Positions 1 through 64,000 of a stretch of 64,000 nucleotides of DNA are shown here, piece after piece (position 1 is the stretch's first letter; the number at the start of each line of letters is the position of its first letter). This DNA is from an uncultured Hormoscilla sp. (GTDB taxonomy: Bacteria > Cyanobacteriota > Cyanobacteriia > Cyanobacteriales > Desertifilaceae): contig OZ001293.3 in NCBI GenBank assembly GCA_963921275.4, forward strand, positions 4,864,001 through 4,928,000. The letters are read 5' to 3'. The notes beneath the pieces are model-generated. The model made no database searches and was not told the DNA's origin. It saw only the letters and a list, made by a program, of their open reading frames with translations. The position numbers and the translations under genes are program-made.

Positions 1-7
1 AGAATCG

Positions 8-619
8 ATGCTGCGAAATGGCGAGGTCAGCGTGAGCGGCTTCGTGGAACTGGTGGCTAAATCGGAGTTGTATCAAGAACTGTTTTTTAACAGTTCTTCG
101 CCCTATCGATTCGTGGAACTAAACTGCAAGCATCTGTTGGGTCGTGCGCCTAAGGACCAGGCGGAAATTTCAGAGCATGTCCAAATTTATAACTCACAGG
201 GCTACGAGGCAGAAATAGACTCTTACCTCACTAGCGAGGAGTATCAGTCCAATTTTGGCCAGAATATCGTCCCCTACCCGCGCAACAATAGCACCCAGCT
301 GGGGATCGCGAACGTAGGTTTTAACAGGACGTTTGCATTGATGCGGGGGGACGCCACCAGTGATAGTAGTAACCAGGCGCAGCTAATTGCTGATATCGCA
401 GCTGACCTCCCCACAAAGATTACTGCGGCTCCTGCTGGCTCTGGCACTTATAGCAATACTGGTAAGCGCTTCCGGATCGCAGTGGCAAAGGCGGGAACGA
501 CTCCTGTCTATAAGCAGAGCAACTTCGTCTATGAGGTGGCCTACGAGCAGATGTCTAAGAAAATTCAGAACATTCACAAAATGGGCAGCAAGATTGTCAG
601 TATTACTGAAGTTGCCTAG
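8..619 (+). CDS. cpeE: Phycoerythrin-associated rod linker (CpeE-like); 5' end lies before the window
   Basis: PBS linker motif (ELNCKHLLGRAP, EAEIDSY) and CpcD-like C-terminus (KRFRIAV...IVSITEVA); lies upstream of cpeSTR as in cpeCDESTR operons. Confidence 0.75.
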   Translation: MLRNGEVSVSGFVELVAKSELYQELFFNSSSPYRFVELNCKHLLGRAPKDQAEISEHVQIYNSQGYEAEIDSYLTSEEYQSNFGQNIVPYPRNNSTQLGIANVGFNRTFALMRGDATSDSSNQAQLIADIAADLPTKITAAPAGSGTYSNTGKRFRIAVAKAGTTPVYKQSNFVYEVAYEQMSKKIQNIHKMGSKIVSITEVA

Positions 620-738
620 CTAGGGGTACTGGCGATCGCACCCAGCCTGCCCAAAAACAGAAGTGACGATCGCCAGTTATCACAAATCAAGCGGTCAGGT
701 TACGTTCTCACCATTAGGTAAATTAGAGGTACTGTGAT

Positions 739-951
739 ATGGCAGGAATGAATACCACTGGAACTCCCAAGAAGAGCGAGTATGACGATCGCACAGTGGA
801 GATAGAGGTGACGGGTGTATGTCGTCAAGATGTGATGCGGACGGGTAACTTTACGATGAAAGTTACTCACAGCCGTATGGTTGAGGCAATGCAGAACATT
901 AACAGTCTAGGTGGTAAGGTGTCCAAGGTGACGACGGCGCCATCAACATAA
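739..951 (+). CDS. Small CpcD-domain phycobilisome linker
   Basis: 70 aa; YDDRTVEIEVTG...V.HSRM..AMQNINSLGGKVSKV matches the CpcD/ApcC domain; RBS GAGG upstream. Confidence 0.8.
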   Translation: MAGMNTTGTPKKSEYDDRTVEIEVTGVCRQDVMRTGNFTMKVTHSRMVEAMQNINSLGGKVSKVTTAPST

Positions 952-960
952 ACAAGGAAA

Positions 961-998
961 CAGATAGGAAACTCAAAGATGGCCTGAGCTTCCTATCT
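961..998 (+). terminator. Stem-loop after the cpcD-like gene
   Basis: CAGATAGGAA...TTCCTATCTG inverted repeat. Confidence 0.5.
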
Positions 999-1011
999 GG
1001 GAATGAGAGGG

Positions 1012-1143
1012 ATGAAAATGTTAGGTGCGACAAAAGAGTCTGACTACAACAGTCGGATGGTGGAGGTAAAGTCAGAAGCAAACGCAAATCAGTTGAGGCG
1101 AAGAAAAAGAGCACGACAAAGACGAGTAAGTCGAAGAAATTGA
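1012..1143 (+). pseudogene. Internally deleted second CpcD-like linker remnant
   Basis: MKMLGATKESDYNSRMVEVK resembles the N-terminus of 739..951 (KKSEYDDRTVEIE), then diverges; GAGAGGG RBS. Confidence 0.45.
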
Positions 1144-1168
1144 AGCGGAAACCGAAATCCCAGAAATA

Positions 1169-1702
1169 ATGGATATTAGGGAATTTGTTAAACTTTCGAT
1201 CGGACGTTGGCGATCGCAGCGCAGCGGTCACAATTTGGCATTTAGCCATTTTGAAGAAGTGCGCTCGACTATTGATATAGTATCATTGGCAGCGTCGGAT
1301 AGCTCTGTAATTGAGCTGTGTAAGTCCGCAGGCATAGATCCAGCAGCAGCAATTAGTCCCTTTAGCATGAGTTGGGAGGGCCAATCAGATTGGGATGAAG
1401 AGGAAACTATCGTAGGTAACTGCGTCCTGGTGCCAATCCCCGATCGGGATAACATAAATCAGGGGAAATTACTGCGATCGCAGGGATATGCGGAAACGAT
1501 CGCCGCAGTAGGAGATTACTATTTTACCTCGGATGGCACTTTCGTCCTGCTGACAGAGTACGATCGGGCAGCAGCAGAGGAGAGAATCTGGTTTGCGACA
1601 GATAATCTCAGATTTAGAGTTTCTTCGATCAAAACCAGTGATGGAAAAGGTGTGGTAACGGCTTCCTTTGCCTCAGAGATTCGCTCGTTGTCGGGAAATT
1701 AA
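1169..1702 (+). CDS. cpeS: Phycoerythrobilin lyase CpeS
   Basis: GRWRSQRSGH, LLRSQGYAE, AAEERIWF motifs of the CpcS/CpeS family. Confidence 0.9.
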   Translation: MDIREFVKLSIGRWRSQRSGHNLAFSHFEEVRSTIDIVSLAASDSSVIELCKSAGIDPAAAISPFSMSWEGQSDWDEEETIVGNCVLVPIPDRDNINQGKLLRSQGYAETIAAVGDYYFTSDGTFVLLTEYDRAAAEERIWFATDNLRFRVSSIKTSDGKGVVTASFASEIRSLSGN

Positions 1703-1721
1703 TCAAGAGAAACGGGAAAAA

Positions 1722-2342
1722 ATGGCGATCGCAGAGCAGAACAAGAGTAGTATAGTACGGGATATGAAGGCGCTAGCCTGTTGGATGGCGGGAGATTTTA
1801 GTAACGAAAAACAAGCCTATGATAACCCGATAACCTATGCACATATTCATATATTTTGGCGACCATTACCCTATGAATTTTTTGAGGGAATCGGATTTTA
1901 TTCAGAGCAAGTTTATGACTACGATTTCTGGAGACCATACCGTCAGGGAGTCCATCGCCTAGTAGCTTTCAGCGATCGGATTTATATAGAAAACTACGGT
2001 CTGAAAGACCCGGTTCTATATGCGGGTGCAGCAAGGGAGTTAGATATTCTTAAAACGATTACGCCAGATGAGATTAAACGTCGCGAGCATTGTGGAATGA
2101 TTTTCTGGCGGGAAGGGGAAATGTTTCGAGGTGCTGTGGAGGGTAAAAATTGTTTGATAAATAGAAATGGATGGAAAACATATCTGGTGAGCGAGGTGGA
2201 ATTGACGGCAAAAACTTGGGTAAGTTTAGATAAGGGTATGGATGTGAATACCCACGAGCAAGTATGGGGCTCGAAGGCGGGACCGTTGAGATTTGAGAAA
2301 CGGCAAAGTTTTGCTGAAGAAGTACCGCCGATGTATGAATAA
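1722..2342 (+). CDS. cpeT: Chromophore lyase CpeT
   Basis: LACWMAGDFSN.KQA, YSEQVYDYD..RPYRQ, WGSKAGPLRF motifs; ATG at 1722. Confidence 0.9.
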   Translation: MAIAEQNKSSIVRDMKALACWMAGDFSNEKQAYDNPITYAHIHIFWRPLPYEFFEGIGFYSEQVYDYDFWRPYRQGVHRLVAFSDRIYIENYGLKDPVLYAGAARELDILKTITPDEIKRREHCGMIFWREGEMFRGAVEGKNCLINRNGWKTYLVSEVELTAKTWVSLDKGMDVNTHEQVWGSKAGPLRFEKRQSFAEEVPPMYE

Positions 2343-2384
2343 CTGTACTGTAATCTATTAGCAGCAAATGAGTGGAAGGGAGAA

Positions 2385-2690
2385 ATGTTGCCGCCACAAG
2401 CAGAAAAAAAGATGCAAGCGTGGATCCGCAGTAGACATCTGATCAGTTCGGGAAACTTTTTTATCTTGGAAACGGTAGAATATCCAACAGTAGAAAGATT
2501 TACAGAATGCGTAGAGAGTTTAGGAGGAACTTTAATAACAGTCCAACCAATAGACAAAATATGGATAGGGGATCATAGAAAAGTGATTTTATATCAAGCG
2601 AAAGCGAGTTTACATACACCCTATCACGATTTAAAACAATACTGGTTCAAATATGGTGGTTTGAAGACAAGATTTGATCGACGTTGTTAA
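2385..2690 (+). CDS. cpeR: Phycoerythrin operon regulator CpeR
   Basis: MLPPQAEKKMQAWIRSRHLI...LKQYWFKYG; follows cpeST. Confidence 0.9.
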   Translation: MLPPQAEKKMQAWIRSRHLISSGNFFILETVEYPTVERFTECVESLGGTLITVQPIDKIWIGDHRKVILYQAKASLHTPYHDLKQYWFKYGGLKTRFDRRC

Positions 2691-2709
2691 CAGAGAAAGG
2701 GAGAGAAAA

Positions 2710-4500
2710 ATGATCGGCAGTTTTATTAACCCAGTAATAACTAAAGCATCGGCATTAGGTGTCAGCTTGTTTGAAGAGACAGACACGATCGAGTTGTGGC
2801 AGTCCAGTTCAGAAGCAGAAGTGGAGACGGTGATTCGGGCAGTATACAGGCAAGTGTTGGGGAATGCTCATGTGATGGAGAGCGAGAGGTTAACCATCCC
2901 GGAATCCCATCTGCGCTCGGGGGAAATAAGCGTCAGAGATTTTGTGCGGGAAGTGGCGCTATCGGAAATGTATCGCTCCCGGTTTTACGACAACTGTCCC
3001 CGCTACCGCTCGATCGAGTTAAATTTCAAGCATTTGCTGGGTCGGGCCCCGGAAAGCTATGAGGAGATGTGCACTCATAGCAACATTTGGGATCGAGGCG
3101 GTTGGCAGGCAGAGATAGATTCCTATGTAGATAGTGAGGAATATCACGAGGCATTTGGGGAAAACAGAGTGCCGTTTTACCGGGGTTATAAAACCCAGAC
3201 AGGCAAGCGGGTAGTTGGGTTTACCCATATATTCCAACTCTTGCGCGGTGCTTCTAGCAGCGATAAATCCAGTTTTGTGGGGACAAGGTCAAGGCTAAAT
3301 CGGGCGATCGTCACCAATAATCCCAGCGTGATGATTCCCCTTTCATCCTCCTATGGGCGACCGACTGATGTCAATAAACTACTAGCTGATGTCCTAAAGC
3401 TGAAGCAACCAGCAATCGCGCCACCAACAAGTCGGCCAAAAATCCTATCAGCGGAGGTAGAAATAGCTCAATCCTGGCAAGGTCAATATCAATCATGGGA
3501 AGATCCAGAGCCAGTAGAGCTATGGCCAGGCCGATCGGAAACGGAAGTAGAAACGGTGATTCGGGCGGTATACAGGCAAGTTTTGGGGAATGCCCACGTG
3601 ATGGAGAGTGAACGACTCACAGTCCCGGAATCACAGATAAAACTTGGGGAAATCAGCGTCCGTGAATTTGTCCGTCAGGTGGCCAAATCGGAGTTGTACA
3701 GGTCGCGGTTCTTCGACAACTGCCCCCGCTACCGGGCGATCGAGTTAAATTTCAAGCATCTGCTGGGTCGTGCCCCTGATGACTACTCGGAGACTTTCTA
3801 TCACAGTAGCGTGCTGGATGCAGGCGGTTTTGAGGCGGAGATAGACTCTTATATCGATAGCGACGAGTACCAGGAAGCTTTTGGGGAAAACGTAGTACCG
3901 TTTTACCGAGGCTACAAAACCCAGACTGGCAAAAGGCTGCTTGGGTTTACCAACATGTTCCAACTATTGCCCAGCGTTTCGACTAGCGATAAAGCGGGTT
4001 TATCAGGAAATCTACCTCGGCTGAATCGGGCCCTGATTTACAATCATCCTACAGGCAAAGCCCCTGTCACGGATATCAATGCCTTGCTGGCTGAGGTGCT
4101 CAAGCCGAAGATCCAGCCCCAAGAAATTATCTCCAAAGCAGAACTGGCTCGCAAGCAAGCCTATCAAGCTTTGCAAAGCCAGTGTTCCGAACAAGAAACT
4201 GTGATTGCGACTTTACAACAACAGTTGGCAGAATTACGGGCAACTGCTACCATCGGAGCAGCCCAATTAAATAAGTGGCAGTCTTATAGCCCTTACTCCA
4301 ATGGCGGCACTGGTTTGACCATAGGCCGACAACCGACGGCAACCGCCGCCCTACCAGAAAGTTATGAGGCTTTGCAACAGCAGTATGCAGTAGGGGAAGA
4401 GACGATCGCCTCTTTACGGGAGCAAATCTCAGACCAGCAGCGCTTGGCCGCGATCGGATCGGCGCGATTGAATAAATGGCGCACCCGTTCTTTTTCCTAG
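2710..4500 (+). CDS. Phycobilisome rod linker with two tandem PBS-linker domains and a coiled-coil tail (CpeC/MpeD-like)
   Basis: Two copies of ETVIRAVYRQVLGNAHVMESERLT...ELNFKHLLGRAP; tail has two IGxAxLNKW repeats. Confidence 0.85.
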   Translation: MIGSFINPVITKASALGVSLFEETDTIELWQSSSEAEVETVIRAVYRQVLGNAHVMESERLTIPESHLRSGEISVRDFVREVALSEMYRSRFYDNCPRYRSIELNFKHLLGRAPESYEEMCTHSNIWDRGGWQAEIDSYVDSEEYHEAFGENRVPFYRGYKTQTGKRVVGFTHIFQLLRGASSSDKSSFVGTRSRLNRAIVTNNPSVMIPLSSSYGRPTDVNKLLADVLKLKQPAIAPPTSRPKILSAEVEIAQSWQGQYQSWEDPEPVELWPGRSETEVETVIRAVYRQVLGNAHVMESERLTVPESQIKLGEISVREFVRQVAKSELYRSRFFDNCPRYRAIELNFKHLLGRAPDDYSETFYHSSVLDAGGFEAEIDSYIDSDEYQEAFGENVVPFYRGYKTQTGKRLLGFTNMFQLLPSVSTSDKAGLSGNLPRLNRALIYNHPTGKAPVTDINALLAEVLKPKIQPQEIISKAELARKQAYQALQSQCSEQETVIATLQQQLAELRATATIGAAQLNKWQSYSPYSNGGTGLTIGRQPTATAALPESYEALQQQYAVGEETIASLREQISDQQRLAAIGSARLNKWRTRSFS

Positions 4501-4515
4501 ATCGGCCTTTTACGA

Positions 4516-4544
4516 GCGCGGTCAGCAGTTTTTCCGCTGACCGC
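4516..4544 (+). terminator. Hairpin after the linker gene
   Basis: GCGGTCAGC...GCTGACCGC inverted repeat. Confidence 0.5.
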
Positions 4545-4720
4545 TAAGCAAAAATATATTTGGGAATGATACTAATAGGTAGTCCGAAGTCCGCCCAGAA
4601 GATGCTAGGCAGAGCGATCGCCCGATATGGGGAAAAGAAACTTGATGGTAGTACCCTAAGTCCTCAAAATAAGACTAGCATGGAGTTGGAGGGATCTGTA
4701 GTCACAATTAAGTAAGTGTA

Positions 4721-5554
<834 letters not shown>

Positions 5555-5655
5555 AGGAGTAGAAGACAGATGTAAGGGGAAAAGCAGAAAGGGACTTGTA
5601 GCAAGGGCTTAGATAGGGTATACTAAAAAAAATAACAGAATTAGAGGTGGAGTTA

Positions 5656-8508
5656 ATGGCAAAGAAAAGCCGTGGAGTTCCGGCGTTATATTCAGAGATA
5701 AAGGTCAAGCTGGGGATTTCAATGACGCCCACAGGCAGAAAGTTGCTGACTAAGATGGCCGAAAAGGCGGATTTATCCCGCTCGGAAATGGTAGAGCAGA
5801 TCGCAAGAGGGTGTATCTCGATCGAGAGTGCCTCGGCAAAAATGGCGATAATGCTAAAGGAGGCGGTGGAAAATCAAGCTCTAACAGATGCAGAAATAGA
5901 ACAGCTGAGCACGAAGTTTCAGGTGGTCGATAGTGAATTGTCCAGTCCAGTGGAGGATGAGACAGGGTCTGAGGTGCAGTTAGAAAGTTCTCAAGCACAA
6001 GCACAGTTGATTGTAGATTTACAACAACAGATAAAGGAGTTGGAAGCAGCTCTAGCAACTAAGAACGAGGAGATGGTGCCGTTAGAAAATTATGAATCAT
6101 TGCGGCAAGAGTCGGCAGCACAAGCAACTCAGATAGAGGAGTTAGAAACAAAGCTAGCAGAATGGTCCGATCGGGTGCCGCGCTCAGAATATGAAACATT
6201 GCAGCAGGATTCGGCAGCGCAAGCAAGTCAGATAGAAGAGTTGCACTCCAGGATAGAGAAATTGTCGTCTCGGGTACCGCACTCAGAATATGAGTCATTG
6301 CAGGAGTCGTCAGCAGCATTATCAGAGGAGATCGCCTCCTTGAAAGCACAGCTTCAGGCATCTGAGGAGATAATGGCCAGTCAGAAAGAGCGGACAGTGC
6401 CGTTAGAGGAATATGAGTCATTGCAGCAGGACTCGGCAGCACAAGCAAGTCAGATAGAAGAGTTACACTCCAGGATAGAGGAATTGTCATCTCGGGTGCC
6501 AGTCTCAGAATATGAGTCATTGCAGGAGTCGTTAGCAGCATTATCAGAGGAGATCGCCTCCCTGAAAGCACAGCTTCAGGCATCCGAGGAGATGATGGCC
6601 TCTCAGAAAGAGCGGACAGTGCCGTTAGAGGAATATGAGTCATTGCAGCAGGACTCGGAAGCACAAGGGGAGGAGATAGCAGCATTAAAAGCACAGATAG
6701 GCCAGTTGGAAAAGAATGTGCCAGTCTCAGAATATGAGTCATTGCAGCAGGACTCGGCAGCGCAAGCAAGTCAGATAGAAGAGTTGCACTCCAGGATAGA
6801 GGAATTGTCGTCTCGGGTACCGCACTCAGAATATGAGTCATTGCAGGAGTCGTCAGCAGCATTATCAGAGGAGATCGCCTCCTTGAAAGCACAGCTTCAG
6901 GCATCTGAGGAGATAATGGCCAGTCAGAAAGAGCGGACAGTGCCGTTAGAGGAATATGAGTCATTGCAGCAGGACTCGGCAGCACAAGCAAGTCAGATAG
7001 AAGAGTTACACTCCAGGATAGAGGAATTGTCATCTCGGGTGCCAGTCTCAGAATATGAGTCATTGCAGGAGTCGTTAGCAGCATTATCAGAGGAGATCGC
7101 CTCCCTGAAAGCACAGCTTCAGGCATCCGAGGAGATGATGGCCTCTCAGAAAGAGCGGACAGTGCCGTTAGAGGAATATGAGTCATTGCAGCAGGACTCG
7201 GAAGCACAAGGGGAGGAGATAGCAGCATTAAAAGCACAGATAGGCCAGTTGGAAAAGAATGTGCCAGTCTCAGAATATGAGTCATTGCAGGAGTCGTCAG
7301 CAGCACTATCAGAGGAGATCGCCTCCTTGAAAGCACAGCTTCAGGCATCTGAGGAGATAATGGCCAGTCAGAAAGAGCGGACAGTGCCGTTAGAGGAATA
7401 TGAGTCATTGCAGCAGGACTCGGCAGCACAAGCAAGTCAGATAGAAGAGTTGCACTCCAGGATAGAGGAATTGTCATCTCGGGTGCCAGTCTCAGAATAT
7501 GAGTCATTGCAGGAGTCGTCAGCAGCACTATCAGAGGAGATCGCCTCCCTGAAAGCACAGCTTCAGGCATCCGAGGAGATGATGGCCTCTCAGAAAGAGC
7601 GGACAGTGCCGTTAGAGGAATATGAGTCATTGCAGCAGGACTCCGCAGCACAAGCAAAGGTGGTAGCTTCCTTAGAACAACAGATAACGGAGTTGCAACA
7701 TCGGGTGCCATTAGAGCAATATGAATCAGTGCGGCAGGACTCGGCAGCACAAGCAAAGGTGGTGGCAGAGTTACAACAACAGCTGAGTGAGTTGCAAGAA
7801 CATAGTATGGAAACAGAGAATGGGGAGACTGTGTCGTTACAGAGATATGAATCAGTCCGGCAAGAGTCGGAAGCAAAAGCAAAGGTGGTGGCCTCCTTAC
7901 AAAAGCAGATTAAGGAGTTGCTGCAAGAGCGCGTGCCGTTATCTACATATGAACATGTGCGACAAAAAGTTGCAGAACAAGCAACTCAGATCGCCCGATT
8001 AGAAAAAAAGATTAGTCAATATCGGGTGCCCTTAAACAATTATGAAGCGTTGCACCAGGAGTCCCGATCGCAAGCAAGTCAGATGGCCCAGTTACAACAA
8101 CAGATCCGCGAGCTGCAAGGACGGGTGCCATTAGAAAAATATGAAAGTTTGCGGCAACAGTCAGAACAAAAAGAACGGGCGATCGCCGCAATGCAACAAC
8201 AGATTCGGTTATTGTCAGATCGGGTGCCCAAAGAAGAATATGAATCTTTGTGGCAGTCTACCGTTCCGGAAAAATCGGAAAAACAAGCCAAGGTGGTGGC
8301 GCAACTGCAACAACAGCTTAACGGTTTGCAAGGTAATACAACTCAGACCAATGGAAATGGGCCGTTAGAGAGTTACGCATCTTTGCTACAGCAGTCTCAA
8401 GAACAGGCAAAGTTGATTGCCACCCTACAGCAAAAAGTTGCCGAGTTGCAGTCAACTTCCAGAATTGGAGAAGCTCATTTAAATAAGTGGCGTCAGCGCA
8501 ATTTTTAG
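5656..8508 (+). CDS. RHH/CopG-family DNA-binding domain fused to a long tandem-repeat coiled coil
   Basis: N-terminal GVPALYSEIK...MTPTGRKLL...LSRSEMVEQIARG is RHH-like; about 20 VP(L/V)xxYESLQQ repeats follow. Confidence 0.75.
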   Translation: MAKKSRGVPALYSEIKVKLGISMTPTGRKLLTKMAEKADLSRSEMVEQIARGCISIESASAKMAIMLKEAVENQALTDAEIEQLSTKFQVVDSELSSPVEDETGSEVQLESSQAQAQLIVDLQQQIKELEAALATKNEEMVPLENYESLRQESAAQATQIEELETKLAEWSDRVPRSEYETLQQDSAAQASQIEELHSRIEKLSSRVPHSEYESLQESSAALSEEIASLKAQLQASEEIMASQKERTVPLEEYESLQQDSAAQASQIEELHSRIEELSSRVPVSEYESLQESLAALSEEIASLKAQLQASEEMMASQKERTVPLEEYESLQQDSEAQGEEIAALKAQIGQLEKNVPVSEYESLQQDSAAQASQIEELHSRIEELSSRVPHSEYESLQESSAALSEEIASLKAQLQASEEIMASQKERTVPLEEYESLQQDSAAQASQIEELHSRIEELSSRVPVSEYESLQESLAALSEEIASLKAQLQASEEMMASQKERTVPLEEYESLQQDSEAQGEEIAALKAQIGQLEKNVPVSEYESLQESSAALSEEIASLKAQLQASEEIMASQKERTVPLEEYESLQQDSAAQASQIEELHSRIEELSSRVPVSEYESLQESSAALSEEIASLKAQLQASEEMMASQKERTVPLEEYESLQQDSAAQAKVVASLEQQITELQHRVPLEQYESVRQDSAAQAKVVAELQQQLSELQEHSMETENGETVSLQRYESVRQESEAKAKVVASLQKQIKELLQERVPLSTYEHVRQKVAEQATQIARLEKKISQYRVPLNNYEALHQESRSQASQMAQLQQQIRELQGRVPLEKYESLRQQSEQKERAIAAMQQQIRLLSDRVPKEEYESLWQSTVPEKSEKQAKVVAQLQQQLNGLQGNTTQTNGNGPLESYASLLQQSQEQAKLIATLQQKVAELQSTSRIGEAHLNKWRQRNF
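6170..7660 (+). repeat. Coding tandem repeats including a near-perfect 543-bp duplication
   Basis: Sequence at 6241 recurs at 6784 (offset 543); units begin GTGCC...GAATATGAGTCATTGCAG. Confidence 0.9.
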
Positions 8509-8580
8509 TCTGTCTGAAAGTTGAGAGACCAGGTAACTCCTGCGAAACCAGGTTTCTGGGCCTCCAGTTGAGGTCTAGCT

Positions 8581-8794
8581 CAATACTTCTCGGTTAAGCA
8601 TTTTATTTGTCATTGCTTCGATATCTCTGGGGAGCGCTATTCGCACTATCCCGGAGATATCGAAGGGTGATACGTAGGGATTAACTTATGCTTTATGAGT
8701 TAACCGATTGCTTGCTCAACACTGCTGGTTGGTTTGGAAGCCCCCCACGCTGCGCGAAAAATCGCAATGACAAGTTATTAACCGAGAAGTATTG
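8581..8794. mobile_element. MITE, 214 bp
   Basis: 17-bp TIR CAATACTTCTCGGTTAA; 10-bp target duplication AGGTCTAGCT (8571-8580 and 8795-8804). Confidence 0.88.
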
Positions 8795-8798
8795 AGGT

Positions 8799-9413
8799 CT
8801 AGCTGGATGCTTTGGATTTAAACTGGGTAACTTGCTCTAGGCGAGATAAAGCACTGGTAGCTGACTCCCGAATATAGGGGTCAGCTGCTTCATTATTGGC
8901 AAGAGGGGATAGCACTTCAGCAGCTTTAGAGTCTCCCAGGGATCCGAGGGCATTAATCACCGCGACTTGGAGAGCAATATCATCGATAGTCATTGCCTCG
9001 ACGAGAATATCCAAGGCGGGTGGACCCACAGTGCCCAGTGCGCCCACTGCGGAGATTTTTACTACTGGGTTGGGGTCTTTTAGGGCTGTTTGCAAACCCG
9101 CAAGGGCTTCTTTTGGGAAGTTCTCTTCGGGAAAATTGAGGGCGATCGCCGCCAGGGCTTTAGCGCAGCTAGCCCTGACTGTTTCATTATCACTGCTTGT
9201 CAGTTGTTCTACCAATGCAGGGACAGCATCCAAACCAATAAGACCCAAAGCTTGCACGGCTGCCCGCCGGTAGACCACATCTTCATCCGACAAAATTCCC
9301 ATCAGTTGAGGAATAGTATCGGCAGTCCTTTCGGAGGCAATTTGGCGCATTGCTCTTTCTCGCAGTCTCGGATTCTTATGTTTGAGTTGTTGATACAAAT
9401 CTTCTGCGGTCAT
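8799..9413 (-). CDS. cpeZ: HEAT-repeat bilin attachment protein CpeZ-like
   Basis: E/F-type HEAT repeats (DEDVVYRRAAVQALG, VRASCAKALA, DPNPVV) in a PE cluster. Confidence 0.75.
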   Translation of the reverse strand: MTAEDLYQQLKHKNPRLRERAMRQIASERTADTIPQLMGILSDEDVVYRRAAVQALGLIGLDAVPALVEQLTSSDNETVRASCAKALAAIALNFPEENFPKEALAGLQTALKDPNPVVKISAVGALGTVGPPALDILVEAMTIDDIALQVAVINALGSLGDSKAAEVLSPLANNEAADPYIRESATSALSRLEQVTQFKSKASS

Positions 9414-9949
9414 ATTATTCTGAGGTAATTTGTGAATTTATCGTTCCAGAGTCATCGAAAACTCGCAAGAACTCCAGAGATTCGAGCGGGGAAGACAACC
9501 AGATTGTCAGCATTAGCGACTTTGGCTGAGGGAACCCAATCGCGCTTCTACCTGTTGCATGCTGTATACCACTTCTCCAATATTCTGCGTCGGAGCCAAC
9601 TGACCTTGGGCATTCATAAAACGCTAAGATGCCATGAGTTCCATTAGGGGTCGAGCTGGGAATCGCTTCCCAACCCTCCCTTTCGAACCGTGCATGCGGT
9701 TTTCATCGCACACGGCTACTGGTTAGTTGGACCTTGTCATTGGCAGGATTACTGGGGATTGCTCCCTTTGTCCCTCTTCTTATGCAGTTTTTCCCCTTTA
9801 TGGTAGTCGATAGGACTGTTTCGTATCTAGCTCCGGAAGGTTCGCGGGGGGTATCCAGGAAACCACTTATACCGCTCTTTGCTAACATTGCCCCTGTCTC
9901 GTCATTAGGGGACTTTTCAAGTTTTACCCGGCTAGAGTTTTAGTCCATA

Positions 9950-10961
9950 ACTCAAGTTGCGACCTATAAAAATTGGATACAAAAAGCTATGATAAAGAGA
10001 ATTATTTTCAACTCTAATCCCTTAGATGTAACAGCATGAATTGACTTGGGAAACAAATTTGTGATTCGACTAAAACAGGTTTCAACTTGTTTTCTTGTTA
10101 CTTTTTGTATATATTCAAAACAAGAATATTCTTTTCTTTTTGAGTTCTTTTTTCGCAAAGGTTTTAACATTATACTTGACGACTCTTTTAGTAAATCCTC
10201 TAATTGATAATCATTATAAGCTTTATCTCCATAAACTATTGAATTTGATGGTAAGTCAAAGCCAAAAGATTGCAAAACTTTAAAATCATTATAACTACCA
10301 GGATCTAGATAAAATTCTATTGGCTTTCCATTTTTGTTTACCAACATATGAACTCTTAATCCATAAAAATAACGTTTTTTACTGGCAATATACCCTCGAT
10401 ATTCTTCCTTGTTATAAATTTGGCATCTATCAATCCTAATATTATCACATACTGGCACCGGGAAACTATCAAGAATATATTCTTGACCCGGATTGAGCTC
10501 TTTAAATGTTTGAGCTATAACTTGGAAGAAAAACATCCAAATTGGTTCCTCAATATTGTGTAATCGACGATTGAACCTACTTTTACTTAACAGATTTTTT
10601 ATATACTTGTGTTGGACCATAAATTGACAAGAGCGATCGTGGTGTCCTCCGAAAAAATATGCAGCAACTAATCCGACTGTCATCACTTCGGCATTGTTCA
10701 TTTTTACTTGTGGATCTTCTTTTATATTTAACGCTTTTAGTAGCTCGTCACAAAGAACAAAAATTGTTGTAATCATATCTTCCATCATCTACATCCCCCA
10801 GCAATTAACTATTATTTTAGTACATTATAACCTATAAACAGCCAACCCGCTGTATAGCACAAAAAAAATATAATTTTGTATCAAAAGCTACGAAATATCC
10901 CAAATATCTGTAAAGTCTAAGTGGGTAATTCATATTTTTTTTAATAGGTCGCAACTTAGGT
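9950..10961 (-). mobile_element. IS982-family element, copy 1 (1012 bp)
   Basis: TIR AC(T/C)(C/T)AAGTTGCGACCTAT; target duplication TAGTCCATA; AT-rich. Confidence 0.9.
9964..10788 (-). CDS. IS982-family DDE transposase
   Basis: ILDSFPVPVC, YFYGLRVH, YGDKAY, RKQVETCFS motifs. Confidence 0.9.
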   Translation of the reverse strand: MMEDMITTIFVLCDELLKALNIKEDPQVKMNNAEVMTVGLVAAYFFGGHHDRSCQFMVQHKYIKNLLSKSRFNRRLHNIEEPIWMFFFQVIAQTFKELNPGQEYILDSFPVPVCDNIRIDRCQIYNKEEYRGYIASKKRYFYGLRVHMLVNKNGKPIEFYLDPGSYNDFKVLQSFGFDLPSNSIVYGDKAYNDYQLEDLLKESSSIMLKPLRKKNSKRKEYSCFEYIQKVTRKQVETCFSRITNLFPKSIHAVTSKGLELKIILFIIAFCIQFL

Positions 10962-11571
10962 TAGTCCATATTACAATCTAGGATTTCTCCTGATTTTTGG
11001 TACGTATTAGGGATACTTCCACCCAAGATTTCCAACTATATCCGACCCACGTCTGCCGGTACATTCCTGCACCACTTATACAAGGAGTTACCCCTGTCCT
11101 TTGCTTCTTGGGCCATCTCTCTCCACATGGCTTACGCTTATCATCTAACTGGTCCCTATCTCCTGACCACCGGTCGATAGTCGAGTAGTTATGGACAGCA
11201 CACGTGGAGTTACTTCGTTCCCTGGTATCATTTCACGATGTTTTTAGGTCCCTGCTTTACCCCGGGAGCTACTTTGAGTGTGATGTTGGCCATATGCAAC
11301 AGCCAACACTAGCTACCATTTCCTTTTTAGGCCAGCGTGTAAGCCTTCTTCCGCTGGTTACACATAACGAGGCTTTCACAGATTCGTTTTCCTAACCATG
11401 AGCATCTTTCCTAGCGGAGTTGCCGACTTTGGGCTGTCAGCTATCCTACATTTAAGTCCTTGCTCCGCACCACGGTGATGTCACTCCGCAGCACTAAGGA
11501 CCGGTGTCACCCCCACACCTGGGGAGAGGGAATTTAACCCCCATGATGACCAGAGTTACCATATTGAGCCT

Positions 11572-12440
11572 GTGCGATTCGTTCTAGCCTAACGTGGTCA
11601 AACACGGAACGCTAGCCCGGTTTCATTAGCCGGGAACTCTGACCGCATGGGGGTTAAATTCCCCTCCCCCCAGGTACGGGGGTGACACCGGTCCTCGGTG
11701 CTACGAAGCGACATCATCGTGGTGCTAAGCGAGGACTCAAATGTAGGATAACTGGCAGCCTAAGCCGGTGACGCCGCTAGGAAAGATATCCAAGGTTAGA
11801 GCAGGCAAACATGTGCAAGCCTCGTTATAAGGAACCAGCGAAATAAGGCTATATGCGCTGGCCTAAAAAGGAAATGGTAGCTAGTATTAGTTTTAGACTC
11901 TGGCTAATATAGTACTCAAATAGCTCCCGGGGTATAGTGTGGACCTAAAGGTATCGCGAAATGTTGTTAGGGAACGAAGTAACCTCTCGTGTGCTGTCCA
12001 TCAGGACAAGTTAGATGTTAAGCGCAAGCCACGGGGGGAGGGATGGCCCAAGAAGCGAATGCCCGGGGTAATTCCTGGGATAACATCTACAGTAATGTAG
12101 ATGATGCTGGGTAGCCAGCGCTGACGTGGGTCGGTGATACTAGGAAGCTGCTGGAATGAGTAATCCTAAAAAGCCACGGAACTAATCCGAAACGCAAGTG
12201 GAGGATAAGGTATGGATAACTGGTAAAACTGACTTGAAAATGGTGATACTAACGGTTATCAGAACAACCACTCGCTAAACCAGGAAAGGGAAGAAAAGAC
12301 AGGCGGCAAGGGCTAACGGAAGTAATTCCTATTAAGTCTACCTATGAAAAGGGCCTAGTACCCAGTAGCCGGATGCGGTGAAAATCGCAAGTCCGGTTCC
12401 TCAAGGGAGGGTCGGGAAGCGATTCCCGGCTCGACCCCAT
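11572..12440 (+). ncRNA. ORF-less group II intron (inner), antisense within the outer intron
   Basis: 5' GTGCGATTCG; domain V TAGCCGGATGCGGTGAAAATCGCAAGTCCGGTTC; ends CTCGACCCCAT (end may be 12440-12442); EBS1 AGACTC versus exon GAGCCT. Confidence 0.88.
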
Positions 12441-12638
12441 CCGATTATGATTAGTTTTGGTTCTAAACATTCAGTCCAATTTTGGCTCGGCTTTTCCGTG
12501 TTTGTACAGGTTAGGCCGAAACGAGTCGCACTGCACATTTGTGTTTAGAGTTGTTTGAGCACCTGCATCAACAATGTCAATGACCGAGTTGAGTTTATAT
12601 TCGATAGACAGCAGAACTTGTGGGGACTTCGACGAAAA

Positions 12639-12760
12639 GGGTGCATCTCATATTTGCGTTGCCGCCCGAACCGTTCCCAGGCGGGAGCCAGGGAACGAGG
12701 GGTCCGGCTACAGATACAAAGCCCGCCTGCGCGGGCTAGATTGCAAACTGGGATGCACCC
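12639..12760. mobile_element. MITE, 122 bp
   Basis: TIR GGGTGCATC(T/C)CA; 8-bp target duplication GACGAAAA. Confidence 0.85.
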
Positions 12761-12932
12761 GACGAAAATCCCCTCTCTGTCTGAATCAAAGCTGACCTTA
12801 ATATCAGAGACTCGCATTGTTTTAGTCATTTTAGATCGAAAACCGCGACACTTCATTTATTATACTCTAGTGGCTGTAAAACTTGTCGCGTAAGTTGGGG
12901 TTTGCGGGCATCTACCCAACCTACGAATCTAA

Positions 12933-13526
12933 TCATTGAGTTGCTGAGGCTCTGGTACGATTGAAGGCAATCATCTCTTCTAAGTCCTTACGCCCTACAC
13001 AGCGGCGTTCCGAGCAATAGGCCATCAGGTTCACTCCATTCATCATCCTGACGCTACTGACGCGCACCCGAAAATCATCGGTGAGAAACCAGCAGCGTTC
13101 CTGACCTTGGTTTCTTTCATATTCAGTATCGATCGTCAATATCCCATCTGGGGCAAAATAGTATCGACCCACCACTGGAATGCCTTCCACATAGCCACGG
13201 TTACGCAGGAAGAACCCCGTTCGGCTATTCTCAGGATCGGGAATGTCAACCAGAATTGCGGCATAATTGGGGTTAGGTTCAGTTAAGTCTAGGTTGTCCT
13301 GCCAGCCAAAACTCGCACCACCAGCAGCTCTAGCTAGATCGACCTTTTGCTCTACGCAAATTTGCTTGACTCTGGAGTCATCCCGATCGAACACTTGAAT
13401 AATCAGATTAGATTTCCCTGATTCATCCACCATAGAGTCAAAATGATGCACAGTGCGCTCGGAAAACCAGATTCCTTCACTTTTTCTAAAGAAATCCATC
13501 ATCGTCATTGGCGGTGTTAGCAGCAT
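12933..13526 (-). CDS. cpeU: S/U-type phycobiliprotein lyase CpeU
   Basis: PPMTMMDFF, RNRGYVEG, ERCWFLTDDFRVRVSS motifs. Confidence 0.8.
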   Translation of the reverse strand: MLLTPPMTMMDFFRKSEGIWFSERTVHHFDSMVDESGKSNLIIQVFDRDDSRVKQICVEQKVDLARAAGGASFGWQDNLDLTEPNPNYAAILVDIPDPENSRTGFFLRNRGYVEGIPVVGRYYFAPDGILTIDTEYERNQGQERCWFLTDDFRVRVSSVRMMNGVNLMAYCSERRCVGRKDLEEMIAFNRTRASATQ

Positions 13527-13671
13527 AGTTGATTGTTAGTAGTTAGTGGTCAAGGACGTAGGGCGGGCGGATCGCCTGCCCGGAGGCGGTCAGTTGCTCC
13601 GAACTATAGTCCTAGGAAGGGCGAGCAAGACATGTTAGCACTATAATTTAGTCAATATACCAATCTTAAGC

Positions 13672-14526
13672 ATGCAGTCAATGGTAAAGAGCGATCGCTC
13701 CGGGTCGAATGTAACTCCTGCCGAGATGATATCAGCCCTCAAACCAGGTGCCAATCTTGCTGGTGCTGACTTACAGAGGATGGAGCTGATGAGGATGAAT
13801 TTATCCAGTGTAGATTTTAGCAAAGCGAATCTGCTCAAAGCTAACCTGATCGCAGCTCACCTGAGTGGGGCCAACCTGTCTGAGGCGAACCTCAGGGGTG
13901 CGGATCTCAGAGGGGCCAACCTGCGCGCAGCTCACCTGAGTGGGGCCGACTTGCAAGACAGCTCCTTAAACCGGGCCCAATTGCAGCAGGCGGATCTGAC
14001 TGGTGCCAACCTGGAACTCGCCAAGCTGCAACTAGCTTACTACGATCGCGAGACAATTTGGCCAGAAGGATTTGCTTATAAAAGTTCTGGAGCAGTGGGT
14101 CCAAAAGCCAATCTACCTGGGGCTTTTCTGAACACGGCCCATCTTCGGGGAGTAGATCTGCGAGGTGCTAACCTGCGGGGTGCTTACTTGAGTGGAGCTG
14201 ATTTGACTGGAGCTAATTTAGAGGGAGCGGCATTGAGTGGGGCCAACCTCCAGAAAGCCTATCTTACAGGAGCTTGCTTGCGCTCTGCTCGATTAAATGG
14301 TGCTGAGTTGCAGTTTGCCGATCTGCGGGCTGCTGACTTGACTGGAGCCAGTTTAGAACATATACAGAGCATCGCTGGGGCTGATTTTACCCTGGCTCAA
14401 GGACTGAGTGAGTCCGATCGGGCCATGCTTTGCGCCCATCCAGGGCAAGAGTTGGGCACTTGGAATCCTTTCACTCGCAATAATACTGCCCAGAGTCTCG
14501 GCTGTTCCCCGATCGCTGACAAATGA
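13672..14526 (+). CDS. Pentapeptide-repeat protein
   Basis: Extensive A(D/N)LxG repeats. Confidence 0.9.
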   Translation: MQSMVKSDRSGSNVTPAEMISALKPGANLAGADLQRMELMRMNLSSVDFSKANLLKANLIAAHLSGANLSEANLRGADLRGANLRAAHLSGADLQDSSLNRAQLQQADLTGANLELAKLQLAYYDRETIWPEGFAYKSSGAVGPKANLPGAFLNTAHLRGVDLRGANLRGAYLSGADLTGANLEGAALSGANLQKAYLTGACLRSARLNGAELQFADLRAADLTGASLEHIQSIAGADFTLAQGLSESDRAMLCAHPGQELGTWNPFTRNNTAQSLGCSPIADK

Positions 14527-14643
14527 ACAACAACAATGAGGGGACTCCCGAGCAAATAGCTTTACCACAGCAGGCAAAGCCACTTGGCTAAGAGACCCCC
14601 TCATTTTGAAAGAGTATTAAACTCGATGATACGTTAAATCTGA

Positions 14644-15210
<567 letters not shown>

Positions 15211-15223
15211 CTAGGGGGATAGA

Positions 15224-15757
<534 letters not shown>

Positions 15758-15875
15758 TTAGATCTCCTTATGAATAACAAGGACCGTTAGTTTGGACTGG
15801 TCGGTCAGTGCTTGACCAACCTGTATAGAAGATAAGGAATCAGGGATACCCCTGTCTATTTTATGATAAACCAAG

Positions 15876-15891
15876 TCACAAAACTTAACAT
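15876..15891 (-). promoter_or_regulatory. Hexamer direct repeat upstream of the PE subunit genes
   Basis: ATGTTA-agtt-TTGTGA resembles the TTGTTA-N4-TTGTTA box upstream of cpeBA. Confidence 0.4.
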
Positions 15892-16043
15892 AATCCGTGC
15901 CCACCCGATCTCACCTAACCAGTTCGTAGTGCTGCCCAGAAGAAGATCGTAGAATCACTCGCAATCGAAGCATACCCACCCGTCAGCAGAAACGGTTACA
16001 GCAGGCCATTGGTAAGCCGCTAGCTGAGATTACCCGTTGGTTT

Positions 16044-17048
16044 GTGCTGGAACCCGATACCTTTCTTGAAGACGATCGCCGCGAAGATTTCTTTGCCTAT
16101 AATACAGGGCGCAATGGCGGCGAGTATTACACCCCCCGGCCTCTGATTCGCGCTATGATTCGGGTGGTGCAGCCGAAGATAGGCGATCGGATCTATGACG
16201 GCGCTTGCGGGTCGGGGGGGTTTCTGTGCGAGAGTTGCCTGGGAACTCCCACAACCAAACAAAATGAAATCCTACAAACCGAGACATTTTACGGGAAGGA
16301 GAAAAAGAGCCTCGCCTATGTCATAGCGATCATGAACATGATTTTGCATGGCATTAACGCACCTAACATCGTGCGCACCAACACCCTGACGGAGAACCTG
16401 AACGACATTCAGGACAAGGATCGCTTTGAGGTGGTTTTGGCAAATCCGCCCTTTGGAGGGAAGGAACGGAAGGAGGTGCAGCAGAATTTTCCGATTAAAA
16501 CGGGAGAGACGGCGTTTCTATTCTTGCAGCATTTCATCAAAAGCCTGAAGGTGGGCGGTCGTGCTGGGGTGGTGATTAAAAATACGTTTCTCTCGAATGC
16601 CGATAAGGCCTCTCGCGCCTTGCGAGAAGAACTGTTAACCAGTTGTAATCTGCATACGGTGCTGGACTGTCCCGGCGGGACGTTCATCGGTGCGGGGGTG
16701 AAAACGGTGGTGCTGTTCTTCGAGAAGGGGAGACCAACGGAGAAAATCTGGTATTATCAGCTTCAGCCAGGGCGCAGTTTGGGGAAGACCAACCCCCTCA
16801 ATGATGATGACCTGAAGGAGTTCGTGGATCTGCAAGGGAAGTTGGCCTCCTCCGAAAAGTCCTGGTTTGTGGATGTGTCGGAGATCGATCGGACGACGTT
16901 CGATCGGACGACGTTCGATCTGTCGGTGAAGAATCCGAATGGGCCAGAAGAAACACCGTTAAGGGATCCACAGGAGATTCTGGATGAGATCGCGGCGTTG
17001 GATGCGGAGACTGCGGAGATTTTGGCTAAAATTAGGGGGATGTTGTGA
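16044..17048 (+). pseudogene. hsdM: 5'-truncated type I R-M methyltransferase HsdM
   Basis: Homology starts at GRNGGEYYTPR; YDGACGSGGFL and LANPPFG present; N-terminal domain and a good start codon are missing. Confidence 0.75.
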
Positions 17049-17665
17049 GCAATCGCTGGGAAGTAGTGCCACTTGGCAAAGTTTGTTGGGTTGATAAGTT
17101 GCAATATAGTGGTTCTAACTTGCCTTATGTTGGTATGGAAGATATTGAGAGTGGAACTGGTAGGTTTTTGGGGTCATTAGAACCACGCAATGTACAAAGT
17201 TCAACATTTAAATTCACCCCTAAACATCTTCTTTATGGGCGATTGCGTCCATACCTAAATAAAGTGATGTTGCCTAGTTTTTATGGTCACTGCTCATCAG
17301 AGATTTTTCCTATTGCTGTTAGTGAAAAACTAGATCGTTCTTTCTTGTTTTACTGGTTAACAAGCAATAGTACTGTTGAGCGTATAAATCGCACCTGTAC
17401 AGGTGCAAGAATGCCGAGAGCCAATGTGAAATCAATTTTAAATTTCGATTTTCTTCTTCCACCACTCCCCGAACAAAAGCAGATTGTGGCGATCCTGGAT
17501 GAGGTGTTTGAGGAAATCGATCGCGCGATCGGCAACACTGAGAAGAACCTCGCTGCCCTCCAAGAACTCAAACAATCTATCCTGCAAAAAGCATTCACCG
17601 GAGAACTCACCGCCGACGCCGCTAACCAGGCGATACAAACCGCTAAGGAGATTGTCGCCGCATGA
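17045..17665 (+). CDS. hsdS: Half-size type I specificity subunit (single TRD)
   Basis: LYGRLRPYLNKV, PPLPEQKQIV..LD, LKQSILQKAFTGEL; only 206 aa. Confidence 0.75.
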   Translation: MSNRWEVVPLGKVCWVDKLQYSGSNLPYVGMEDIESGTGRFLGSLEPRNVQSSTFKFTPKHLLYGRLRPYLNKVMLPSFYGHCSSEIFPIAVSEKLDRSFLFYWLTSNSTVERINRTCTGARMPRANVKSILNFDFLLPPLPEQKQIVAILDEVFEEIDRAIGNTEKNLAALQELKQSILQKAFTGELTADAANQAIQTAKEIVAA

Positions 17666-17784
17666 ACAATTATTGTCTTCCTCGTAAATTTGACCATCCA
17701 ACCCGGGAGGATTTATGTAGATCCAGAAAATTCGGAAACCATTACAATACAAGTATCTAAGTGCCTAAAAGCAAATCGAGACCA

Positions 17785-20121
17785 ATGGATATGAACGAAG
17801 CTGAAACCCGCGCAGAACTGATCGACCCCGCCCTGAAAGCCGCCGGCTGGGGAGTTGTCCCCGATAGCGGCATCCGCCGCGAACGCATCACCCTCGGTCG
17901 CCTGATCGGTGATGGAAAACGTACCAAAAAATTAATCACCGACTACGTCCTGGTCTATCGCGATCGCAAGCTGGCAGTCATCGAAGCCAAGAGACGGGAC
18001 CTCCACGACACCGAAGGGGTGGGACAGGCGAAGAACTATGCGGAAAAATTGCAAACCCGTTTCGCCTACTCCACCAACGGCGATCGCATCTACCAGATCG
18101 ATATGCAAACAGGGACCGAAGGCTACGTCAACAATTATCCCAGTCCCGATGAACTCTGGGCTATGACCTACAGCCAGCAGAACGAATGGCGCGATCGCTT
18201 TGCGGTCATCCCCTTCCAGGACAAAGGTGGCAGCAAGGAAGCGCGGTACTACCAGCACAACGCCATCACCAATGTCCTAGAGGCGATATCCTCCGGGCGC
18301 GATCGCCTCCTGTTGACAATGGCAACGGGAACCGGTAAAACCTTCGTCGCCTTTCAAATCGCGTGGAAACTATTCCAAAGCCACTGGAATCTCACCGGGA
18401 AACCAACCCGCCGCCCCCGCATTCTGTTTTTAGCCGATCGCAATATCCTCGCCAACCAAGCCTTTAACAACTTTTCCGCCTTTCCCGACGATGCCCTCGT
18501 TCGCATCGACCCCGACTCAATCCGCAAGCGCGGTCGAGTCCCCAAGAATGGCAGCATCTTTTTTACCATCTTCCAAACCTTCATGACAGACAGCGCGAAG
18601 GAAGAAAACCCCACCCCCAACTTCGGCGAATATCCCCCCGACTTCTTCGACTTCATCATCATTGACGAATGCCACCGAGGAGGTGCGAGAGACGAAAGCA
18701 CCTGGCGCCGCATCCTGGAACATTTCTCACCCGCCGTACAGTTAGGACTCACCGCCACCCCCAAGCGCACCTACAATGCCGACACATACGCTTATTTTGG
18801 AGAGCCCGTTTACACCTACTCCCTCAAAGACGGCATCAACGACGGTTTTTTAACTCCCTTCCAAGTCAAGCAAATTCAAACCACTCTAGATGAATATCTC
18901 TATACCAAAGATGATATTATTCTCGAAGGGCAAGTGTCCGAAGGCAAACGCTACAGGGAAGAGGAATTCAACCGCATCATCGAGATCGAAGCACGGGAAA
19001 GATACCGCGTCAGGCTGTTGATGGCAGACATCGACCAAAATCAGAAAACCATCGTTTTTTGCGCCACCCAAGACCACGCACTCGCCGTGCGAAACTTAAT
19101 TAACCAAATGAAAAACAGCAGCAACCCGAATTACTGCGTGCGAGTTACTGCCAATGATGGGAAATTAGGCGAACTGCATTTAAGTAACTTTCAGGACAAC
19201 GAGAAAAACATCCCCACCATTCTCACCACTTCCCAGAAACTCTCCACCGGTGTTGATGCGCGGAACATTCGCAACATCGTTTTAATGCGTCCCATCAATT
19301 CCATGATTGAGTTCAAACAGATTATCGGTCGCGGCACCCGGCTTTTTGAAGGTAAAGACTATTTCACGATTTACGATTTTGTCAAAGCTTATGAGCATTT
19401 CAACGACTCCGAATGGGATGGGGAACCCGAAACCCCTATACTGATAACTGGTGGCGAAGAAAATAGAACCGATGAAGCTGGCCACAGGGAGGAAATAGAA
19501 CCGGATGTAAGCCAAGAACCAACCCAAAAAGTCAAAATCAAACTAGCAGACGGCAAAGAACGCATTATCCAGCACATGATGGCGACCTCTTTCTGGAGTC
19601 AAGATGGCAAACCCATATCAGCAGCAGAGTTCATCGAACAACTGTTTGGGGAACTCCCAGAACTGTTCAGAGATGAAAACGAATTACGGCAACTATGGAG
19701 CCTCCCCGATACCCGTCAAAAACTGTTAGAATGTCTTGAAGAGAAAGGTTACGGCCACGAGCAGCTTGTGGAAATTAGCCGCCTTTTCGACGCCGAGAAA
19801 AGCGACATATACGACGTGCTTGTCTACATTGCTTACAACAACTCACCCCCCATCACCCGCCAAGAGCGAGTCATCGCCCGCAAGGAGATAATATTCTCTC
19901 ACTACACTGACAAACAACAAGAATTTATAGATTTTGTATTATCGCAATACGTTAAAGGAGGCGTAGACGAACTAAGTATAGAATCATTACCTCAACTGCT
20001 AGAAATAAAGTACGGCAGCATTAGAGATGCTATGGACGATCAGGGGAACGATCCTGCCGCTATCAGAAATTTTTTTATTGGGTTTCAACAATACTTATAT
20101 GAAAACAAAACAGCAGCATAA
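17785..20121 (+). CDS. hsdR: Type I restriction subunit R (EcoEI/EcoAI-like)
   Basis: NEAETRAELID, VIEAK, MATGTGKT, DECHRG, QIIGRGTR. Confidence 0.9.
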   Translation: MDMNEAETRAELIDPALKAAGWGVVPDSGIRRERITLGRLIGDGKRTKKLITDYVLVYRDRKLAVIEAKRRDLHDTEGVGQAKNYAEKLQTRFAYSTNGDRIYQIDMQTGTEGYVNNYPSPDELWAMTYSQQNEWRDRFAVIPFQDKGGSKEARYYQHNAITNVLEAISSGRDRLLLTMATGTGKTFVAFQIAWKLFQSHWNLTGKPTRRPRILFLADRNILANQAFNNFSAFPDDALVRIDPDSIRKRGRVPKNGSIFFTIFQTFMTDSAKEENPTPNFGEYPPDFFDFIIIDECHRGGARDESTWRRILEHFSPAVQLGLTATPKRTYNADTYAYFGEPVYTYSLKDGINDGFLTPFQVKQIQTTLDEYLYTKDDIILEGQVSEGKRYREEEFNRIIEIEARERYRVRLLMADIDQNQKTIVFCATQDHALAVRNLINQMKNSSNPNYCVRVTANDGKLGELHLSNFQDNEKNIPTILTTSQKLSTGVDARNIRNIVLMRPINSMIEFKQIIGRGTRLFEGKDYFTIYDFVKAYEHFNDSEWDGEPETPILITGGEENRTDEAGHREEIEPDVSQEPTQKVKIKLADGKERIIQHMMATSFWSQDGKPISAAEFIEQLFGELPELFRDENELRQLWSLPDTRQKLLECLEEKGYGHEQLVEISRLFDAEKSDIYDVLVYIAYNNSPPITRQERVIARKEIIFSHYTDKQQEFIDFVLSQYVKGGVDELSIESLPQLLEIKYGSIRDAMDDQGNDPAAIRNFFIGFQQYLYENKTAA

Positions 20122-20157
20122 AGCGTATAACTTCTAGCTAAAACAACAATGCTTTTA

Positions 20158-20209
20158 GTCGGTTTTCAACCGACTTTAGCTATTAGCCGGGGGTTTGAAC
20201 CCCCGGCGG
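20158..20209. repeat. REP-like double hairpin
   Basis: GTCGGTT..AACCGAC and GCCGGGGGTT..AACCCCCGGC. Confidence 0.6.
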
Positions 20210-20294
20210 GTCTGGTTTACATCTGAGTATCTCCACAAACCATCGGCGTCTTCCGCATGCTCTTGTCCTGAAGGACTCGGCATACTCCAGACAC

Positions 20295-20349
20295 CGTCAC
20301 GCCATTTGCGGGCATCTTCTACATAGAAGTGAATGCGATCGATCTGCAT
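20295..20349 (-). pseudogene. N-terminal remnant of 4-hydroxyphenylpyruvate dioxygenase
   Basis: MQIDRIHFYVEDARKWRD resembles cyanobacterial HPPD N-termini; nothing homologous follows. Confidence 0.5.
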
Positions 20350-20427
20350 TGTTAATTGGGAATTGCTAATTGTTCCAAACAGATTACCTCTTTTGCTAGT
20401 TGAGTGCGATCTCCTCTGAAGATGGCA

Positions 20428-21972
20428 TTAATGTCTGCCAAAAGATGCTGGTAAAACAGCCAAAATGTTTTTTGCTGTAGCATTACCTAGTTCTTTGGGT
20501 TCCAGTTTGTGAAGCCCGCCCCCATATACTCGACCCTCACCTGCCAAGATTTCTGGGGATATCTCCTGGAGACCTTGCCACACAACTTTGACAAGCTGCC
20601 GATTTATGTTGAGGATTTTCTCCAGGTTGGGTTTTGGGTAAAGCATCAGATACACGTTGGCTGCTGTCGCCCGGCTGTGATTCAATATAAATCGGAATGT
20701 GAGACCATTTTTTTTGCCTTTACGCCCCATATAAGTACAAAGGAACCTAGAAGCCGGACGGTTCTCTTGTAAGTACCAAGGATATCTATGTCTGCACAAA
20801 TACCGCTGACTATATCCGGCCTTTACACCTAGGAGAAGGTAATTCCAAAGTAATGGATATTTATATTTTACCTCCGCTTCTGGCAAATGGCATGCTAGCC
20901 AAAATAGTTGCCGATCAACCAGGGGATTTCCAGCCATATCTGCTGCTATCTCCTCTACTGAGAGGTATCGGGGACTGGGTAAAATTGGTTTCAAGAATTC
21001 CTCTGGCAGTTGATGGCGATAGATCTGTTCTGGGGTGAGGATAAAAAACTGATTTGCCCCGGTTGCTAAACCCCGCTTGATTGTGAATAGGTCGGATAAC
21101 TTGAGGGACCTGTCATCGGACCGGAAATGAGGAACGGTAAATTTTTTCCACTTGGCGGTATCGCCTAATCGCTCGATCGGGATATATTTTTCTACTTGCG
21201 GTGCTTTTAAGGTGCCGCCGTAGGTAAACTTAACCATCCGATCGGTTGCGGGTCTTGTTTTTTTCAGCCAAATCACTGCTGAAGATACAAGTGCATCTGC
21301 AAACAGGAGATCCTGCGGATCGAAACGATGGATATGTAGCAAAGTTACGCGACTGAGTAAGTATTCCTGGATCTGTTTTCCGTAATTGACATCCATAAAC
21401 TCGCTAGGAATCAGCCATCCAGCAATAGCATTTTCAGCCATCCAGGCATCGGCAAGGCAGAGAAAATAGCAGTACATTCCCGCTAATTGACTGAGTTTTA
21501 TTCCCACTGTTTGATAGGTAATATTTTGCAGTCGCTGCTTCTCAGGATTGGTCAAATGGTGATGTCTGATATAGGGAGGATTGGCAATGATGAGGTCAAA
21601 TTTGGCGGCCTCAGAAGTTGGCGGCGTGGCACGGGTAAAATCGTCAATTTTTAGCTTTAATGGCCTATCTTGCCAAAACTCAGACGCTTGCAGTCCATAG
21701 TCGGGAGAAATTTCATAGCCAACCGCTTCAGCAATCTGTGAAGAGGGAAATGTTTTTAGCAAGGCGGAGTAGAATGAGCCAGTACCAAAGGCAGGATCCA
21801 GAAAGCGAATGTTTCCTGGCAACAGTGCTTTGGCGTATTCTAGCATATCTGTTGCTAGGGCTGTCGGTGTCGCAAATTGACCGAGTTTGTTTCGTGAATA
21901 ACGTGTTTTCCTGGAATCAAGTTCTGCTTGAAGCTGGAGGCGCATTAATTCAATATTGTTGATTTCTACCAT
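20428..21972 (-). CDS. Type II N6-adenine DNA methyltransferase
   Basis: GQFATP, LDPAFGTG, IANPPY, YGGGLHKLEPKEL. Confidence 0.9.
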   Translation of the reverse strand: MVEINNIELMRLQLQAELDSRKTRYSRNKLGQFATPTALATDMLEYAKALLPGNIRFLDPAFGTGSFYSALLKTFPSSQIAEAVGYEISPDYGLQASEFWQDRPLKLKIDDFTRATPPTSEAAKFDLIIANPPYIRHHHLTNPEKQRLQNITYQTVGIKLSQLAGMYCYFLCLADAWMAENAIAGWLIPSEFMDVNYGKQIQEYLLSRVTLLHIHRFDPQDLLFADALVSSAVIWLKKTRPATDRMVKFTYGGTLKAPQVEKYIPIERLGDTAKWKKFTVPHFRSDDRSLKLSDLFTIKRGLATGANQFFILTPEQIYRHQLPEEFLKPILPSPRYLSVEEIAADMAGNPLVDRQLFWLACHLPEAEVKYKYPLLWNYLLLGVKAGYSQRYLCRHRYPWYLQENRPASRFLCTYMGRKGKKNGLTFRFILNHSRATAANVYLMLYPKPNLEKILNINRQLVKVVWQGLQEISPEILAGEGRVYGGGLHKLEPKELGNATAKNILAVLPASFGRH

Positions 21973-21975
21973 TGT

Positions 21976-22935
21976 TTACAAGCCAAAATCTGCTAAGTCG
22001 TCTATGCGATGTTCCCACACCCAGTCAATGCCTTCGGCAGCTTCGTAACCTAAATAACCACTGTCGAAGTAGCCGCAAAGAAATAGAACAAAGTTGATTT
22101 TATCGCCGTAAGTGCTAATCAACTGAGCTACTTTAGTCGCTTCTTCCTTGCGTCGCTTGTTCGGATTAGTATAATCCCCCGCGCATTTGGCTTCAAGAAG
22201 TAGTGGAAAATCGCTTGTAGAGTGGAAGGGCATAATCACAACGTCAATAGGTATCTTGATGTTTTTGGTGCGTCCCCGTTGAATCACTGGCAGGTTAACT
22301 CTAAAGGAAAACGAGCCAGGATTCATCCCATTTTCGGGAAACTCTTTGCTTACCTTAAGGTAAGAATAGCCTCGCCCTTCTAGCCACTGTTTAATGGTAG
22401 CAAGCTGTCTTTGCTCTTGTGAATTGCGAATAATTGGGTCAGCTACCGCACCACATAAGCGATCGGCAACAATTGTCGCTGCTCGATAAATCTCTGCATT
22501 GGTTGGCGTCTGTTGATTATCCAGCCATGGAAAGATGTTTTTGTCAGCTAGGCGTGTAATTATCTGACCAATGCGATCGAGATCGGTTTCAACTGCTGTT
22601 CGCTCCATCCGAGGTGGGATTCGCTGGTTAACTTCCATAGTTTTGACTAGGTTAGGGGAGACTCCAGCTAGACCGATGAGGCGATCGCGGGCAATGGGTG
22701 GTGCTGTAGCCATGCGCAGCATAGGTAGGACAGAGGGATATTGCCTCAGCACAGATGACGTGATGTTAGTCAGATTAGCCGTCTGCGCCAAAGCCGACTC
22801 AACTTGCTTAGTAGTTTCAACGCGAGTGTCGCGGTATGCTAAGGGAGCAAATTGCATGAACCAATTGTTGTAAAAGTCTACCGATTGAGCAATATCTGAC
22901 TTCCATCGATGGGGCTTATCCGCGTTTACTGCCAT
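21976..22935 (-). CDS. XamI-family type II restriction endonuclease
   Basis: MAVNADKP.RWK.DI..SVDFYNNWF, EAKCAGDYTNPNKRRKEEA, YEAAEGIDWVWEHR. Confidence 0.8.
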   Translation of the reverse strand: MAVNADKPHRWKSDIAQSVDFYNNWFMQFAPLAYRDTRVETTKQVESALAQTANLTNITSSVLRQYPSVLPMLRMATAPPIARDRLIGLAGVSPNLVKTMEVNQRIPPRMERTAVETDLDRIGQIITRLADKNIFPWLDNQQTPTNAEIYRAATIVADRLCGAVADPIIRNSQEQRQLATIKQWLEGRGYSYLKVSKEFPENGMNPGSFSFRVNLPVIQRGRTKNIKIPIDVVIMPFHSTSDFPLLLEAKCAGDYTNPNKRRKEEATKVAQLISTYGDKINFVLFLCGYFDSGYLGYEAAEGIDWVWEHRIDDLADFGL

Positions 22936-22958
22936 AATCAACTTATTATATCAAGCCT

Positions 22959-23043
22959 GCAAGCACTAAATTGCTTACTACGAACGGCAAGCACTAAATT
23001 GCTTACTACGAACGGCAAGCACTAAATTGCTTACTACGAACGG
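22959..23043. repeat. 28-bp tandem repeat x3 (REP-like)
   Basis: GCAAGCACTAAATTGCTTACTACGAACG repeated without spacers. Confidence 0.9.
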
Positions 23044-25418
23044 TCGATTTTTCGCGCAGCGATCGTCTTTTGCAACCCATTGAGCAATCGTTGATTTTCG
23101 GTGCGCGTGCCCACTGCTGTTCTAAAATAGTACTCATCCAATCCTGGTTTACCACCGAAGTCCGCGACAAAGATATTTTTCCCTTGCAGGGCCGCCACTA
23201 AATCCTTGGAGGTTATTCCTAGGGGTTCCGTTCTCACGAACAGAAAGTTCGTTGCTGAAGGATAGACGATGAAACCCAACTGTTGCAGTGCTTTTGCTAA
23301 CTTGCCTCTTTCCCGCCGAATTTGTGCCAGGTTGGCCTCGACGTAGGAGATTTCTTCTAAGGCCGCGATCGCGCCTACCAGGGCCAGTTTGCTGACAGGG
23401 AAGAGTTGGGCGGCGCGATAGAGATAATCGACGATGACTTCATTAGCAATAGCGTATCCCACTCTCAGCCCTGCCAAACCGAAGCTTTTCGAGAAACTGC
23501 GCAATACAATCAGATGGGGATATTTATCTACCAAGTCCGCTACTGTTTCCTGACAGATTTCATAGTAGCACTCATCTACTACGACTATGCAGTCCAGGCG
23601 ATCGAGGATCTGAATAATCGTCTCCCGCGCCACCAGGTTAGCAGTGGGGTTATTGGGGTTGGCGATAAAGAGCACCTTCGTCTGGGGCCTCACTTTCTGC
23701 AACAGCGCCTCCATATCCAGGCCAAAATCTGCCGTTCTCTGGACAAACACTGGACGGGCATTGATAAGTTCTGTGGAATGGCAGTAGACGAAAAAGGTCG
23801 GAACTGGCAGCAATACTTCCTCTCCTGGTTGCACGAAGGTTTTCACAATCAGTTCGATCAGGTCGTCGGAACCATTGCCAATGATAATCTGTTCGGGTTT
23901 AGCTTTGGTATACTTAGCTAAGGCACCTCGCAGTTCGCCCCCCAGAATATCAGGATAGCGGTTGAGTGTCCGCGCCGCCGAGGCGATCGCCTCTATTACG
24001 TGGCGAGACGGCGGATAAGGTAACTCTCCCTTATCCAGACGAATAGCATTATCTGCTTTGGGCGGTCCCGCTACCTTGGGATTTAAAGATTTAACGTGTT
24101 GGTTAACCATATCCTTCCTTTCTTGTAACCCTAGGGCATCGGTCGATAAATCTGGTTCCTGTGAGGGCAATGCTGATGAAACTTCCTCTGTTGTCGAAAC
24201 CTCCTGGGTGCTTTCGGGCAATGCTGATGAAACTTCTTCTGTTGCCGAAACCTCCTGGGTGAAACTTCTTGACCTATGTTCTAGCCATTCTGGCAGTTCT
24301 ACTATACTGTTGAGAATAGCATCACAGCTCAACTCGGCAAACTTGCGCCGCTTATTTTCTCTCGCCTCCCCGGTGGCAAAACCCGTCAGTACCCCGATCG
24401 CCATACATCCAGCGCCTTTAGCAGCAACCACATCGCTGGCAGCATCACCTATATATGCAGCATACTTGTGGTCTGACTGCTGATATTGGGAACTACACAA
24501 AGCTTCCACATTGATATAGGGATCCATTGCCTTTAGTACCACAAATGGATGGGGTTTGTCCAGCTTCACCCTTTCCCCCTTTTGCGACATTAGAGACTCT
24601 GCTGCTAACACTTCATCATAGGTGACAATGCGCTTGGGGTCAAAATATTCTAGCAGTCCCAATGCTTGCAGCGGCCCTATCGCTTCCGTCCGGGGCCTGC
24701 CGGTGGAGATCGCCAAACTATAACGACCGTACAATTCTTTGAGGGTTGCCTCAATTTCACTTAATTCTAGTACCGTTTCATCATCTAGCAGTTGATAATC
24801 TTTTTTCCCTTCATACCACTCTTGGAAATTACCATAGCATAGTTGCCATAGATCTCCTTTCGGTGCCAATGCTGGGACATTCACTCCCAAACGCAGATCG
24901 ATAAACTCCTCTAGATATTCTAGCACGGCATTGCCGGTTAGGGATTCGGTTTCCTGCCAAAATTCAGCAATTATCCCCTCGCTGATTTTGTAATTATACC
25001 CCCGATTTTTCGCGCAGCGTTCGCGCAACTTGCCACCTAACTGCTGTAAGTTTTCCCATACCAGGGCATTTTCGTTGTTGAGTATTTCCCGCCAACCATC
25101 TGGTTCCACTTTATTTAATTCGCTCAATATTCCCACCAAGTGCAGACAAAAGACAAAGAATGTCAGGTCCCAGTTGGAATTAATCGCGCGACTTTTCAGT
25201 TCATAAATAAAACTACTGGGGATAACCTGTTCGCCCAGTTCTGGCAATACCTGGGACAAGTCAGTTTCCGAACCCAAATAGTTATTCAGGCCTAGATATT
25301 CTTGACTAGAAATCAGTTCCCATACAGTCAGTATGGCCGTAGTCCAATATTTTTTCTCGCTAGTAATGACGCCATCCAGGTCAAAAATCAAAATCCTGAG
25401 TTGATCTGTATTGTCCAC
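23034..25418 (-). CDS. HAD-family hydrolase fused to a HisC-like class I/II aminotransferase
   Basis: FDLDGV, TGR, KPHP, YIGD..SD; then GNGSDDLI, NPNNPT, VDECYYE, RSFSKSFGLAGLRVGY. Confidence 0.85.
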   Translation of the reverse strand: MDNTDQLRILIFDLDGVITSEKKYWTTAILTVWELISSQEYLGLNNYLGSETDLSQVLPELGEQVIPSSFIYELKSRAINSNWDLTFFVFCLHLVGILSELNKVEPDGWREILNNENALVWENLQQLGGKLRERCAKNRGYNYKISEGIIAEFWQETESLTGNAVLEYLEEFIDLRLGVNVPALAPKGDLWQLCYGNFQEWYEGKKDYQLLDDETVLELSEIEATLKELYGRYSLAISTGRPRTEAIGPLQALGLLEYFDPKRIVTYDEVLAAESLMSQKGERVKLDKPHPFVVLKAMDPYINVEALCSSQYQQSDHKYAAYIGDAASDVVAAKGAGCMAIGVLTGFATGEARENKRRKFAELSCDAILNSIVELPEWLEHRSRSFTQEVSATEEVSSALPESTQEVSTTEEVSSALPSQEPDLSTDALGLQERKDMVNQHVKSLNPKVAGPPKADNAIRLDKGELPYPPSRHVIEAIASAARTLNRYPDILGGELRGALAKYTKAKPEQIIIGNGSDDLIELIVKTFVQPGEEVLLPVPTFFVYCHSTELINARPVFVQRTADFGLDMEALLQKVRPQTKVLFIANPNNPTANLVARETIIQILDRLDCIVVVDECYYEICQETVADLVDKYPHLIVLRSFSKSFGLAGLRVGYAIANEVIVDYLYRAAQLFPVSKLALVGAIAALEEISYVEANLAQIRRERGKLAKALQQLGFIVYPSATNFLFVRTEPLGITSKDLVAALQGKNIFVADFGGKPGLDEYYFRTAVGTRTENQRLLNGLQKTIAARKIDRS

Positions 25419-25453
25419 CTTTATCCTTCCTAATATCACTTTGAATTTCGTAT

Positions 25454-25533
25454 CCCGTTCCCATCCCGTTCGTAGTAAAGACTTTAGTCTTTCCCCGTTC
25501 CCATCCCGTTCGTAGTAAAGACTTTAGTCTTTC
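25454..25533. repeat. 39-bp tandem duplication of a REP-like unit
   Basis: CCCGTTCCCATCCCGTTCGTAGTAAAGACTTTAGTCTTT x2. Confidence 0.85.
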
Positions 25534-25570
25534 CGCCCCACATTAAGGAGATTGAGGACTTTAGTCCTCA

Positions 25571-26872
25571 CTACGAACCCAGTTCAGTATCTAGTAAACT
25601 CTTCATACTACCAGAACTGGTGCTACCCATCTCCACAGACATGGCCAAACCTAGCAGCGTTATTTCCGGGGGGAATTTTTTGACATCACTCAGGTTCATT
25701 GTCAGGAACGGACAGCAAAACAGAGCTAATTTCAAATATTCCCGCCAATTTTCCTCCAGCATACCACTTCGATGTCTGAGGGATGCTAGCGGCTGCGCAG
25801 CCGCTGCGCTGACGCAAAAACCCCTCAGACATCGAGATTCCAATTCCTCTAACAGGGGTTTGAGCACTCGTTCTAGCTTCGATCGCAGCAGGGCCACCCG
25901 CACTGGCGAGGGGACAAAATCATGTTCTACCATCATGGTATCATCTTTTATTTCCCAGCGGATAGACATCATTTCGGCAATTTCCCTTGGATAATACATC
26001 CAGATAGCGAATACATTGTGAAACAGGGGCTTCGCCAGGTCCAGCAAGGGCGAGTGGCGACCCGCAAATGCCGGATCGAAGTATACCATAGAACCGCGAA
26101 CGCTGCGCGAAAAATCGACATCTATAAACAGATTACCATTATGGGCGTCACCATGTCCGACGATCGAGGCCACGTCTGATCGGGATGGTTTCAAGAGTCC
26201 GATCGCCTGCTGCACCAGTTGTCCTAGAGTATCTTGATATTGTATCCCATTAATGTTCCACTGCATTGATGCCAGACTATTATAATTTATTTTCCCTCCT
26301 GGCAGGAATATATCCGTCCCTTGATAGAACTTAGCGAAGCGCCCCCCCGTGAGTCTGTGGTAGAATAGCTGATGGATGGGCGATCGAGCATGTTCTGCTT
26401 TCTCCAGGGGTTGCAGGGTTTGCAGATAAATGTCCCACAGTTGTTCGTCAGCTTTTTCTTGTATAGATATAACTCGATCGGCATCTGTTCTGCGACCCAT
26501 TTCCAGGTCGCGGATAACATTAAACATCGAAGGAGTCTCGAAGAACTCATAAATCAATAGCTGCTTTCCCCATTCCGTGGAACTATGTATGGGTTGAATT
26601 ACTGGATAACCCGCCTCTGCTAGAATCGTTGAATTATAATATTCGTTAATAATGCTTTGGGGTTCTACATGGGTTTTGAAGAAATATTTGGTCTCATCTG
26701 CTGTAGTTATAAACCCATTCAGAGAGTTGAGGGATACAGCTAAGGGACGTATCTGTACCGTTTCCACCTGAAAATCCAGGTTAGCGATCATAAATTCCCT
26801 CAGCAATGCGTTAGCCGCTTCTAGGTCTGCGAACTGGAGATCCTGGATCTGCTGTAACTTCTTATCTGACAA
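25571..26872 (-). CDS. Aminoglycoside/choline-kinase-like phosphotransferase
   Basis: YFFKTH, Brenner-like HGDAHNGN, FDPAFAG. Confidence 0.7.
   Translation of the reverse strand: MSDKKLQQIQDLQFADLEAANALLREFMIANLDFQVETVQIRPLAVSLNSLNGFITTADETKYFFKTHVEPQSIINEYYNSTILAEAGYPVIQPIHSSTEWGKQLLIYEFFETPSMFNVIRDLEMGRRTDADRVISIQEKADEQLWDIYLQTLQPLEKAEHARSPIHQLFYHRLTGGRFAKFYQGTDIFLPGGKINYNSLASMQWNINGIQYQDTLGQLVQQAIGLLKPSRSDVASIVGHGDAHNGNLFIDVDFSRSVRGSMVYFDPAFAGRHSPLLDLAKPLFHNVFAIWMYYPREIAEMMSIRWEIKDDTMMVEHDFVPSPVRVALLRSKLERVLKPLLEELESRCLRGFCVSAAAAQPLASLRHRSGMLEENWREYLKLALFCCPFLTMNLSDVKKFPPEITLLGLAMSVEMGSTSSGSMKSLLDTELGS
25770..25834. mobile_element. Palindrome-ended mini-element inserted in frame
   Basis: CGATGTCTGAGGG...CCCTCAGACATCG; related copies at 44293-44373 and 46981-47045. 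Confidence 0.8.
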
Positions 26873-26972
26873 TCTTTCCTCCCGATCTATTTGATCCTAA
26901 TTTACTGGCATGTTCTTCATTCTCAAGTCCCTGTCACCCATTGGTTGGTTGGTATTTGAGTTTGGATCTTAC

Positions 26973-28424
26973 TCATAACGTTGGTTTCCAAGTTCCGTGA
27001 AATCCCATCGGCACCACCCTAGGCAATTCTAGTTTACAGACGGGTTCGCCATCCATCCTTTCACTATCATAAACCCAAACTTCACTCCTATCAACCCCGC
27101 CATCATAGATAACTGTCAACACCCATCCTTGCTTAGTATTCCGGGCATCCGGGACATAAATGGGTTCGGTGGGATAGCGATTTTCGTCCAAGTCCGCTAC
27201 TGTCAGGTTGTCTGTCTCCAGATCCAAACGGGCGATCGCCCCAAACATTTCCTGACTAATATCCACCCCATCCCGATATACTGAAAAATAAATGTAACGG
27301 TAATTTTGCCCCACATCTTGGGGGGAGACGACCGGGAACTCGCAACCCCGTAAGAGCAATTGCTGGAGTTGGGTAACTTTCCCTGTTTGGGGATCTAGGC
27401 GCGATCGCCAGATAGTTCCCTTAGATCCTGTCTGGGTTTTACCCGTCGGCACTTCTTTGAGTTCCTGATTAGTTAAGTTGAAATCTTGATGGCGGACAAA
27501 ATCCACAACTATCTCGCCATCAGCATCTACATAACCATTGCTAAAATGCCATTGAAACCAAGCTTCAGTTTTCCCCCGACTCACTACCGATAAAGTTGCG
27601 CGATCGAGGAATAAAATATCAGTTCCCTGACTGGGTTTCCATTCTGCGACATCGCAGTAACTCCGAAATCCGATCGCAATTGGTAGGAGATTAAACCGTA
27701 CTGGCGGAATTAAAAACACCAAATATTGCCCCGCCATGACAAAATCATGTATAAAGGGGATCCCCTCTAATGGAATCGCTGCTTTTTGGACAATCTTGCC
27801 CGCGTGATCGCTCCTATAAACGTAAAGCGTTGCATTCAACCCGCCGATACTAATGCCAAAGTTAAAAATATCCCCGGTTTGCGCGTCTACCTTAGGATGA
27901 GCAGAATAGGGTAAGTTATGCTTGAGTTGGGAAAGATCATCTAATCCCTTAGTTTCCAAAGTTTGTAAATCTAAGGCATGGGGGTTTCCTGCTTCGCAGA
28001 GTGCCAATAGTTTATCGGGCAAAGCTAGCACGGAAGTATTGGCCGCATTTTTGGGTAATTTACCCCAACTTTTCCAGAACGGTCCGGGTACGGTCATGCC
28101 ATAATTGGGATAAAGAAATTTCCCCGCCGCAGTTTCCGCTTGATATGCTGCTGTCTGCACGTAGCGATAAATTCCTGTAGCCCCCGCATCGGTAAAATGC
28201 ACTGCTAAAATAGCACCATCCCCATCAAACCAATGTCCCACCCGATTTTTCGCGCAGCGTTCGCCTCCACGTTCCAAGCGTCCCGGACCATTACGATAGA
28301 GAGTACCGCGCAACCTTGGGGGAATTGCACCGGCCAGAATGGGTAGCTGAGTAGGGGGAAATTCTGTTGCCGGTCGTGCTAGGGCTTTTGCCCAAGCTTT
28401 GCCGGTTGATGCTTTTGTTGTCAT
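26973..28424 (-). CDS. Carotenoid cleavage oxygenase (RPE65 family)
   Basis: LYRNGPG, HWFDGDG, SAHPK, IHDF, EPIYVP, GFHGTW. Confidence 0.9.
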   Translation of the reverse strand: MTTKASTGKAWAKALARPATEFPPTQLPILAGAIPPRLRGTLYRNGPGRLERGGERCAKNRVGHWFDGDGAILAVHFTDAGATGIYRYVQTAAYQAETAAGKFLYPNYGMTVPGPFWKSWGKLPKNAANTSVLALPDKLLALCEAGNPHALDLQTLETKGLDDLSQLKHNLPYSAHPKVDAQTGDIFNFGISIGGLNATLYVYRSDHAGKIVQKAAIPLEGIPFIHDFVMAGQYLVFLIPPVRFNLLPIAIGFRSYCDVAEWKPSQGTDILFLDRATLSVVSRGKTEAWFQWHFSNGYVDADGEIVVDFVRHQDFNLTNQELKEVPTGKTQTGSKGTIWRSRLDPQTGKVTQLQQLLLRGCEFPVVSPQDVGQNYRYIYFSVYRDGVDISQEMFGAIARLDLETDNLTVADLDENRYPTEPIYVPDARNTKQGWVLTVIYDGGVDRSEVWVYDSERMDGEPVCKLELPRVVPMGFHGTWKPTL

Positions 28425-28787
28425 CTTCTACTGCTGTCGGATAGTTGGATTTTATGCTATTATAAAGTCAGACTGTTACGCAATTGCCCCAAACCCTTAG
28501 ATCGCCCCGCAGTTCCCCATCAGGGCATGGTAAACTTCAATTAACCACAGTGAAATCATCATTAATCAGGGTCTCATCAATCCCCTGCAGGGTGGCCAGG
28601 GTTTCCCCTTCAAAGTTAATCCAGGTATCTAGGCCCTTCCTGACAATCGCCAAATCGTCGAAACTCAAACCTCCTGCTAGCCCGTTCGCGTAGCGTGCGC
28701 GCAGCGCATTCACGTCCGTACCCTCTTCAAAGTCTATGATAGTATCCCAGCCCATGCCCGACTCCAAGCAGTTGGTCCCCTACTATA

Positions 28788-29799
28788 ACCTAAGTTGCGA
28801 CCTATTAAAAAAAATATGAATTACCCACTTAGACTTTACAGATATTTGGGATATTTCGTAGCTTTTGATACAAAATTATATTTTTTTTGTGCTAGACGGC
28901 GGGTTGGCTGTTTATAGGTTATAATGTACTAAAATAATAGTTAATTGCTGGGGGATGTAGATGATGGAAGATATGATTACAACAATTTTTGTTCTTTGTG
29001 ACGAGCTACTAAAAGCGTTAAATATAAAAGAAGATCCACAAGTAAAAATGAACAATGCCGAAGTGATGACAGTCGGATTAGTTGCTGCATATTTTTTCGG
29101 AGGACACCACGATCGCTCTTGTCAATTTATGGTCCAACACAAGTATATAAAAAATCTGTTAAGTAAAAGTAGGTTCAATCGTCGATTACACAATATTGAG
29201 GAACCAATTTGGATGTTTTTCTTCCAAGTTATAGCTCAAACATTTAAAGAGCTCAATCCGGGTCAAGAATATATTCTTGATAGTTTCCCGGTGCCAGTAT
29301 GTGATAATATTAGGATTGATAGATGCCAAATTTATAACAAGGAAGAATATCGAGGGTATATTGCCAGTAAAAAACGTTATTTTTATGGATTAAGAGTTCA
29401 TATGTTGGTAAACAAAAATGGAAAGCCAATAGAATTTTATCTAGATCCTGGTAGTTATAATGATTTTAAAGTTTTGCAATCTTTTGGCTTTGACTTACCA
29501 TCAAATTCAATAGTTTATGGAGATAAAGCTTATAATGATTATCAATTAGAGGATTTACTAAAAGAGTCGTCAAGTATAATGTTAAAACCTTTGCGAAAAA
29601 AGAACTCAAAAAGAAAAGAATATTCTTGTTTTGAATATATACAAAAAGTAACAAGAAAACAAGTTGAAACCTGTTTTAGTCGAATCACAAATTTGTTTCC
29701 CAAGTCAATTCATGCTGTTACATCTAAGGGATTAGAGTTGAAAATAATTCTCTTTATCATAGCTTTTTGTATCCAATTTTTATAGGTCGCAACTTGAGT
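28788..29799 (+). mobile_element. IS982-family element, copy 2 (1012 bp)
   Basis: Same TIRs as copy 1; target duplication TACTATA. Confidence 0.9.
28961..29785 (+). CDS. IS982-family transposase
   Basis: Protein identical to 9964..10788. Confidence 0.9.
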   Translation: MMEDMITTIFVLCDELLKALNIKEDPQVKMNNAEVMTVGLVAAYFFGGHHDRSCQFMVQHKYIKNLLSKSRFNRRLHNIEEPIWMFFFQVIAQTFKELNPGQEYILDSFPVPVCDNIRIDRCQIYNKEEYRGYIASKKRYFYGLRVHMLVNKNGKPIEFYLDPGSYNDFKVLQSFGFDLPSNSIVYGDKAYNDYQLEDLLKESSSIMLKPLRKKNSKRKEYSCFEYIQKVTRKQVETCFSRITNLFPKSIHAVTSKGLELKIILFIIAFCIQFL

Positions 29800-30737
29800 T
29801 ACTATAGTGAAAGCAGCGTTATCATCGTCACCAATCGCGTAGCGTGCGCGCAGCGCATAGCCCGAGATTAACCGGTAGGTAAAGGTCTTTCCATTGTCGG
29901 GATCGCTAGTAGAGAAAGTCCCCACGATCGCACCCTTACGGGAATTAGAATTGATGCTGCTGTTGCTAAGAACTATATCAGTAGGAGATTCGGCAACATT
30001 GTTCACATTAATAATCAAGGCTTCCAAGTAACTGGCCCCAGTAGAGTCAGTAGTCTGGACTAATATCCTGTAAATCGACTGAGTCTCAAAGTCTAAGGAA
30101 CTGTTAATTCGCAGTTGGTCCCCTACTATAGTGAAAGCAGCGTTATCATCGTCACCATAGCCCGAGATTAACTGGTAAGTAAAGGTATCTCTATTATCAG
30201 GGTCAGTAGTTCCGAAAGTCCCCACGACTGCACCTGAGAGGGAGTTTTCGTTGACGCTGCTGCTGCTGAGAACTAGGTCGGTAGGAGACTCGCCGACATC
30301 GTTGACGTTAATAATCAAGACCTCCGAATAACTGTTCCCAGTCGAGTCGGTAGTCTGGACGCGGATGCTGTAACTCGACTGAGTCTCAAAGTCAGGGGAA
30401 CTGTTAATTCGCAGTTGGTTCTCTACTATGGTGAAGGCAGCGTTATCATCGGCACCATAGCCGGAGATTAACTGGTAGATAAAGGTATCGGAAGAGTCGG
30501 GGTCAGTAGTTCTGAAAGTCCCCACGACAGTATTGGCTGGGGAGTTTTCACTGATATTGATGATGCTGCTAAGAATTATATCGGTAGGAGAGGAGTTCTC
30601 TGCAACATCATTGACGTTAATAGTCAAGACCTCCCGAATAACTGTTATTAGCCGAGTCAGTAGTTTGGACGCGAATGCTGTAACTGGACTGAGTCTCAAA
30701 GTCAGGGGAACTGTTAATTTGCAGTGAGTTCCCTTGA

Positions 30738-30990
30738 TCTTACTCCAGCTTTGGAGGTGCTTACTCTGGTCTTGGAGGTGCTTACTCTGGCCTTGGAGTT
30801 ACTCAACTGCCCTTTGGTAATCTTTTATCACGTCAAAGCAAAAGGTTGTGACGCCACCGAATGACTCTCGTACTCGGTAGAATGATTCAGTTACTCCTGG
30901 AAATGAACAGTTACCCCTAGAAATGAATAATTTTTCCCAGGAATAACTGAGTCACTCCAGGGAGTGACTCAGTTATTCCTGGATAAAATA
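30738..30990. repeat. Degenerate short tandem repeats (7/21-nt periodicity)
   Basis: TTGGAGGTGCTTACTCTGG x2; several GTTA(C/T)TCCTGG units. Confidence 0.55.
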
Positions 30991-31202
30991 TCTCTATTGT
31001 TAAGGGGCGTGAGCGCAGGCTGCGACCTTGGAGGCCAACGCCATTTAGGGAGAAAGCCCAGAGTCGGCTGAGATGTTTAAAGGGCGCACTCCTAGGACTG
31101 CCCAGCTGTATCACTTGACTGAGCCATGTTTCGGTTAAACTGAATTGAGTGAGTTTGACAGAGGAAAAAGGCTGATAGCCTTGGGGACAGCGTTGATTCT
31201 AT

Positions 31203-31749
31203 TTAATTCAAATTAGCTTGGGTTTCGACGATCTGCTTTTGTAAAGTTAACTGAGTTTTATTCAGATTCGCTTTGGCCTCATTCAACCGTTCCCTCGCCG
31301 TTTGCCAGATTAGCACCTTACTTTCAAACTCCGAGGTGCTAATGACACCATCTAAGTGTAACTTATAATAGCGAGTATACTCCCTTTCCGCATTCGCTAA
31401 CTCGGCCTCTAATACTTTAATCGTCACCTCTTGGGTGGCTGTTTCCTCCCTCAACTCCGCCTTTAACCGAGATATCCTCTCCTCGATTTCTCTTTTCGGT
31501 TCTAGACGCCCCAAGGCCGTCACCGATGCGGCCACAGTACTAGGATTTGCTTGCTGTGTCCCTCTTTTTGTGCTTAAGGCGCCCCCGGGGGACACAGCCA
31601 CAGTCTGGGTCTGCTGTTCCTCTGAGTCGGACAAGAGGCTGTAAACACCACCCATCACGATCGCAGCAGCACTGACTAAACCGATTACCCACCTACTGGT
31701 GGTTGTAGTGGACGAACTTTCATTGTCTAACTGTGGTTTCTGCCCCATA
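31203..31749 (-). pseudogene. DevB/HlyD-type membrane fusion protein fragment
   Basis: TM helix, VTALGRLEP, NAEREYTRY..L..DGVISTSEFES; C-terminal half absent. Confidence 0.65.
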
Positions 31750-32016
31750 AACCGATCCGGGAAATGGTTGGCTCCCCTCCTATTGCTTCCAATTAGAGTA
31801 ACACGACCCCAATCTGTCTTTCCCACTCTGCCATCAATCTAGCTTGGAAATTACATCCGTCGCACGATCTAACTCTTAATCATATCAATTTTTGCCAAAA
31901 AAAATTGTCTAGACAATTATTTCAGCTTTCAAGGTTTACTCTTCCACCCCCTCACCCCTTCACCCCCTCACCCCTGATGACAAACCGAAATCTAAAAAAC
32001 ATACCCCTGTAAGGGG

Positions 32017-34389
32017 ATGACTTTGTTACTGGTAGGCTGTGGCGAATTAAAGTCACAGACGGAAATAGCTCGGGAAGTCCAGAAAAGCATAGTCTTAATA
32101 GACTATGAGGATAGGTCGGGACATGGAACGGGATTTGTGGTACCAGGTGCAAAAGATGTATGTACTGTAATGACTGCGGTGAAAGGGAGCGAAAAATTGC
32201 AGCTGCAAACTCCAGATGGTAAGGTTTGGCAAGCTAGCCAGATAAAAAGGTTCCCCGACCAGGATATGGCGGTGGTGACTTTTGTCCCCCAGGGGAAAAG
32301 TTGCCCCTATCCACCCGTACAGCTGGGAAATTCAAATAGAGTACAGCGGGGAGAGTCGATATATATTACGGGTTTTACAGAACGAACGGGGGGCGTGGTA
32401 TTTGTCCCGGGAGACGTGATATCTAATAGAAAGAAACCGGGATGGGGAGGGTCAGGCATATCTTACCAGAGTGCGGCGGCGGAAGCAATGATGGGGAGAC
32501 CGGTTCTGGATGCAGCGGGAAGGGCGATCGCCGTGCATAATAGTAACCTGCTTCCAGAAGGTAAGGAAGGGGAAAATTTGGCCCAAAGAGATTTGAAATG
32601 GGGGGTTTCAGTTAATGGTTACGGGGTAAAACCGGTGGCGATCTCCCCGGCATTTGTGGAAAGTTTCGTGAAACTGCCAGGAATGCGCTGCGCGTCCCGC
32701 AGGGATATGCGCTGCGCGCACGCTACGCGAACGAAAGCAGATATGGTGGCGGGTTTGGTGGCGGGTGCTTTGTTGTCCCTCGGGGGACTGGTGAGTTATG
32801 GAGTTTTCAGGGGTAAAGTACCGGAGGCGAAAGGGAAGTTGGAGCGTGGAAATAGGATGTTTGACGAGGAACGGTATGCAGATGCAGTGATAGTTTATAA
32901 TCAGGCAATAGCAGCAGATCCAGAATTGGCAGAAGCTTGGAATAACAGGGGGTTGGCCTTGGAAAAGATGCAACGTCAAGCAGAGGGGCTATCATCTTAC
33001 GATCGGGCATTGAATCTGAAGCCAGATTATCGACAAGCTTGGTATAATCGGGAAGTGGCACTGCGGAAGTTGGAACGCTATGCAGAGGCGGTGTCATCTT
33101 ATGACCGGGCAGTAGAGATTAAGTCGGATTACCATCAGGGGTGGAATAATCGGGGAGTGGCCTTGGGCAGGTGGGAACGCTATGAGGAGGCCCTGGCATC
33201 TTTGGATAGGGCCATAGAATTAAAAGCAGATTATCACGAGGCGTGGAATAATCGCGGGGTGACCCTAGATAAAAAGCAGCGCTATGAAGAGGCGCTAAAA
33301 TGTTACGATTGCGCTGCGCGCACGCTACGCGATCGGGCATTGGCAATTAAGGAGGATTTCCCAGTAGCTTGGAATAATCGCGGTTTGGCCCTGTTTAAGT
33401 TGAAACGCCCAGCAGAGGCGGTACTGGAATGTTTCGATTTTTCGCGTAGCGTTCGGGCGATCGAATTGAAGCGGGATTACTATGAGGCTTGGTACAATCG
33501 GGGCTTGGTGCTATATTACTACCAAAGATATGCAGAGGCGGTGGAGAGTTTTGATGCAGCGGTAGGATATAAACGGGATTATTATGAAGCCTGGTATCAT
33601 CGGGGTTTGGCCTTAGGAAAACTGCATAGCTACCCGGAAGAGGTGTCCTCTTACGATCGGGCAGTGGAATATAAGCCAGATTATCATCAAGCATGGTATA
33701 ATCGCGGGGTGGCACAAGGAAAATTGCATCGCTATGAAGATGCGAATGCGCTGCGTGCACGCTACGCGAACGGATCTTACGACCGGACAATAGGATTGCA
33801 GCCAGAAAATTATACGGCGTGGAATAATCGCGGGGAAATGCTTTCGGTCCTGGGACACTACGAAGAGGCCCTATCATCTTGCGATCGGGCGGTAGCGATA
33901 AAACCAGACTATGAGGAGGGGTGGAATAACAGAGGAGTGGCCCTGGATAAGTTGCAGCGCTATGAAAAGGCGATCGTATCCTTTGAACGGGCGCTACAAT
34001 GTAAGCTAGACTATGCATCAGCCTGGAATAACAAAGGTTTGACTCTGGGCAGGTTGCAGCGCTACGGGGAGGCGTTCTCTGCTTGCGATCAGGCGATCGA
34101 GTTCGATCCGGACTATGCAGAGGCTTGGCATAATCGCGGTTTGGCCCTATCATATTTGCAGCGGTATGCAGAGGCCCTGACTTCCTACGACCGGGCGATC
34201 GCGTTACAGCCAAACTCGGCTTATATCTGGAATAACAGGGGTTGGGTTCTGGAGAATTTACAAGAACATGGCCAGGCGATCGCATCCTATAAAAGGGCGA
34301 TATCCCTGGAACCGAATAATCAAGTGGCGATCGATAATCGCAAGCAGTTATCCAGTCAGCTAGAAGGGGTAACTTCGTATCAATCTTAA
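32017..34389 (+). CDS. Trypsin-like domain plus TPR-repeat protein
   Basis: GHGTGF, DMAVV, LGNS; many AW(N/Y)NRG TPR units. Confidence 0.85.
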   Translation: MTLLLVGCGELKSQTEIAREVQKSIVLIDYEDRSGHGTGFVVPGAKDVCTVMTAVKGSEKLQLQTPDGKVWQASQIKRFPDQDMAVVTFVPQGKSCPYPPVQLGNSNRVQRGESIYITGFTERTGGVVFVPGDVISNRKKPGWGGSGISYQSAAAEAMMGRPVLDAAGRAIAVHNSNLLPEGKEGENLAQRDLKWGVSVNGYGVKPVAISPAFVESFVKLPGMRCASRRDMRCAHATRTKADMVAGLVAGALLSLGGLVSYGVFRGKVPEAKGKLERGNRMFDEERYADAVIVYNQAIAADPELAEAWNNRGLALEKMQRQAEGLSSYDRALNLKPDYRQAWYNREVALRKLERYAEAVSSYDRAVEIKSDYHQGWNNRGVALGRWERYEEALASLDRAIELKADYHEAWNNRGVTLDKKQRYEEALKCYDCAARTLRDRALAIKEDFPVAWNNRGLALFKLKRPAEAVLECFDFSRSVRAIELKRDYYEAWYNRGLVLYYYQRYAEAVESFDAAVGYKRDYYEAWYHRGLALGKLHSYPEEVSSYDRAVEYKPDYHQAWYNRGVAQGKLHRYEDANALRARYANGSYDRTIGLQPENYTAWNNRGEMLSVLGHYEEALSSCDRAVAIKPDYEEGWNNRGVALDKLQRYEKAIVSFERALQCKLDYASAWNNKGLTLGRLQRYGEAFSACDQAIEFDPDYAEAWHNRGLALSYLQRYAEALTSYDRAIALQPNSAYIWNNRGWVLENLQEHGQAIASYKRAISLEPNNQVAIDNRKQLSSQLEGVTSYQS

Positions 34390-34434
34390 TCTGTTATTGC
34401 GAGGGGGGGTAGCTTTTCGAGATGAACCGAAGTT

Positions 34435-34630
34435 TCCTTCCGGAGTTAGGCATTTATTTAGTCTGAGACTAACCATAAGGGGTTCCATTGCATGAAGAAA
34501 GGAACAAAGGGAGTAATCCTGAGTAATTCTACCTGTGACAATAGGCTATCTACCCAGTAGCCGGATGCGGTAAAGAGAGTCCGGTTCCGAAAGGGAGGGT
34601 CGGGAGGTGACAATAGGCTCGACCCCGACT
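34435..34630 (+). ncRNA. 5'-truncated group II intron fragment (DIV-DVI)
   Basis: CCAGTAGCCGGATGCGG...TCCGGTTCCGAAAGGGAGG...CTCGACCCCGACT; aligns with the 3' part of the 9643 intron. Confidence 0.8.
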
Positions 34631-34760
34631 CTTCATCCTACATTATTATGCTAACCCTCCCATCTCCAAAAAAAAGAAGCCTGCCCAAACAGACTTCTGA
34701 CATTACACCCACATGGGAGGTACTTTTCTCTTTCGATTTTTCGCGTAGCGTTCCTGGCAA

Positions 34761-35717
34761 TTAGCTAGCGAGAAATTCCCGGACATTAGCCCGACGCTTC
34801 CGCAACTTGACCAAAGCTTCCCGTTCCAGCTGGCGTACCCGTTCCCGGCTGATCTTCAGATGATCGCCTATTTTGGTCAGCGTCATCGGTTTGTCATAGT
34901 CTAAACCAAACCTGAGAGACAATACCTGTCTCTGCTGCATAGTCAGATCGGCCATCATATTCTCTAACTCTGACTTGAGTGCCGCATACATGGTGAAATC
35001 CTCCGGAGTTGGGCCAGTATCCTCCAAGAGTTCTACTAGTTCTGTATCCTGGTTATCTCCCACCCGCAGATCCAATGATAGCGGTAAGCGTGATCGCTCC
35101 AGATGTTCCAGCACCTGCTTAGGAGTCAAGTCTAACTCCACCGCTAACTCGTTAATTGTGGCAGGACGTCCTAGTTCTTGGGATAATCGACGCTGAGCCT
35201 TCTTGATTTTATTCAACTTTTCGGTTATATGTATCGGCAGGCGAATCGTCCGACTCTTTTCCGCGATCGCCCGAGTAATGGCCTGACGAATCCACCAGTA
35301 GGCATAGGTCGAAAACCGATAACCTTTAGTCGGGTCAAACTTTTCTACCCCCCGCTGCATCCCGATCGTCCCTTCCTGGATCAAATCCAGCAAATCTACA
35401 TTCCGCTTGATATACTTTTTGGCGATGGACACCACCAAGCGCAAATTTGCTTCCACCATTTTGCGCTTCGCCCTTTCCCCCGCCCCGATCGCTCTTTGCA
35501 ACTGGTCCGTTGACAACTCCACCGCTTCCGCCCATTCTTCTGAGGTCGGGGAGCGGTCTAACTTCTCTGCCAGAGTTGCTTTCACCTCCTCCAACCGCGT
35601 CAGGCGCTGCACCTGCTTTCCATAGGTAATTTCCTCTTCATCGGTCAGCCGGGGAACCCGACCAATTTCTCGTAAATATGCCCGTACTGGATCTGTTGTA
35701 TGGTGAGTTTTCTTCAT
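34761..35717 (-). CDS. Group 2 RNA polymerase sigma factor (SigD-like)
   Basis: [51 protein letters not shown]. Confidence 0.9.
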
Positions 35718-36159
35718 AGCGCTGAGTCTGATAATTGTGTTATTTGCCAATTGTCCGTGCTACGGGGCGAATAGTTAATGTGGCATTAACCATTCGCCCT
35801 GTTCTCTCTTCGATTTTCAAATCCTCTATCTTGGGTTTTCACCGGCACCCTAACGAATGCCAGCGGAACCATCCCGGTCTTAAGAGCCAACAGAGCTAGA
35901 CCGAACACGCGAAGGGCCCCCTCCGCTGCGCGAAAAATCGACAAAGTAGTCGTTGTTAACCAAATCACGTCGGTTGTCATAGCGCTATTTACCTGATTAC
36001 TATTATTTAACTAATCTTAACATTTCTTAGCAAACCTTATCTAGTGCCCAACAGACAAATTTTTATGAGTGCGATCCGATAAACGACGGGACCCTTCGCC
36101 CATAACCCTCTACTGCGAACAGCCCCTGACAGAGATATTCCTCTGAAAAGCCATCCGTC

Positions 36160-36177
36160 ATTACAATTTATTAAACT
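36160..36177. promoter_or_regulatory. Possible HLR1 (RpaB-type) repeat upstream of the sigma gene
   Basis: ATTACAAT-TT-ATTAAACT resembles two TTACA octamers 2 nt apart. Confidence 0.3.
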
Positions 36178-36251
36178 TTCTCAATTCTTGGTAACCAAAT
36201 CACATTCCCAAGCATCGGACCTGGGAATGTTAACTATTTACAAAACGCCCT

Positions 36252-39200
36252 CTATCTGATATAATCCTGTATCGCTTTCACCTCCAGAGGGTGGGATTTC
36301 AAGGAACGGATCGCATCGACTGTTGCTTTAGCACCGGCGATAGTAGTGATAATCGGCAGCTTGTAAGTCAGAGCAGAGCGGCGGATCAGGCGTCCATCGG
36401 TTTGGGCTTCTTCACTAGAAGAGGGCGTGTTGACTAGCAGTTGAATGTTCTCATTTTTAATCTCATCCAGCACATTGGGACGGCCTTCGTGCAGTTTGTA
36501 CAGGATCTTGACATTTTCGACACCTTGCTTTGCCAAGGCGCGGCGGGTGCCCTCGGTGGCAACCACAGCAAAACCCAATTCCATCAGGTCGCGCACTACC
36601 GGTACGACCGCTTCTTTATCCCGATCGCTGATCGATACAAACACGGTACCGCCCAGGGGCAGGCGCACTCCCGCTGCGAATTCGGCCTTAGCAAACCCCT
36701 TGCCAAAATTAGCGTCAATGCCCATCACTTCCCCTGTAGACCGCATTTCTGGTCCCAGCAGGGTGTCGCTGCCGGGGAATTTCTCAAAGGGTAGCACCGC
36801 TTCCTTGACAGAAATGTGCTGCGGGATCCGTTCGGCAGTAAACCCGAGAGATTCTAAGGTCTCTCCTGCCATTACCCGAGATGCTAGCTTCGCCAAGGGT
36901 ACCCCGATGGCCTTGGAAACAAAGGGCACTGTCCGCGATGCCCGGGGGTTAGCCTCCAGAATATAAACCTGTTCTCCCTGGACTGCAAACTGGATATTCA
37001 TCAGACCGATCGCGTTCAGCGCCTTTGCTAGCTTTACCGTCCACTCGCGAATCCGGTCTAAAATGGAGGCTGAAAGGGTAATTGCGGGAAGAGAACAAGC
37101 TGAGTCCCCTGAGTGAACTCCTGCTTCTTCGATATGTTCCATGATGCCGCCGATGACTACGCGCCCGGTACTATCCGCGATCGTATCCACATCTACCTCG
37201 ATCGCCCGTTCCAGGAACTGATCAATTAAGATAGGATGTTCCGGTAGGACCTGGCGAACAAATTTCATGTAGCGTTCCAACTCAACATCAGAATAAACAA
37301 TCTCCATCGCCTGTCCTCCTAACACGTAGGAAGGACGCACTACTACTGGGTAACCAATCCGCTGGACCACTATCAAGGCATCATGATAACTGCGGGCAAT
37401 GCCATTGGCGGGCTGTTGGATCTCCAGTTCCTTCAGAATCTTTTCAAACCTTTCCCGGTCCTCCGCAGTATCGATCGCATCTGGCGATGTTCCCCATATC
37501 TTTGTCGGACCTTCACTTTTCGACAGATATTCCTGTAAGGGAACGGCAAGTTTCAAGGGAGTTTGACCGCCAAATTGGATGATAATTCCTTCTGGTTTTT
37601 CTGTCTCAATGATGTTGAGCACGTCCTCCTTGGTCAGGGGTTCAAAATAAAGCCGATCGCTGGTATCATAGTCTGTTGAGACAGTTTCCGGGTTGGAATT
37701 GACCATAATCGTCTCAAAACCTCGGTCTCGGAGGGCGTAGGAAGCATGACAACAGCAATAGTCAAACTCAATCCCTTGACCGATGCGATTGGGGCCGCCA
37801 CCGAGAATCATTACTTTACGTCGGTCACGAGGAAATGACTCAGTTTCTGACTCGTAGGTAGAGTAGTGATAGGGGGTAAAAGCTTCAAACTCTGAGGCAC
37901 AGGTGTCTACTGTCTTGTAGACTGGTACTACCCCGAACTGCTGGCGGTAAGCGCGGACTTCATCTTCAGTGGTTTTCGTGGCAAAGGCAATCTGCCGATC
38001 GCTAAATCCGAGCTGCTTCACCTCCCATAACTGGTCTTTGATAATCTGGTTCAGAGGAGTCCGCTTCAGAAACTTCTCTGTCTCCAATAAGGATTGCATC
38101 TTGTCTAGAAACCAGAAGTCTATCCCTGTCAGTTCGTAGATATCCTCTAGACTCATCCCCATTTGCAAGGCGTGACGAACTGTGAAAATCCGATCGGGAT
38201 TGGGCGTGCGTAAACCGGCGCGAATCTGCTCTAAACTGGGCAGCATCTCTGGGCGCGCCGTAGGCGTAAAATCGCACCCCCAACCCGCACGTCCCGTTTC
38301 CAGCGATCGCAATGCTTTCTGAAAGGACTCGCAAAAGGTGCGCCCGATGGCCATCGCTTCTCCCACGGACTTCATCTGGGTAGTCAGCACCGGTTCGCTG
38401 CCAGCAAACTTTTCAAAGGCAAACCGGGGGATTTTCGTGACTACATAATCGATAGTTGGTTCAAAGCTAGCAGGGGTCTTCTTGGTAATATCATTCTTGA
38501 TCTCATCGAGGGTGTAGCCTACTGCTAACTTGGCCGCAAACTTGGCGATCGGGAAACCCGTCGCCTTGGAGGCCAGGGCCGAAGAACGCGACACCCGAGG
38601 ATTCATTTCAATCACGATTACATCCCCATTCACGGGGTTAACCGCAAACTGAATATTTGAACCCCCCGTTTCCACTCCAATTTCCCGGATAATCTTAATC
38701 GAAGCATCCCGGAGTCGCTGATATTCCTTATCCGTCAGGGTTTGCGCCGGTGCTACCGTAATCGAGTCACCGGTATGGACCCCCATCGGGTCGAGATTCT
38801 CGATCGAGCAGATAATCACCACATTATCTGCCAAGTCCCGCATCACTTCCAGTTCAAACTCTTTCCACCCGATCAGAGACTGTTCGATCAGCACCTGGGA
38901 CACTGGCGAAGCATCGAGCCCATTTTGGACGATTTGTTCAAACTCTTCCTGGTTATAAGCTATGCCACCACCGGTACCACCAAGAGTATATGCCGGTCGA
39001 ATAATCAGGGGATAGATGCCAATTTTCTGAGCAACTTCTCTTGCTTCGGCTAGGTTATTGGCAATCCCCGAAGGACAGACCGACACACCTATGCGTTCCA
39101 TCGCCTGCTTGAACAGCAGCCGGTCCTCCGCCTTCTGGATCGCCTCCAGCTTCGCCCCAATTAACTCTACCCCATACTTTTCCAGGGCGCCATTCTTTGC

Positions 39201-39506
39201 CAGGGCCACTGCCAAGTTGAGGGCTGTTTGACCCCCCATTGTCGGGAGTAAAGCGTCTGGGCGTTCCTTGGCGATTACCTTTTCCACTATTTCCGGCGTC
39301 AGCGGTTCGATGTAAGTCCGTTCCGCCATTTCCGGGTCCGTCATGATGGTGGCCGGGTTAGAGTTCACCAGTACCACCTCGTAGCCCTCACTCCGGAGGG
39401 CTTTGCAGGCTTGAGAACCACTATAATCAAACTCGCACGCCTGACCGATCACAATTGGACCAGCGCCCAGCAGGAGAATTTTGTGTAAATCGCTACGTTT
39501 CGGCAT
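36252..39506 (-). CDS. carB: Carbamoyl-phosphate synthase large subunit
   Basis: [26 protein letters not shown]; duplicated ATP-grasp domains; MGS tail. Confidence 0.97.
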
Positions 39507-39568
39507 AGTTGTTAGCTTGAAGTGCTCCGATTAAACCCAGACTATTTTAGGGGGTGTCACCGTTAAGC

Positions 39569-39673
39569 GTTGTTAGTCATTTATTCATATTTCCTCACCA
39601 TTAACCGGCAGCCAACGATGATTTTTAGTTGTTAGTCATTTATTCATATTTCCTCACCATTAACCGGCAGCCA
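39569..39673. repeat. 46-bp direct duplication (59-bp period)
   Basis: GTTGTTAGTCATTTATTCATATTTCCTCACCATTAACCGGCAGCCA x2. Confidence 0.85.
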
Positions 39674-40079
39674 GCGCCACTCTTCTCTCCTCTGACCGGC
39701 ATATGCAACTGTTGATTTCTGCTGTGCATGCACTACAATTGATGATTTTTAGCAGTAAACAGTATTAATATTATTCCCGGAAATCTTACTAAAATATTGC
39801 TACAGATAGTTCGCCGCTACAGATAGTTCGCCCGGAAATCGCGATTTTTATAGAATCGTTTTTTGCAAAGTAAATACTAAATTTAAAATAAGTTTGCTTA
39901 ATTATTGTTTACATTACGCAAACTGTGCTCTCGTATGAGATGAAAATTTGTCAAAAAACTTAATGAAAAAAATTTTCAAAACTCTTGACAAAAATTTTAA
40001 ATAGTTGAATATATATATCAATAAGCTTCAATCACGCAATAGGCTTATTGATATAGATTCACAGGAGGTAAATGTCGGC

Positions 40080-41125
40080 ATGACCAGCATGACTGTGAAA
40101 TCCTTCCCAGCGGAAGGAGATGGTTTTCCTTGGTGGGCAGGCAACGCTCGTCTAGCGACGCTCTCAGGGCGTTTGTTGGGCGCTCATGTCGCTCACGCCG
40201 GTTTGATAGTGCTGTGGGCGGGAGCCTACACTCTGTTTGAGCTTTCGCGCTTCAACCCAGAACTGCCCATGTACTCCCAGGGCTTAATTGTGCTGCCAAA
40301 CCTGGCAAGGTTGGGTTTTGGCGTTGGTGAGGAGGGAATAGTCAATACCTACCCCTACTTCGTCATTGGAGCTTTGCACCTGATCAGCTCTGCCTTCTTG
40401 GGTTTCGGTGGCATCTTCCATGCCCTGAAAGGACCGGAAACCCTAGAAGAGAATTTTGACTTCTTTGGCTACCGGTGGGACGACAAAGACAAAATGACCA
40501 CCATCCTGGGCATTCACCTGATTCTTCTGGGTATCGGTGCTGAACTGCTGGTGGCCAAAGCAATGTTCTTTGGCGGACTCTACGATCCGACTGTCAGTCA
40601 TGTGCGCGTCATTTCTGGCCCGACCTTGAACCCAGCCGTCATCTTTGGCTACCTATTCGGTGGGGGTGGCACAAACTGGCTAGCAGGTGTCAACAACCTC
40701 GAAGATGTTGTCGGCGGTCATATTTGGATCGGCATCCTCTGTATTGCTGGCGGCATCTGGCATATGAAAACCGAGCCTTTCCCCTGGACAGAACGCCTCT
40801 TTATTTGATCGGGAGAAGCTTATCTGTCCTACAGCATCGGCGCTCTAGCCTTAATGGCCTTTATTGCCACGTTGTTCGTATCCGTTAACGATCTGGTATT
40901 CCCAGTCGAGTTCTACGGACCAACTTTAACTATCGGCATGGATCGCTTTCCCTCTTTTGAAGGTGTAGAGTTGCTGACCTCTCGCACTTGGCTGGCCAAT
41001 GCTCACTTCTGGTTGGGTTTTTTCTTCCTGCAAGGTCATATATTCCACGCACTTCGAGCCGCTGGTTTTGACTTCCGTCAGGGCAAAGTCAGCCAAGCAG
41101 ACAGCTTGACGGAGGAGGTCGCCTG

Positions 41126-41126
<1 letters not shown>
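40080..41126 (+). pseudogene. isiA: IsiA/Pcb (CP43-like) antenna gene 1 with premature stop
   Basis: [24 protein letters not shown] at 40806 replaces W in ...[10 protein letters not shown]; frame continues to 41126. Confidence 0.85.
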
Positions 41127-42946
<1,820 letters not shown>

Positions 42947-42947
42947 A

Positions 42948-44198
42948 ATGACAGCAACTGCAACTATCTCCGAACCCAAGTATGGCTGGTGGGCGGGCAA
43001 TGCCCGTTTGACCAATCTTTCGGGAAAACTTCTGGGCGCTCATGTTGCCCAAGCTGCTCTGATCGTATTTTGGGCGGGGGCGTTGACCCTATTTGAACTC
43101 TCCCAATACAACCCAGCCGAACCGATGTACTCCCAGGGTTTAATTCTGCTGCCTCATCTTGCCAGTCTCGGCATTGGCGTCGGTGATGGCGGGCAAATTG
43201 TCGATACCGCGCCTTATTTCGTTATTGGTGTTTTGCACCTAATTAGCTCAGCGGTTCTGGGTGCTGGGGGCATCTATCATGCCTTGATCGGTCCGGAAGT
43301 CTTGCCTCAAAACCATAGCTTCTCAGGCTTCTTTGGCTATGACTGGGAAGATTGGGACAAGATGACAAGCATCATTGGCATTCATCTGCTGCTGGGACTG
43401 GGGGCTTGGCTTCTGGTCGCTAAAGCTATGTTTGTTGGGGGACTCTACGACCCTAATTTAGAAGCGGTGCGAGTTATATCACAACCGACTCTCAATCCCC
43501 TACAAATTTTTGGCTATCTTGTTGGTCAAAAAGGTGCCGAAGGCATGGCTGCGGTTAACAACTTAGAAGATGTTGTTGGCGGTCATATCTATGTTGGCCT
43601 GTTGTTGATTAGTGGTGGCTTCTGGCATATCCTGACTTCGCCGAAACTGTGGGCGCAGCAGGTACTATTTTGGTCTGGTGAGGCTTACCTGTCTTACAGT
43701 CTGGGTGCTTTGGCTTATATGGGGTTTTTGGCAGCTTATTTCATCACTGTTAATGACACCGTTTACCCGACTGCTTTCTACGGTCCTCTCGGTTTCTCGA
43801 AGACGGCAGCAGGTTTTGTTACCTCGCGCACCTGGTTGGCAACGAGTCATTTTGTGCTGGCTATTCTGTTAATGTTCGGTCATATTTGGCATGCGGTGCG
43901 GGTGCGATCGCTCGCGGCAGGCTTTGATATGCGCCTGGGGCAGTTTGTCACGCAAGTACATAATTTTGATGTGACGCTTTTGTTCTTGCGGAATCTGCCC
44001 ATTTACCGCCGGGGTTTGTCACCTGTATTCAGGGGATTGGAAATTGGCATGGCTCACGGCTATTTCCTGATTGGACCTTTGGTTACTCTCAATTCTATAG
44101 AGGATCCCCAGTTGGCCAATGAAAAGGAAGAATCTTCTCGATTTAGACTCGTACTTCAGAAAAATCGGTTGCGAGTATCAACCAATCATTTGTCCTAA
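42948..44198 (+). CDS. IsiA-PsaL fusion protein, PsaL part truncated
   Basis: Full IsiA domain, then [32 protein letters not shown] (PsaL signature), then an unrelated tail. Confidence 0.8.
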
Positions 44199-44489
44199 TA
44201 CTCAGGAGATTTATGAAGCCCTGGCCAGATTAAAACTAATGGCAAATCAATTTCACCCAACTTAATTTTTGACGCGCTGCAGAGGTCGATTTCGATGTCT
44301 GAGGGATGCTAGCGGCTGCGCAGCGGCTGCGCACGCTACGCGAAAAATCGCGCAAAAACCCCTCAGACATCGTACTAACATAATTTGGGGTCTCACAACC
44401 TTTGCTAATTACGTTCCCAGGCAGAGCCAGGGAACAATGCCAATTGCTAATTGCCTTAACAATTAACAATTAACAATTAACAACAACGA

Positions 44490-46637
44490 TCAAGCAGAGG
44501 CTTGGCGAGCAGCAGCAGCTTCGTCGGGGTGAATTCCCAGACGGGTGAGATTAATCCGGCCCTTTTCGTCGATACTTCGCACCTTCACTATTACCTCATC
44601 ACCAACATTTACCTCGTCCTCTACTTTGGGCACGTGGCCATCAGCTAGCTGGGAGATGTGAATCATCCCTTCCTTACCTGGCAGAAACTCCACAAAGGCA
44701 CCAATGCCAATAATGCGGGTGACCCGACCGACAAAGACATCTCCCGGATTGACTTTTTTGGTCATGCCCACGATGATGTTGCGTGCCTCCCGCGCTTTTT
44801 GAGCATCGCTGGATGCTATGATCACCGTGCCATCGTCTTCGATGTCTACCTTAGCGCCTGTTTGTTCGGTAATGCCCTTGATGGTCTTACCGCCCGGTCC
44901 GATAATTAGACCGATCAGTTCTGGATCGATCTTCATCATTAGTAAGCGCGGTGCATAGGGCGACATCTCCCCACGCGGTTCGGAAATGGTTTCCAGCATT
45001 TTCTCTAAGATATGCATCCGCGCTGGTTTGGCCTCATTAATCGCTTGGGCAATCACCGACAAGGGCAAACCGGTGAGTTTCATGTCCAGTTGCAGGGCCG
45101 TAATTCCCCTGTCCGTCCCTGCTACCTTGAAGTCCATATCTCCCAAAAAATCTTCAATCCCTTGAATATCCGTGAGAATTCTCACTTCCTCACCTTCCTT
45201 GATCAAACCCATCGCTGCACCGCTGACTGGTTTGACTAGCGGGACTCCCGCATCCATCAGGGACAGGGTGGAAGCGCAGACTGAACCCATTGATGTGGAA
45301 CCATTGGAAGAAAGCACTTCCGATACTACCCGAATCACGTAGGGGAAATCTTCCTTCGCTGGTATTACCGGCGCTAAGGCCCGTTCCGCTAGGGCACCAT
45401 GACCTATTTCTCGCCGTCCAGGCGATCGCATGGGCTTTGTTTCCCCGACGGAGTAAGGTGGAAAATTGTAGTGGTGCAGATAGCGTTTTTCCGCATCCGG
45501 GTGGAGGTCATCCATTTCTTGAGCATCTCCGGATGTACCCAAGGTGACAACAGACATGACCTGAGTTAGACCTCGGTTAAACAAGGCGCTACCATGTACC
45601 CGAGTAGGCAAAACTCCCACCCTGGAAGAGATAGGACGCACTTGATCCAGCTTGCGACCGTCAACCCGCATCCCCTCCTTGATTATTTGTTCCCGCATCA
45701 ATTCCTTGGTAACCTGCTTGAAGGTATTACCTACTGCTGCGGAGTCAGCATCCGCAGCCAGGCTGATGGGGTCGTCCTCGCCCAGTTCTCCAATTTGGGT
45801 GACTACTTCGGTTTCTTTGATCTCATCTAATGCTGTATCCCGCTGATGCTTGTCCAACTCGTACTGAGAAAGCACTGCTTTGATCCTGGCAGTGGCCCGA
45901 TCGCGGATAAAATTCTCTAGGGTCGGGTCTACTGTCAGCGGTTCGGCCTTAACCAGTTCTATGCCCAGTTCGGCCATCAAATCTTGCTGTGCTTTGATCA
46001 GGTCGCAGACTGCCTCATAGCCAAAGTCGATCGCTTCTATGATATCCTGTTCTGGCAGCTGGGAGGCCCCCGCCTCTACCATGATCGCCCCATCGGGAGA
46101 ACCGGCCACCACCAGGTCTAAATCTCCATTTTCCAGTTCGCTATAGGTAGGGTTGATCACGAAGTCATCCCCCACTAACCCCACCCGTACCGCTGCCATT
46201 GGACCATTAAAGGGGATCTTCGCTAGCACTACCGCGATCGATGCACCCGTCACCGCCAGCACATCTGGAGGCACCCGATCGTCCATCGACAGGGTAGTCG
46301 CCACAATTTGGATTTCATCCCGCAACCATTGTGGAAACAAAGGACGCAAGGGACGGTCAATTAACCGGCTCGTCAGAATGGCCTTTTCGGCAGGACGGCC
46401 CTCGCGCCGCAAGAAACCTCCTGGTATCCGCCCCGCTGCGTACAGTCTTTCTTCATAATCTACCAGCAGGGGCAGAAAATCAACCCCCTCTCTTCCCGGT
46501 GCCCTGGTTGCAGTCACTAAAACAACTGTATCTCCCGATTGAATCAGTACGGAACCATTCGCCTGTGGCGCAAATAGTCCTACTTTGAGTCGAATATCCC
46601 GTCCGTCAAAGGATATTGACTTGTCTATCTCTCCCAT
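44490..46637 (-). CDS. pnp: Polyribonucleotide nucleotidyltransferase
   Basis: RNase PH domains ([15 protein letters not shown]), KH and S1 domains. Confidence 0.97.
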
Positions 46638-47129
46638 GCAACACTATGCCCTCTAGTTCACACTTGTTTATTTCCTAATAGTCGCAATCGTAGCATTGAT
46701 ATTAGTTGTTAGTCCCTCCCATATCTGCAAGCACCCCACCGCCAGTCGGCAGAAACTCTCCGCTTGACTCACACGTACCATATATTCTCCCTCTTGTCAA
46801 GCATCCAGCGATCGCAGCCCGTAGAGGCGAGCAGATGCCCAGAAACCGGTTTTTTTAGTTCTTCGGGATCCAGACTGGGTGTGTTATAGCATATCTACTA
46901 TAATTTGTCTATGAATAAAAAAATTGAGGCTGTTGCCCGATGCATTTTTCTCTATTGGTTGTATAATACCGATGTCAGCGCGATGTCTGAGGGGTTTTTG
47001 CATCAGCGCAGCTGCTGCGCAGCTGCTAGCATCCCGAAGACATCGAATGAGCTCGGCGTTCAGTGGTGAAAACTGTATATTACACGAGCAAATCTAACCA
47101 TAAACAATTAGCAATTAACAATTAACAAT

Positions 47130-50100
47130 ATGGGTATTTTACACGGGAGTTGGTTAAGTCAGGGCGAGTTGTTGATTTGGGGAGAAAAATGGCGCTTTGA
47201 GACGGCGGTGAAAATTACTCAGTTGGATGAGACCTATGGCCATCCTTTGGGGATGACATCTGCTGAGTTACAATCCTTTTGGGAAACTATACAACAGCAG
47301 TATAAAATTAGTTGGTCAAAGCAAGATGTGAAATGGCAAACGAGGGCTATCGCACTGCCAACGGAGATCGCTAAAGGTACTTCCGATATCTCCCTGTGTG
47401 CCGAGTCCCCTGGGGCAAGAGCACAACAGGAGATATCGAAAAGCCGGGCCGTGCGTTCCCGGGCGAGATCCAGGGAACGAGAGGAAGAAGGTTTATTTAC
47501 AGTTATACCTCAGCATTCAGCTGTCCCAAAGTCCGGAGAGGTGTTTTTGTATCCCTGGGAAGTGGAAGGACTCTGCTTAAATACCATTGCGGCGATGAAA
47601 TTTTTGCAGGCTTTGCCTCTCTCCGGACTAGACTATTCTTGGTTGGGGTCAGATTTGCGCTTTTGGTCTCACCTCAGTCGCTGGAGTATGGATCTATTGG
47701 CCAGAGGTAAGTTTTTACCCACCCTCAAGGGTAATATCGCTTGCTGGCAACCTCTCCTAGATAGCAGTATAGACCAATCCCGTCTTGTGAATTTTGCTCG
47801 GGCTATGCCTGATATTTGTCGCAGTTATATGGAAAACACTAAAGTGTTTACTACGAACGGGGAAAACACTAAAGTGTTTACTACGAACATGGGGAATAGC
47901 ATCAGTTTGCCGATGGCGCTACGCTGGGGGCGCCAGCCGTGCGCACCCCAAGGGTTGATTAAGGAATTCTTGAGTCGGGCGATCGATTGCCAAGTGCGAG
48001 TTGTAGCGGGTGCCAATTCTCTCCCCAACATAGCATCTCCAGTATGGGAGTGGCTATCCGCTTTAACTCAGGAAAATGCAACTATCCATGGGACTGGGAT
48101 AGAAAGCATTTCTACGGCCCTCGATCGTTGGACAGCACCGGTACAACACCTGCTACAAGGACGGCAAGGTTTCTTGACTTGTTTTAAGCTGCATCCTCCA
48201 AGTAAGCAAGATTGGATGCTGGAGTATTGCTTGCAAGCGGCTGATGACCCAGAATTTATCGTAGATGCAACTACTATATGGAATAATCCCGTTGAAGGTT
48301 TGGTGGTTCGCGATCGCGCCATTAAGCAACCGCAAGAAACTTTCCTGAGTGGTTTGGGTTTAGCTTCCAGGTTGTTCCCACCAATTGAAGCCAGTTTAGA
48401 AAGCCAACGTCCTCTTTTCTGTCGCCTGACACCGGTGCAAGCCTATGAGTTTATTAAGTCGGCGGCCTGGCGTTTCCAAGATAGCGGTTTGGGAGTAATT
48501 TTACCCCCATCTCTGGCAAATAGAGAGGGGTTGGCTAGTCGCTTGGGGTTAAGTATTCGCGCTATGATGCCGAATTTAAAAAAGACAGAAAAAATTGGGT
48601 TGCAGAGTCTGCTGAATTTCAAGTGGAAATTGACGATCGGGCAACAGCGTTTGTCGGAAGCTGAGTTTAAGGAACTGATCGCGAAGGGTTCTCCCTTGGT
48701 GGAAATAAATGAAGAATGGGTGGAGTTGCGACCCCAGGATGTCCGCGCCGCTGAGGAGTTCTTTGCTAGTCGCAAAGATAAGGTGAATCTTTCCTTAGAA
48801 GATGCTTTGCGGATCGGTACGGGGGATACCCAGACGATTGAAAAGCTGCCAGTAGTGAGTTTTGAGGCGTCCGGAGTGCTGCAAGAGTTACTCGCTAACT
48901 TGACGGATAATCGATCTATAAAGGCGATCGCCACTCCGGCCAATTTCCGAGGCGAGTTGCGTCCTTACCAGGCCCGGGGTGCTAGTTGGCTGGCATTTTT
49001 GCAGCGCTGGGGTTTGGGTGCTTGTCTCGCAGATGATATGGGGTTGGGAAAGACGATCGAACTGATTGCTTTTCTGCTGCACTTGCAAGAACAAGATGCC
49101 CTGACAGGACCGACCCTGCTAGTTTGTCCTACTTCAGTATTAGGGAATTGGGAGCGAGAAGTCAAGAAATTTGCCCCCACCCTGAAAACTCTGGTGCATC
49201 ACGGGGAGAAACGGGCCAAAGATCAGGATTTTGCTCGGACGATTCAGGATCGGGATTTGATCGTTACCAGTTATAGTCTAGCTTTCCGGGATGAAAAGGA
49301 ACTCTCAAGTGTTGAATGGCAAGCTGTGGTTTTGGATGAGGCTCAGAACATTAAAAATCCCGGCAGCAAGCAGTCCCAAGCGGTGCGCCAGTTGCCGACA
49401 GAGTTGAGAATTGCCCTGACAGGAACTCCGGTAGAAAATAAGCTGCAAGAATTGTGGTCCATTATGGATTTCCTCAATCCCGGCTATTTGGGCACGCGGC
49501 AATTTTTCCAGCGCCGGTTTGCCATGCCCATTGAAAAGTATGGAGACCCCTCATCTTTGCAGACTTTGCGATCGCTTGTCGGACCCTTTATCCTCCGCCG
49601 CCTGAAGACCGATCGAGATATCATCCAAGATTTGCCAGAGAAACAGGAGATGACAGTATTCTGCGGACTAACCCCAATACAAGCGGAACTATATCAGCAG
49701 GTTGTCGATCAATCCTTAGCCCAGATAGATATATATGATGGGCTAGTGCGTCACGGACTAATTATCGCTTTGCTGACTAAACTCAAGCAAATTTGCAATC
49801 ATCCCGCCCAATTCCGCAAGCAAAAAACCTTGACAAATCCCCAGCAATCTAATAAACTAATGCGGTTAGAGTCAATGCTGTCAGAGGCGATCGCAGCCGG
49901 CGATCGTGTTTTAATATTCACCCAATTTGCGGAATGGGGCAAATTGTTGAAACCATATCTGGAACAGCAGTTAGGAGAGGAAGTGTTGCTACTGTATGGG
50001 AACACCCGCAAAAAGCAACGGGAGGAGATGATAGATCGCTTCCAGCAGGATCCGCAAGGGCCAAAAATCATGATTTTGTCTCTGAAAGCGGGGGGTGTGG

Positions 50101-50396
50101 GACTAAACTTAACGCGGGCCAATCACGTATTTCACTTTGACCGTTGGTGGAACCCAGCGGTGGAAAATCAAGCAACCGATCGGGCCTTCAGAATTGGTCA
50201 AACCCGCAATGTGCAGGTGCATAAGTTTGTCTGTAGTGGGACTTTGGAGGAGAAGATCCACGAAATGATTGAAAGTAAAAAACTGCTGGCAGAACAAGTA
50301 GTAGGTACGGGAGAAAAGTGGTTGGCAGAACTAGATAGTGACCGGTTGCGGGATCTACTATTACTCGATCGCAGTGCCATAAGAGATGAAGAATAA
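47130..50396 (+). CDS. SNF2-family helicase
   Basis: LADDMGLGKT, DEAQNIKN, LTGTPVEN, WWNPAVENQATDRAFRIGQ. Confidence 0.95.
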   Translation: MGILHGSWLSQGELLIWGEKWRFETAVKITQLDETYGHPLGMTSAELQSFWETIQQQYKISWSKQDVKWQTRAIALPTEIAKGTSDISLCAESPGARAQQEISKSRAVRSRARSREREEEGLFTVIPQHSAVPKSGEVFLYPWEVEGLCLNTIAAMKFLQALPLSGLDYSWLGSDLRFWSHLSRWSMDLLARGKFLPTLKGNIACWQPLLDSSIDQSRLVNFARAMPDICRSYMENTKVFTTNGENTKVFTTNMGNSISLPMALRWGRQPCAPQGLIKEFLSRAIDCQVRVVAGANSLPNIASPVWEWLSALTQENATIHGTGIESISTALDRWTAPVQHLLQGRQGFLTCFKLHPPSKQDWMLEYCLQAADDPEFIVDATTIWNNPVEGLVVRDRAIKQPQETFLSGLGLASRLFPPIEASLESQRPLFCRLTPVQAYEFIKSAAWRFQDSGLGVILPPSLANREGLASRLGLSIRAMMPNLKKTEKIGLQSLLNFKWKLTIGQQRLSEAEFKELIAKGSPLVEINEEWVELRPQDVRAAEEFFASRKDKVNLSLEDALRIGTGDTQTIEKLPVVSFEASGVLQELLANLTDNRSIKAIATPANFRGELRPYQARGASWLAFLQRWGLGACLADDMGLGKTIELIAFLLHLQEQDALTGPTLLVCPTSVLGNWEREVKKFAPTLKTLVHHGEKRAKDQDFARTIQDRDLIVTSYSLAFRDEKELSSVEWQAVVLDEAQNIKNPGSKQSQAVRQLPTELRIALTGTPVENKLQELWSIMDFLNPGYLGTRQFFQRRFAMPIEKYGDPSSLQTLRSLVGPFILRRLKTDRDIIQDLPEKQEMTVFCGLTPIQAELYQQVVDQSLAQIDIYDGLVRHGLIIALLTKLKQICNHPAQFRKQKTLTNPQQSNKLMRLESMLSEAIAAGDRVLIFTQFAEWGKLLKPYLEQQLGEEVLLLYGNTRKKQREEMIDRFQQDPQGPKIMILSLKAGGVGLNLTRANHVFHFDRWWNPAVENQATDRAFRIGQTRNVQVHKFVCSGTLEEKIHEMIESKKLLAEQVVGTGEKWLAELDSDRLRDLLLLDRSAIRDEE

Positions 50397-50466
50397 TGGT
50401 GAATAATAAATGGTGAATTACGAAAAAAAGATATAATGGAGAATAGCACATAGTAGGAGATTGGTA

Positions 50467-51267
50467 ATGAATGAACTAGCAACGCTACCCACCCCATCCA
50501 ATCCGCCTCTTGCACCCCGGCAAACATTACCGACGATGTACGACCTGCCCAGCGAAGATCCTGAGGAAATCCGGATGCCAGATGAATATCACGAACTACA
50601 GTCAATGCTGTTGCGATTTACGTTCCGACCGGATAATTTTCCCTGGGAGCAAGTGTTTGTGGGAACCGATCTCAACATTTACTACGATCGCCATCATCTG
50701 AATTGGTATAAACGTCCGGATTGGTTTGCGGTGGTAGGAGTAGAACGACTCTACGAAGGTCGCGATATACGAGATAGCTATGTCATGTGGCAAGAACTGG
50801 TCAGTCCATTTGTTATAGTTGAACTATTGTCCCCCAGTACGGAAAATGAAGATTTGGGCCGGACCGTACGCCAACCGGGAAACCCACCAACTAAGTGGGA
50901 AGTTTACTCCCAAATTCTGCGCGTTCCTTACTACGTTGTGTTCAGTCGCCTCAACAATGAATTTCAGGCATTTCATTTGGTGGGCGATCGATACCAACCA
51001 GTTTCCCTGAGTAATGGGCGTTTGCTCATTCGAGAAGTGGAGCTGAGTTTAGGTTTGTGGCGAGGGAGTTATGAAGGTATTAACCGGCTGTGGTTGCGGT
51101 GGTTTATGGCTGATGGTCAATTGATTCTGACTCCTAATGAGGAAGCAGCCGCAGCTGAACAACGAGCCACTGAAGCTGAGCAACGACTTCAAGAAGCGAC
51201 ACAACTTGCTGAACTGCTCGCAGCAAAACTGCGGGAGTTAAATATTGACCCGAATTCACTCGGTTGA
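50467..51267 (+). CDS. Uma2-family endonuclease-fold protein
   Basis: LPTMYDLPSEDPEE, RPDWF, VELLSPST. Confidence 0.88.
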   Translation: MNELATLPTPSNPPLAPRQTLPTMYDLPSEDPEEIRMPDEYHELQSMLLRFTFRPDNFPWEQVFVGTDLNIYYDRHHLNWYKRPDWFAVVGVERLYEGRDIRDSYVMWQELVSPFVIVELLSPSTENEDLGRTVRQPGNPPTKWEVYSQILRVPYYVVFSRLNNEFQAFHLVGDRYQPVSLSNGRLLIREVELSLGLWRGSYEGINRLWLRWFMADGQLILTPNEEAAAAEQRATEAEQRLQEATQLAELLAAKLRELNIDPNSLG

Positions 51268-51353
51268 TGTGGGGGACGATCGCTGCTCGTGCAGGATCGA
51301 TCGCCCTTTGGAGAGTAATTGAGAATAGTGAATTGAGCATGGTGAATGGAGAG

Positions 51354-52172
51354 ATGACGAATTCGACAATCCAACGGGAATGGTGGACGGAAAGATGGTT
51401 AGAACTGTTAGATAAATACCGTTTTAAGAAGCGTTTAGAAAGGGCGCGAAACTATGCGCGAGAGGGAAATGTTCTCAGCATTGAGTTTCAAGACCAGAAG
51501 GTAGTGGCCAAAGTGCAGGGGTCAGAAGCAGAACCCTACCAACTTTCAATCTGGATTGATACTTTCACGGATGAAGAATGGGATTATGTAATTGAAACTA
51601 TGTCTCAGCGGGCAATATTTGCGGCCAAGTTGCTAGCCGGAGAAATGCCCGATAATATAGAAGAGGTGTTTACTGCCAATGGGTTGAGTCTGTTTCCCTT
51701 CACCTTGCAAGAAGTGCGATCGCAATGTAATTGTCCGGATAAAGCTAATCCTTGCAAGCATATAGGGGCGGTTTACTATTTGTTGGGCGATCGCTTCTGT
51801 GAGGATCCCTTTGTAATCTTCCAGTTAAGGGGGCGGAAAAAAGAGCAAATTATCGGCAAACTTCGCCAGCTAAGAAGTGCCGAACCAGAGGAGTCTGATA
51901 ATAATAGAACTGAGATAGAACCGGAAAGTACCAACTTTCAACCTCCCAAAATTGACCAATTCTGGAAATACGAGGCCCAACTGGATCCGGCCCTAGTGGT
52001 AATAGCGCCACCGCCAAGTAATGAAACTATTATCTATGTCTTAGGAACGATACCTTTACCAGGGGAAGCAGGAAAAGTGGGAAATGCAGAAGCAGTAATG
52101 CAGTATTTGCAGACAGTTTATCAGCAGGTAAGTCAGCAGGCGATGATGACGGCTTTGCATCGAGATAATTAA
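51354..52172 (+). CDS. SWIM zinc-finger protein
   Basis: RLERARNYAREG; CNCPD..NPCKH; typical SNF2 partner. Confidence 0.9.
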   Translation: MTNSTIQREWWTERWLELLDKYRFKKRLERARNYAREGNVLSIEFQDQKVVAKVQGSEAEPYQLSIWIDTFTDEEWDYVIETMSQRAIFAAKLLAGEMPDNIEEVFTANGLSLFPFTLQEVRSQCNCPDKANPCKHIGAVYYLLGDRFCEDPFVIFQLRGRKKEQIIGKLRQLRSAEPEESDNNRTEIEPESTNFQPPKIDQFWKYEAQLDPALVVIAPPPSNETIIYVLGTIPLPGEAGKVGNAEAVMQYLQTVYQQVSQQAMMTALHRDN

Positions 52173-52338
52173 TTTAGAATGGAGAATGTAGAATTAAGAA
52201 TTGTTGATAATTTATTCATGTCTATAGCAGCCCGCACTAGCGATCGTCGCGCACTGGGTATCGGAACGCGCTATTTGCCATTTTCAATTCTCATGCTCCC
52301 AATGCTATATAATCGATCGGAGACATTAACAAGCAAGT

Positions 52339-52970
52339 ATGAAGCGTAGAGATTTTATCTATCTGGTGGGTGCGTCCGCTGGTTAAGTCTACGCGGCGAT
52401 GATTGCCCTAGACTTACTAAAACAACCAGCAACCGCCAGGAGTAAATTTGAACTTTTCGGCAACAACAAGGGCAAAAAAATTGTCATCCTGGGGGCTGGT
52501 ATTGCTGGCATGGCAGCAGCTTACGAACTGGAAAAAATTGGCTACGACTGCACCATCTTAGAAGCCGGAAGCCAGGAACGTGCCGGAGGTCGCTGCTGGA
52601 CAGTCCGCCAAGGCACAGTAGAAACAGAGATTAGCGGCGAAAGGCAAGTCGCTAACTTCAATGCCGGACTGTACTTTAATCCGGGTCCAGCGCGGATACC
52701 CCAGCACCACATTACCCTAGACTATTGCCAAGAATTGGGCGTCCCCATAGAAGTTTTTACCAACGTTAACGAAGCAGCCTACTACTATAATGAAGGTGTC
52801 GGACCTCTATCGAATCTCCGATTTTTCCGGAACGGTGTGCGGATCCGCGAGGCTAAAACAGATATGCGGGGCTATATGACAGAATTACTCGCTAAGGCGA
52901 TCGACCAAGATGCCCTAGATCTGCCACTGACAACCGAAGACATAGAAAAAATGCTCGAATTTCTCCACAG
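52339..52970 (+). pseudogene. Flavin monoamine/L-amino-acid oxidase, nonsense-interrupted and truncated
   Basis: Tat-like MKRRDF, TAA at 52384, GAGIAG and RAGGRCWT motifs; homology ends near 52970. Confidence 0.8.
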
Positions 52971-53083
52971 AGATGGTAAATCAGCAGGTGATGGACAAAC
53001 CAGGCGCGACCGTAGATACTAACCCAGATTAAGGTCAAGGCCCGCCCAGTTGACGCTCGCGCCCAACCAGCAGATTTAGGAGT
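52971..53083 (+). pseudogene. Collapsed duplicate of tlyA
   Basis: Blocks match 53517-53591 and 53840-53880. Confidence 0.7.
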
Positions 53084-53244
53084 GAAAGTGGGAAATTGGG
53101 AACAACTCTCTTGGTTTGAGAGAAGGAATGTTCTTAGGCATGGAGCGCCCTCAATTCATAGGTTTGCTGAGTAGGTTCTTGTTGTTAGAGAGTCAAAAAA
53201 TTATGCAGTTCCTTAATAGACACAGGTGCTATATAAATGTTATG

Positions 53245-53400
53245 TTATGATTCATAAACTTCTTGAAAAGACTCGATCGCCTCTTGAATCTTCCTAATAG
53301 CATTAGCTTGGGGGATTCCTTGACCGACTAGACTATTCTCCAAACATAAAGCCACCCAGTAACTTGCGCTTTGACTCAAGACCACTGTGTAAAAATCTAT
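53245..53400 (-). pseudogene. HicB-like antitoxin fragment
   Basis: DFYTVVL.QS..YWVALCLEN.LVGQG...AI.KIQEAI; start appears mutated to ATA. Confidence 0.5.
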
Positions 53401-53412
53401 GACTATTCCTCT

Positions 53413-54237
53413 ATGAGAGAACCGCTGGCTAAACAACGACTGGACAGTTTATTAGTAGAATTGAAATTATGCGAGTCGCGCCAATTGGCCCAGCGGCTAA
53501 TTCGGGCAGGAGAAGTGATGGTAAATCAGCAAGTGATTGACAAACCTGGCACGACCGTAGATACTAACTCCCAGATTAAGGTCAAGGCCCGATCGCCCTT
53601 CGTCTCCAGAGGCGGGGAAAAGCTAGCTACAGCCCTAGAGGTCTTTGCCATACCGGTGCAAGACCGGGTATGCTTGGATAGTGGCATTTCCACAGGCGGT
53701 TTTACCGACTGTCTGCTGCAAGGGGGGGCGGCACTGGTTTATGGTATTGATGTGGGTTACGGACAAGTTGACTGGCGCTTGCGCCAAGACCCCAGGGTGA
53801 TATTGCTCGAACGCACTAATTTGCGATATCTTACTCCTGCCCAGTTGTACGATCGTGCTGGACCAGCAGATTTAGGAGTGGTGGATGTCTCGTTTATCTC
53901 CCTGACCAAAATTATGCCTGCTCTCTGGCAGCTACTTTCGCCTCCCAGAGAGGTAATATTGTTAGTGAAGCCGCAGTTTGAAGTCGGGCGCGGGCGTGTG
54001 GGCAAAAAAGGCGTAGTGCGAGACCCCCAAGACCGGGCCAATGCAATACTACAAGTGTGGCAAACTGCATTACAGCTGGGGTGGCGCGATCGGGGCTTAA
54101 TGCGATCGCCTCTAACAGGTCCAGCTGGTAATATAGAATATCTCCTCTGGCTAGGAATAGACAGCCATACCCCAGGGCTTACTCCTGAGGAGATATCTCA
54201 GATCGCCCAAGCTGGCCCAAAAGGCGATATCAACTGA
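53413..54237 (+). CDS. tlyA: TlyA-family rRNA methyltransferase
   Basis: AKQRLD S4 domain, FVSRGGEKL, GISTGGFTD, DVSFISL, VKPQFE. Confidence 0.93.
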   Translation: MREPLAKQRLDSLLVELKLCESRQLAQRLIRAGEVMVNQQVIDKPGTTVDTNSQIKVKARSPFVSRGGEKLATALEVFAIPVQDRVCLDSGISTGGFTDCLLQGGAALVYGIDVGYGQVDWRLRQDPRVILLERTNLRYLTPAQLYDRAGPADLGVVDVSFISLTKIMPALWQLLSPPREVILLVKPQFEVGRGRVGKKGVVRDPQDRANAILQVWQTALQLGWRDRGLMRSPLTGPAGNIEYLLWLGIDSHTPGLTPEEISQIAQAGPKGDIN

Positions 54238-54269
54238 CAAGTAAGTTCTTTGCGATCTACCCGGATTAA

Positions 54270-55022
54270 ATGAAAAGTAAAAACCAGCAACTTATCTATC
54301 TCATCTTGACGCGCACAATCCTTTATCTAGGGGTGATATCTATTGTTATTGGTTTGGTGAGGTGGCTGAAAGAATTATCAATTTGGTTCGCAGATAAATA
54401 CTTATACAGCATTCCCTTGATCGGCGATATATTGCGAAGTGTAGAAATAATCGATCTGGCAAACATCGTATTATTTGCCATCCTGGGAATGGCATTTGGC
54501 TTGGCAAGCATCCTGTTGCCCAGGAAGCTGAGGCTGAAAATCAGCGCTATACTTTTAATTCCTATAGTGGCCATAATATTTAATACCACTAGCGTCATCA
54601 GATACAGGCAATGGGTAGAAGAAGTGGGAGTGCAAGAGAAACTTTCTACGGCTGAAGCCACAGGTCTAACCAATGCATTTTTGACCAGTCAAGTGGGAAA
54701 GAAGGGCTTCTGGGGTTTCTATTTATATACGGCAGAATATTCTATGCTCCCTAAAAATAAAATCGAAATGCGGGAAATGAAAAAAATAGATGATCAACTG
54801 AAATTAGCATTGATTAAAATTGTCGGCAAAAAATTTTCTTTGCTAGTAAAATTAATGTTTGCACTGGTAGGCTGGTTGATAAAATCATTTTATTTGACAA
54901 TCTCACTCATAGCAACAATTTCCCATTTTAAGTATGGGATGAGCGCATCAGAAATGCTGCATATGCAAGCAGACCAAATTATAGAAAAACTCAATCAACC
55001 TAAGAGGAAGTCTGTATCGTAA
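54270..55022 (+). CDS. Hypothetical membrane protein
   Basis: 250-aa ORF with about four hydrophobic segments. Confidence 0.7.
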   Translation: MKSKNQQLIYLILTRTILYLGVISIVIGLVRWLKELSIWFADKYLYSIPLIGDILRSVEIIDLANIVLFAILGMAFGLASILLPRKLRLKISAILLIPIVAIIFNTTSVIRYRQWVEEVGVQEKLSTAEATGLTNAFLTSQVGKKGFWGFYLYTAEYSMLPKNKIEMREMKKIDDQLKLALIKIVGKKFSLLVKLMFALVGWLIKSFYLTISLIATISHFKYGMSASEMLHMQADQIIEKLNQPKRKSVS

Positions 55023-55302
55023 GTGGCCGCAACCAATATTCCTAGAGCGTCGGTTCGGTAGCAGGGAGCTTTCTCGACGAGAATATGTCAATGAAAGGCG
55101 CTATAATAGCTACTCACCTAAAGAAGAAAATAGTCTCGTAGCCGAGCATTCCCAGACCCGGCCAACGAGTGCGAACCCAACCTAGAACATTACTATTTTT
55201 GCAAATATGAGATGCACCTCCTATTGCCAAGGTAGAAGTAGAATATGGACAATTAACTATTAGCAATATCGCTCCAGCGTCACTCACTGCGTATACGGAA
55301 TT

Positions 55303-56628
55303 TTAATGGGAAAGTTCCTGGCGCAGGCGATAGAGAATAGTGTTAGAGTCTACCCGATCGAGAATGGATTGAATCACAGTATTAGCACCATGAGGTCCCC
55401 AGGTGCAACCTTGTTCTAGATAAACTTGGGCGGCGGTTCCCACTTTGTAAGCACCATATCCAGCTAAACAAGCTTGGGCGATCGCGGCCCCGCCAAAAGC
55501 GGTAATTCCGGTAGCACCAGTAACAGCAGCGGTAGTTTTGCCCAACCCAAAGAGCAAACTACTGCCCAATTCACCCAGCATTAAGCCCCCAGAACTAAAT
55601 ACAATGGTCTTCCACAGCTTACTAGCAGTATAGTTGGTCATGGGTAAACCATATAATTTTCCCAACTCCCGAATCAAAGCTAAATCAGTTACCGCCCCTC
55701 CTATAACATCTAAGAGGGCGATGGGGTTTACGGCCACAGCTATGGCCTTATAGCGAGCAAACTTCCAAATTAAATCTTCTGCTTGAGAACTGCGATATTG
55801 CACAGTTTTGCGAGCAATGCTAGTCTCCGCTTCCCGGGCCTGGACCAGGGCATTCAGGGCCAGCAGCGATCGCCCTTCGCGGTTGAGCAGATCGACAATT
55901 TTCTGCCGCAACTCATCCACCTGGGATGGGGGGGTTTCCCATTCATAACTAACAGTACCATCAGGCAACTCCACCCGCACCTGTCTAGACATTGGTGCCG
56001 CTGCCACCCGGACAATTTCATTGCGAGTCAGCAGGTTGCCACCAGTGCCTCCGAGTTGTTGTAACTTCTGATAAATTGCCTCCAAGTCCTGTTCTGGATA
56101 GAGGTCAATCTTATTAAACACCAAAATTAGCGGTTTTTGAGCCTGCTGGAGGTCCAAAAGTGCATCATACTCAGTGCGGGTAATATCCCCAGCGACCACA
56201 AATAAAATCAAGTCTGACTGCTGCGCCACCTGCTGCGCCATATCTGATCGGACTTGACCTGCAATTTCATCTAATCCCGGCGTGTCAATTAACTCCACCT
56301 GCACCCTCCCTCCCCCACCATCCGTCCACCGGACCAAACGGGGCCATTGAGTCACTCCATGAATGGGACCAGTTTGCAGGATTTTTTCCCCCAATAAAGC
56401 ATTTAAAACCGCTGACTTGCCGCGACTGACTAGACCAAAAACAGCGATTCTAATTATAGTATTATCCAGTTTATCTAACACGGACTTCAACAGATCCAGT
56501 TCCGGTTGCACTGGCAGCGATCGCATGCGACCGTGTCCGTATTGAGACAGGGCTTGCCTGATACTAGCACGAGCCTGATTTAAGTGAATTTTTTGTGCTA
56601 ACCCATCACCTGATTTATTCTTTCCCAT
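55303..56628 (-). CDS. GTP-binding protein with DUF697 C-terminus
   Basis: GLVSRGKS, DTPG, NKID; hydrophobic Gly/Ala-rich tail. Confidence 0.88.
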   Translation of the reverse strand: MGKNKSGDGLAQKIHLNQARASIRQALSQYGHGRMRSLPVQPELDLLKSVLDKLDNTIIRIAVFGLVSRGKSAVLNALLGEKILQTGPIHGVTQWPRLVRWTDGGGGRVQVELIDTPGLDEIAGQVRSDMAQQVAQQSDLILFVVAGDITRTEYDALLDLQQAQKPLILVFNKIDLYPEQDLEAIYQKLQQLGGTGGNLLTRNEIVRVAAAPMSRQVRVELPDGTVSYEWETPPSQVDELRQKIVDLLNREGRSLLALNALVQAREAETSIARKTVQYRSSQAEDLIWKFARYKAIAVAVNPIALLDVIGGAVTDLALIRELGKLYGLPMTNYTASKLWKTIVFSSGGLMLGELGSSLLFGLGKTTAAVTGATGITAFGGAAIAQACLAGYGAYKVGTAAQVYLEQGCTWGPHGANTVIQSILDRVDSNTILYRLRQELSH

Positions 56629-56843
56629 CTTTTATCCTCTTGCAGATATTCAAATTTTTATTATTATAAACAAATAATCATTATATTGTCAAGTTAATAT
56701 TGGCGATAATTCCGAAATAAATATATTCCTCAAGGTATCTACTTGGGCTTTTGCGGGTATTTAAGGTGTCATGCCCGCGTGCAGTTGTCGTTGGGAATAT
56801 AGTCAAGAAAATTCAAGCAGTCAAGGAAGATCGGAGAAGCAAA

Positions 56844-57210
56844 ATGGAAATAGATGAAGATCTCAAGGCGTTCCTAGTCGAAAGCAACGAAAATCTGAAT
56901 CAGCTAGAGAGTGATTTGATTGTTTTGGAGCAAAATCCAGCTGACGAAGAACTGCTCAACCGTATTTACCGCGCCCTTCACACCCTCAAAGGTAACTGCG
57001 GCTTCCTGGGTTTAGAAAAACTCCAATCAGTTGCCCATGCTGCTGAAAACATGCTCAGCAGCCCTGCGCGATCACCAGTTAACACTCAATCCGGAAATCG
57101 CCAACGCCCTGCTACAAGTAATAGACGCGGTGCGGCAAATTCTTACCACTCTGGAATCGACGGGTTCGGAAGGCGATCGGGACTACACGGGATTGGTAGA
57201 GAGATTGCAG
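56844..57210 (+). pseudogene. CheA-like Hpt domain remnant
   Basis: FLVESNENL..LE, IYRALHTLKGNCGFLG; frameshift near 57061; cut off by IS630. Confidence 0.8.
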
Positions 57211-57960
57211 CAGAATTTATAGAAAAAAACAACGATGTTACTTTAGAAGAACTGTGCGAATTACTGAAAGAAAAAATGGGAGTGTTGATTAGTCGAGCTA
57301 CAATGGGAAGGATGATAAAAAAGCTAAATTTTACATGGAAGCAAAAAACTTTGCACCCTAATGAAAAAGAGAGCGACAGAGTGCTTTCTTTGAGAGTATA
57401 GTTCTGGGAAAAAATGCGCTCTATCCCAGTCAAGGACTTGGTTTTCATTGATGAGTCTGGAGTGAATTTAGGTTTTGTCCGATTTTTTGCTCGGACATTG
57501 TGCGGTCAAAGAGCTCGGGGAAATCGTCCTCATAAACGAGGTAAAAATGTCTCAATGGGGCTATTGCTAAAAAAGCAATTGTCGCATCTACTAAGATTTT
57601 AGGAGCAGCCGATGGTTTAGTTTTTGAAGCTTTTATTATCAATAAGCTAGTTCCTAAAATCTGGCCAGGTGCTCATGTAGTGCTAGATAATAGTAGCACT
57701 CATAAAGGAAAAGAGATTGAAAAAGCAATTGAAGAAGCCGGAGCATCATTAGTATTTTTACCTCCTTATTCTCCTGAATTTAATCCAATAGAAAAATTTT
57801 GGCTCTTCGTAAAATCAATTCTTCGTTCCCTCAAACCGAGAACTTATCTTGAGTTACAATCAGCTCTAAAAAAAGCTTTTGATCTCGTCTCGCTAAAAGA
57901 TATTGAGAACTGGTTTGTACATTGCTGTTATGGTACTACAGTAATTTGAGAAACGCTATA
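57205..57960 (+). mobile_element. Degenerate IS630-family element
   Basis: FIDESG, LDNSSTHK, LPPYSPEFNPIE across a stop and frameshifts. Confidence 0.85.
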
Positions 57961-58547
57961 ACTACAGTTAGAGCTCTCCTTTCTCTTGCTTTCCCTGCTA
58001 TGTCCTTGACTCTTTCTTCTAGACCGTGTAGGGCAATGTTTGCCAATAATGGCGATATTACTCCCCCTTGTGGGGTTCCCTCATCGGTCTTATGAAATTA
58101 TCCTCCATCAATCACGCCTGCTTTTAGCCATGCGCGGATCTGTCTCCGGAAGATTGGTGAGGTATTTAGTTTTTTGAGTAGCGCCTTGTGGTCAATCCTA
58201 TCAAAGGATTTTGCAATGTCTGCATCTAACACTCATTTGGGTTTCTGTTTGATGCTCAGGAATATTGCTTCTATTGCGTCATGGCTTCCTCTCGGGCGTC
58301 TGAATCCATATGAGTTGGGTTCCATATACGCTTCCCATTCTGGTTCTAACGCAAGTTTTACCAACCCTTGAAGTGCGCGGTCGTACATTATGGGGATTCC
58401 TAATGGACGTTTTTCGTCTCTCCCTGCTTTGGGTATCCACACGCGCCGTGCGGGCCTAGCCTTGTTTGAGATTTTTAGTTGTCCTACCAATTCTAGTCGT
58501 TGCTTGGTTGTGAGAGATTTGACACCGTCTATACCAGCAGTCTTTTT
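57961..58547 (-). pseudogene. Group II intron reverse transcriptase fragment (outer twintron)
   Basis: KKTAGIDG, RPLGIP, SYGFR, LDADIAKSFD, GTPQGGVISPLLANIAL with stops. Confidence 0.88.
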
Positions 58548-60780
58548 GTCGGGTAAGAGAGGACACGTCACCGTGCCTCCCTCCCCTAAGAACCGGACTT
58601 GACAGTTTCCCATCATCCGGCTCAAGCCTCCTAAACCTCAGAATGTTTACCTGTGTGTTCATGCCTGTGACAGGCAAGGTGTTGGTGGACAAGGTTTTCT
58701 GCCTTGTCTGTTCCACCGTCTTTCACCCTGATAATGTAATGGGTGTGCAGTTTTTCTCCGTTGAACAAGTGTTCGCCACATACTGGGCATTTCCAATTTT
58801 GCTTGAGGGCAACCTGATAGAGTTTTGAACCTTTTGCCCAGTATGATTTACAGTATTTTGTTTGGCGGTTTTGCCAATATTTGGCAAGTGACGGGTCGTC
58901 AGGAGATGCCGTGCCTTTGACTTTGACATGACGTACTATGGGAATGTGTGCCAGTTTGGGTAAAGTTATTATTGTGTCCTTACCCTGTCTGGATTTAACC
59001 GATTGAGCAAAATTCCACTTTGTCCCGTTGATTGTTCTGAAGTATCTCGATGCTACCCACTTTTTCCCCTTATTCGGATGTCTTCTTAGAGGGTGTCTGT
59101 AAATAAATCCTTAAGCAGCGAGACGATTCAACATTAGTGAAATCATGGCAATGTGAACAACCGATTCGCTGATTTCTGGCAAACGCTCGTAATCTTTGCT
59201 CAAGCGCCGTTGTCGTCCTAACCAAGCTAGAGTCCGTTCTACAACCCAAGGTCGAGGTTGAACTTCAAAACCTTTACCTTTGCTGGGGCCTTGAACTACC
59301 TCCAAGCTTATATTGCACCCTCTCACTACCTGCTGCAATCGTTGGCCTCGATAGCCCCGATCAGCCCAAACCTGTTGTAACGTGGGGATACTTAGACTTG
59401 ATTCGGCCAGCAACATCCGCCCCGCTGTCACATCGGCCACATTCGCCGCATGAACAATTACCACTAATACCAACCCAATGTATCGACAAGGATATGACGT
59501 TTGCCCCCGTTGACTTTCTGGCCCCCATCAAAGCCGCGATCGCTGCCGCCCACGTCAGTCGTTTTCACAGATTGACTATCTTAGATGGCCCCTGTGCGTT
59601 GGGCATTGCGCCCAGATTGTTGACGCACGCGGGTTCGCAAGGTCTCGTGAATCCCTTGCCAGACTCCGAGTTTCTGCCATTTTTGCCGTACACCGTCAGA
59701 GGCGGTGGGAAGTCATGGGGTAATAGTTGGCACAACCACTTTCAAAACAGGTTTCCCAAACGGGTTCCAGGGCATTCTTGACTATTGCCTGTGCTATTCT
59801 ATCTTTGAGCGTCGGAATACCTAATGGTCTTTGTTTTCCATTTGCTTTTGGTATGTAGACCCTTTTAGTTGGGCGAACTTTCCATAGGGTATTTGCCCGC
59901 ATTTCTCTAATTAGCTTCACTCTCTCTTTTGGGATTAGTGCCGTCTGACCATCTAGACTGGACGTTTGTTTCCCTTTATTCTCGAGGGTGACTCTTCGCA
60001 CAGATGATAGTAGGTTAGAGTAACTGCATAACATCAACTTCATCAGGCTTCTTACCTTATTCCATTGACCGTTCTGGGTTGCACAATATATTCTCTGTCT
60101 CAGGTTTCTAACAGGCTTCAACACGAGTTTTCAATCAATGGACCCCCAGTCTAAAGAGCGTTCCTTCATTCCGATGTCATTGCTGACCCTATCTTTCATG
60201 TCGGTTCGATTCCTTTACAAGTTTTCTATCGTTGGAGACCTGCTGAAGTCTGCCATCTTTCGATGTATGGCAAATCTTGAACCCCTATCCCTAGCATTAC
60301 CAAGGGCTTTCGCTTTTTCTAGCATCCTTTACCCTCTAGGTAGTTCCGTCTTCCTTAGGGTTGACCTACTCATATCATCGACCTGACCTGAGAACCTATA
60401 GGGTTTACCCTGTTCCGTACATTTAACCTTCAACCGATTCGGATTCCACTTATATTCCGGTGAGGATTTTGCTCTCTCGTTATTAGCCCAAGGTACTGCT
60501 AATAACCTACTCACTTGCCTTTTGGCTAGACTGTATCAGCCTTATTTCACTCTTCAGACATAACGGAATTTGCAGTGATTCACAAATGTTAACCCTTTTC
60601 GGTTTTCCCCTTGCCCTTTTACCGATTTCGGCTCTCAGTCGGAGGGCTTTCATGCCTTGCATTCCAGTAGTTTCATTACTTACTTCTACCCTGGAGTGTT
60701 GCCACTCCTTTTATGTGGGGACGGAAAGAGAGAGTTTTCCGAGACGGCTCCCCTGTTATTCAGCGCTGATGCGTCCTTAC
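58548..60780 (-). mobile_element. Decayed RT-encoding group II intron (inner twintron)
   Basis: 3' DV/DVI GAGCCGGATGATGGGAAACTGTCAAGTCCGGTTC...TTACCCGAC; HNH-like C-terminus (CPVCGEHL); RT N-terminus near 59700-60199. Confidence 0.8.
59098..59700 (-). mobile_element. IS5-family transposase fragment
   Basis: [18 protein letters not shown] segment, WADRGYRG, WVVERTLAWL...RLSKDYE. Confidence 0.82.
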
Positions 60781-60792
60781 TACCATTTAGCG

Positions 60793-61422
60793 CTAAAGCA
60801 GATCCTCGATCGCATCTTTAATCACGTCCAGCAAGCTGCTGCCTCCGATCGCCACAGCAATTAAAATAGAAGTGCTGAGAATGCCTGCCATTACACAAAG
60901 CACTAAACCGCCCATACTAATCGCTCCGTCATCTTCCATTAAACCAAATCCCGTGACGAAAATTCCTATTGCGGGTAAGCTACTTGTCCCCGGAATTGGT
61001 ATCATCATCAATACTGACATGAGGGCGATCCCCACCCCGAGAGTCACCCTCCCTGGCCAACTATTACAAATATAAGTCAGACGCGGACTAGAAATTGCTT
61101 CTATACGCCGCAACCAGGGAATACCTGCTTTGACCACCCCCCGCACCTTCTCTAATCGCATCGTACCCTTGAGCATCTTTTGGGGGAACCAGGGGCGTTT
61201 AGCACCCGCCATCAGCTGCATCGCCAAAAGAAACATTACTACTCCGAAAGGAACAGAATAACCAAAGGCAGGTACCGGCAAAGCTGGAGATAAAGAGAGG
61301 ATGACGAACAGAAAACCAAAAATCCTCTCTCCCGCTAGCTCAAGAAGAGCTGCTAAAGTTACCTTATCGGAACATTCTTCTTCAAAAAAATACCGTTGTA
61401 ATTCTACAGAAAGTCTAGCCAC
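60793..61422 (-). CDS. exoD: ExoD-family exopolysaccharide synthesis protein
   Basis: MARLSVEL, LP.PA.GYSVPFG, PIPGT..LPA. Confidence 0.88.
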   Translation of the reverse strand: MARLSVELQRYFFEEECSDKVTLAALLELAGERIFGFLFVILSLSPALPVPAFGYSVPFGVVMFLLAMQLMAGAKRPWFPQKMLKGTMRLEKVRGVVKAGIPWLRRIEAISSPRLTYICNSWPGRVTLGVGIALMSVLMMIPIPGTSSLPAIGIFVTGFGLMEDDGAISMGGLVLCVMAGILSTSILIAVAIGGSSLLDVIKDAIEDLL

Positions 61423-61501
61423 AGTGGGAATTCACCAATTATGATACTACACCGCCAGTTATAGCAGGGGGGGAACCCCCTGCGGGGTAACCATTGACAA
61501 A

Positions 61502-62791
<1,290 letters not shown>

Positions 62792-62964
62792 TTAAATAAC
62801 TATGTTGTTTAACTAACATACTATAGCTTACTTGCGGCTTGTTTGCCAAATTTTTTCTGGATATCTCGAGATTTCTGTTTAAACCGCCGGCGCTACACCC
62901 CTCCGACACCAGGCCCGGGCACCTATAGATTCTGTTGGCGAATTACCAGATTAGCCGCGATAAG

Positions 62965-62988
62965 GAGCAGGGAGCAGGGAGCAGGGAG
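62965..62988. repeat. Heptamer tandem repeat
   Basis: (GAGCAGG)x3. Confidence 0.7.
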
Positions 62989-63099
62989 AAAAGAGGAAAT
63001 CATTGATTTGTGGTAGTTCTGGAATTCTGGGGGCGTCGTCCCCCAGTCTATTCGCCAACAGCATCACCTATAGAAAGGGCTAGAGGAATGAACTTTTCT

Positions 63100-63300
63100 C
63101 GCCCAGGAATAATTTGTTCACTCCTGGGAATGAATATTATTTTCTAGGAGTGGCTCGTTCCCACCCAGGAATGATTCGTTTACTCCTGGGAATGATTCGT
63201 TCCCGCCCAGGAGTGGCTCTTGTCTGCCCAGGAGTGGCTCTTGTCTGCCCAGGAGTAAACGAGTTACTCCACGGAATAACTCGTTTACTCCACGGAATAA
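63100..63300. repeat. Degenerate 21-nt tandem repeat array
   Basis: CCCAGGAGTGGCTCTTGTCTG and ACTCCTGGGAATGA variants. Confidence 0.7.
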
Positions 63301-63504
63301 TATTATTTTTGGCTTTAATGATGATACAGTTAGTCGGCAGGGATTGAAGCTCATAACCGAGTGGCAGATCCCCCTTGACAGGAGGCAGGACAATGGATTA
63401 ATCTAAGACAATACAGGGCTTTGACAGAGCGATCGCTTATTACGGGCGGCGATGATGGCGATCGGAGGAAGAAGCGGCAAAATGATAATGTATTGCTATT
63501 GCTT

Positions 63505-63843
63505 ATGGTACTAACTATTGTAGCTGAACAGGCACCTCTAAAAGTTACTGCCGATCGGGTCGTTCGGGTAGGAAAAACTCGCGTAACACTTGACACCGTA
63601 GTTGCTGTCTTCAAACAAAGGGCAACCGCAGAAGAAATAGTTTATCGCTATCCGTCCCTGCTTCTGGCTGATGTTTACGCTACTATTGCCTTCTATCTCA
63701 ACTATCAGCCAGAAGTGGAAGCCTATTTACAGCAACGGCAGCAGCAATCCCAAGAAGTTCGTAGAATGAACGAGGCGAAGTTTGACCCCCAAGGGTTGCG
63801 CGATCGATTACTGGCTCGCAAAGTAGAAGGGGAAGCATGTTGA
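63505..63843 (+). CDS. DUF433-family antitoxin-like protein
   Basis: RVGKTRVTLDTVV..F..ATAEEI..YPSL.LADVYA. Confidence 0.85.
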   Translation: MVLTIVAEQAPLKVTADRVVRVGKTRVTLDTVVAVFKQRATAEEIVYRYPSLLLADVYATIAFYLNYQPEVEAYLQQRQQQSQEVRRMNEAKFDPQGLRDRLLARKVEGEAC

Positions 63844-63950
63844 AACTGCTTGCTAATGAAAACTTTGATAACACCATTGTTAGAGGACTGCTGCGTCGTA
63901 GACCGAGTATTGATATTGTTAGAGTTCAGGATGTCGGTTTATTGGGTGAA
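63837..63950 (+). pseudogene. DUF5615 PIN-like toxin, N-terminal part, probably interrupted
   Basis: MLKLLANENF..IVRGL..DIVRVQDVGL; homology appears to break at TATAGC near 63951. Confidence 0.6.
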
Positions 63951-64000
63951 TATAGCCCCACGGCGGGCCAGGAGGCTAATCGACAATGGTGCAAGATCTC

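Follow-up and report, generated by a model that had tools for sequence, protein, structure and literature searches.

Why should a phycobilisome linker and a putative DNA-binding protein encoded downstream of it end in the same sequence? The question is raised by the window analysed here, the whole 64,000-nucleotide stretch of a contig from an uncultured Hormoscilla sp., in which a linker gene following cpeR and the gene for a very long coiled-coil protein with a ribbon-helix-helix (RHH) head lie on the same strand (Table 1). The first-pass annotation had proposed that the common end pairs the two proteins, so that the RHH protein could be held by the phycobilisome and report on its assembly. 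The three C-terminal units quoted in support of this idea are all in the sequence as written.

Table 1. Features of the tailed linker gene, the RHH gene and their surroundings; positions are those of the window.
Feature	Position	Strand	Details
cpeR	2385..2690	+	101 aa; directly upstream of the tailed linker gene
Phycobilisome linker	2710..4500	+	596 aa; PF00427 twice, CpcD domain absent, C-terminal tail of two units; ORF 2674-4500 (608 aa), ATG at 2710
Linker tail unit 1	4159..4284	+	ends ...ATIGAAQLNKWQ; spans residues 496-537 in the 608-aa ORF; tail HMM score 49.8 bits
Linker tail unit 2	4354..4497	+	ends ...AAIGSARLNKWRTRSFS; tail HMM 72.7 bits; residues 561-608 of the 608-aa ORF
ORF-less group II intron	4706..5555	+	GTGCG at 4721; domains 5/6 at 5476-5553
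RHH-coiled coil-tail gene	5656..8508	+	950 aa; ORF 5647-8508, ATG at 5656
CopG-type RHH head (predicted)	5689..5811	+	strand at about residues 14-22, helices 25-37 and 42-51; basic N-terminus before the head
Tandem DNA repeats	6091..7797	+	proline-punctuated ...EYESLQQ... helical units; Tandem Repeats Finder
Terminal tail unit of the RHH protein	8368..8505	+	ends ...SRIGEAHLNKWRQRNF; foreign-linker HMM 60.7 bits, i-E=2.2e-18; last 46 aa

The linker gene sits in a cpeC...cpeR operon. The exact sequence of the cpeR product is a member of a cluster of proteins from Hormoscilla MAGs named “CpeR family transcriptional regulator,” and the 596-aa linker is itself present in the protein collection by exact look-up. 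PF00427 is found in two stretches of the linker (E=7e-102, 336.7 bits, above the cut-off), while PF01383, the CpcD domain, was absent from the Pfam scans of this protein and of five relatives; the upstream cpeC-like ORF (2-619) does carry it. A CpcD domain is usual in rod linkers of the CpcC/CpeC type, not in every linker class, and the earlier remark that one is missing where it would be usual is therefore right about the absence and too broad about the rule. Among solved chains, the best relatives are CpcN (8imn_5, E=1.5e-217), Glr2806 (9k9w_M2) and Glr1262, with CpcC reaching 204 bits and CpcG 80-83 bits; the NCBIfam CpcG1-4 models score 167-207 bits, under their cut-offs of 420-440. The highest 19-residue Kyte-Doolittle mean of the protein is 1.21 and lies at the N-terminus, so there is no hydrophobic C-terminal helix. 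More broadly, the linkers encoded after cpeR form a CpcC/CpcJ/CpcN-like family that lacks the CpcD domain and has between one and seven copies of PF00427; the tail is also present on relatives with three, four, four and seven PF00427 domains. Two tail units were counted in all 76 linker carriers of the fetched loci. In an AF2 model of the linker tail (121 aa), unit 1 is predicted as a helix spanning 2-50 with a pLDDT of about 80, and unit 2 as a helix spanning 77-120.

The downstream protein belongs to a family with a recurrent layout, in which a CopG-type RHH head is followed by a glutamine-rich coiled coil and then by a single tail unit. The head had been described at first pass as RHH/CopG-like, and this is borne out: its profile matches CopG (1b01/2cpg, CopG residues 2-32) with E=2.1e-6, and an HMM built from 25 foreign heads recovers the window head with E=1.5e-22. 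In the AF2 monomer model, helices 25-37 and 42-51 have a pLDDT of about 90 and the strand is not formed; Foldseek ranks CopG and further RHH proteins highest, with a prob of 0.95 but E=0.7, and gives no match at E<=0.001. The Pfam RHH_1 model gives 17.4 bits for the window head, below its cut-off of 20.5, and is passed by seven relatives with the same head (22.3-27.2 bits; 68 scanned among the best 150 of 211 tail carriers). The turn between the two helices reads D-L-S-R-S here and G-L-S-R-S in most relatives. By profile and model, the head is a CopG-type RHH with a strand-helix-helix fold, for which DNA binding is predicted. Word-indexed homologue searches with this head returned no matches, its relatives, 18-43% identical, being reached later by profile. 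A plasmid search yielded six records matching the head alone, which are annotated CopG regulators on cyanobacterial plasmids; the two that were translated lie beside Tn7-like genes and encode neither coiled coil nor tail.

Between head and tail, the coiled-coil body covers about residues 110-900 and gives sub-threshold matches to SMC/Rad50 coiled coils. It is encoded by near-identical DNA repeats with periods of 99/222/321/444 nt and 67-93% matches (Tandem Repeats Finder), and it is by such tandem repeats that the coiled coil has been lengthened to about 800 aa in this lineage. Thirteen stretches of the repeat body also match the tail HMM in part, over its first 25-36 positions.

The RHH gene had been taken to lie directly next to the linker gene, which is not the case in the window: the two are 1.1 kb apart because a group II intron was inserted between them, and no ORF of at least 60 aa is found within 4500-5647. 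Domains 5/6 match Rfam RF00029 with 47 bits (E=4e-6, above the gathering score of 40), and a second copy of the intron, 99.2% identical over 851 nt, lies on the opposite strand at 42259-41411. The gap is about 295 nt in three Hormoscilla relatives vs 1.1 kb here, and orthologous ORFs of 551, 846, and 772 aa directly follow the linker in L001-L003. A scan for sigma-70 promoters and terminators found sites no commoner than in shuffles and none in the linker-RHH gap, and a k-mer search for operator-like words common to the intergenic regions gave nothing convincing.

How firm is the resemblance between the two ends? BLASTP aligns the linker tail with the RHH protein over 22/41 identities (54%, E=1e-10, for linker unit 1), and both linker units align to the last 46 residues. 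An HMM trained on 13 foreign linker tails, from which window sequences were excluded, matches only the linker and the RHH protein (the latter with 60.7 bits) among 373 window ORFs. On these alignments, the module announced at first pass is indeed shared, and the two proteins end in one homologous C-terminal module. It is predicted as a helix about 45 residues long, the last 14 of which follow I-G-E-A-x-L-N-K-W-R-x-R-x-F. Conservation was measured on the 141 tails that can be anchored on the W among the best 150 of 211: L-N-K-W-R holds 3.3-4.3 bits at each position, and A, I, G, E, R, and F nearby are also conserved. All helix faces are constrained in these 141 of the 150 listed tails, and 11 of the 18 terminal positions are near-invariant over at least five types of head. 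After the W comes R-x-R-x-F, usually with further residues, and in complete tails the W stands at least five residues from the end. One position splits by class, with R in 25/37 linkers and Q, H, or Y in 24/28 RHH tails. In our reading this is not a clean amphipathic helix, and direct lipid binding is thus not obvious. A possible resemblance to short C-terminal targeting peptides of other systems was considered and dropped.

Searches for known counterparts of the tail gave little. No Pfam or NCBIfam model matches it; among solved structures the tail profile meets no relative but only generic coiled coils, the best at E=0.016; a Foldseek run on the tail model returns generic long helices only; and a protein atlas search with P0075 gave no match of 0.9 or more. 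Cyanobacterial proteins ending in the tail are numerous: a profile search gave 211 cluster representatives at E<=1e-3, and heads and positions were taken from the best 150. In all 150 of these, 0-8 residues separate the end of the best tail match from the C-terminus. Their heads comprise 37 linkers, 31 RHH, 7 HMA_2, two unnamed types (5 and 4), 26 others and 40 short ones. The first-pass annotation had named a motif widespread on unrelated proteins and found away from phycoerythrin clusters as grounds against its pairing idea, and this is in part what is seen, with carriers of both kinds. The 7 HMA_2, the two unnamed types and the 26 others (best 150 of 211) are of the first kind, and we know of no antenna link for HMA_2 or the two unnamed types. 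Of the second kind are a tailed RHH gene lying among housekeeping genes (aldolase, NusB, FtsY) away from antenna genes in L004, and one tailed RHH protein from Limnospira, a genus that to our knowledge has no phycoerythrin.

The neighbourhood of the two genes was followed in 80 of 139 confirmed loci, 76 of them with a tailed linker; they were fetched by the pattern GE[ATY][RH]LNKWR, which favours linker tails, so that RHH-type contexts are under-sampled. The cpeR gene lies just upstream of the tailed linker in 66/76 loci. In 11/76 an RHH coiled-coil gene follows on the same strand after 41-997 nt, and in 65/76 there is none; the proposed co-occurrence of RHH and linker carriers in phycoerythrin clusters is supported by these 11 loci, which come from several lineages. 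When record titles are sorted by our own reading of their lineage, the downstream RHH gene is found in 11/25 non-Nostocales loci (at least 700 nt available downstream) vs 0/43 Nostocales-type loci (at least 2 kb downstream), the Nostocales retaining the tailed linker with no adjacent RHH gene. The RHH gene is flanked by phycoerythrin genes on both sides in L001-L003, L006, L008, and L051. Linker fragments were also seen in L008. The order in which RHH follows the linker recurs in records from Hormoscilla, Symploca, Oscillatoria, Xenococcaceae, Pleurocapsa/Pleurocapsales, and Prochloraceae, whose heads are 18-43% identical to that of the window; conservation of position and strand at such divergence speaks for an old arrangement rather than a recent accident.

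In some of these loci the tail is replaced. In L076 the tailed linker has two RHH coiled-coil neighbours, both of which end in a membrane-anchor-like segment instead of the tail, and a second RHH coiled-coil gene in L005 also has such an end; Kyte-Doolittle values for these ends are 2.07-2.68, vs 1.08-1.21 for the window proteins. On the linker side, CpcL-like linkers with hydrophobic ends adjoin tailed linkers in L065, L067, and L072. Judged by these sequence features, tail and putative membrane anchor alternate in both families. Since the RHH neighbours in L076 (and the second one in L005) do without the tail, the neighbourhood is independent of the shared tail, and its replacement by membrane anchors points to localisation, not oligomerisation.

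What, then, might the tail do? The reading that we tentatively prefer is that of a docking module, which would bring diverse heads to one common, conserved site rather than serve as a private pairing device. Docking is suggested because the tail is strictly terminal, independent of the head, and stands where the usual C-terminal device of linkers would. The site would most probably be the phycobilisome or the cytoplasmic face of the thylakoid; given the tailed RHH protein of phycoerythrin-free Limnospira, the common site, if any, would not be phycoerythrin itself. There the linker would fix one or two phycoerythrin discs by its tail instead of by a CpcD domain or a membrane helix of the CpcL type. 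The RHH protein, dimerised via its head, would be anchored at the same site by two tails, with the DNA-binding head at the far end of the rod, where it may either regulate cpe genes or tether DNA. FNR is likewise described as docking on the phycobilisome via a CpcD-like domain shared with rod linkers (PMC13436157, PMC10696076).

The first rival to docking is the original proposal of direct tail-to-tail pairing, in which the linker tail helices would coil with the RHH tail or repeats, and the RHH protein would be held by, or report on, the phycoerythrin linker, assembled or not. Both tails are homologous helices, long ones are predicted for both linker units, the 13 tail-like units in the RHH body could offer many pairing sites, and the position that separates R from Q/H/Y by class might conceivably be complementary. 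Five consecutive conserved positions, L-N-K-W-R, together with constraint on all faces, are however not the a/d pattern of plain two-stranded pairing, and the window RHH tail is no nearer to its own linker (43% identity) than to foreign ones (40-55%). The conserved neighbourhood (11/76 loci) is offset by L076, where RHH neighbours with no tail still adjoin the tailed linker, and by L005, where the W, otherwise conserved, is gone from the RHH tail; nor does pairing fit a tail that is borne by many other heads and found in a phycoerythrin-free genus. A predicted complex of linker tail (121 aa) and RHH tail (95 aa) scored 0.05 vs a mark of 0.32, was run without controls and weighs neither way. 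Pairing is, on balance, rather unlikely.

Also unlikely, in our judgement, is that the tail is a mere end-cap or oligomerisation element with no common partner. The RHH protein would then be an ordinary CopG-type factor for the phycoerythrin cluster in which its gene is embedded, the long rod would serve dimerisation, and the likeness of the tails would reflect common descent of a stable helical unit. This would suit a bona fide CopG-like head with its G-L-S-R-S turn, relatives of which are annotated plasmid CopG regulators lacking coiled coil and tail, and a coiled coil whose length varies freely, from 551 to 953 aa in four Hormoscilla genomes, as if uncritical. Yet a plain oligomerisation element would not keep 11/18 terminal positions near-invariant over at least five head types, and placement at the extreme C-terminus in 150/150 listed proteins would be unexpected for it. 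The monomeric linker, moreover, bears two units, and replacement by membrane anchors argues for localisation.

That there is no functional link at all, the RHH gene being a neighbour by insertion accident and the shared tail a coincidence of a common cyanobacterial module, is very unlikely: the locus does look like an insertion hot spot (the group II intron; the fragments in L008) and RHH is missing from 65/76 tailed-linker loci, but position and strand are the same over many lineages with heads 18-43% identical. Weakest of all is a McdB/ParG-like positioning adaptor, whose basic N-terminus and RHH would engage a nucleoid ParA-type ATPase while the tail binds cargo: the layout recalls McdB as presented in PMC7182216 (charged N-terminus, glutamine-rich coiled coil, conserved C-terminal tryptophan), but we rejected this most improbable reading since 0 ORFs of 180-450 aa in the window or the 80 loci carry a ParA-type Walker A (KGGxGK[ST] within residues 1-60), the tail W is at least five residues from the end and not within the last four, and McdB has no RHH.

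If the tail is a docking module, what would the RHH rods do at the docking site? A further suggestion, which we regard as doubtful, is that the RHH proteins and their membrane-anchored paralogues are physical tethers that hold DNA where the antenna is assembled, or that release a repressor by competition. Such a tether would be a rod of 50-130 nm (an estimate from helix length), whose foot the tail or a membrane helix would fix to the phycobilisome or thylakoid surface and whose head would be a sequence-specific DNA binder; the DNA held might be the cpe locus itself. In the alternative form, the repressor would be freed once the tailed linker occupies the docking site, and antenna and DNA would be coupled by rivalry for one site rather than by pairing.

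Attachment of rods is set by the C-terminus of the basal linker: with CpcG the rod binds the core, with CpcL it binds photosystem I within the membrane. If the linker that follows cpeR carries a third such device, and a widespread one, phycoerythrin discs would have a third way of being attached. The presence of the same tail on CopG-type rods, HMA_2 proteins and other heads would suggest a general address label in cyanobacteria, and a 50-residue tail peptide offers a testable handle on the way in which the cell positions non-antenna proteins, a DNA binder among them, with respect to the photosynthetic apparatus. No published description was found of the tail, of the tailed linker after cpeR, or of the linker-RHH pair; the device is not covered in the phycobilisome structures searched or in a 2026 review (PMC13436157), where “coiled” and “CpeR” have 0 occurrences.

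How does this compare with systems already known? Among single-domain solved linkers, the PF00427 domains of the window linker are nearest to CpcC (204 bits), but where CpcC/CpeC rod linkers end in PF01383 it has its two-unit helical tail. Its best solved relatives, CpcJ (Glr2806), CpeG (Glr1262), and CpcN of Gloeobacter/Anthocerotibacter (9k9w, 8imn, 8iml; E=1.5e-217 to 3.7e-142), resemble it in domain content, with at least two PF00427 and no CpcD domain according to PMC10696076, which describes linkers of this type as restricted to thylakoid-less cyanobacteria. Contrary to the window linker, their chains give no match to the tail profile, and the tailed family occurs in crown cyanobacteria, so that multi-PF00427 linkers with no CpcD domain are not confined to thylakoid-less lineages. 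As in CpcL/CpcG, the C-terminus of the tailed linker would decide rod attachment; CpcL, however, has a hydrophobic C-terminal helix, which the window linker lacks (Kyte-Doolittle maximum 1.21), and the latter falls under all NCBIfam CpcG1-4 cut-offs. The CpcD-like domain of FNR embodies the same concept of a small module common to linkers and a non-antenna protein, but is unrelated to the tail in fold and sequence, and docking by the tail is only inferred.

For the RHH-tail protein, McdB differs on three counts, having its W within the last four residues, lying beside McdA and lacking an RHH. The Foldseek RHH matches of the window head include PutA. PutA and plant MFP1, a thylakoid-anchored coiled-coil protein, are DNA-binding proteins that are also membrane-attached, and the likeness to them is one of analogy only. 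FciC from the CA4-A islands of marine Synechococcus is a small RHH protein, likewise encoded in an antenna-related gene island, but by its description it is only 55-67 aa long and lacks both coiled coil and tail (PMC3877281). The closest counterpart of the head is CopG, the repressor of plasmid pMV158 (1b01, 2cpg), which is its profile match (E=2.1e-6) and also its best fold match; CopG is complete at 45 aa, whereas the RHH protein of the window continues into about 850 aa of coiled coil and tail.

The window begins within a gene cluster for phycoerythrin (PE) from a Hormoscilla-like cyanobacterium.

Features of the window by position
Feature	Positions	Strand	Remarks
cpeC-like linker	2-619	+	with CpcD domain
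CpcD-only ORF	739-951	+
cpeS	1169-1702	+
cpeT	1668-2342	+
cpeR	2385-2690	+	101-aa ORF; same cluster as named CpeR of Hormoscilla MAGs
Tailed linker	2710-4500	+	two PF00427 domains, no CpcD domain
ORF-free stretch	4500-5647		1.1 kb
Stem	4517-4545		perfect, 9 bp; just 3' of linker stop
Group II intron	4706-5555	+	ORF-less
Long ORF	5656-8508	+	RHH head, coiled coil, tail
HEAT-repeat gene	8799-9413	-
Intron domain-5/6 matches	9643-9720, 12364-12440, 58548-58625
Transposase	9964-10788	-
cpeS-like gene	12933-13526	-	second copy
Pentapeptide gene	13672-14526	+
cpeBA	14644-15757	-
Restriction-modification genes	16044-22941		beside PE cluster
IsrR matches	40476-40653, 42359-42536, 43344-43518	-	98-124 bits
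Second intron copy	41411-42259	-	between predicted isiA-like genes

The first-pass annotation had assigned a common C-terminal module to the tailed linker and the long ORF, and the two proteins indeed share it. With the linker's last 129 residues as BLASTP query, its first unit aligns with the C-terminal end of the long ORF (22/41 identities, E=1e-10), and a further alignment places both linker units on the same end. Because circularity was to be avoided, a tail HMM was built from 13 foreign linker tails only; among 373 window ORFs of at least 40 aa it matches just these two, with 60.7 bits for the last 46 residues of the long ORF and 49.8 and 72.7 bits for the linker units. AF2 modelling of the linker tail (27 tails) predicts long helices at 2-50 and 77-120 (pLDDT ~80) with a disordered spacer between them. 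A further 13 weaker matches, covering the first 25 to 36 positions of the tail HMM, fall in the body of the long ORF, whose repeats are therefore related to the helical part of the unit. In DNA this body consists of near-identical tandem repeats, and their number sets how long the gene is in each of four genomes of Hormoscilla: counted as ORFs, 551 aa (L001:2625-4280), 846 aa (L002:7610-10150), 772 aa (L003:7832-10150) and 953 aa (window 5647-8508); repeat collapse in MAG assemblies could add to these differences.

The RHH/CopG-like head proposed earlier for the long ORF, which starts at ATG 5656 behind GAGGTGGAG, is likewise upheld: it is a CopG-type RHH. It scores 17.4 bits against Pfam RHH_1, just below the cut-off of 20.5, and among the 68 of 150 matches scanned, seven relatives sharing this head exceed the Pfam cut-off. 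A profile of 13 heads found beside tailed linkers aligns with CopG over residues 2-32 (E=2.1e-6). The AF2 monomer model (38-row alignment, mean pLDDT 67.9) contains two helices at pLDDT ~90, the strand being unformed, and its best Foldseek matches, none at E<=0.001, are all RHH proteins (CopG, ORF56, TacA, MazE, PutA, Arc). A related head with a different, non-coiled-coil C-terminal half occurs in CopG-type plasmid proteins of Gloeothece citriformis PCC 7424 (L081:3992-4561) and Calothrix NIES-4105 (L083:3992-4549), adjoining Tn7-like transposition genes (TnsA/TnsC-type annotations).

The tail occurs on many proteins, and strictly at the C-terminus. A profile of 48 positions (A1) made from 15 terminal units and searched against 1.84 billion cluster representatives matches 211 proteins at E<=1e-3, 95 of them at E<=1e-10. 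Among the best 150, the distance between the end of the match and the C-terminus is 0-8 residues throughout and at most two in 137. Sorted by our own HMM, BLAST and regular expressions, the heads of these 150 comprise 37 PF00427 linkers, 31 RHH, 7 HMA_2 (PF19991), 5 and 4 of two unnamed types, 26 others and 40 short or fragmentary sequences. Linkers that have 3, 4, 4 and 7 PF00427 domains bear the tail as well. All named carriers come from cyanobacteria. One tailed RHH protein, annotated 'CopG family transcriptional regulator', belongs to Limnospira fusiformis (n=1), of a genus not known to have phycoerythrin. In the tails anchored at tryptophan (141/150), positions A, I, G, E, L, N, K, W, R, R and F carry 2.9-4.3 bits each, L-N-K-W-R being consecutive; one position is class-specific, with R in 25/37 linkers versus Q, H or Y in 24/28 RHH tails. 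Searches of Pfam, NCBIfam and solved structures gave no relative of the tail, and full-text searches confined to open-access papers gave no published description. A precomputed domain list assigns PF27944.1, an accession outside the Pfam copy searched here, to one tailed linker (P0026), where it may include the tail.

The pattern GE[ATY][RH]LNKWR, which is biased towards linker-type tails, was scanned over 185,579 species genomes, and 80 of the 139 confirmed places were retained. In 76 of these 80 loci there is a tailed PF00427 linker, each time with two units, and in 66 of the 76 cpeR lies directly upstream, in the order cpeS-cpeT-cpeR-linker; as a regular feature, therefore, the tailed linker closes the PE linker operon. 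With an HMM of 25 foreign heads, an RHH coiled-coil gene is detected in 11/76, on the linker's strand and 41-997 nt downstream of it: Hormoscilla (L001-L003), Xenococcaceae (L005, L012), Symploca (L006, L051), Oscillatoria SIO1A7 (L008), Pleurocapsa (L060), Prochloraceae (L068) and Pleurocapsales (L076). PE genes flank it on both sides in L001-L003, L006, L008 and L051. Co-occurrence of the two carriers in PE clusters holds in part: in our own sorting by record titles, 11/25 non-Nostocales loci whose downstream sequence reaches 700 nt or more have the RHH gene, versus 0/43 Nostocales-type loci with 2 kb or more, and in L004 a tailed RHH gene stands alone amid housekeeping genes. L004 and L017 are filed under Actinomycetota and Acetobacteraceae MAGs; L017 has a Nostoc-like cpeR-linker pair and is therefore probably a mis-binned cyanobacterial contig.

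Of the RHH genes after tailed linkers, seven terminate in the tail, and a contig end truncates three. Both RHH genes of L076 and the second of L005 have a hydrophobic, membrane-anchor-like end instead; these paralogues (L005:12187-13152, L076:10422-11057, L076:11058-12830), with the same head and coiled coil and Kyte-Doolittle values of 2.07-2.68, are candidate tail-anchored, membrane-bound DNA-binding rods. CpcL-like linkers of ~250 aa with a hydrophobic C-terminus directly follow the tailed linker at L065:4222-4995, L067:2856-3611 and L072:10276-11031.

The intron between linker and RHH gene shares 99.2% identity over 851 nt with the second copy and 72-76% with one at 11.0-12.4 kb; five group II domain-5/6 matches to Rfam lie in the window. 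Lying on the sense strand, it may be spliced from a linker-RHH transcript. The stem (GCGGTCAGC...GCTGACCGC) is kept in the three Hormoscilla relatives and is absent from the list of a terminator scan of the window. The three IsrR antisense-RNA matches imply three tandem isiA-like genes. The restriction-modification genes comprise a type I set (methylase, S subunit, R subunit), an Eco57I-like methylase and a XamI-family endonuclease.

The conserved neighbourhood says that linker and RHH proteins act in one process, one that does not need the shared tail, since the L076 RHH genes lack it. The first-pass annotation proposed that the shared module pairs the two proteins and could thereby couple antenna to DNA; the module is common to both proteins and is also borne by HMA_2 and other heads among the best 150 of the 211 matches. 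Direct pairing of the two tails is still a live rival. Independence of the head, a strictly terminal position, conservation on all helix faces and alternation with a membrane anchor in both families point rather to a docking module that the carriers have in common, one that would bring them to a shared site on the surface of the phycobilisome or thylakoid; this reading is favoured with moderate-to-low confidence, as some carriers have no visible antenna link. A McdB/ParA reading fails on its defining features.

Among known systems, the nearest solved relatives of the tailed linker are the multi-domain linkers CpcN (8imn) and Glr2806/CpcJ with Glr1262 (9k9w). Compared with single-domain linkers, it is nearer CpcC than CpcG, and it falls below the cut-offs of the CpcG family models. 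In the Anthocerotibacter structure (PMC10696076), two discs sit side by side on two-domain CpcJ and five are strung together by CpcN; the same paper describes crown cyanobacteria as without CpcN homologues. By sequence, CpcN appears to be the best solved relative of CpcD-less crown linkers (window 2710-4500, P0052, P0082, P0174, P0164), with 2, 3, 4, 4 and 7 PF00427 domains. The closest conceptual precedent for the tail is the CpcD-like domain common to rod linkers and FNR, which docks FNR on the rod.

Follow-up and report, generated by a model that had tools for sequence, protein, structure and literature searches.

The window, i.e. the whole 64,000-nucleotide stretch of DNA analysed, carries between two intact genes related to pigment assembly a decayed cassette filled with mobile elements. 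The original prediction had read this region as a gene interrupted by a group II intron, which in turn holds an IS982 element and an ORF-less intron on the opposite strand, with a MITE and an in-frame TAG besides, and this nested stack was recovered at near-exact coordinates. In the following list, L002 and L003 denote the intron-less alleles of two congeners, G002 and G004, respectively.

8799..9413, minus strand: cpeZ-like HEAT-repeat gene, 204 aa, intact, downstream of the pile-up (PF13646, 6.2e-31; PBS-lyase HEAT PF03130, 1.9e-13)
9415..9642, minus strand: predicted RES-toxin pseudogene, 3' part ('exon 2'); tblastn of the L002 RES ORF, 72-88% identity
9643..12531, minus strand: ORF-less outer group II intron that spans 2889 bp, its own 997 nt being enlarged by two insertions (Rfam DV/DVI, empty alleles)
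9950..10961, minus strand: IS982-family insertion sequence with an intact tnp gene (9964-10788, 274 aa; PF13612 and PF01609)
11030..12146, no strand: long imperfect inverted repeat whose halves are the body of outer domain I (11030-11560) and the inner intron lying backwards (11632-12146)
11572..12442, plus strand: ORF-less inner group II intron of 871 nt, inserted in antisense after nt 89 of the outer one (Rfam, exact insert)
12532..12793, minus strand: predicted RES-toxin pseudogene, middle part ('exon 1'), split by the MITE-like insert; 91% aa identity to the L002 RES ORF
12639..12760, no strand: MITE-like insert, 122 bp, absent in L002 and L003
12794..12829, minus strand: predicted Xre/ParS-type antitoxin stub, 12-13 codons (from aligning L003, in which the 106-aa gene is intact)
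12933..13526, minus strand: CpeS-like phycobiliprotein lyase gene, 197 aa, intact, upstream of the pile-up (PF09367, 5.2e-59)

The CpeS-like lyase matched PF09367 and no NCBIfam model, and the members of its cluster are termed 'phycobiliprotein lyase' in the source annotations. No NCBIfam model exceeded its cut-off for the cpeZ-like protein either (top match NblB, 60.6 bits versus a cut-off of 300), whose cluster members are labelled 'HEAT repeat domain-containing protein' by the sources and whose copies in congeners are 97-99% identical to it. In G001 and G028 (one congener and one member of another genus), both of which have no cassette at this position, the two genes are only 63 and 143 bp apart; in the window, 3.4 kb of recent junk part this pigment-assembly gene from its partner. 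Cut off from its former operon partner, the cpeZ-like gene would have to depend on read-through or on promoters within the junk.

Homology to the congeners identifies the host of these insertions as a probable remnant of a RES/Xre toxin-antitoxin cassette rather than the 'dead PE-cluster gene' that had been proposed. The orthologous 148-aa ORF of L002 matches the RES domain (PF08808, 3.2e-10, 40.7 bits versus a cut-off of 23.2), the NCBIfam subfamily model remaining below its cut-off on the same frame (23.4 versus 110 bits), and the RES pieces of the window are 72-91% identical to this ORF at the amino acid level. The 106-aa ORF of L003 has weak matches to PF09722 (E 0.0091, 16.4 bits versus 24.5) and NF049845 (0.019), both under cut-off; its position and its overlap with the RES start fit an upstream Xre/MbcA/ParS-type antitoxin. 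In the alignment with L002 and L003, the ATG at 12829 falls on the start of this separate, putative antitoxin gene, which a deletion of about 486 bp has joined to the RES frame, fusing the antitoxin start to mid-toxin. The lesion that had been described as a frameshift does exist, but its nature is that of this deletion, and an annotation trap is thereby corrected: the apparent 'gene' beginning at ATG 12829 would be the start of one dead gene joined to the middle of another. In the same alignment, the RES frame runs unbroken if the MITE is taken out. Exon 2 contains the TAG that had been pointed out (9624-9626; TGG in both congeners) as well as two indels, a +1 in the vicinity of 9536-9542 and a loss of 5 bp around 9471; a contig of metagenome run X4 differs by 1 letter at 9541 and by 5 letters at 9471. 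In the relatives, the RES frame ends at a TAA one base ahead of the cpeZ-like ATG.

An intact RES/Xre pair was present neither in the window nor in any of four congeners. The deletions differ among G002, G003 and G004, and the G004 stretch also has a different MITE, which bears out the earlier suggestion of an insertion sink. The cassette is itself a putative insertion, missing as it is in G001 and G028. It would have entered between the CpeS-like and cpeZ-like genes in the ancestor of part of the genus and afterwards decayed along separate paths in each lineage.

For the window genome we propose a succession of five events, the order of which we partly infer. The deletion of about 486 bp would have come first, taking most of the antitoxin gene together with the toxin N-terminus, followed by insertion of the MITE. 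This 122-bp insert is a MITE by all its attributes, as it is short and non-coding, ends in 9-bp perfect terminal inverted repeats (GGGTGCATC.. and ..GATGCACCC), is flanked by an 8-bp target duplication (TTTTCGTC at 12631-12638 and 12761-12768) and occurs in multiple copies (157 partial BLAST matches in the genome, only 3 of them over 100 nt). G004 has a relative of it that shares these ends and is likewise flanked by a duplication of 8 bp. The X4 contig skips 12633-12764, i.e. the MITE region, and short-read contigs bridge both MITE junctions. The insert furthermore comprises a terminator-like hairpin at 12720-12737 on the minus strand.

As a third step, the toxin remnant would have received the 997-nt ORF-less intron by reverse splicing, in sense orientation and at a match to the target of the intron's own family. 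Its excision had been expected to fuse the host frame (NTNV-Q-EL...), and such a fusion is seen in both intron-less alleles, whose flanks are contiguous (...AATGTGCA directly followed by GGAACT...); likewise, the X4 contig joins 9641 to 12531, with 2889 letters skipped. Among the sequencing runs searched, three of unspecified type contained the locus in full and two metatranscriptomes a small share of it; the runs compared consisted of contigs throughout, and uncovered stretches were left out of account. On the minus strand, the intron extends from a 5' G at 12531 (5' GTGCGAC, GUGCG in the RNA) to a 3' T at 9643 (...CCCCTAAT), and comparison with the empty sites yields precise boundaries without target duplication. 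Domains V/VI, which had been placed at 9643-9720 for the outer and at 12365-12440 for the inner intron, were matched by Rfam RF00029 (gathering score 40) at 9643-9720 on the minus strand (42.1 bits, model 1-77 in full) and at 12364-12440 on the plus strand (44.4 bits). The outer family counts 10 genomic copies with 0-2 differences; after removal of both insertions the copy in the window measures 997 nt and has the majority base at all eight positions that vary among the 10 copies. The 5' flanks of these near-identical copies have ..aACA..TGTA/TGCA in common immediately ahead of the intron, and TGCATA at a hairpin tip, read by eye, is a candidate EBS1; an EBS2 was not identified for this family. 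Since inner and outer introns are homologous, MAFFT misplaced the insertions when run on whole composites, and the composite junctions were located by exact-string matching.

The fourth step would be insertion of the IS982 element into the outer intron. The element belongs to the IS982 family by its transposase (274-aa ORF at 9964-10788, minus strand; NF033520, 3.1e-58, 197 bits versus a cut-off of 130), its inverted ends (25 nt, 88%) and its target duplication, a direct repeat of 9-10 bp (TTAGTCCAT(A), at 9941-9949 and 10962-10970) evident against uninterrupted outer copies. It is intact, as had been claimed, and amounts to 1021 bp with the duplication; among its 83 full-length copies in the genome, 62 have an open tnp frame. 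It sits after outer nt 699, which, judging from the MFE fold and from inter-family divergence, would correspond to the variable stretch that separates the core of domain I from domain V. A homology comparison of this site with ORF-containing introns gave long matches only to a nested ORF-less intron inside L014.

Finally, the outer intron would have been struck by the 871-nt ORF-less element, the most active intron of the genome. That the inner intron is ORF-less and lies on the opposite strand had been recognized correctly, whereas its end shifts from 12440 to 12442 and its size from 869 to 871 nt, a size obtained also from read joints that skip 871 letters. At the corresponding site, uninterrupted outer copies read CTAATCATAATC directly joined to AGGCTCAATATGG, so that the inner intron, unlike IS982, carries no target duplication. 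Its family comprises 139 copies of 98.6-100% identity, of which 61 are identical; they occupy 121 distinct sites, in either orientation. The 3' end is CC in 138 of the 139 copies (unit end ..CCCCATCC); the AY with which group II introns usually terminate is absent.

The orientation of the inner intron is, as far as its predicted base pairing goes, explained by RNA-guided targeting. Over the 121 sites, information is confined to positions -15..-9, -6..-1 and +1, where the consensus GAGTCT pairs with AGACTC (EBS1, 11895-11900, nt 324) and TAACCTT with AAGGTTA (EBS2, 11792-11798, nt 221), each motif occurring once in the inner intron. DNA sites would be picked through about 13 nt of RNA pairing (EBS2/EBS1/+1), blind to the direction of transcription, and the intron would sit backwards because it is the bottom strand of the outer intron that offers a match, at 10 of the 13 target positions. 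The required reverse transcriptase would have to act in trans, provided by the intact RT-maturase-HNH proteins of other introns, and the genome encodes intact IEPs of 587-593 aa with RVT_N, RVT_1, GIIM and HNH domains. This opposite-strand intron-in-intron would be a clean natural demonstration of a DNA target chosen by RNA pairing, regardless of later spliceability. With respect to replication, strand counts of the 139 copies per 0.5 Mb gave no clear pattern of strand bias; the cumulative GC skew is weak and irregular, and neither origin nor terminus could be placed from it.

Within the outer family, the site is filled in two of the ten copies and empty in the other eight. The second composite, at C1:5732229-5734092, has no diagnostic SNP in common with that of the window. 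In another intron family, a site matching 12 of 13 positions (hand count) is filled antisense in all eight aligned copies, which fall into two outer subfamilies differing at many positions, with nested copies that differ at only 9 columns. Near-identical nested copies in diverged outer subfamilies indicate at least two independent hits in that other family.

An opposite-strand intron cannot be removed by splicing from the transcript of the outer intron, and the original prediction had rightly said the same of the host transcript, in agreement with established group II biology: a functional twintron has both introns on the same strand, whereas here the inner lies on the plus and the outer on the minus strand. 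Splicing of the outer intron itself would likewise be lost, given that this intron now contains a 1-kb IS and an unspliceable block of 871 nt with about 79% complementarity to the outer domain I. The host gene being already dead, such a loss would cost nothing. The inverted repeat thus formed has arms of 132, 96, 84, 65, 41, 39 and 27 nt with 78-85% complementarity, and outer nt 101-601 and inner nt 61-528 are 74% identical.

We read the locus as a whole as a pile-up of selfish DNA without function of its own, built within this genome by the order of insertions given above on a decayed toxin-antitoxin host (probability roughly 0.85). Another reading, which we regard as unlikely, is that the outer intron and its backward passenger form a mobile unit still capable of folding, of splicing and of retrohoming (or of being mobilised in trans), the two composites being copies of each other. 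An identical 871-nt insert at the identical position in two of ten outer-family copies at different genomic sites would suit such a unit, as would another family's composite of 4.09 kb, which likewise has its passenger in antisense and is found about ten times at different sites, and plant mitochondria are documented to contain 'zombie' twintrons, whose outer intron splices with the inner one still in place (PMC7049729, available portion). However, repeated independent hits are what would be expected at a site that matches the RNA-guided target, the two composites of the outer family have no SNP in common, and diverged outer introns with near-identical inner ones, as in the other family, are the signature of independent insertion according to the accessible part of Mohr et al. 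(PMC2882425). The passenger, moreover, is located within domain I, roughly 480 nt of which are about 79% complementary to it.

Less probable still is a co-opted pile-up, in which an IS982 promoter or the inverted repeat of roughly 500 bp controls the cpeZ-like gene, be it by read-through or by double-stranded RNA from the opposed introns. Such a role would accord with a cpeZ-like ORF that is intact and 97-99% identical to those of congeners despite the 3.4-kb gap to the CpeS-like gene, with an IS982 tnp gene that points towards it and with the terminator-like MITE hairpin on its strand. Nevertheless, promoter-like sites (12 versus 7.8 ± 2.6 in shuffles) do not exceed chance, nor do terminator-like ones (3 versus 4.8 ± 2.0), and elements near-identical to their family consensus are very recent, leaving little time for co-option. 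An assembly artefact, i.e. a mis-joining of near-identical repeats present in 139 and 83 copies, seems the least credible explanation. The short-read contigs end 30 and 26 letters inside the outer intron ends and none of those listed spans the internal junctions, which at this locus are carried by the genome assembly alone because such a reach falls short of the 31 letters set for bridging. Yet the chromosome is a single 6.88-Mb contig, every junction is base-exact against uninterrupted copies (the IS being flanked by a target duplication and the intron not), an identical inner/outer junction exists at a second, differently flanked locus, and the cleaned outer copy is full-length.

The selfish pile-up favoured here can be set beside known cases of nested group II introns, of which those of Methanosarcina acetivorans were reportedly described by Dai and Zimmerly in 2003. 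The latter are cited in PMC2882425, but belong to an archaeon. Closer to our locus is the cyanobacterium Thermosynechococcus elongatus, in which, according to the available portion of the report by Mohr, Ghanem & Lambowitz (2010, PMC2882425), ORF-less TeI3 resides within TeI4 and IEPs of related introns act in trans. There, too, a conserved insertion site lies in other introns and IS elements, one TeI4 copy is broken by an IS, and identical inner introns in diverged outer ones were taken as independent insertions. In contrast, the inner intron of T. elongatus is described as spliceable and as separating the first two start codons (ATG) of the intron ORF, whereas that of the window, inserted on the other strand into domain I of an outer intron without an ORF, cannot be spliced from the transcript of the latter and belongs to a single family of 139 copies; the words 'antisense' and 'opposite orientation' are absent from the text of that report in its available portion. 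Trichodesmium, similarly a cyanobacterium rich in non-coding DNA, has an intron within an intron, but its twintron is spliced sequentially (Pfreundt & Hess 2015, PMC4649490, accessible part), which the window nest, with its dead host gene, cannot be. The 'zombie' twintrons are reminiscent of our case inasmuch as the unspliced inner intron is dead cargo in the outer one and one intron invaded its own copy (Zumkeller, Gerke & Knoop 2020, PMC7049729, available sections). Their outer intron, however, still splices and the inner one occupies domain IV, whereas the cargo in the window lies backwards in domain I; in those same sections, neither 'antisense' nor 'opposite' occurs. A literature search on backward introns within introns returned nothing relevant, which is no proof that they are unpublished.

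While the locus itself represents ordinary decay, the intron load of the genome is the notable part. A profile built for this analysis gave about 485 domain V/VI matches, nearly five times the 101 group II introns of Arthrospira platensis, the published prokaryotic maximum according to the accessible part of Miura et al. (2022, PMC8919778), albeit by differing methods. A. platensis is comparable in being a cyanobacterium with a large group II expansion that includes ORF-less introns. The introns of the window genome form roughly 125 families. The literature searched on intron proliferation yielded no larger count than that of this genome, and no paper was found that ties the genus name of the relatives to group II introns; among the literature found, the present genome appears to be the most intron-dense bacterial one, with the reservation that the methods of counting differ. 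Approximately 20 copies of the inner family lie antisense within other introns, nesting counts being approximate as introns were paired crudely, from a 5' motif and a DV match by stack matching; no partner was assigned to 95 of the 485 3' ends, and a small number of the 'outer' intervals are probably not genuine.

The spread of the inner family looks recent, given identities of up to 100% for its copies as against 91-92% for the closest ones in sampled congeners. At slightly under even odds, we tentatively regard the locus as one scar of an ongoing invasion by some 485 mostly ORF-less group II introns, a natural model for unchecked proliferation in which composites with backward passengers are perhaps still mobile. 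Such a load bears on what normally checks intron proliferation, as well as on how introns are modelled to have spread in early eukaryotes. The proteins of the relatives are labelled by the sources as derived from sponge-associated cyanobacterial MAGs.

The Rfam group II domain V/VI (DV/DVI) model matched the window five times. Two of these matches belong to the nested introns and lie where the original prediction had placed them (9643-9720 and 12365-12440): 9643-9720 on the minus strand for the outer intron (42.1 bits) and 12364-12440 on the plus strand for the inner one (44.4 bits), each against a gathering score of 40. On the minus strand, the outer intron begins at 12531 (...AATGTGCA|GTGCGACTCG...) and ends at 9643 (...GACCCCTAAT|GGAACTCATGG...). 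Intron-less alleles with contiguous flanks (AATGTGCAGGAACT) occur in two congeners (G002, locus L002; G004, locus L003), and in a contig from metagenome run X4 position 9641 is followed directly by 12531, the 2889 letters in between being absent; the boundaries are therefore exact. Freed precisely of both insertions, the outer intron measures 997 nt, contains no ORF and belongs to a family of ten genomic copies with 0-2 differing positions per member, the window copy having the majority base at all eight variable positions. The 5' flanks of the ten copies follow a loose common pattern (..aACA.., followed by ..TGTA/TGCA|), and in most of them the 3' flank begins with T. The tip of one hairpin in the modelled fold has a TGCATA that, read by eye, could pair with these flanks, and a search for an EBS2 of this family identified none.

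The predicted anatomy, an intron holding an IS982 element and an opposite-strand intron, plus a MITE and a TAG, was borne out with small corrections. The 274-aa ORF at 9964-10788 (minus strand) is an IS982-family transposase (NF033520, 3.1e-58, 197 bits, cut-off 130), also matched by PF13612 and PF01609. Outer copies without the element read GATTGTAATATGGACTAAAACTCTAGCC; in the window it follows ..GGACTAA, and ATGGACTAA recurs beyond it. Element and target duplication amount to 1021 bp, precisely the number of letters skipped by read joints. The element ends in 25-nt inverted repeats and has 83 full-length copies in the genome, 62 with an open transposase frame, the duplications at other copies being mostly 6-8 bp. 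Its site, after outer nt 699, falls in a stretch without alignment between intron families, which the MFE fold puts downstream of the large 5' domain and ahead of domain V.

The inner intron sits after outer nt 89 on the opposite strand, without target duplication: outer copies lacking it read CTAATCATAATC|AGGCTCAATATGG, the plus-strand insert (GTGCG...CCCCATCC) spans 11572-12442, and read joints skip 871 letters, which is its length. An identical insert occupies the same outer site at one second locus. While the predicted start at 11572 held, the end at 12440 was two bases short, as the full insert and a terminal CC in 138 of the 139 family copies indicate. The unit, in the window as in its 138 sister copies, ends ..AUCC, two bases beyond the Rfam alignment; group II introns usually end in ..AY.

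What placed this intron backwards is suggested by its family, whose 139 full-length copies (98.6-100% identity; 61 match the window copy exactly) are spread over 121 distinct flank pairs. The site logo carries information only at -15 to -9 (AACCTTA), -6 to -1 (GAGTCT) and +1 (A), with no conservation beyond these positions across the 121 pairs. AAGGTTA (nt 221) and AGACTC (nt 324), the complements of this consensus, occur once each in the inner intron and, judged by complementarity, are with their target an EBS2/EBS1 arrangement, a feature of group II introns. The site in the outer intron (TTACCATATTGAGCCT|G, plus strand) matches the logo at 10 of 13 positions by our own count. We propose that the site was chosen by RNA-DNA pairing, which would not require the transcribed strand; here it is the other strand, and the backward insertion would follow because a site so chosen need not be on the transcribed one. 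Occupancy fits such pairing: the imperfect site is filled in two of ten outer copies (the window and C1:5732229-5734092, where Rfam confirmed DV matches on opposite strands), and a better target (AACCTTTACGTGTCT|G), present in a family of ORF-containing introns, holds an antisense insert in all eight aligned copies. Those eight outer introns form two subfamilies with many differing positions, and their nested inner copies differ at only nine columns; the same pattern, diverged outers with near-identical inners, was read as recent independent insertions by Mohr et al. (PMC2882425). When 5' motifs were crudely paired with DV matches, about 20 of the 139 inner copies proved to be nested antisense in another intron and about 8 in sense orientation. 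The reverse transcriptase for the ORF-less inner intron would be supplied in trans by ORF-bearing introns: 27 introns of the genome carry ORFs of 450 aa or more, and the three tested (587-593 aa) contain RVT_N, RVT_1, GIIM and HNH domains.

The 871-nt intron also occurs in other arrangements. At C1:5447656-5450266 and C1:824936-826675, three and two copies abut directly head to tail (..CCCCATCC|GTGCG..); because these junctions are unlike the family's target, the arrays are probably products of a different process, e.g. template switching or recombination. At L017 (G000:C1:1056960-1061052) and about nine similar loci, a 4.09-kb composite is built on an ORF-containing intron: a sense 831-nt intron sits close to its 5' end, and an antisense 871-nt intron lies inside the gene for the intron-encoded protein, which at L017 is cut to 482 aa, before HNH (593 aa with HNH at the uninterrupted locus L014). 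Furthermore, relatives of the window's MITE-like repeat (..CCCGAACCCTAAAGGGTCC|GGCTACA..) at several loci received at least five insertions by this intron.

Introns within introns, IS elements within introns and trans-mobilised ORF-less introns are all already known, and opposite-strand nesting is an unusual, mechanically unsurprising variant. More surprising than the nested locus is the genome-wide intron load. A DV/DVI profile built from the window's five matches and iterated once gave 485 near-full-length matches, all on the chromosome (genome 7.03 Mb); clustered at 90% identity they form 125 families, the largest with 149 and 77 members. Among 867 first-look candidates, 150 were scored by Infernal, and the best 150 of the 151 matches listed included two below the cut-off. 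Most introns of this genome are ORF-less and 800-1000 nt long. In the survey of Miura et al. (PMC8919778), the largest number among 1,790 representative bacterial genomes is 101, in Arthrospira platensis, a rough comparison with our ~485 as the methods differ. Among 15 genomes searched, the present form of the 871-nt family was found only here, its nearest relatives (91-92% identity) being in G004. Many related introns were found in three of four congeners and none in the two further genera searched within the family; our literature search found no paper pairing the relatives' genus name with group II introns.

The broken host frame is not the phycoerythrin-cluster gene it had been taken for. 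Its counterpart in G002 is a 148-aa open frame, with 72-91% identity to the window pieces, which matches PF08808 (RES domain; 3.2e-10, 40.7 bits, cut-off 23.2) and is named 'RES domain-containing protein' by its source. In G004, an intact 106-aa ORF just upstream overlaps the RES start and weakly matches Xre/MbcA/ParS antitoxins (PF09722, 0.0091; NF049845, 0.019). It is with this putative antitoxin gene, not with the RES gene, that the window ATG at 12829 belongs, as its start codon. The gap between the CpeS-like and cpeZ-like genes is only 63 bp in G001 (same genus) and 143 bp in G028 (another family), both lacking the toxin-antitoxin cassette, which by this comparison is itself an insertion; no second copy of the pair was found in the genome of the window. 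The frame is indeed broken, though not by the frameshift proposed: a ~486-bp deletion joined the antitoxin start (12-13 codons) to the central part of the RES gene in a different reading frame, and the RES frame itself, two codons shorter than in G002, is unshifted after removal of the MITE and one 8-bp duplication copy. The remnant also has a TGG to TAG change (9624-9626), one additional base near 9536-9542 and a 5-bp loss near 9471, the latter two also differing from the X4 contig. The extra base (GCGCGATTGGGTT vs GCGCTCAAGGTT) lies at the exact site of a G004 MITE (L003, about 3010-3140) that shares the terminal repeats of the window MITE and is flanked by the duplication CTCAAGGT; it is possibly an excision footprint. 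The view of the locus as an insertion sink held up, as the congeners decayed differently: G003 keeps antitoxin remains only, G002 the toxin's 3' two-thirds only, and in G004 the toxin has a frameshift and carries another MITE.

A minus-strand transcript of the outer intron would hold an unremovable 871-nt block plus the 1-kb IS. Inner and outer introns are 74% identical over about 500 nt, and the block is complementary to the outer intron's own 5' body (78-85% over about 480 nt, seven arms). Because of this complementary block and the IS, we infer that the outer intron has lost splicing, which would cost nothing since the host frame is already broken in four other ways. The cpeZ-like gene is intact (204 aa, 97-99% identity to congeners) and therefore presumably still expressed. 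The MITE forms a terminator-like hairpin on the strand relevant to this gene, and a promoter scan gave sites not above chance.

Neighbouring features in the window
5647-8508, plus strand: 953-aa ORF, highly repetitive, glutamate/glutamine-rich and coiled-coil-like, with only sub-threshold or marginal Pfam matches
13672-14526, plus strand: 284-aa pentapeptide-repeat gene on the opposite strand, flanked by the CpeS-like gene and by the phycoerythrin-type alpha/beta genes (14644-15757)
40476-40653, 42359-42536 and 43344-43518, minus strand: three matches to IsrR, the isiA antisense RNA
41413-41489: group II DV/DVI match amid the three IsrR matches

The IsrR region (40476-43518) suggests tandem isiA-like genes, one of them adjoined or broken by an intron. 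The 953-aa ORF starts about 90 bp past another DV/DVI match (5476-5553, plus strand), and the pentapeptide-repeat gene keeps its place across the relatives searched.

Follow-up and report, generated by a model that had tools for sequence, protein, structure and literature searches.

One ribozyme scaffold, many guides: ORF-less group II introns and their matched insertion sites in the genome of an uncultured Hormoscilla

The window analysed here, a 64,000-nt stretch of contig OZ001293.3 from an uncultured Hormoscilla sp., contains several related introns whose EBS1 loops differ, and it raises the question of whether these are copies of one RNA-programmed scaffold, each carrying a guide that fits its own target and all likely served by a shared reverse transcriptase (RT). 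A sequence-only reading had proposed as much from three loop hexamers, TGCACT, TGCATA and AGACTC. The hexamers lie where it placed them (5042-5047 on the plus strand, 11298-11293 on the minus strand and 11895-11900 on the plus strand, respectively), each within the loop of a homologous hairpin (loop positions 3-8 of 9 nt, on a stem of 7-8 bp), and they complement the last 6 nt of their own 5' exons at 6/6, 6/6 and 5/6 positions for introns 1, 3 and 2. A further exon that it listed, GGTGCA, turns out to belong to a fourth copy in the window. Intron 1 and this sibling comprise the following features.

4708..4712, plus strand: IBS2 of intron 1, TTAAG (-13 to -9), 4/5 pairs with EBS2 TCTAG
4715..4720, plus strand: IBS1 of intron 1, AGTGTA, 6/6 pairs with EBS1, one of them G.U
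4721..5554, plus strand: intron 1, complete 834-nt ORF-less group II intron of the EBS1 TGCACT family (72 complete genomic copies)
4975..4979, plus strand: EBS2 of intron 1, TCTAG, in a covarying helix
5042..5047, plus strand: EBS1 of intron 1, TGCACT, in a hairpin loop of 9 nt (loop positions 3-8)
41411..42244, minus strand: second complete copy of the intron 1 family (5' profile 401.4 bits, 3' profile 159.5 bits)

Intron 1 scores 406.6 bits against the 5' profile and its domains V/VI match RF00029 at 5476-5553 (47.0 bits, against a gathering score of 40); its 3' end was placed with empty-site paralogs, its IBS2 register was taken from the genome-wide scan (3.96/5 pairs), and its longest ORF is 59 aa. 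The logo of its family's IBS1 reads AGTGYA over 60 distinct sites. The sibling, running from 42244 to 41411, matches RF00029 at 41413-41489 on the minus strand (49.4 bits), and its exon GGTGCA (42245-42250) pairs with EBS1 at 6/6 positions, one of them G.U. The other two introns are nested.

9643..12531, minus strand: intron 3, 997-nt ORF-less group II intron of the EBS1 TGCATA family, in pieces
9950..10960, minus strand: insertion sequence interrupting intron 3
11293..11298, minus strand: EBS1 of intron 3, TGCATA, in a hairpin loop
11360..11364, minus strand: EBS2 of intron 3, TGTGT, 5/5 pairs with ACACA at -13 to -9 (12540-12544)
11566..11571, plus strand: IBS1 of intron 2, GAGCCT, 5/6 pairs with EBS1, one C.A mismatch
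11572..12442, plus strand: intron 2, complete 871-nt ORF-less group II intron of the EBS1 AGACTC family
11828..11832, plus strand: EBS2 of intron 2, TAAGG (family IBS2 consensus CCTTA at -13 to -9)
11895..11900, plus strand: EBS1 of intron 2, AGACTC, in a hairpin loop, with covariation
12532..12537, minus strand: IBS1 of intron 3, TGTGCA, 6/6 pairs with EBS1 TGCATA, one of them G.U

The sequence-only reading contained neither the antisense insertion of intron 2 within intron 3 nor the insertion sequence (IS), nor the sizes of the three families (about 72, 139 and 9 copies for introns 1, 2 and 3). Intron 3, whose 5' start is corrected to 12531, lies in three pieces, 12531-12443, 11571-10961 and 9949-9643, which correspond in BLAST to nt 1-89, 89-700 and 691-997 of an intact family copy at 98.9-100% identity; that copy is consistent with the boundaries of intron 2, and contigs that skip exactly 11572-12442 (871 nt) agree with them. 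The IS carries a 274-aa transposase-like ORF at 9964-10788 and is accompanied by a 10-nt duplication of intron 3 nt 691-700; contigs that skip 9940-10960 have 10 letters common to both sides of the joint. Intron 3, split by antisense intron 2 and by the IS, is dead, with its domains V/VI still matching RF00029 at 9643-9720 on the minus strand (42.1 bits, gathering score 40). Intron 2 matches at 12364-12440 (44.4 bits, gathering score 40) and its longest ORF is 56 aa; the earlier description of these elements as ORF-less holds for introns 1 and 2, neither of which has an ORF above 59 aa. The single mismatch at its site is a departure from the IBS1 consensus of its family, GAGTCT, which is the exact complement of EBS1, with alternative bases at -5 (G) and -2 (T) that preserve G.U pairs. 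Sites of the intron 3 family read TATGCA or TATGTA. In four contig sets, no contig bridging the intron 1 locus or the intron 2/3 locus was found in more distant organisms. A search for RNA data gave no run from which splicing or lariats could be seen; only two metatranscriptomes contain 6-7% of the sampled words.

The pairing of EBS2 with IBS2, the GUGCG 5' ends, the matches to domains V/VI and the seamless insertion identify these elements as true group II introns. All three window introns begin with GTGCGA, and GTG opens every one of the 361 genomic copies with an intact 5' region; 322 copies are complete (600-1000 nt). The AGC triad and GAAA loop of domain V are present, as is a bulged A in domain VI, eight nt from the 3' end. 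No match to the Rfam group-II-D1D4 models was found at E <= 1 in window positions 4600-5700, so the structural class rests on our own reading, and the group II identity is unaffected. For 68 of 293 insertion sites there is a paralogous sequence that lacks the intron (at least 90% identity); at all 68 the alignment is gap-free across the junction and there is no target duplication. The Rfam match ends one nt short of the true 3' ends: a boundary taken from Rfam or profile ends left a 1-nt gap at 66/66 empty paralogs and was rejected for the corrected one. Because this moved the 3' end by one base, an apparent T/C signal at +1 and an 'EBS3' column were reinterpreted, the former as the final base of the intron and the latter as that base's partner inside it. 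In 51/54 variants the identity of this final base (U or C) is matched by that of an internal purine (A or G), a candidate gamma-gamma' pair on the evidence of covariation. No EBS3 position was found in domain I; the frequency of A at +1 is 92%, 73% and 56% in three site groups, which fits a fixed EBS3 = U, and the base 5' of EBS1 is unpaired with +1, which speaks against delta pairing of the IIA type. Taken together, we consider it very probable that the four elements in the window are ORF-less, IIB-like bacterial group II introns, non-autonomous, directed by their guides and dependent on an RT in trans.

Genome-wide, the idea of a common scaffold whose guides differ and suit their own targets extends far beyond the three copies from which it was drawn. 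Over 287 distinct insertion sites there are 51 different EBS1 hexamers, and cognate EBS1-IBS1 pairing averages 5.21/6, compared with 2.88 for non-cognate combinations; 116 sites pair at 6/6, 133 at 5/6 and 28 at 4/6, leaving 10 poor fits at 3/6 or fewer and two variants that average 1.0 and 1.5. For scale, at least 5 pairs occur in 1,313 of 14,350 (9.1%) non-cognate loop/exon combinations of the genome, and 6 pairs in 233 of them (1.6%). Averaged per variant, pairing is 5.16 against 2.71 +/- 0.15 after permutation (maximum 3.34; none of 10,000 permutations equalled the observed mean). The register is unique, since sliding either partner by 1-4 nt lowers the mean to 1.6-2.7. For EBS2-IBS2, the genome-wide scan gives 3.96/5 pairs in register and 1.0-2.4 off it. 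The family logos match the loops as exact complements, and where they tolerate another base it is one that keeps a G.U pair.

Both guide loops covary with their exons in these further copies. Covariation was assessed by counting pairs in an alignment of 42 sequences, with slid and shuffled controls: the IBS1-EBS1 helix is 90.8% paired, with both sides changed in 6/6 pairs, the IBS2-EBS2 helix (columns 8-12 with 395-399) is 78.6% paired, with both sides changed in 5/5 pairs, and the EBS1 hairpin stem is 96.9% paired, with 7/8 pairs compensatory. Over all the helices counted, 92.1% of cells are paired, compared with 69.5% after shuffling, and 21/25 pairs changed on both sides; the slid controls are 29-41% paired, and none of 500 shuffles reached the observed score. 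Folding does not move EBS1 out of this hairpin: the local minimum free energy (MFE) folds put the hexamer in the loop for introns 1 and 2, and for intron 3 the stem runs two pairs into it. Both of the refuting conditions named in the sequence-only reading, a different folded position of EBS1 and a lack of covariation in more copies, have thus turned out in its favour. Since the EBS1 hairpins do not fold with significant energy (z-scores of -0.6 to -2.3), the support for this hairpin is covariation and not energy. The guides are also among the most variable parts of the intron, EBS1 occupying ranks 4-14 and EBS2 ranks 1-24 among 343 well-occupied columns (1.5-1.96 bits in guide columns, against a mean column entropy of 0.57 bits), in an alignment whose sequences were selected using the diversity of EBS1 and not that of EBS2. 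At five loci in congeneric metagenome-assembled genomes (MAGs), the four with a canonical GTGCG 5' end show 5-6/6 pairs by eye; the fifth starts with GGGCG, and its exon boundary is uncertain and was left out of the score.

These observations can be placed in a mechanism in which each intron RNA would carry two guides in domain I. On the DNA strand that receives the reverse-splicing intron, the 5-nt EBS2 would pair with positions -13 to -9 and the 6-nt EBS1, located in the hairpin loop, with -6 to -1. The protein partner would be an RT/maturase bearing an HNH endonuclease domain, which one or more resident ORF-containing introns provide in trans. Its roles would be to stabilise the ribozyme, to read a few bases around the target (-15, -14 and perhaps +1), to nick the opposite strand and to reverse-transcribe the intron once inserted. 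A scaffold whose guides acquire point changes would be sent to new sites; the 51 or more EBS1 specificities could have arisen by such retargeting, as could the two recent bursts, of 139 and 72 complete copies. Splicing, reverse splicing and the use of an RT in trans are steps that we infer, as is which RT serves.

The genome encodes intact candidates for the helper. TIGR04416 has 123 genomic matches, 44 of them above the cut-off, and among 15 RT ORFs of at least 588 aa, 14 have YADD. Full-length candidates contain the domains RVT_N, RVT_1, GIIM and HNH, and their best solved relative is 6me0_C ('Maturase reverse transcriptase', E = 2.5e-109), which we take to be the T.el4h protein. The RTs of the window itself are broken remnants only, at 57996-58547 and 59732-60019 (contig 4921996-4922547 and 4923732-4924019). 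On sequence grounds, a shared trans-acting RT for the ORF-less introns is plausible. The distant relation of their RNAs to those of the resident ORF-containing introns means, however, that binding of an RT to the ORF-less RNAs is no given: intron 1 aligns with the latter over 35-72 nt only, intron 2 over at most 274 nt (67%), and the score of the 5' profile is about 400 bits for ORF-less introns and 55-87 bits for those with an ORF. No clear ORF remnant was detected in domain IV by tblastn (best E = 0.07-1.7); the best of these weak matches fall on domain V, where the RT C-terminus overlaps the RNA.

An unlikely but still serious alternative is that no single RT is shared and that each ORF-less family relies on a dedicated intron-encoded protein (IEP). 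RT ORFs of at least 500 aa form 14 clusters at 90% identity, thirteen of them 67-89% identical to each other and one outlier 40-45% identical to the rest, and T. elongatus is described, in the sections of the paper covered, as having specific as well as relaxed IEPs (Mohr 2010, PMC2882425). Against this, the guide variants number 51 and the RT lineages far fewer, and the scaffold outside the guides is highly conserved. Moreover, the target positions that do not pair (a purine at -15, an A-rich -14 and A at +1) are common to the site groups, with -15 being A in 67%, A in 71% and A or G in 95% of sites in three groups. The purine at -15 and A-rich -14 recall, by analogy, published cases in which A-15/A-14 are recognised, by the EcI5 IEP and when the TeI4c IEP mobilises TeI3c (Mohr 2010, PMC2882425).

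It is less probable still that, in the single-copy variants, the match arose after insertion, by mutation of the EBS to restore splicing at a poorly matched site; covariation would then be a record of selection for splicing and not of guide-first retargeting. Of the 54 EBS2/EBS1 variants, 36 have a single site, and for these either order of events may apply; poorly matched retrotransposed copies are discussed in the part of Mohr 2010 that was covered (PMC2882425). However, only 24% of sites lie within an open frame of 150 codons or more, compared with 59% of random positions, and sites in open frames show no preference for the sense strand (14% vs 12%); as most sites lie outside long ORFs, selection for splicing should be weak. 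The multi-copy families (118, 60, 12, 9, 8 distinct sites and so on) each represent one guide with many sites, which is guide-first targeting. Hardly any credence can be given to the view that the elements are inert relics multiplied by segmental duplication or recombination, with loop-exon matches inherited from a few ancestral insertions: flanks do recur (138 copies of the intron 2 family reduce to 118 distinct flanks and 72 of the intron 1 family to 60), at some sites because the host sequence is itself a repeat, and 33 + 16 + 18 of the 322 copies are found within or next to DNA of other introns, but 284-293 different flanks remain genome-wide after de-duplication, with the IBS2/IBS1 pattern as their sole common feature, and duplication at the DNA level would bring flanking DNA along, whereas all the empty paralogs are seamless to the base.

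Guide-directed insertion is also the setting in which zero-spacer tandem copies, which are present, are expected if recognition lies in the 5' exon. Insertions are distributed over both strands (154 plus, 130 minus), and tests of strand bias and GC skew gave no signal; as weak evidence, this fits endonuclease-dependent insertion. The intron 2 family has 139 complete copies, 61 of them identical, with a median of 1 difference per 870 nt. Both this burst and that of 72 copies are very young (median one difference), which suggests that the element is currently active. Congeners have 1-60 copies of the same 5'-end motif and the genome studied here 322, so the expansion is lineage-specific; in genome papers on named congeners, a term search of the text covered found no mention of introns or reverse transcriptases.

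The mechanism is not new, as guide-directed retrohoming and trans-mobilised ORF-less introns are established, and it matches the Thermosynechococcus case as presented in the sections covered (Mohr 2010). What is new is the scale: intron-derived DNA amounts to 532 kb, or 7.56% of the genome, and the load exceeds the published counts that we found (101 and at least 150). More tentatively, and with somewhat more doubt than confidence, this could be the heaviest group II load yet recorded in a bacterium (about one block per 12 kb, 7.6%), with an excess of about 20:1 in favour of a non-autonomous lineage that is not a recent derivative of the resident autonomous introns, has more than 50 specificities and repeatedly inserts into autonomous introns and RT genes, a SINE/LINE-like and partly hyperparasitic relation in a probable obligate symbiont. 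If true, it would be a living model of introns that share a trans-acting protein overrunning a genome. The value of the data set lies in about 290 natural target sites and about 50 guide variants on one scaffold, from which targeting rules can be mapped, namely the G.U pairs and mismatches tolerated at each position and the flanking positions read by the protein. A lineage-specific expansion could also reveal what releases intron proliferation, a matter linked to hypotheses of how spliceosomal introns arose.

Targetrons are engineered, retargeted Ll.LtrB or EcI5 introns. As with them, a single ribozyme scaffold is redirected here through changes in EBS1 and EBS2, and the protein is probably supplied separately too; unlike them, the retargeting is natural and has occurred multiple times within one genome. 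Among natural systems, Thermosynechococcus elongatus has 28 group II introns, of which 17 are ORF-less, in 6 EBS families (Mohr 2010, PMC2882425). In the sections of that paper covered, its group IIB introns TeI3/TeI4 resemble ours in several respects: ORF-less cyanobacterial introns outnumber ORF-containing ones, families are set by different EBS sequences, each matching its own sites, insertion into other introns or IS elements is frequent and few copies lie in genes, and A-15/A-14 of the distal 5' exon are preferred. TeI3 likewise has no intron-encoded protein (the longest ORFs here being 59 and 56 aa). The TeI3 introns are, however, evident deletion derivatives with ORF remnants, whereas the present scaffold is remote from the resident introns and has no clear remnant, and their trans-mobilisation has been shown experimentally, whereas for our introns it is proposed from sequence. 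The scale also differs, the present genome having 361 copies with an intact 5' region, of which 322 are complete, and 51 EBS1 hexamers, and our host, unlike T. elongatus, is presumably not a thermophile. Arthrospira platensis NIES-39 was reported to have at least 150 group II introns, 71 with and 79 without an RT (Fujisawa 2010, PMC2853384), and an automatic pipeline counted 101 introns in it, reportedly the largest number among 1,790 bacterial genomes (Miura 2022, PMC8919778); the passages of both papers that were covered contained no analysis of guide diversity. Like our host, A. platensis is a filamentous cyanobacterium with an exceptional number of group II introns, about evenly divided or skewed towards ORF-less copies. 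It differs from our host in load: at least 150 or 101 introns there, in the sections covered, against 322 complete ORF-less copies, 44 RT matches above cut-off and 7.56% intron-derived DNA here.

The EBS1 hexamers (guide segments within the intron) TGCACT, AGACTC and TGCATA of introns 1, 2 and 3 were placed correctly by the sequence-only reading; each fills positions 3-8 of the 9-nt loop that caps a homologous stem. As that reading also held, the loops complement the last six bases of their own 5' exons (IBS1, -6 to -1), with 6/6 pairs in intron 1, in a second copy of the intron-1 family (the genome copies sharing its EBS1) and in intron 3, and 5/6 in intron 2; of 14,350 non-cognate loop/exon combinations, 9.1% form 5 or more pairs and 1.6% form all 6. 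Local folding puts the hexamer in the loop in introns 1 and 2 and gives a less clear picture in intron 3, and the folding energies lack significance. Five RF00029 (domain V/VI) matches in the window reach the Rfam gathering score, three of them belonging to introns 1-3, whose limits were set by sequence reading and by alignment with an intact family copy.

Introns 1-3, with their RF00029 matches (Rfam), and associated elements in the window
4721-5554 (+): intron 1, 834 nt; RF00029 match at 5476-5553 (+)
11572-12442 (+): intron 2, 871 nt, antisense within intron 3; RF00029 match at 12364-12440 (+)
12531-9643 (-): intron 3, a 997-nt intron interrupted twice; RF00029 match at 9643-9720 (-)
9950-10960 (-): insertion sequence within intron 3, ~1 kb, with a 10-nt target duplication and a 274-aa transposase-like ORF at 9964-10788
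42244-41411 (-): second complete intron-1-family copy, exon end GGTGCA

Intron 3 is broken after nt 89 by the antisense intron 2 and after nt 700 by the ~1-kb insertion sequence, and as found in the window it cannot be functional. The exon GGTGCA quoted in the earlier reading is the 5' exon of the copy at 42244-41411 (-). None of these introns contains an ORF longer than 59 aa.

Several other features share the window. The second intron-1-family copy sits between two of three matches to IsrR, the antisense RNA of isiA (40476-40653, 42359-42536 and 43344-43518, all on the minus strand, 98-124 bits), which imply tandem isiA-like genes. An ORF-containing group II intron survives as a remnant at 57996-60019 (-), with RT fragments carrying stop codons at 57996-58547 and 59732-60019 and a domain V/VI match at 58548-58625 (58.5 bits), and a lone 3' fragment from the domain V/VI region, with no nearby 5' partner, lies at 34487-34628 (+; 101.9 bits on the 3' profile). 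The 953-aa ORF at 5647-8508 (+) consists of numerous almost identical repeats (~60-70 aa each, rich in E, Q, S and L) that look coiled-coil-like, and the 607-aa open frame opposite it is probably a repeat artefact.

The entire genome (7.03 Mb, 7 contigs) was searched for further copies. Intron 1 has 231 full-length BLAST matches, and a profile of the first ~350 nt has 502, of which 361 include all three of 5' end, EBS2 segment and EBS1 hairpin. A 3' end could be assigned for 339 of these 361 copies; 322 are complete and ORF-less (600-1000 nt), and the other 17 measure 1000-3500 nt, mostly with nested insertions. Intron-derived DNA makes up 7.56% of the genome (532,157 bp, 598 blocks) and comes entirely from the large contig; the six small ones (9-52 kb) yielded none. 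Pairing statistics used the 336 of 361 copies with both segments of standard length, leaving out 25, and removal of repeated flanks yielded 287 sites with 54 EBS2/EBS1 combinations and 51 EBS1 hexamers.

Our results show that guides and targets covary across the genome, the check that the earlier reading had proposed for its EBS1 assignment. Mean EBS1-IBS1 pairing is 5.21/6 for cognate and 2.88 for non-cognate combinations over the 287 sites, and with equal weight per variant it is 5.16, against 2.71 +/- 0.15 under 10,000 label permutations, of which 0 attained the observed value. Sliding either window by 1-4 nt lowers pairing to 1.6-2.7, and the poorly paired exceptions comprise 10 sites at three positions or fewer and two rare variants with means of 1.0 and 1.5. 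The same scan located EBS2, 5 nt at 4975-4979 in intron 1, which pairs with exon positions -13 to -9 (IBS2) at 3.96/5, against 1.0-2.4 off-register. When the two intact introns of the window are aligned with 40 representative copies, each standing for a different one of the 51 EBS1 hexamers, the IBS1-EBS1 helix is 90.8% paired with changes on both sides in 6/6 pairs, IBS2-EBS2 78.6% with such changes in 5/5, and the EBS1 hairpin stem 96.9% with such changes in 7/8; slid controls gave 29-41%, and none of 500 shuffles reached the observed score. The IBS1 consensus is GAGTCT in the intron-2 family (118 distinct sites) and AGTGYA in the intron-1 family (60 sites), and the secondary bases in both logos are exactly those that preserve G.U pairs. 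Among five loci of named congeneric MAGs, four have canonical 5' ends and pair at 5-6/6 positions (counted by eye), and the fifth, whose exon boundary is uncertain, stands outside the count. The proposal of a single scaffold with distinct guides, each fitting its own target, is thus supported by 51 hexamers and the covarying exons of 287 sites.

When the flanks of each copy were joined in silico and searched in the genome, requiring a paralog of at least 90% identity, an unoccupied counterpart was present for 68 of 293 distinct sites and all 68 were gap-free at the junction, so that insertion is exact to the base and without target duplication. A 3' boundary one base shorter was ruled out by a 1-nt junction gap in 66/66 empty-site matches. 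The 3' ends read ...GACU in intron 1 (4721-5554) and ...AUCC in intron 2 (11572-12442), ending in CU and CC rather than the usual A-pyrimidine, and the domain VI tail of both exceeds the Rfam consensus by one base. In 51 of 54 variants the last intron base changes in step with an A or G inside the intron, and the two likely form the gamma-gamma' pair, an assignment that is tentative because the second-best column reaches 46/54. Public-run contigs that skip exactly 11572-12442 and 9940-10960 are consistent with the boundaries, and most likely come from other, uninterrupted intron-3-family copies. The end of the insertion sequence at 9950-10960 has many near-identical paralogs among the empty-site matches, one of which hosts an intron-3-family copy.

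Many copies are very young: 61 of 139 complete intron-2-family copies are identical, with a median distance to the consensus of 1 in 870 nt, and the 72 intron-1-family copies likewise have a median distance of 1. DNA that is not intron-derived flanks 255 of the 322 complete copies. The remaining copies lie within intron DNA in the same orientation (33) or antisense to it, as in the window (16), or adjoin it on one side only (18). Four junctions are tandems without a spacer, as expected if a second copy were to home into the 5' exon where an intron already sits. Head-to-tail intron-2-family arrays with no base between members occur on the large contig, C1, with three copies at 5447656-5450267 and two at 826675-824935; a matching 5' exon is present for the first copy only, and the arrays fit recurrent homing into the 5' junction at a site already filled. 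Long open frames are avoided (24% of sites versus 59% of random positions at a 150-codon threshold), there is no sense-strand preference, and orientation is balanced (154 plus, 130 minus).

These introns combine ribozyme hallmarks and covarying guide-target complementarity with seamless insertion and very young copies; they have no protein in cis, and the genome holds intact candidate helper RTs. The ORF-less introns would be transcribed and spliced, and their RNA would form an RNP with an IEP (the intron-encoded RT/maturase) supplied in trans; the excised intron would then reverse-splice into the DNA strand bearing IBS2/IBS1, with nicking by HNH and target-primed reverse transcription to follow. 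TIGR04416 has 123 matches in the genome, 44 above cut-off, and RT-like ORFs number 59 at 300 aa or more and 15 at 588 aa or more, 14 of the latter carrying YADD. The three RTs tested contain RVT_N, RVT_1, GIIM and HNH, the last below cut-off in a divergent one, and the closest solved chain to a candidate is 6me0_C (E = 2.5e-109), which we take to be from the T. elongatus T.el4h RNP. Clustering at 90% identity divides the RTs of 500 aa or more into 14 groups, most of them 67-89% identical to one another. The RNAs of the ORF-containing introns resemble the ORF-less scaffold in short conserved cores only, and no convincing ORF remnant was found in the ORF-less copies. Several RT genes are cut short by ORF-less insertions; 484-aa ORFs such as those at C1:1058395-1060678, 1148426-1150709 and 5986963-5989246 each adjoin an oppositely oriented intron-2-family copy whose flanks are the same, and the shared truncation suggests repeated homing into an RT gene or the spread of a composite element. 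Outside the pairing segments, three groups of sites share a purine at -15 (A 67%, A 71%, A+G 95%), an A-rich -14 and A at +1 (92%, 73% and 56%). A-15 and A-14 are described as read by protein for EcI5 and for TeI3c mobilised by the TeI4c IEP in the open-access text of Mohr 2010 (PMC2882425), and the shared positions in our target sequences would fit a common IEP, or similar IEPs, serving these groups.

The family is present in all four same-genus genomes searched and, as a weak match, in one of nine others of the same family. The four congeners carry 1, 17, 44 and 60 occurrences of the 16-nt 5'-end motif, against 322 here; three of their assemblies are fragmented and may hide repeats (reversed-pattern control: 0 in all genomes). 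A collection scan found at least five loci, the titled records among the matches listed being Hormoscilla sp. MAGs only. The host of these introns is probably a Hormoscilla-like cyanobacterium living in association with sponges.

The open-access literature searched yielded neither a comparable case nor an account of introns in the named congeners; the largest published counts found there are both for Arthrospira platensis, 101 (Miura 2022, PMC8919778) and at least 150 (Fujisawa 2010, PMC2853384). This kind of element is already known, and what is new is the unusually large set of its members. The closest known case in those texts is T. elongatus, whose 28 introns include 17 without an ORF, fall into six EBS families and insert into introns and IS elements (Mohr 2010, PMC2882425). 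As far as that text describes them, the T. elongatus introns resemble ours in every respect tested, with trans-mobilisation demonstrated experimentally there and candidate helpers recognised by sequence here. What sets our introns apart is their scale, together with an ORF-less lineage that shows no visible origin by deletion from a resident ORF-containing intron.
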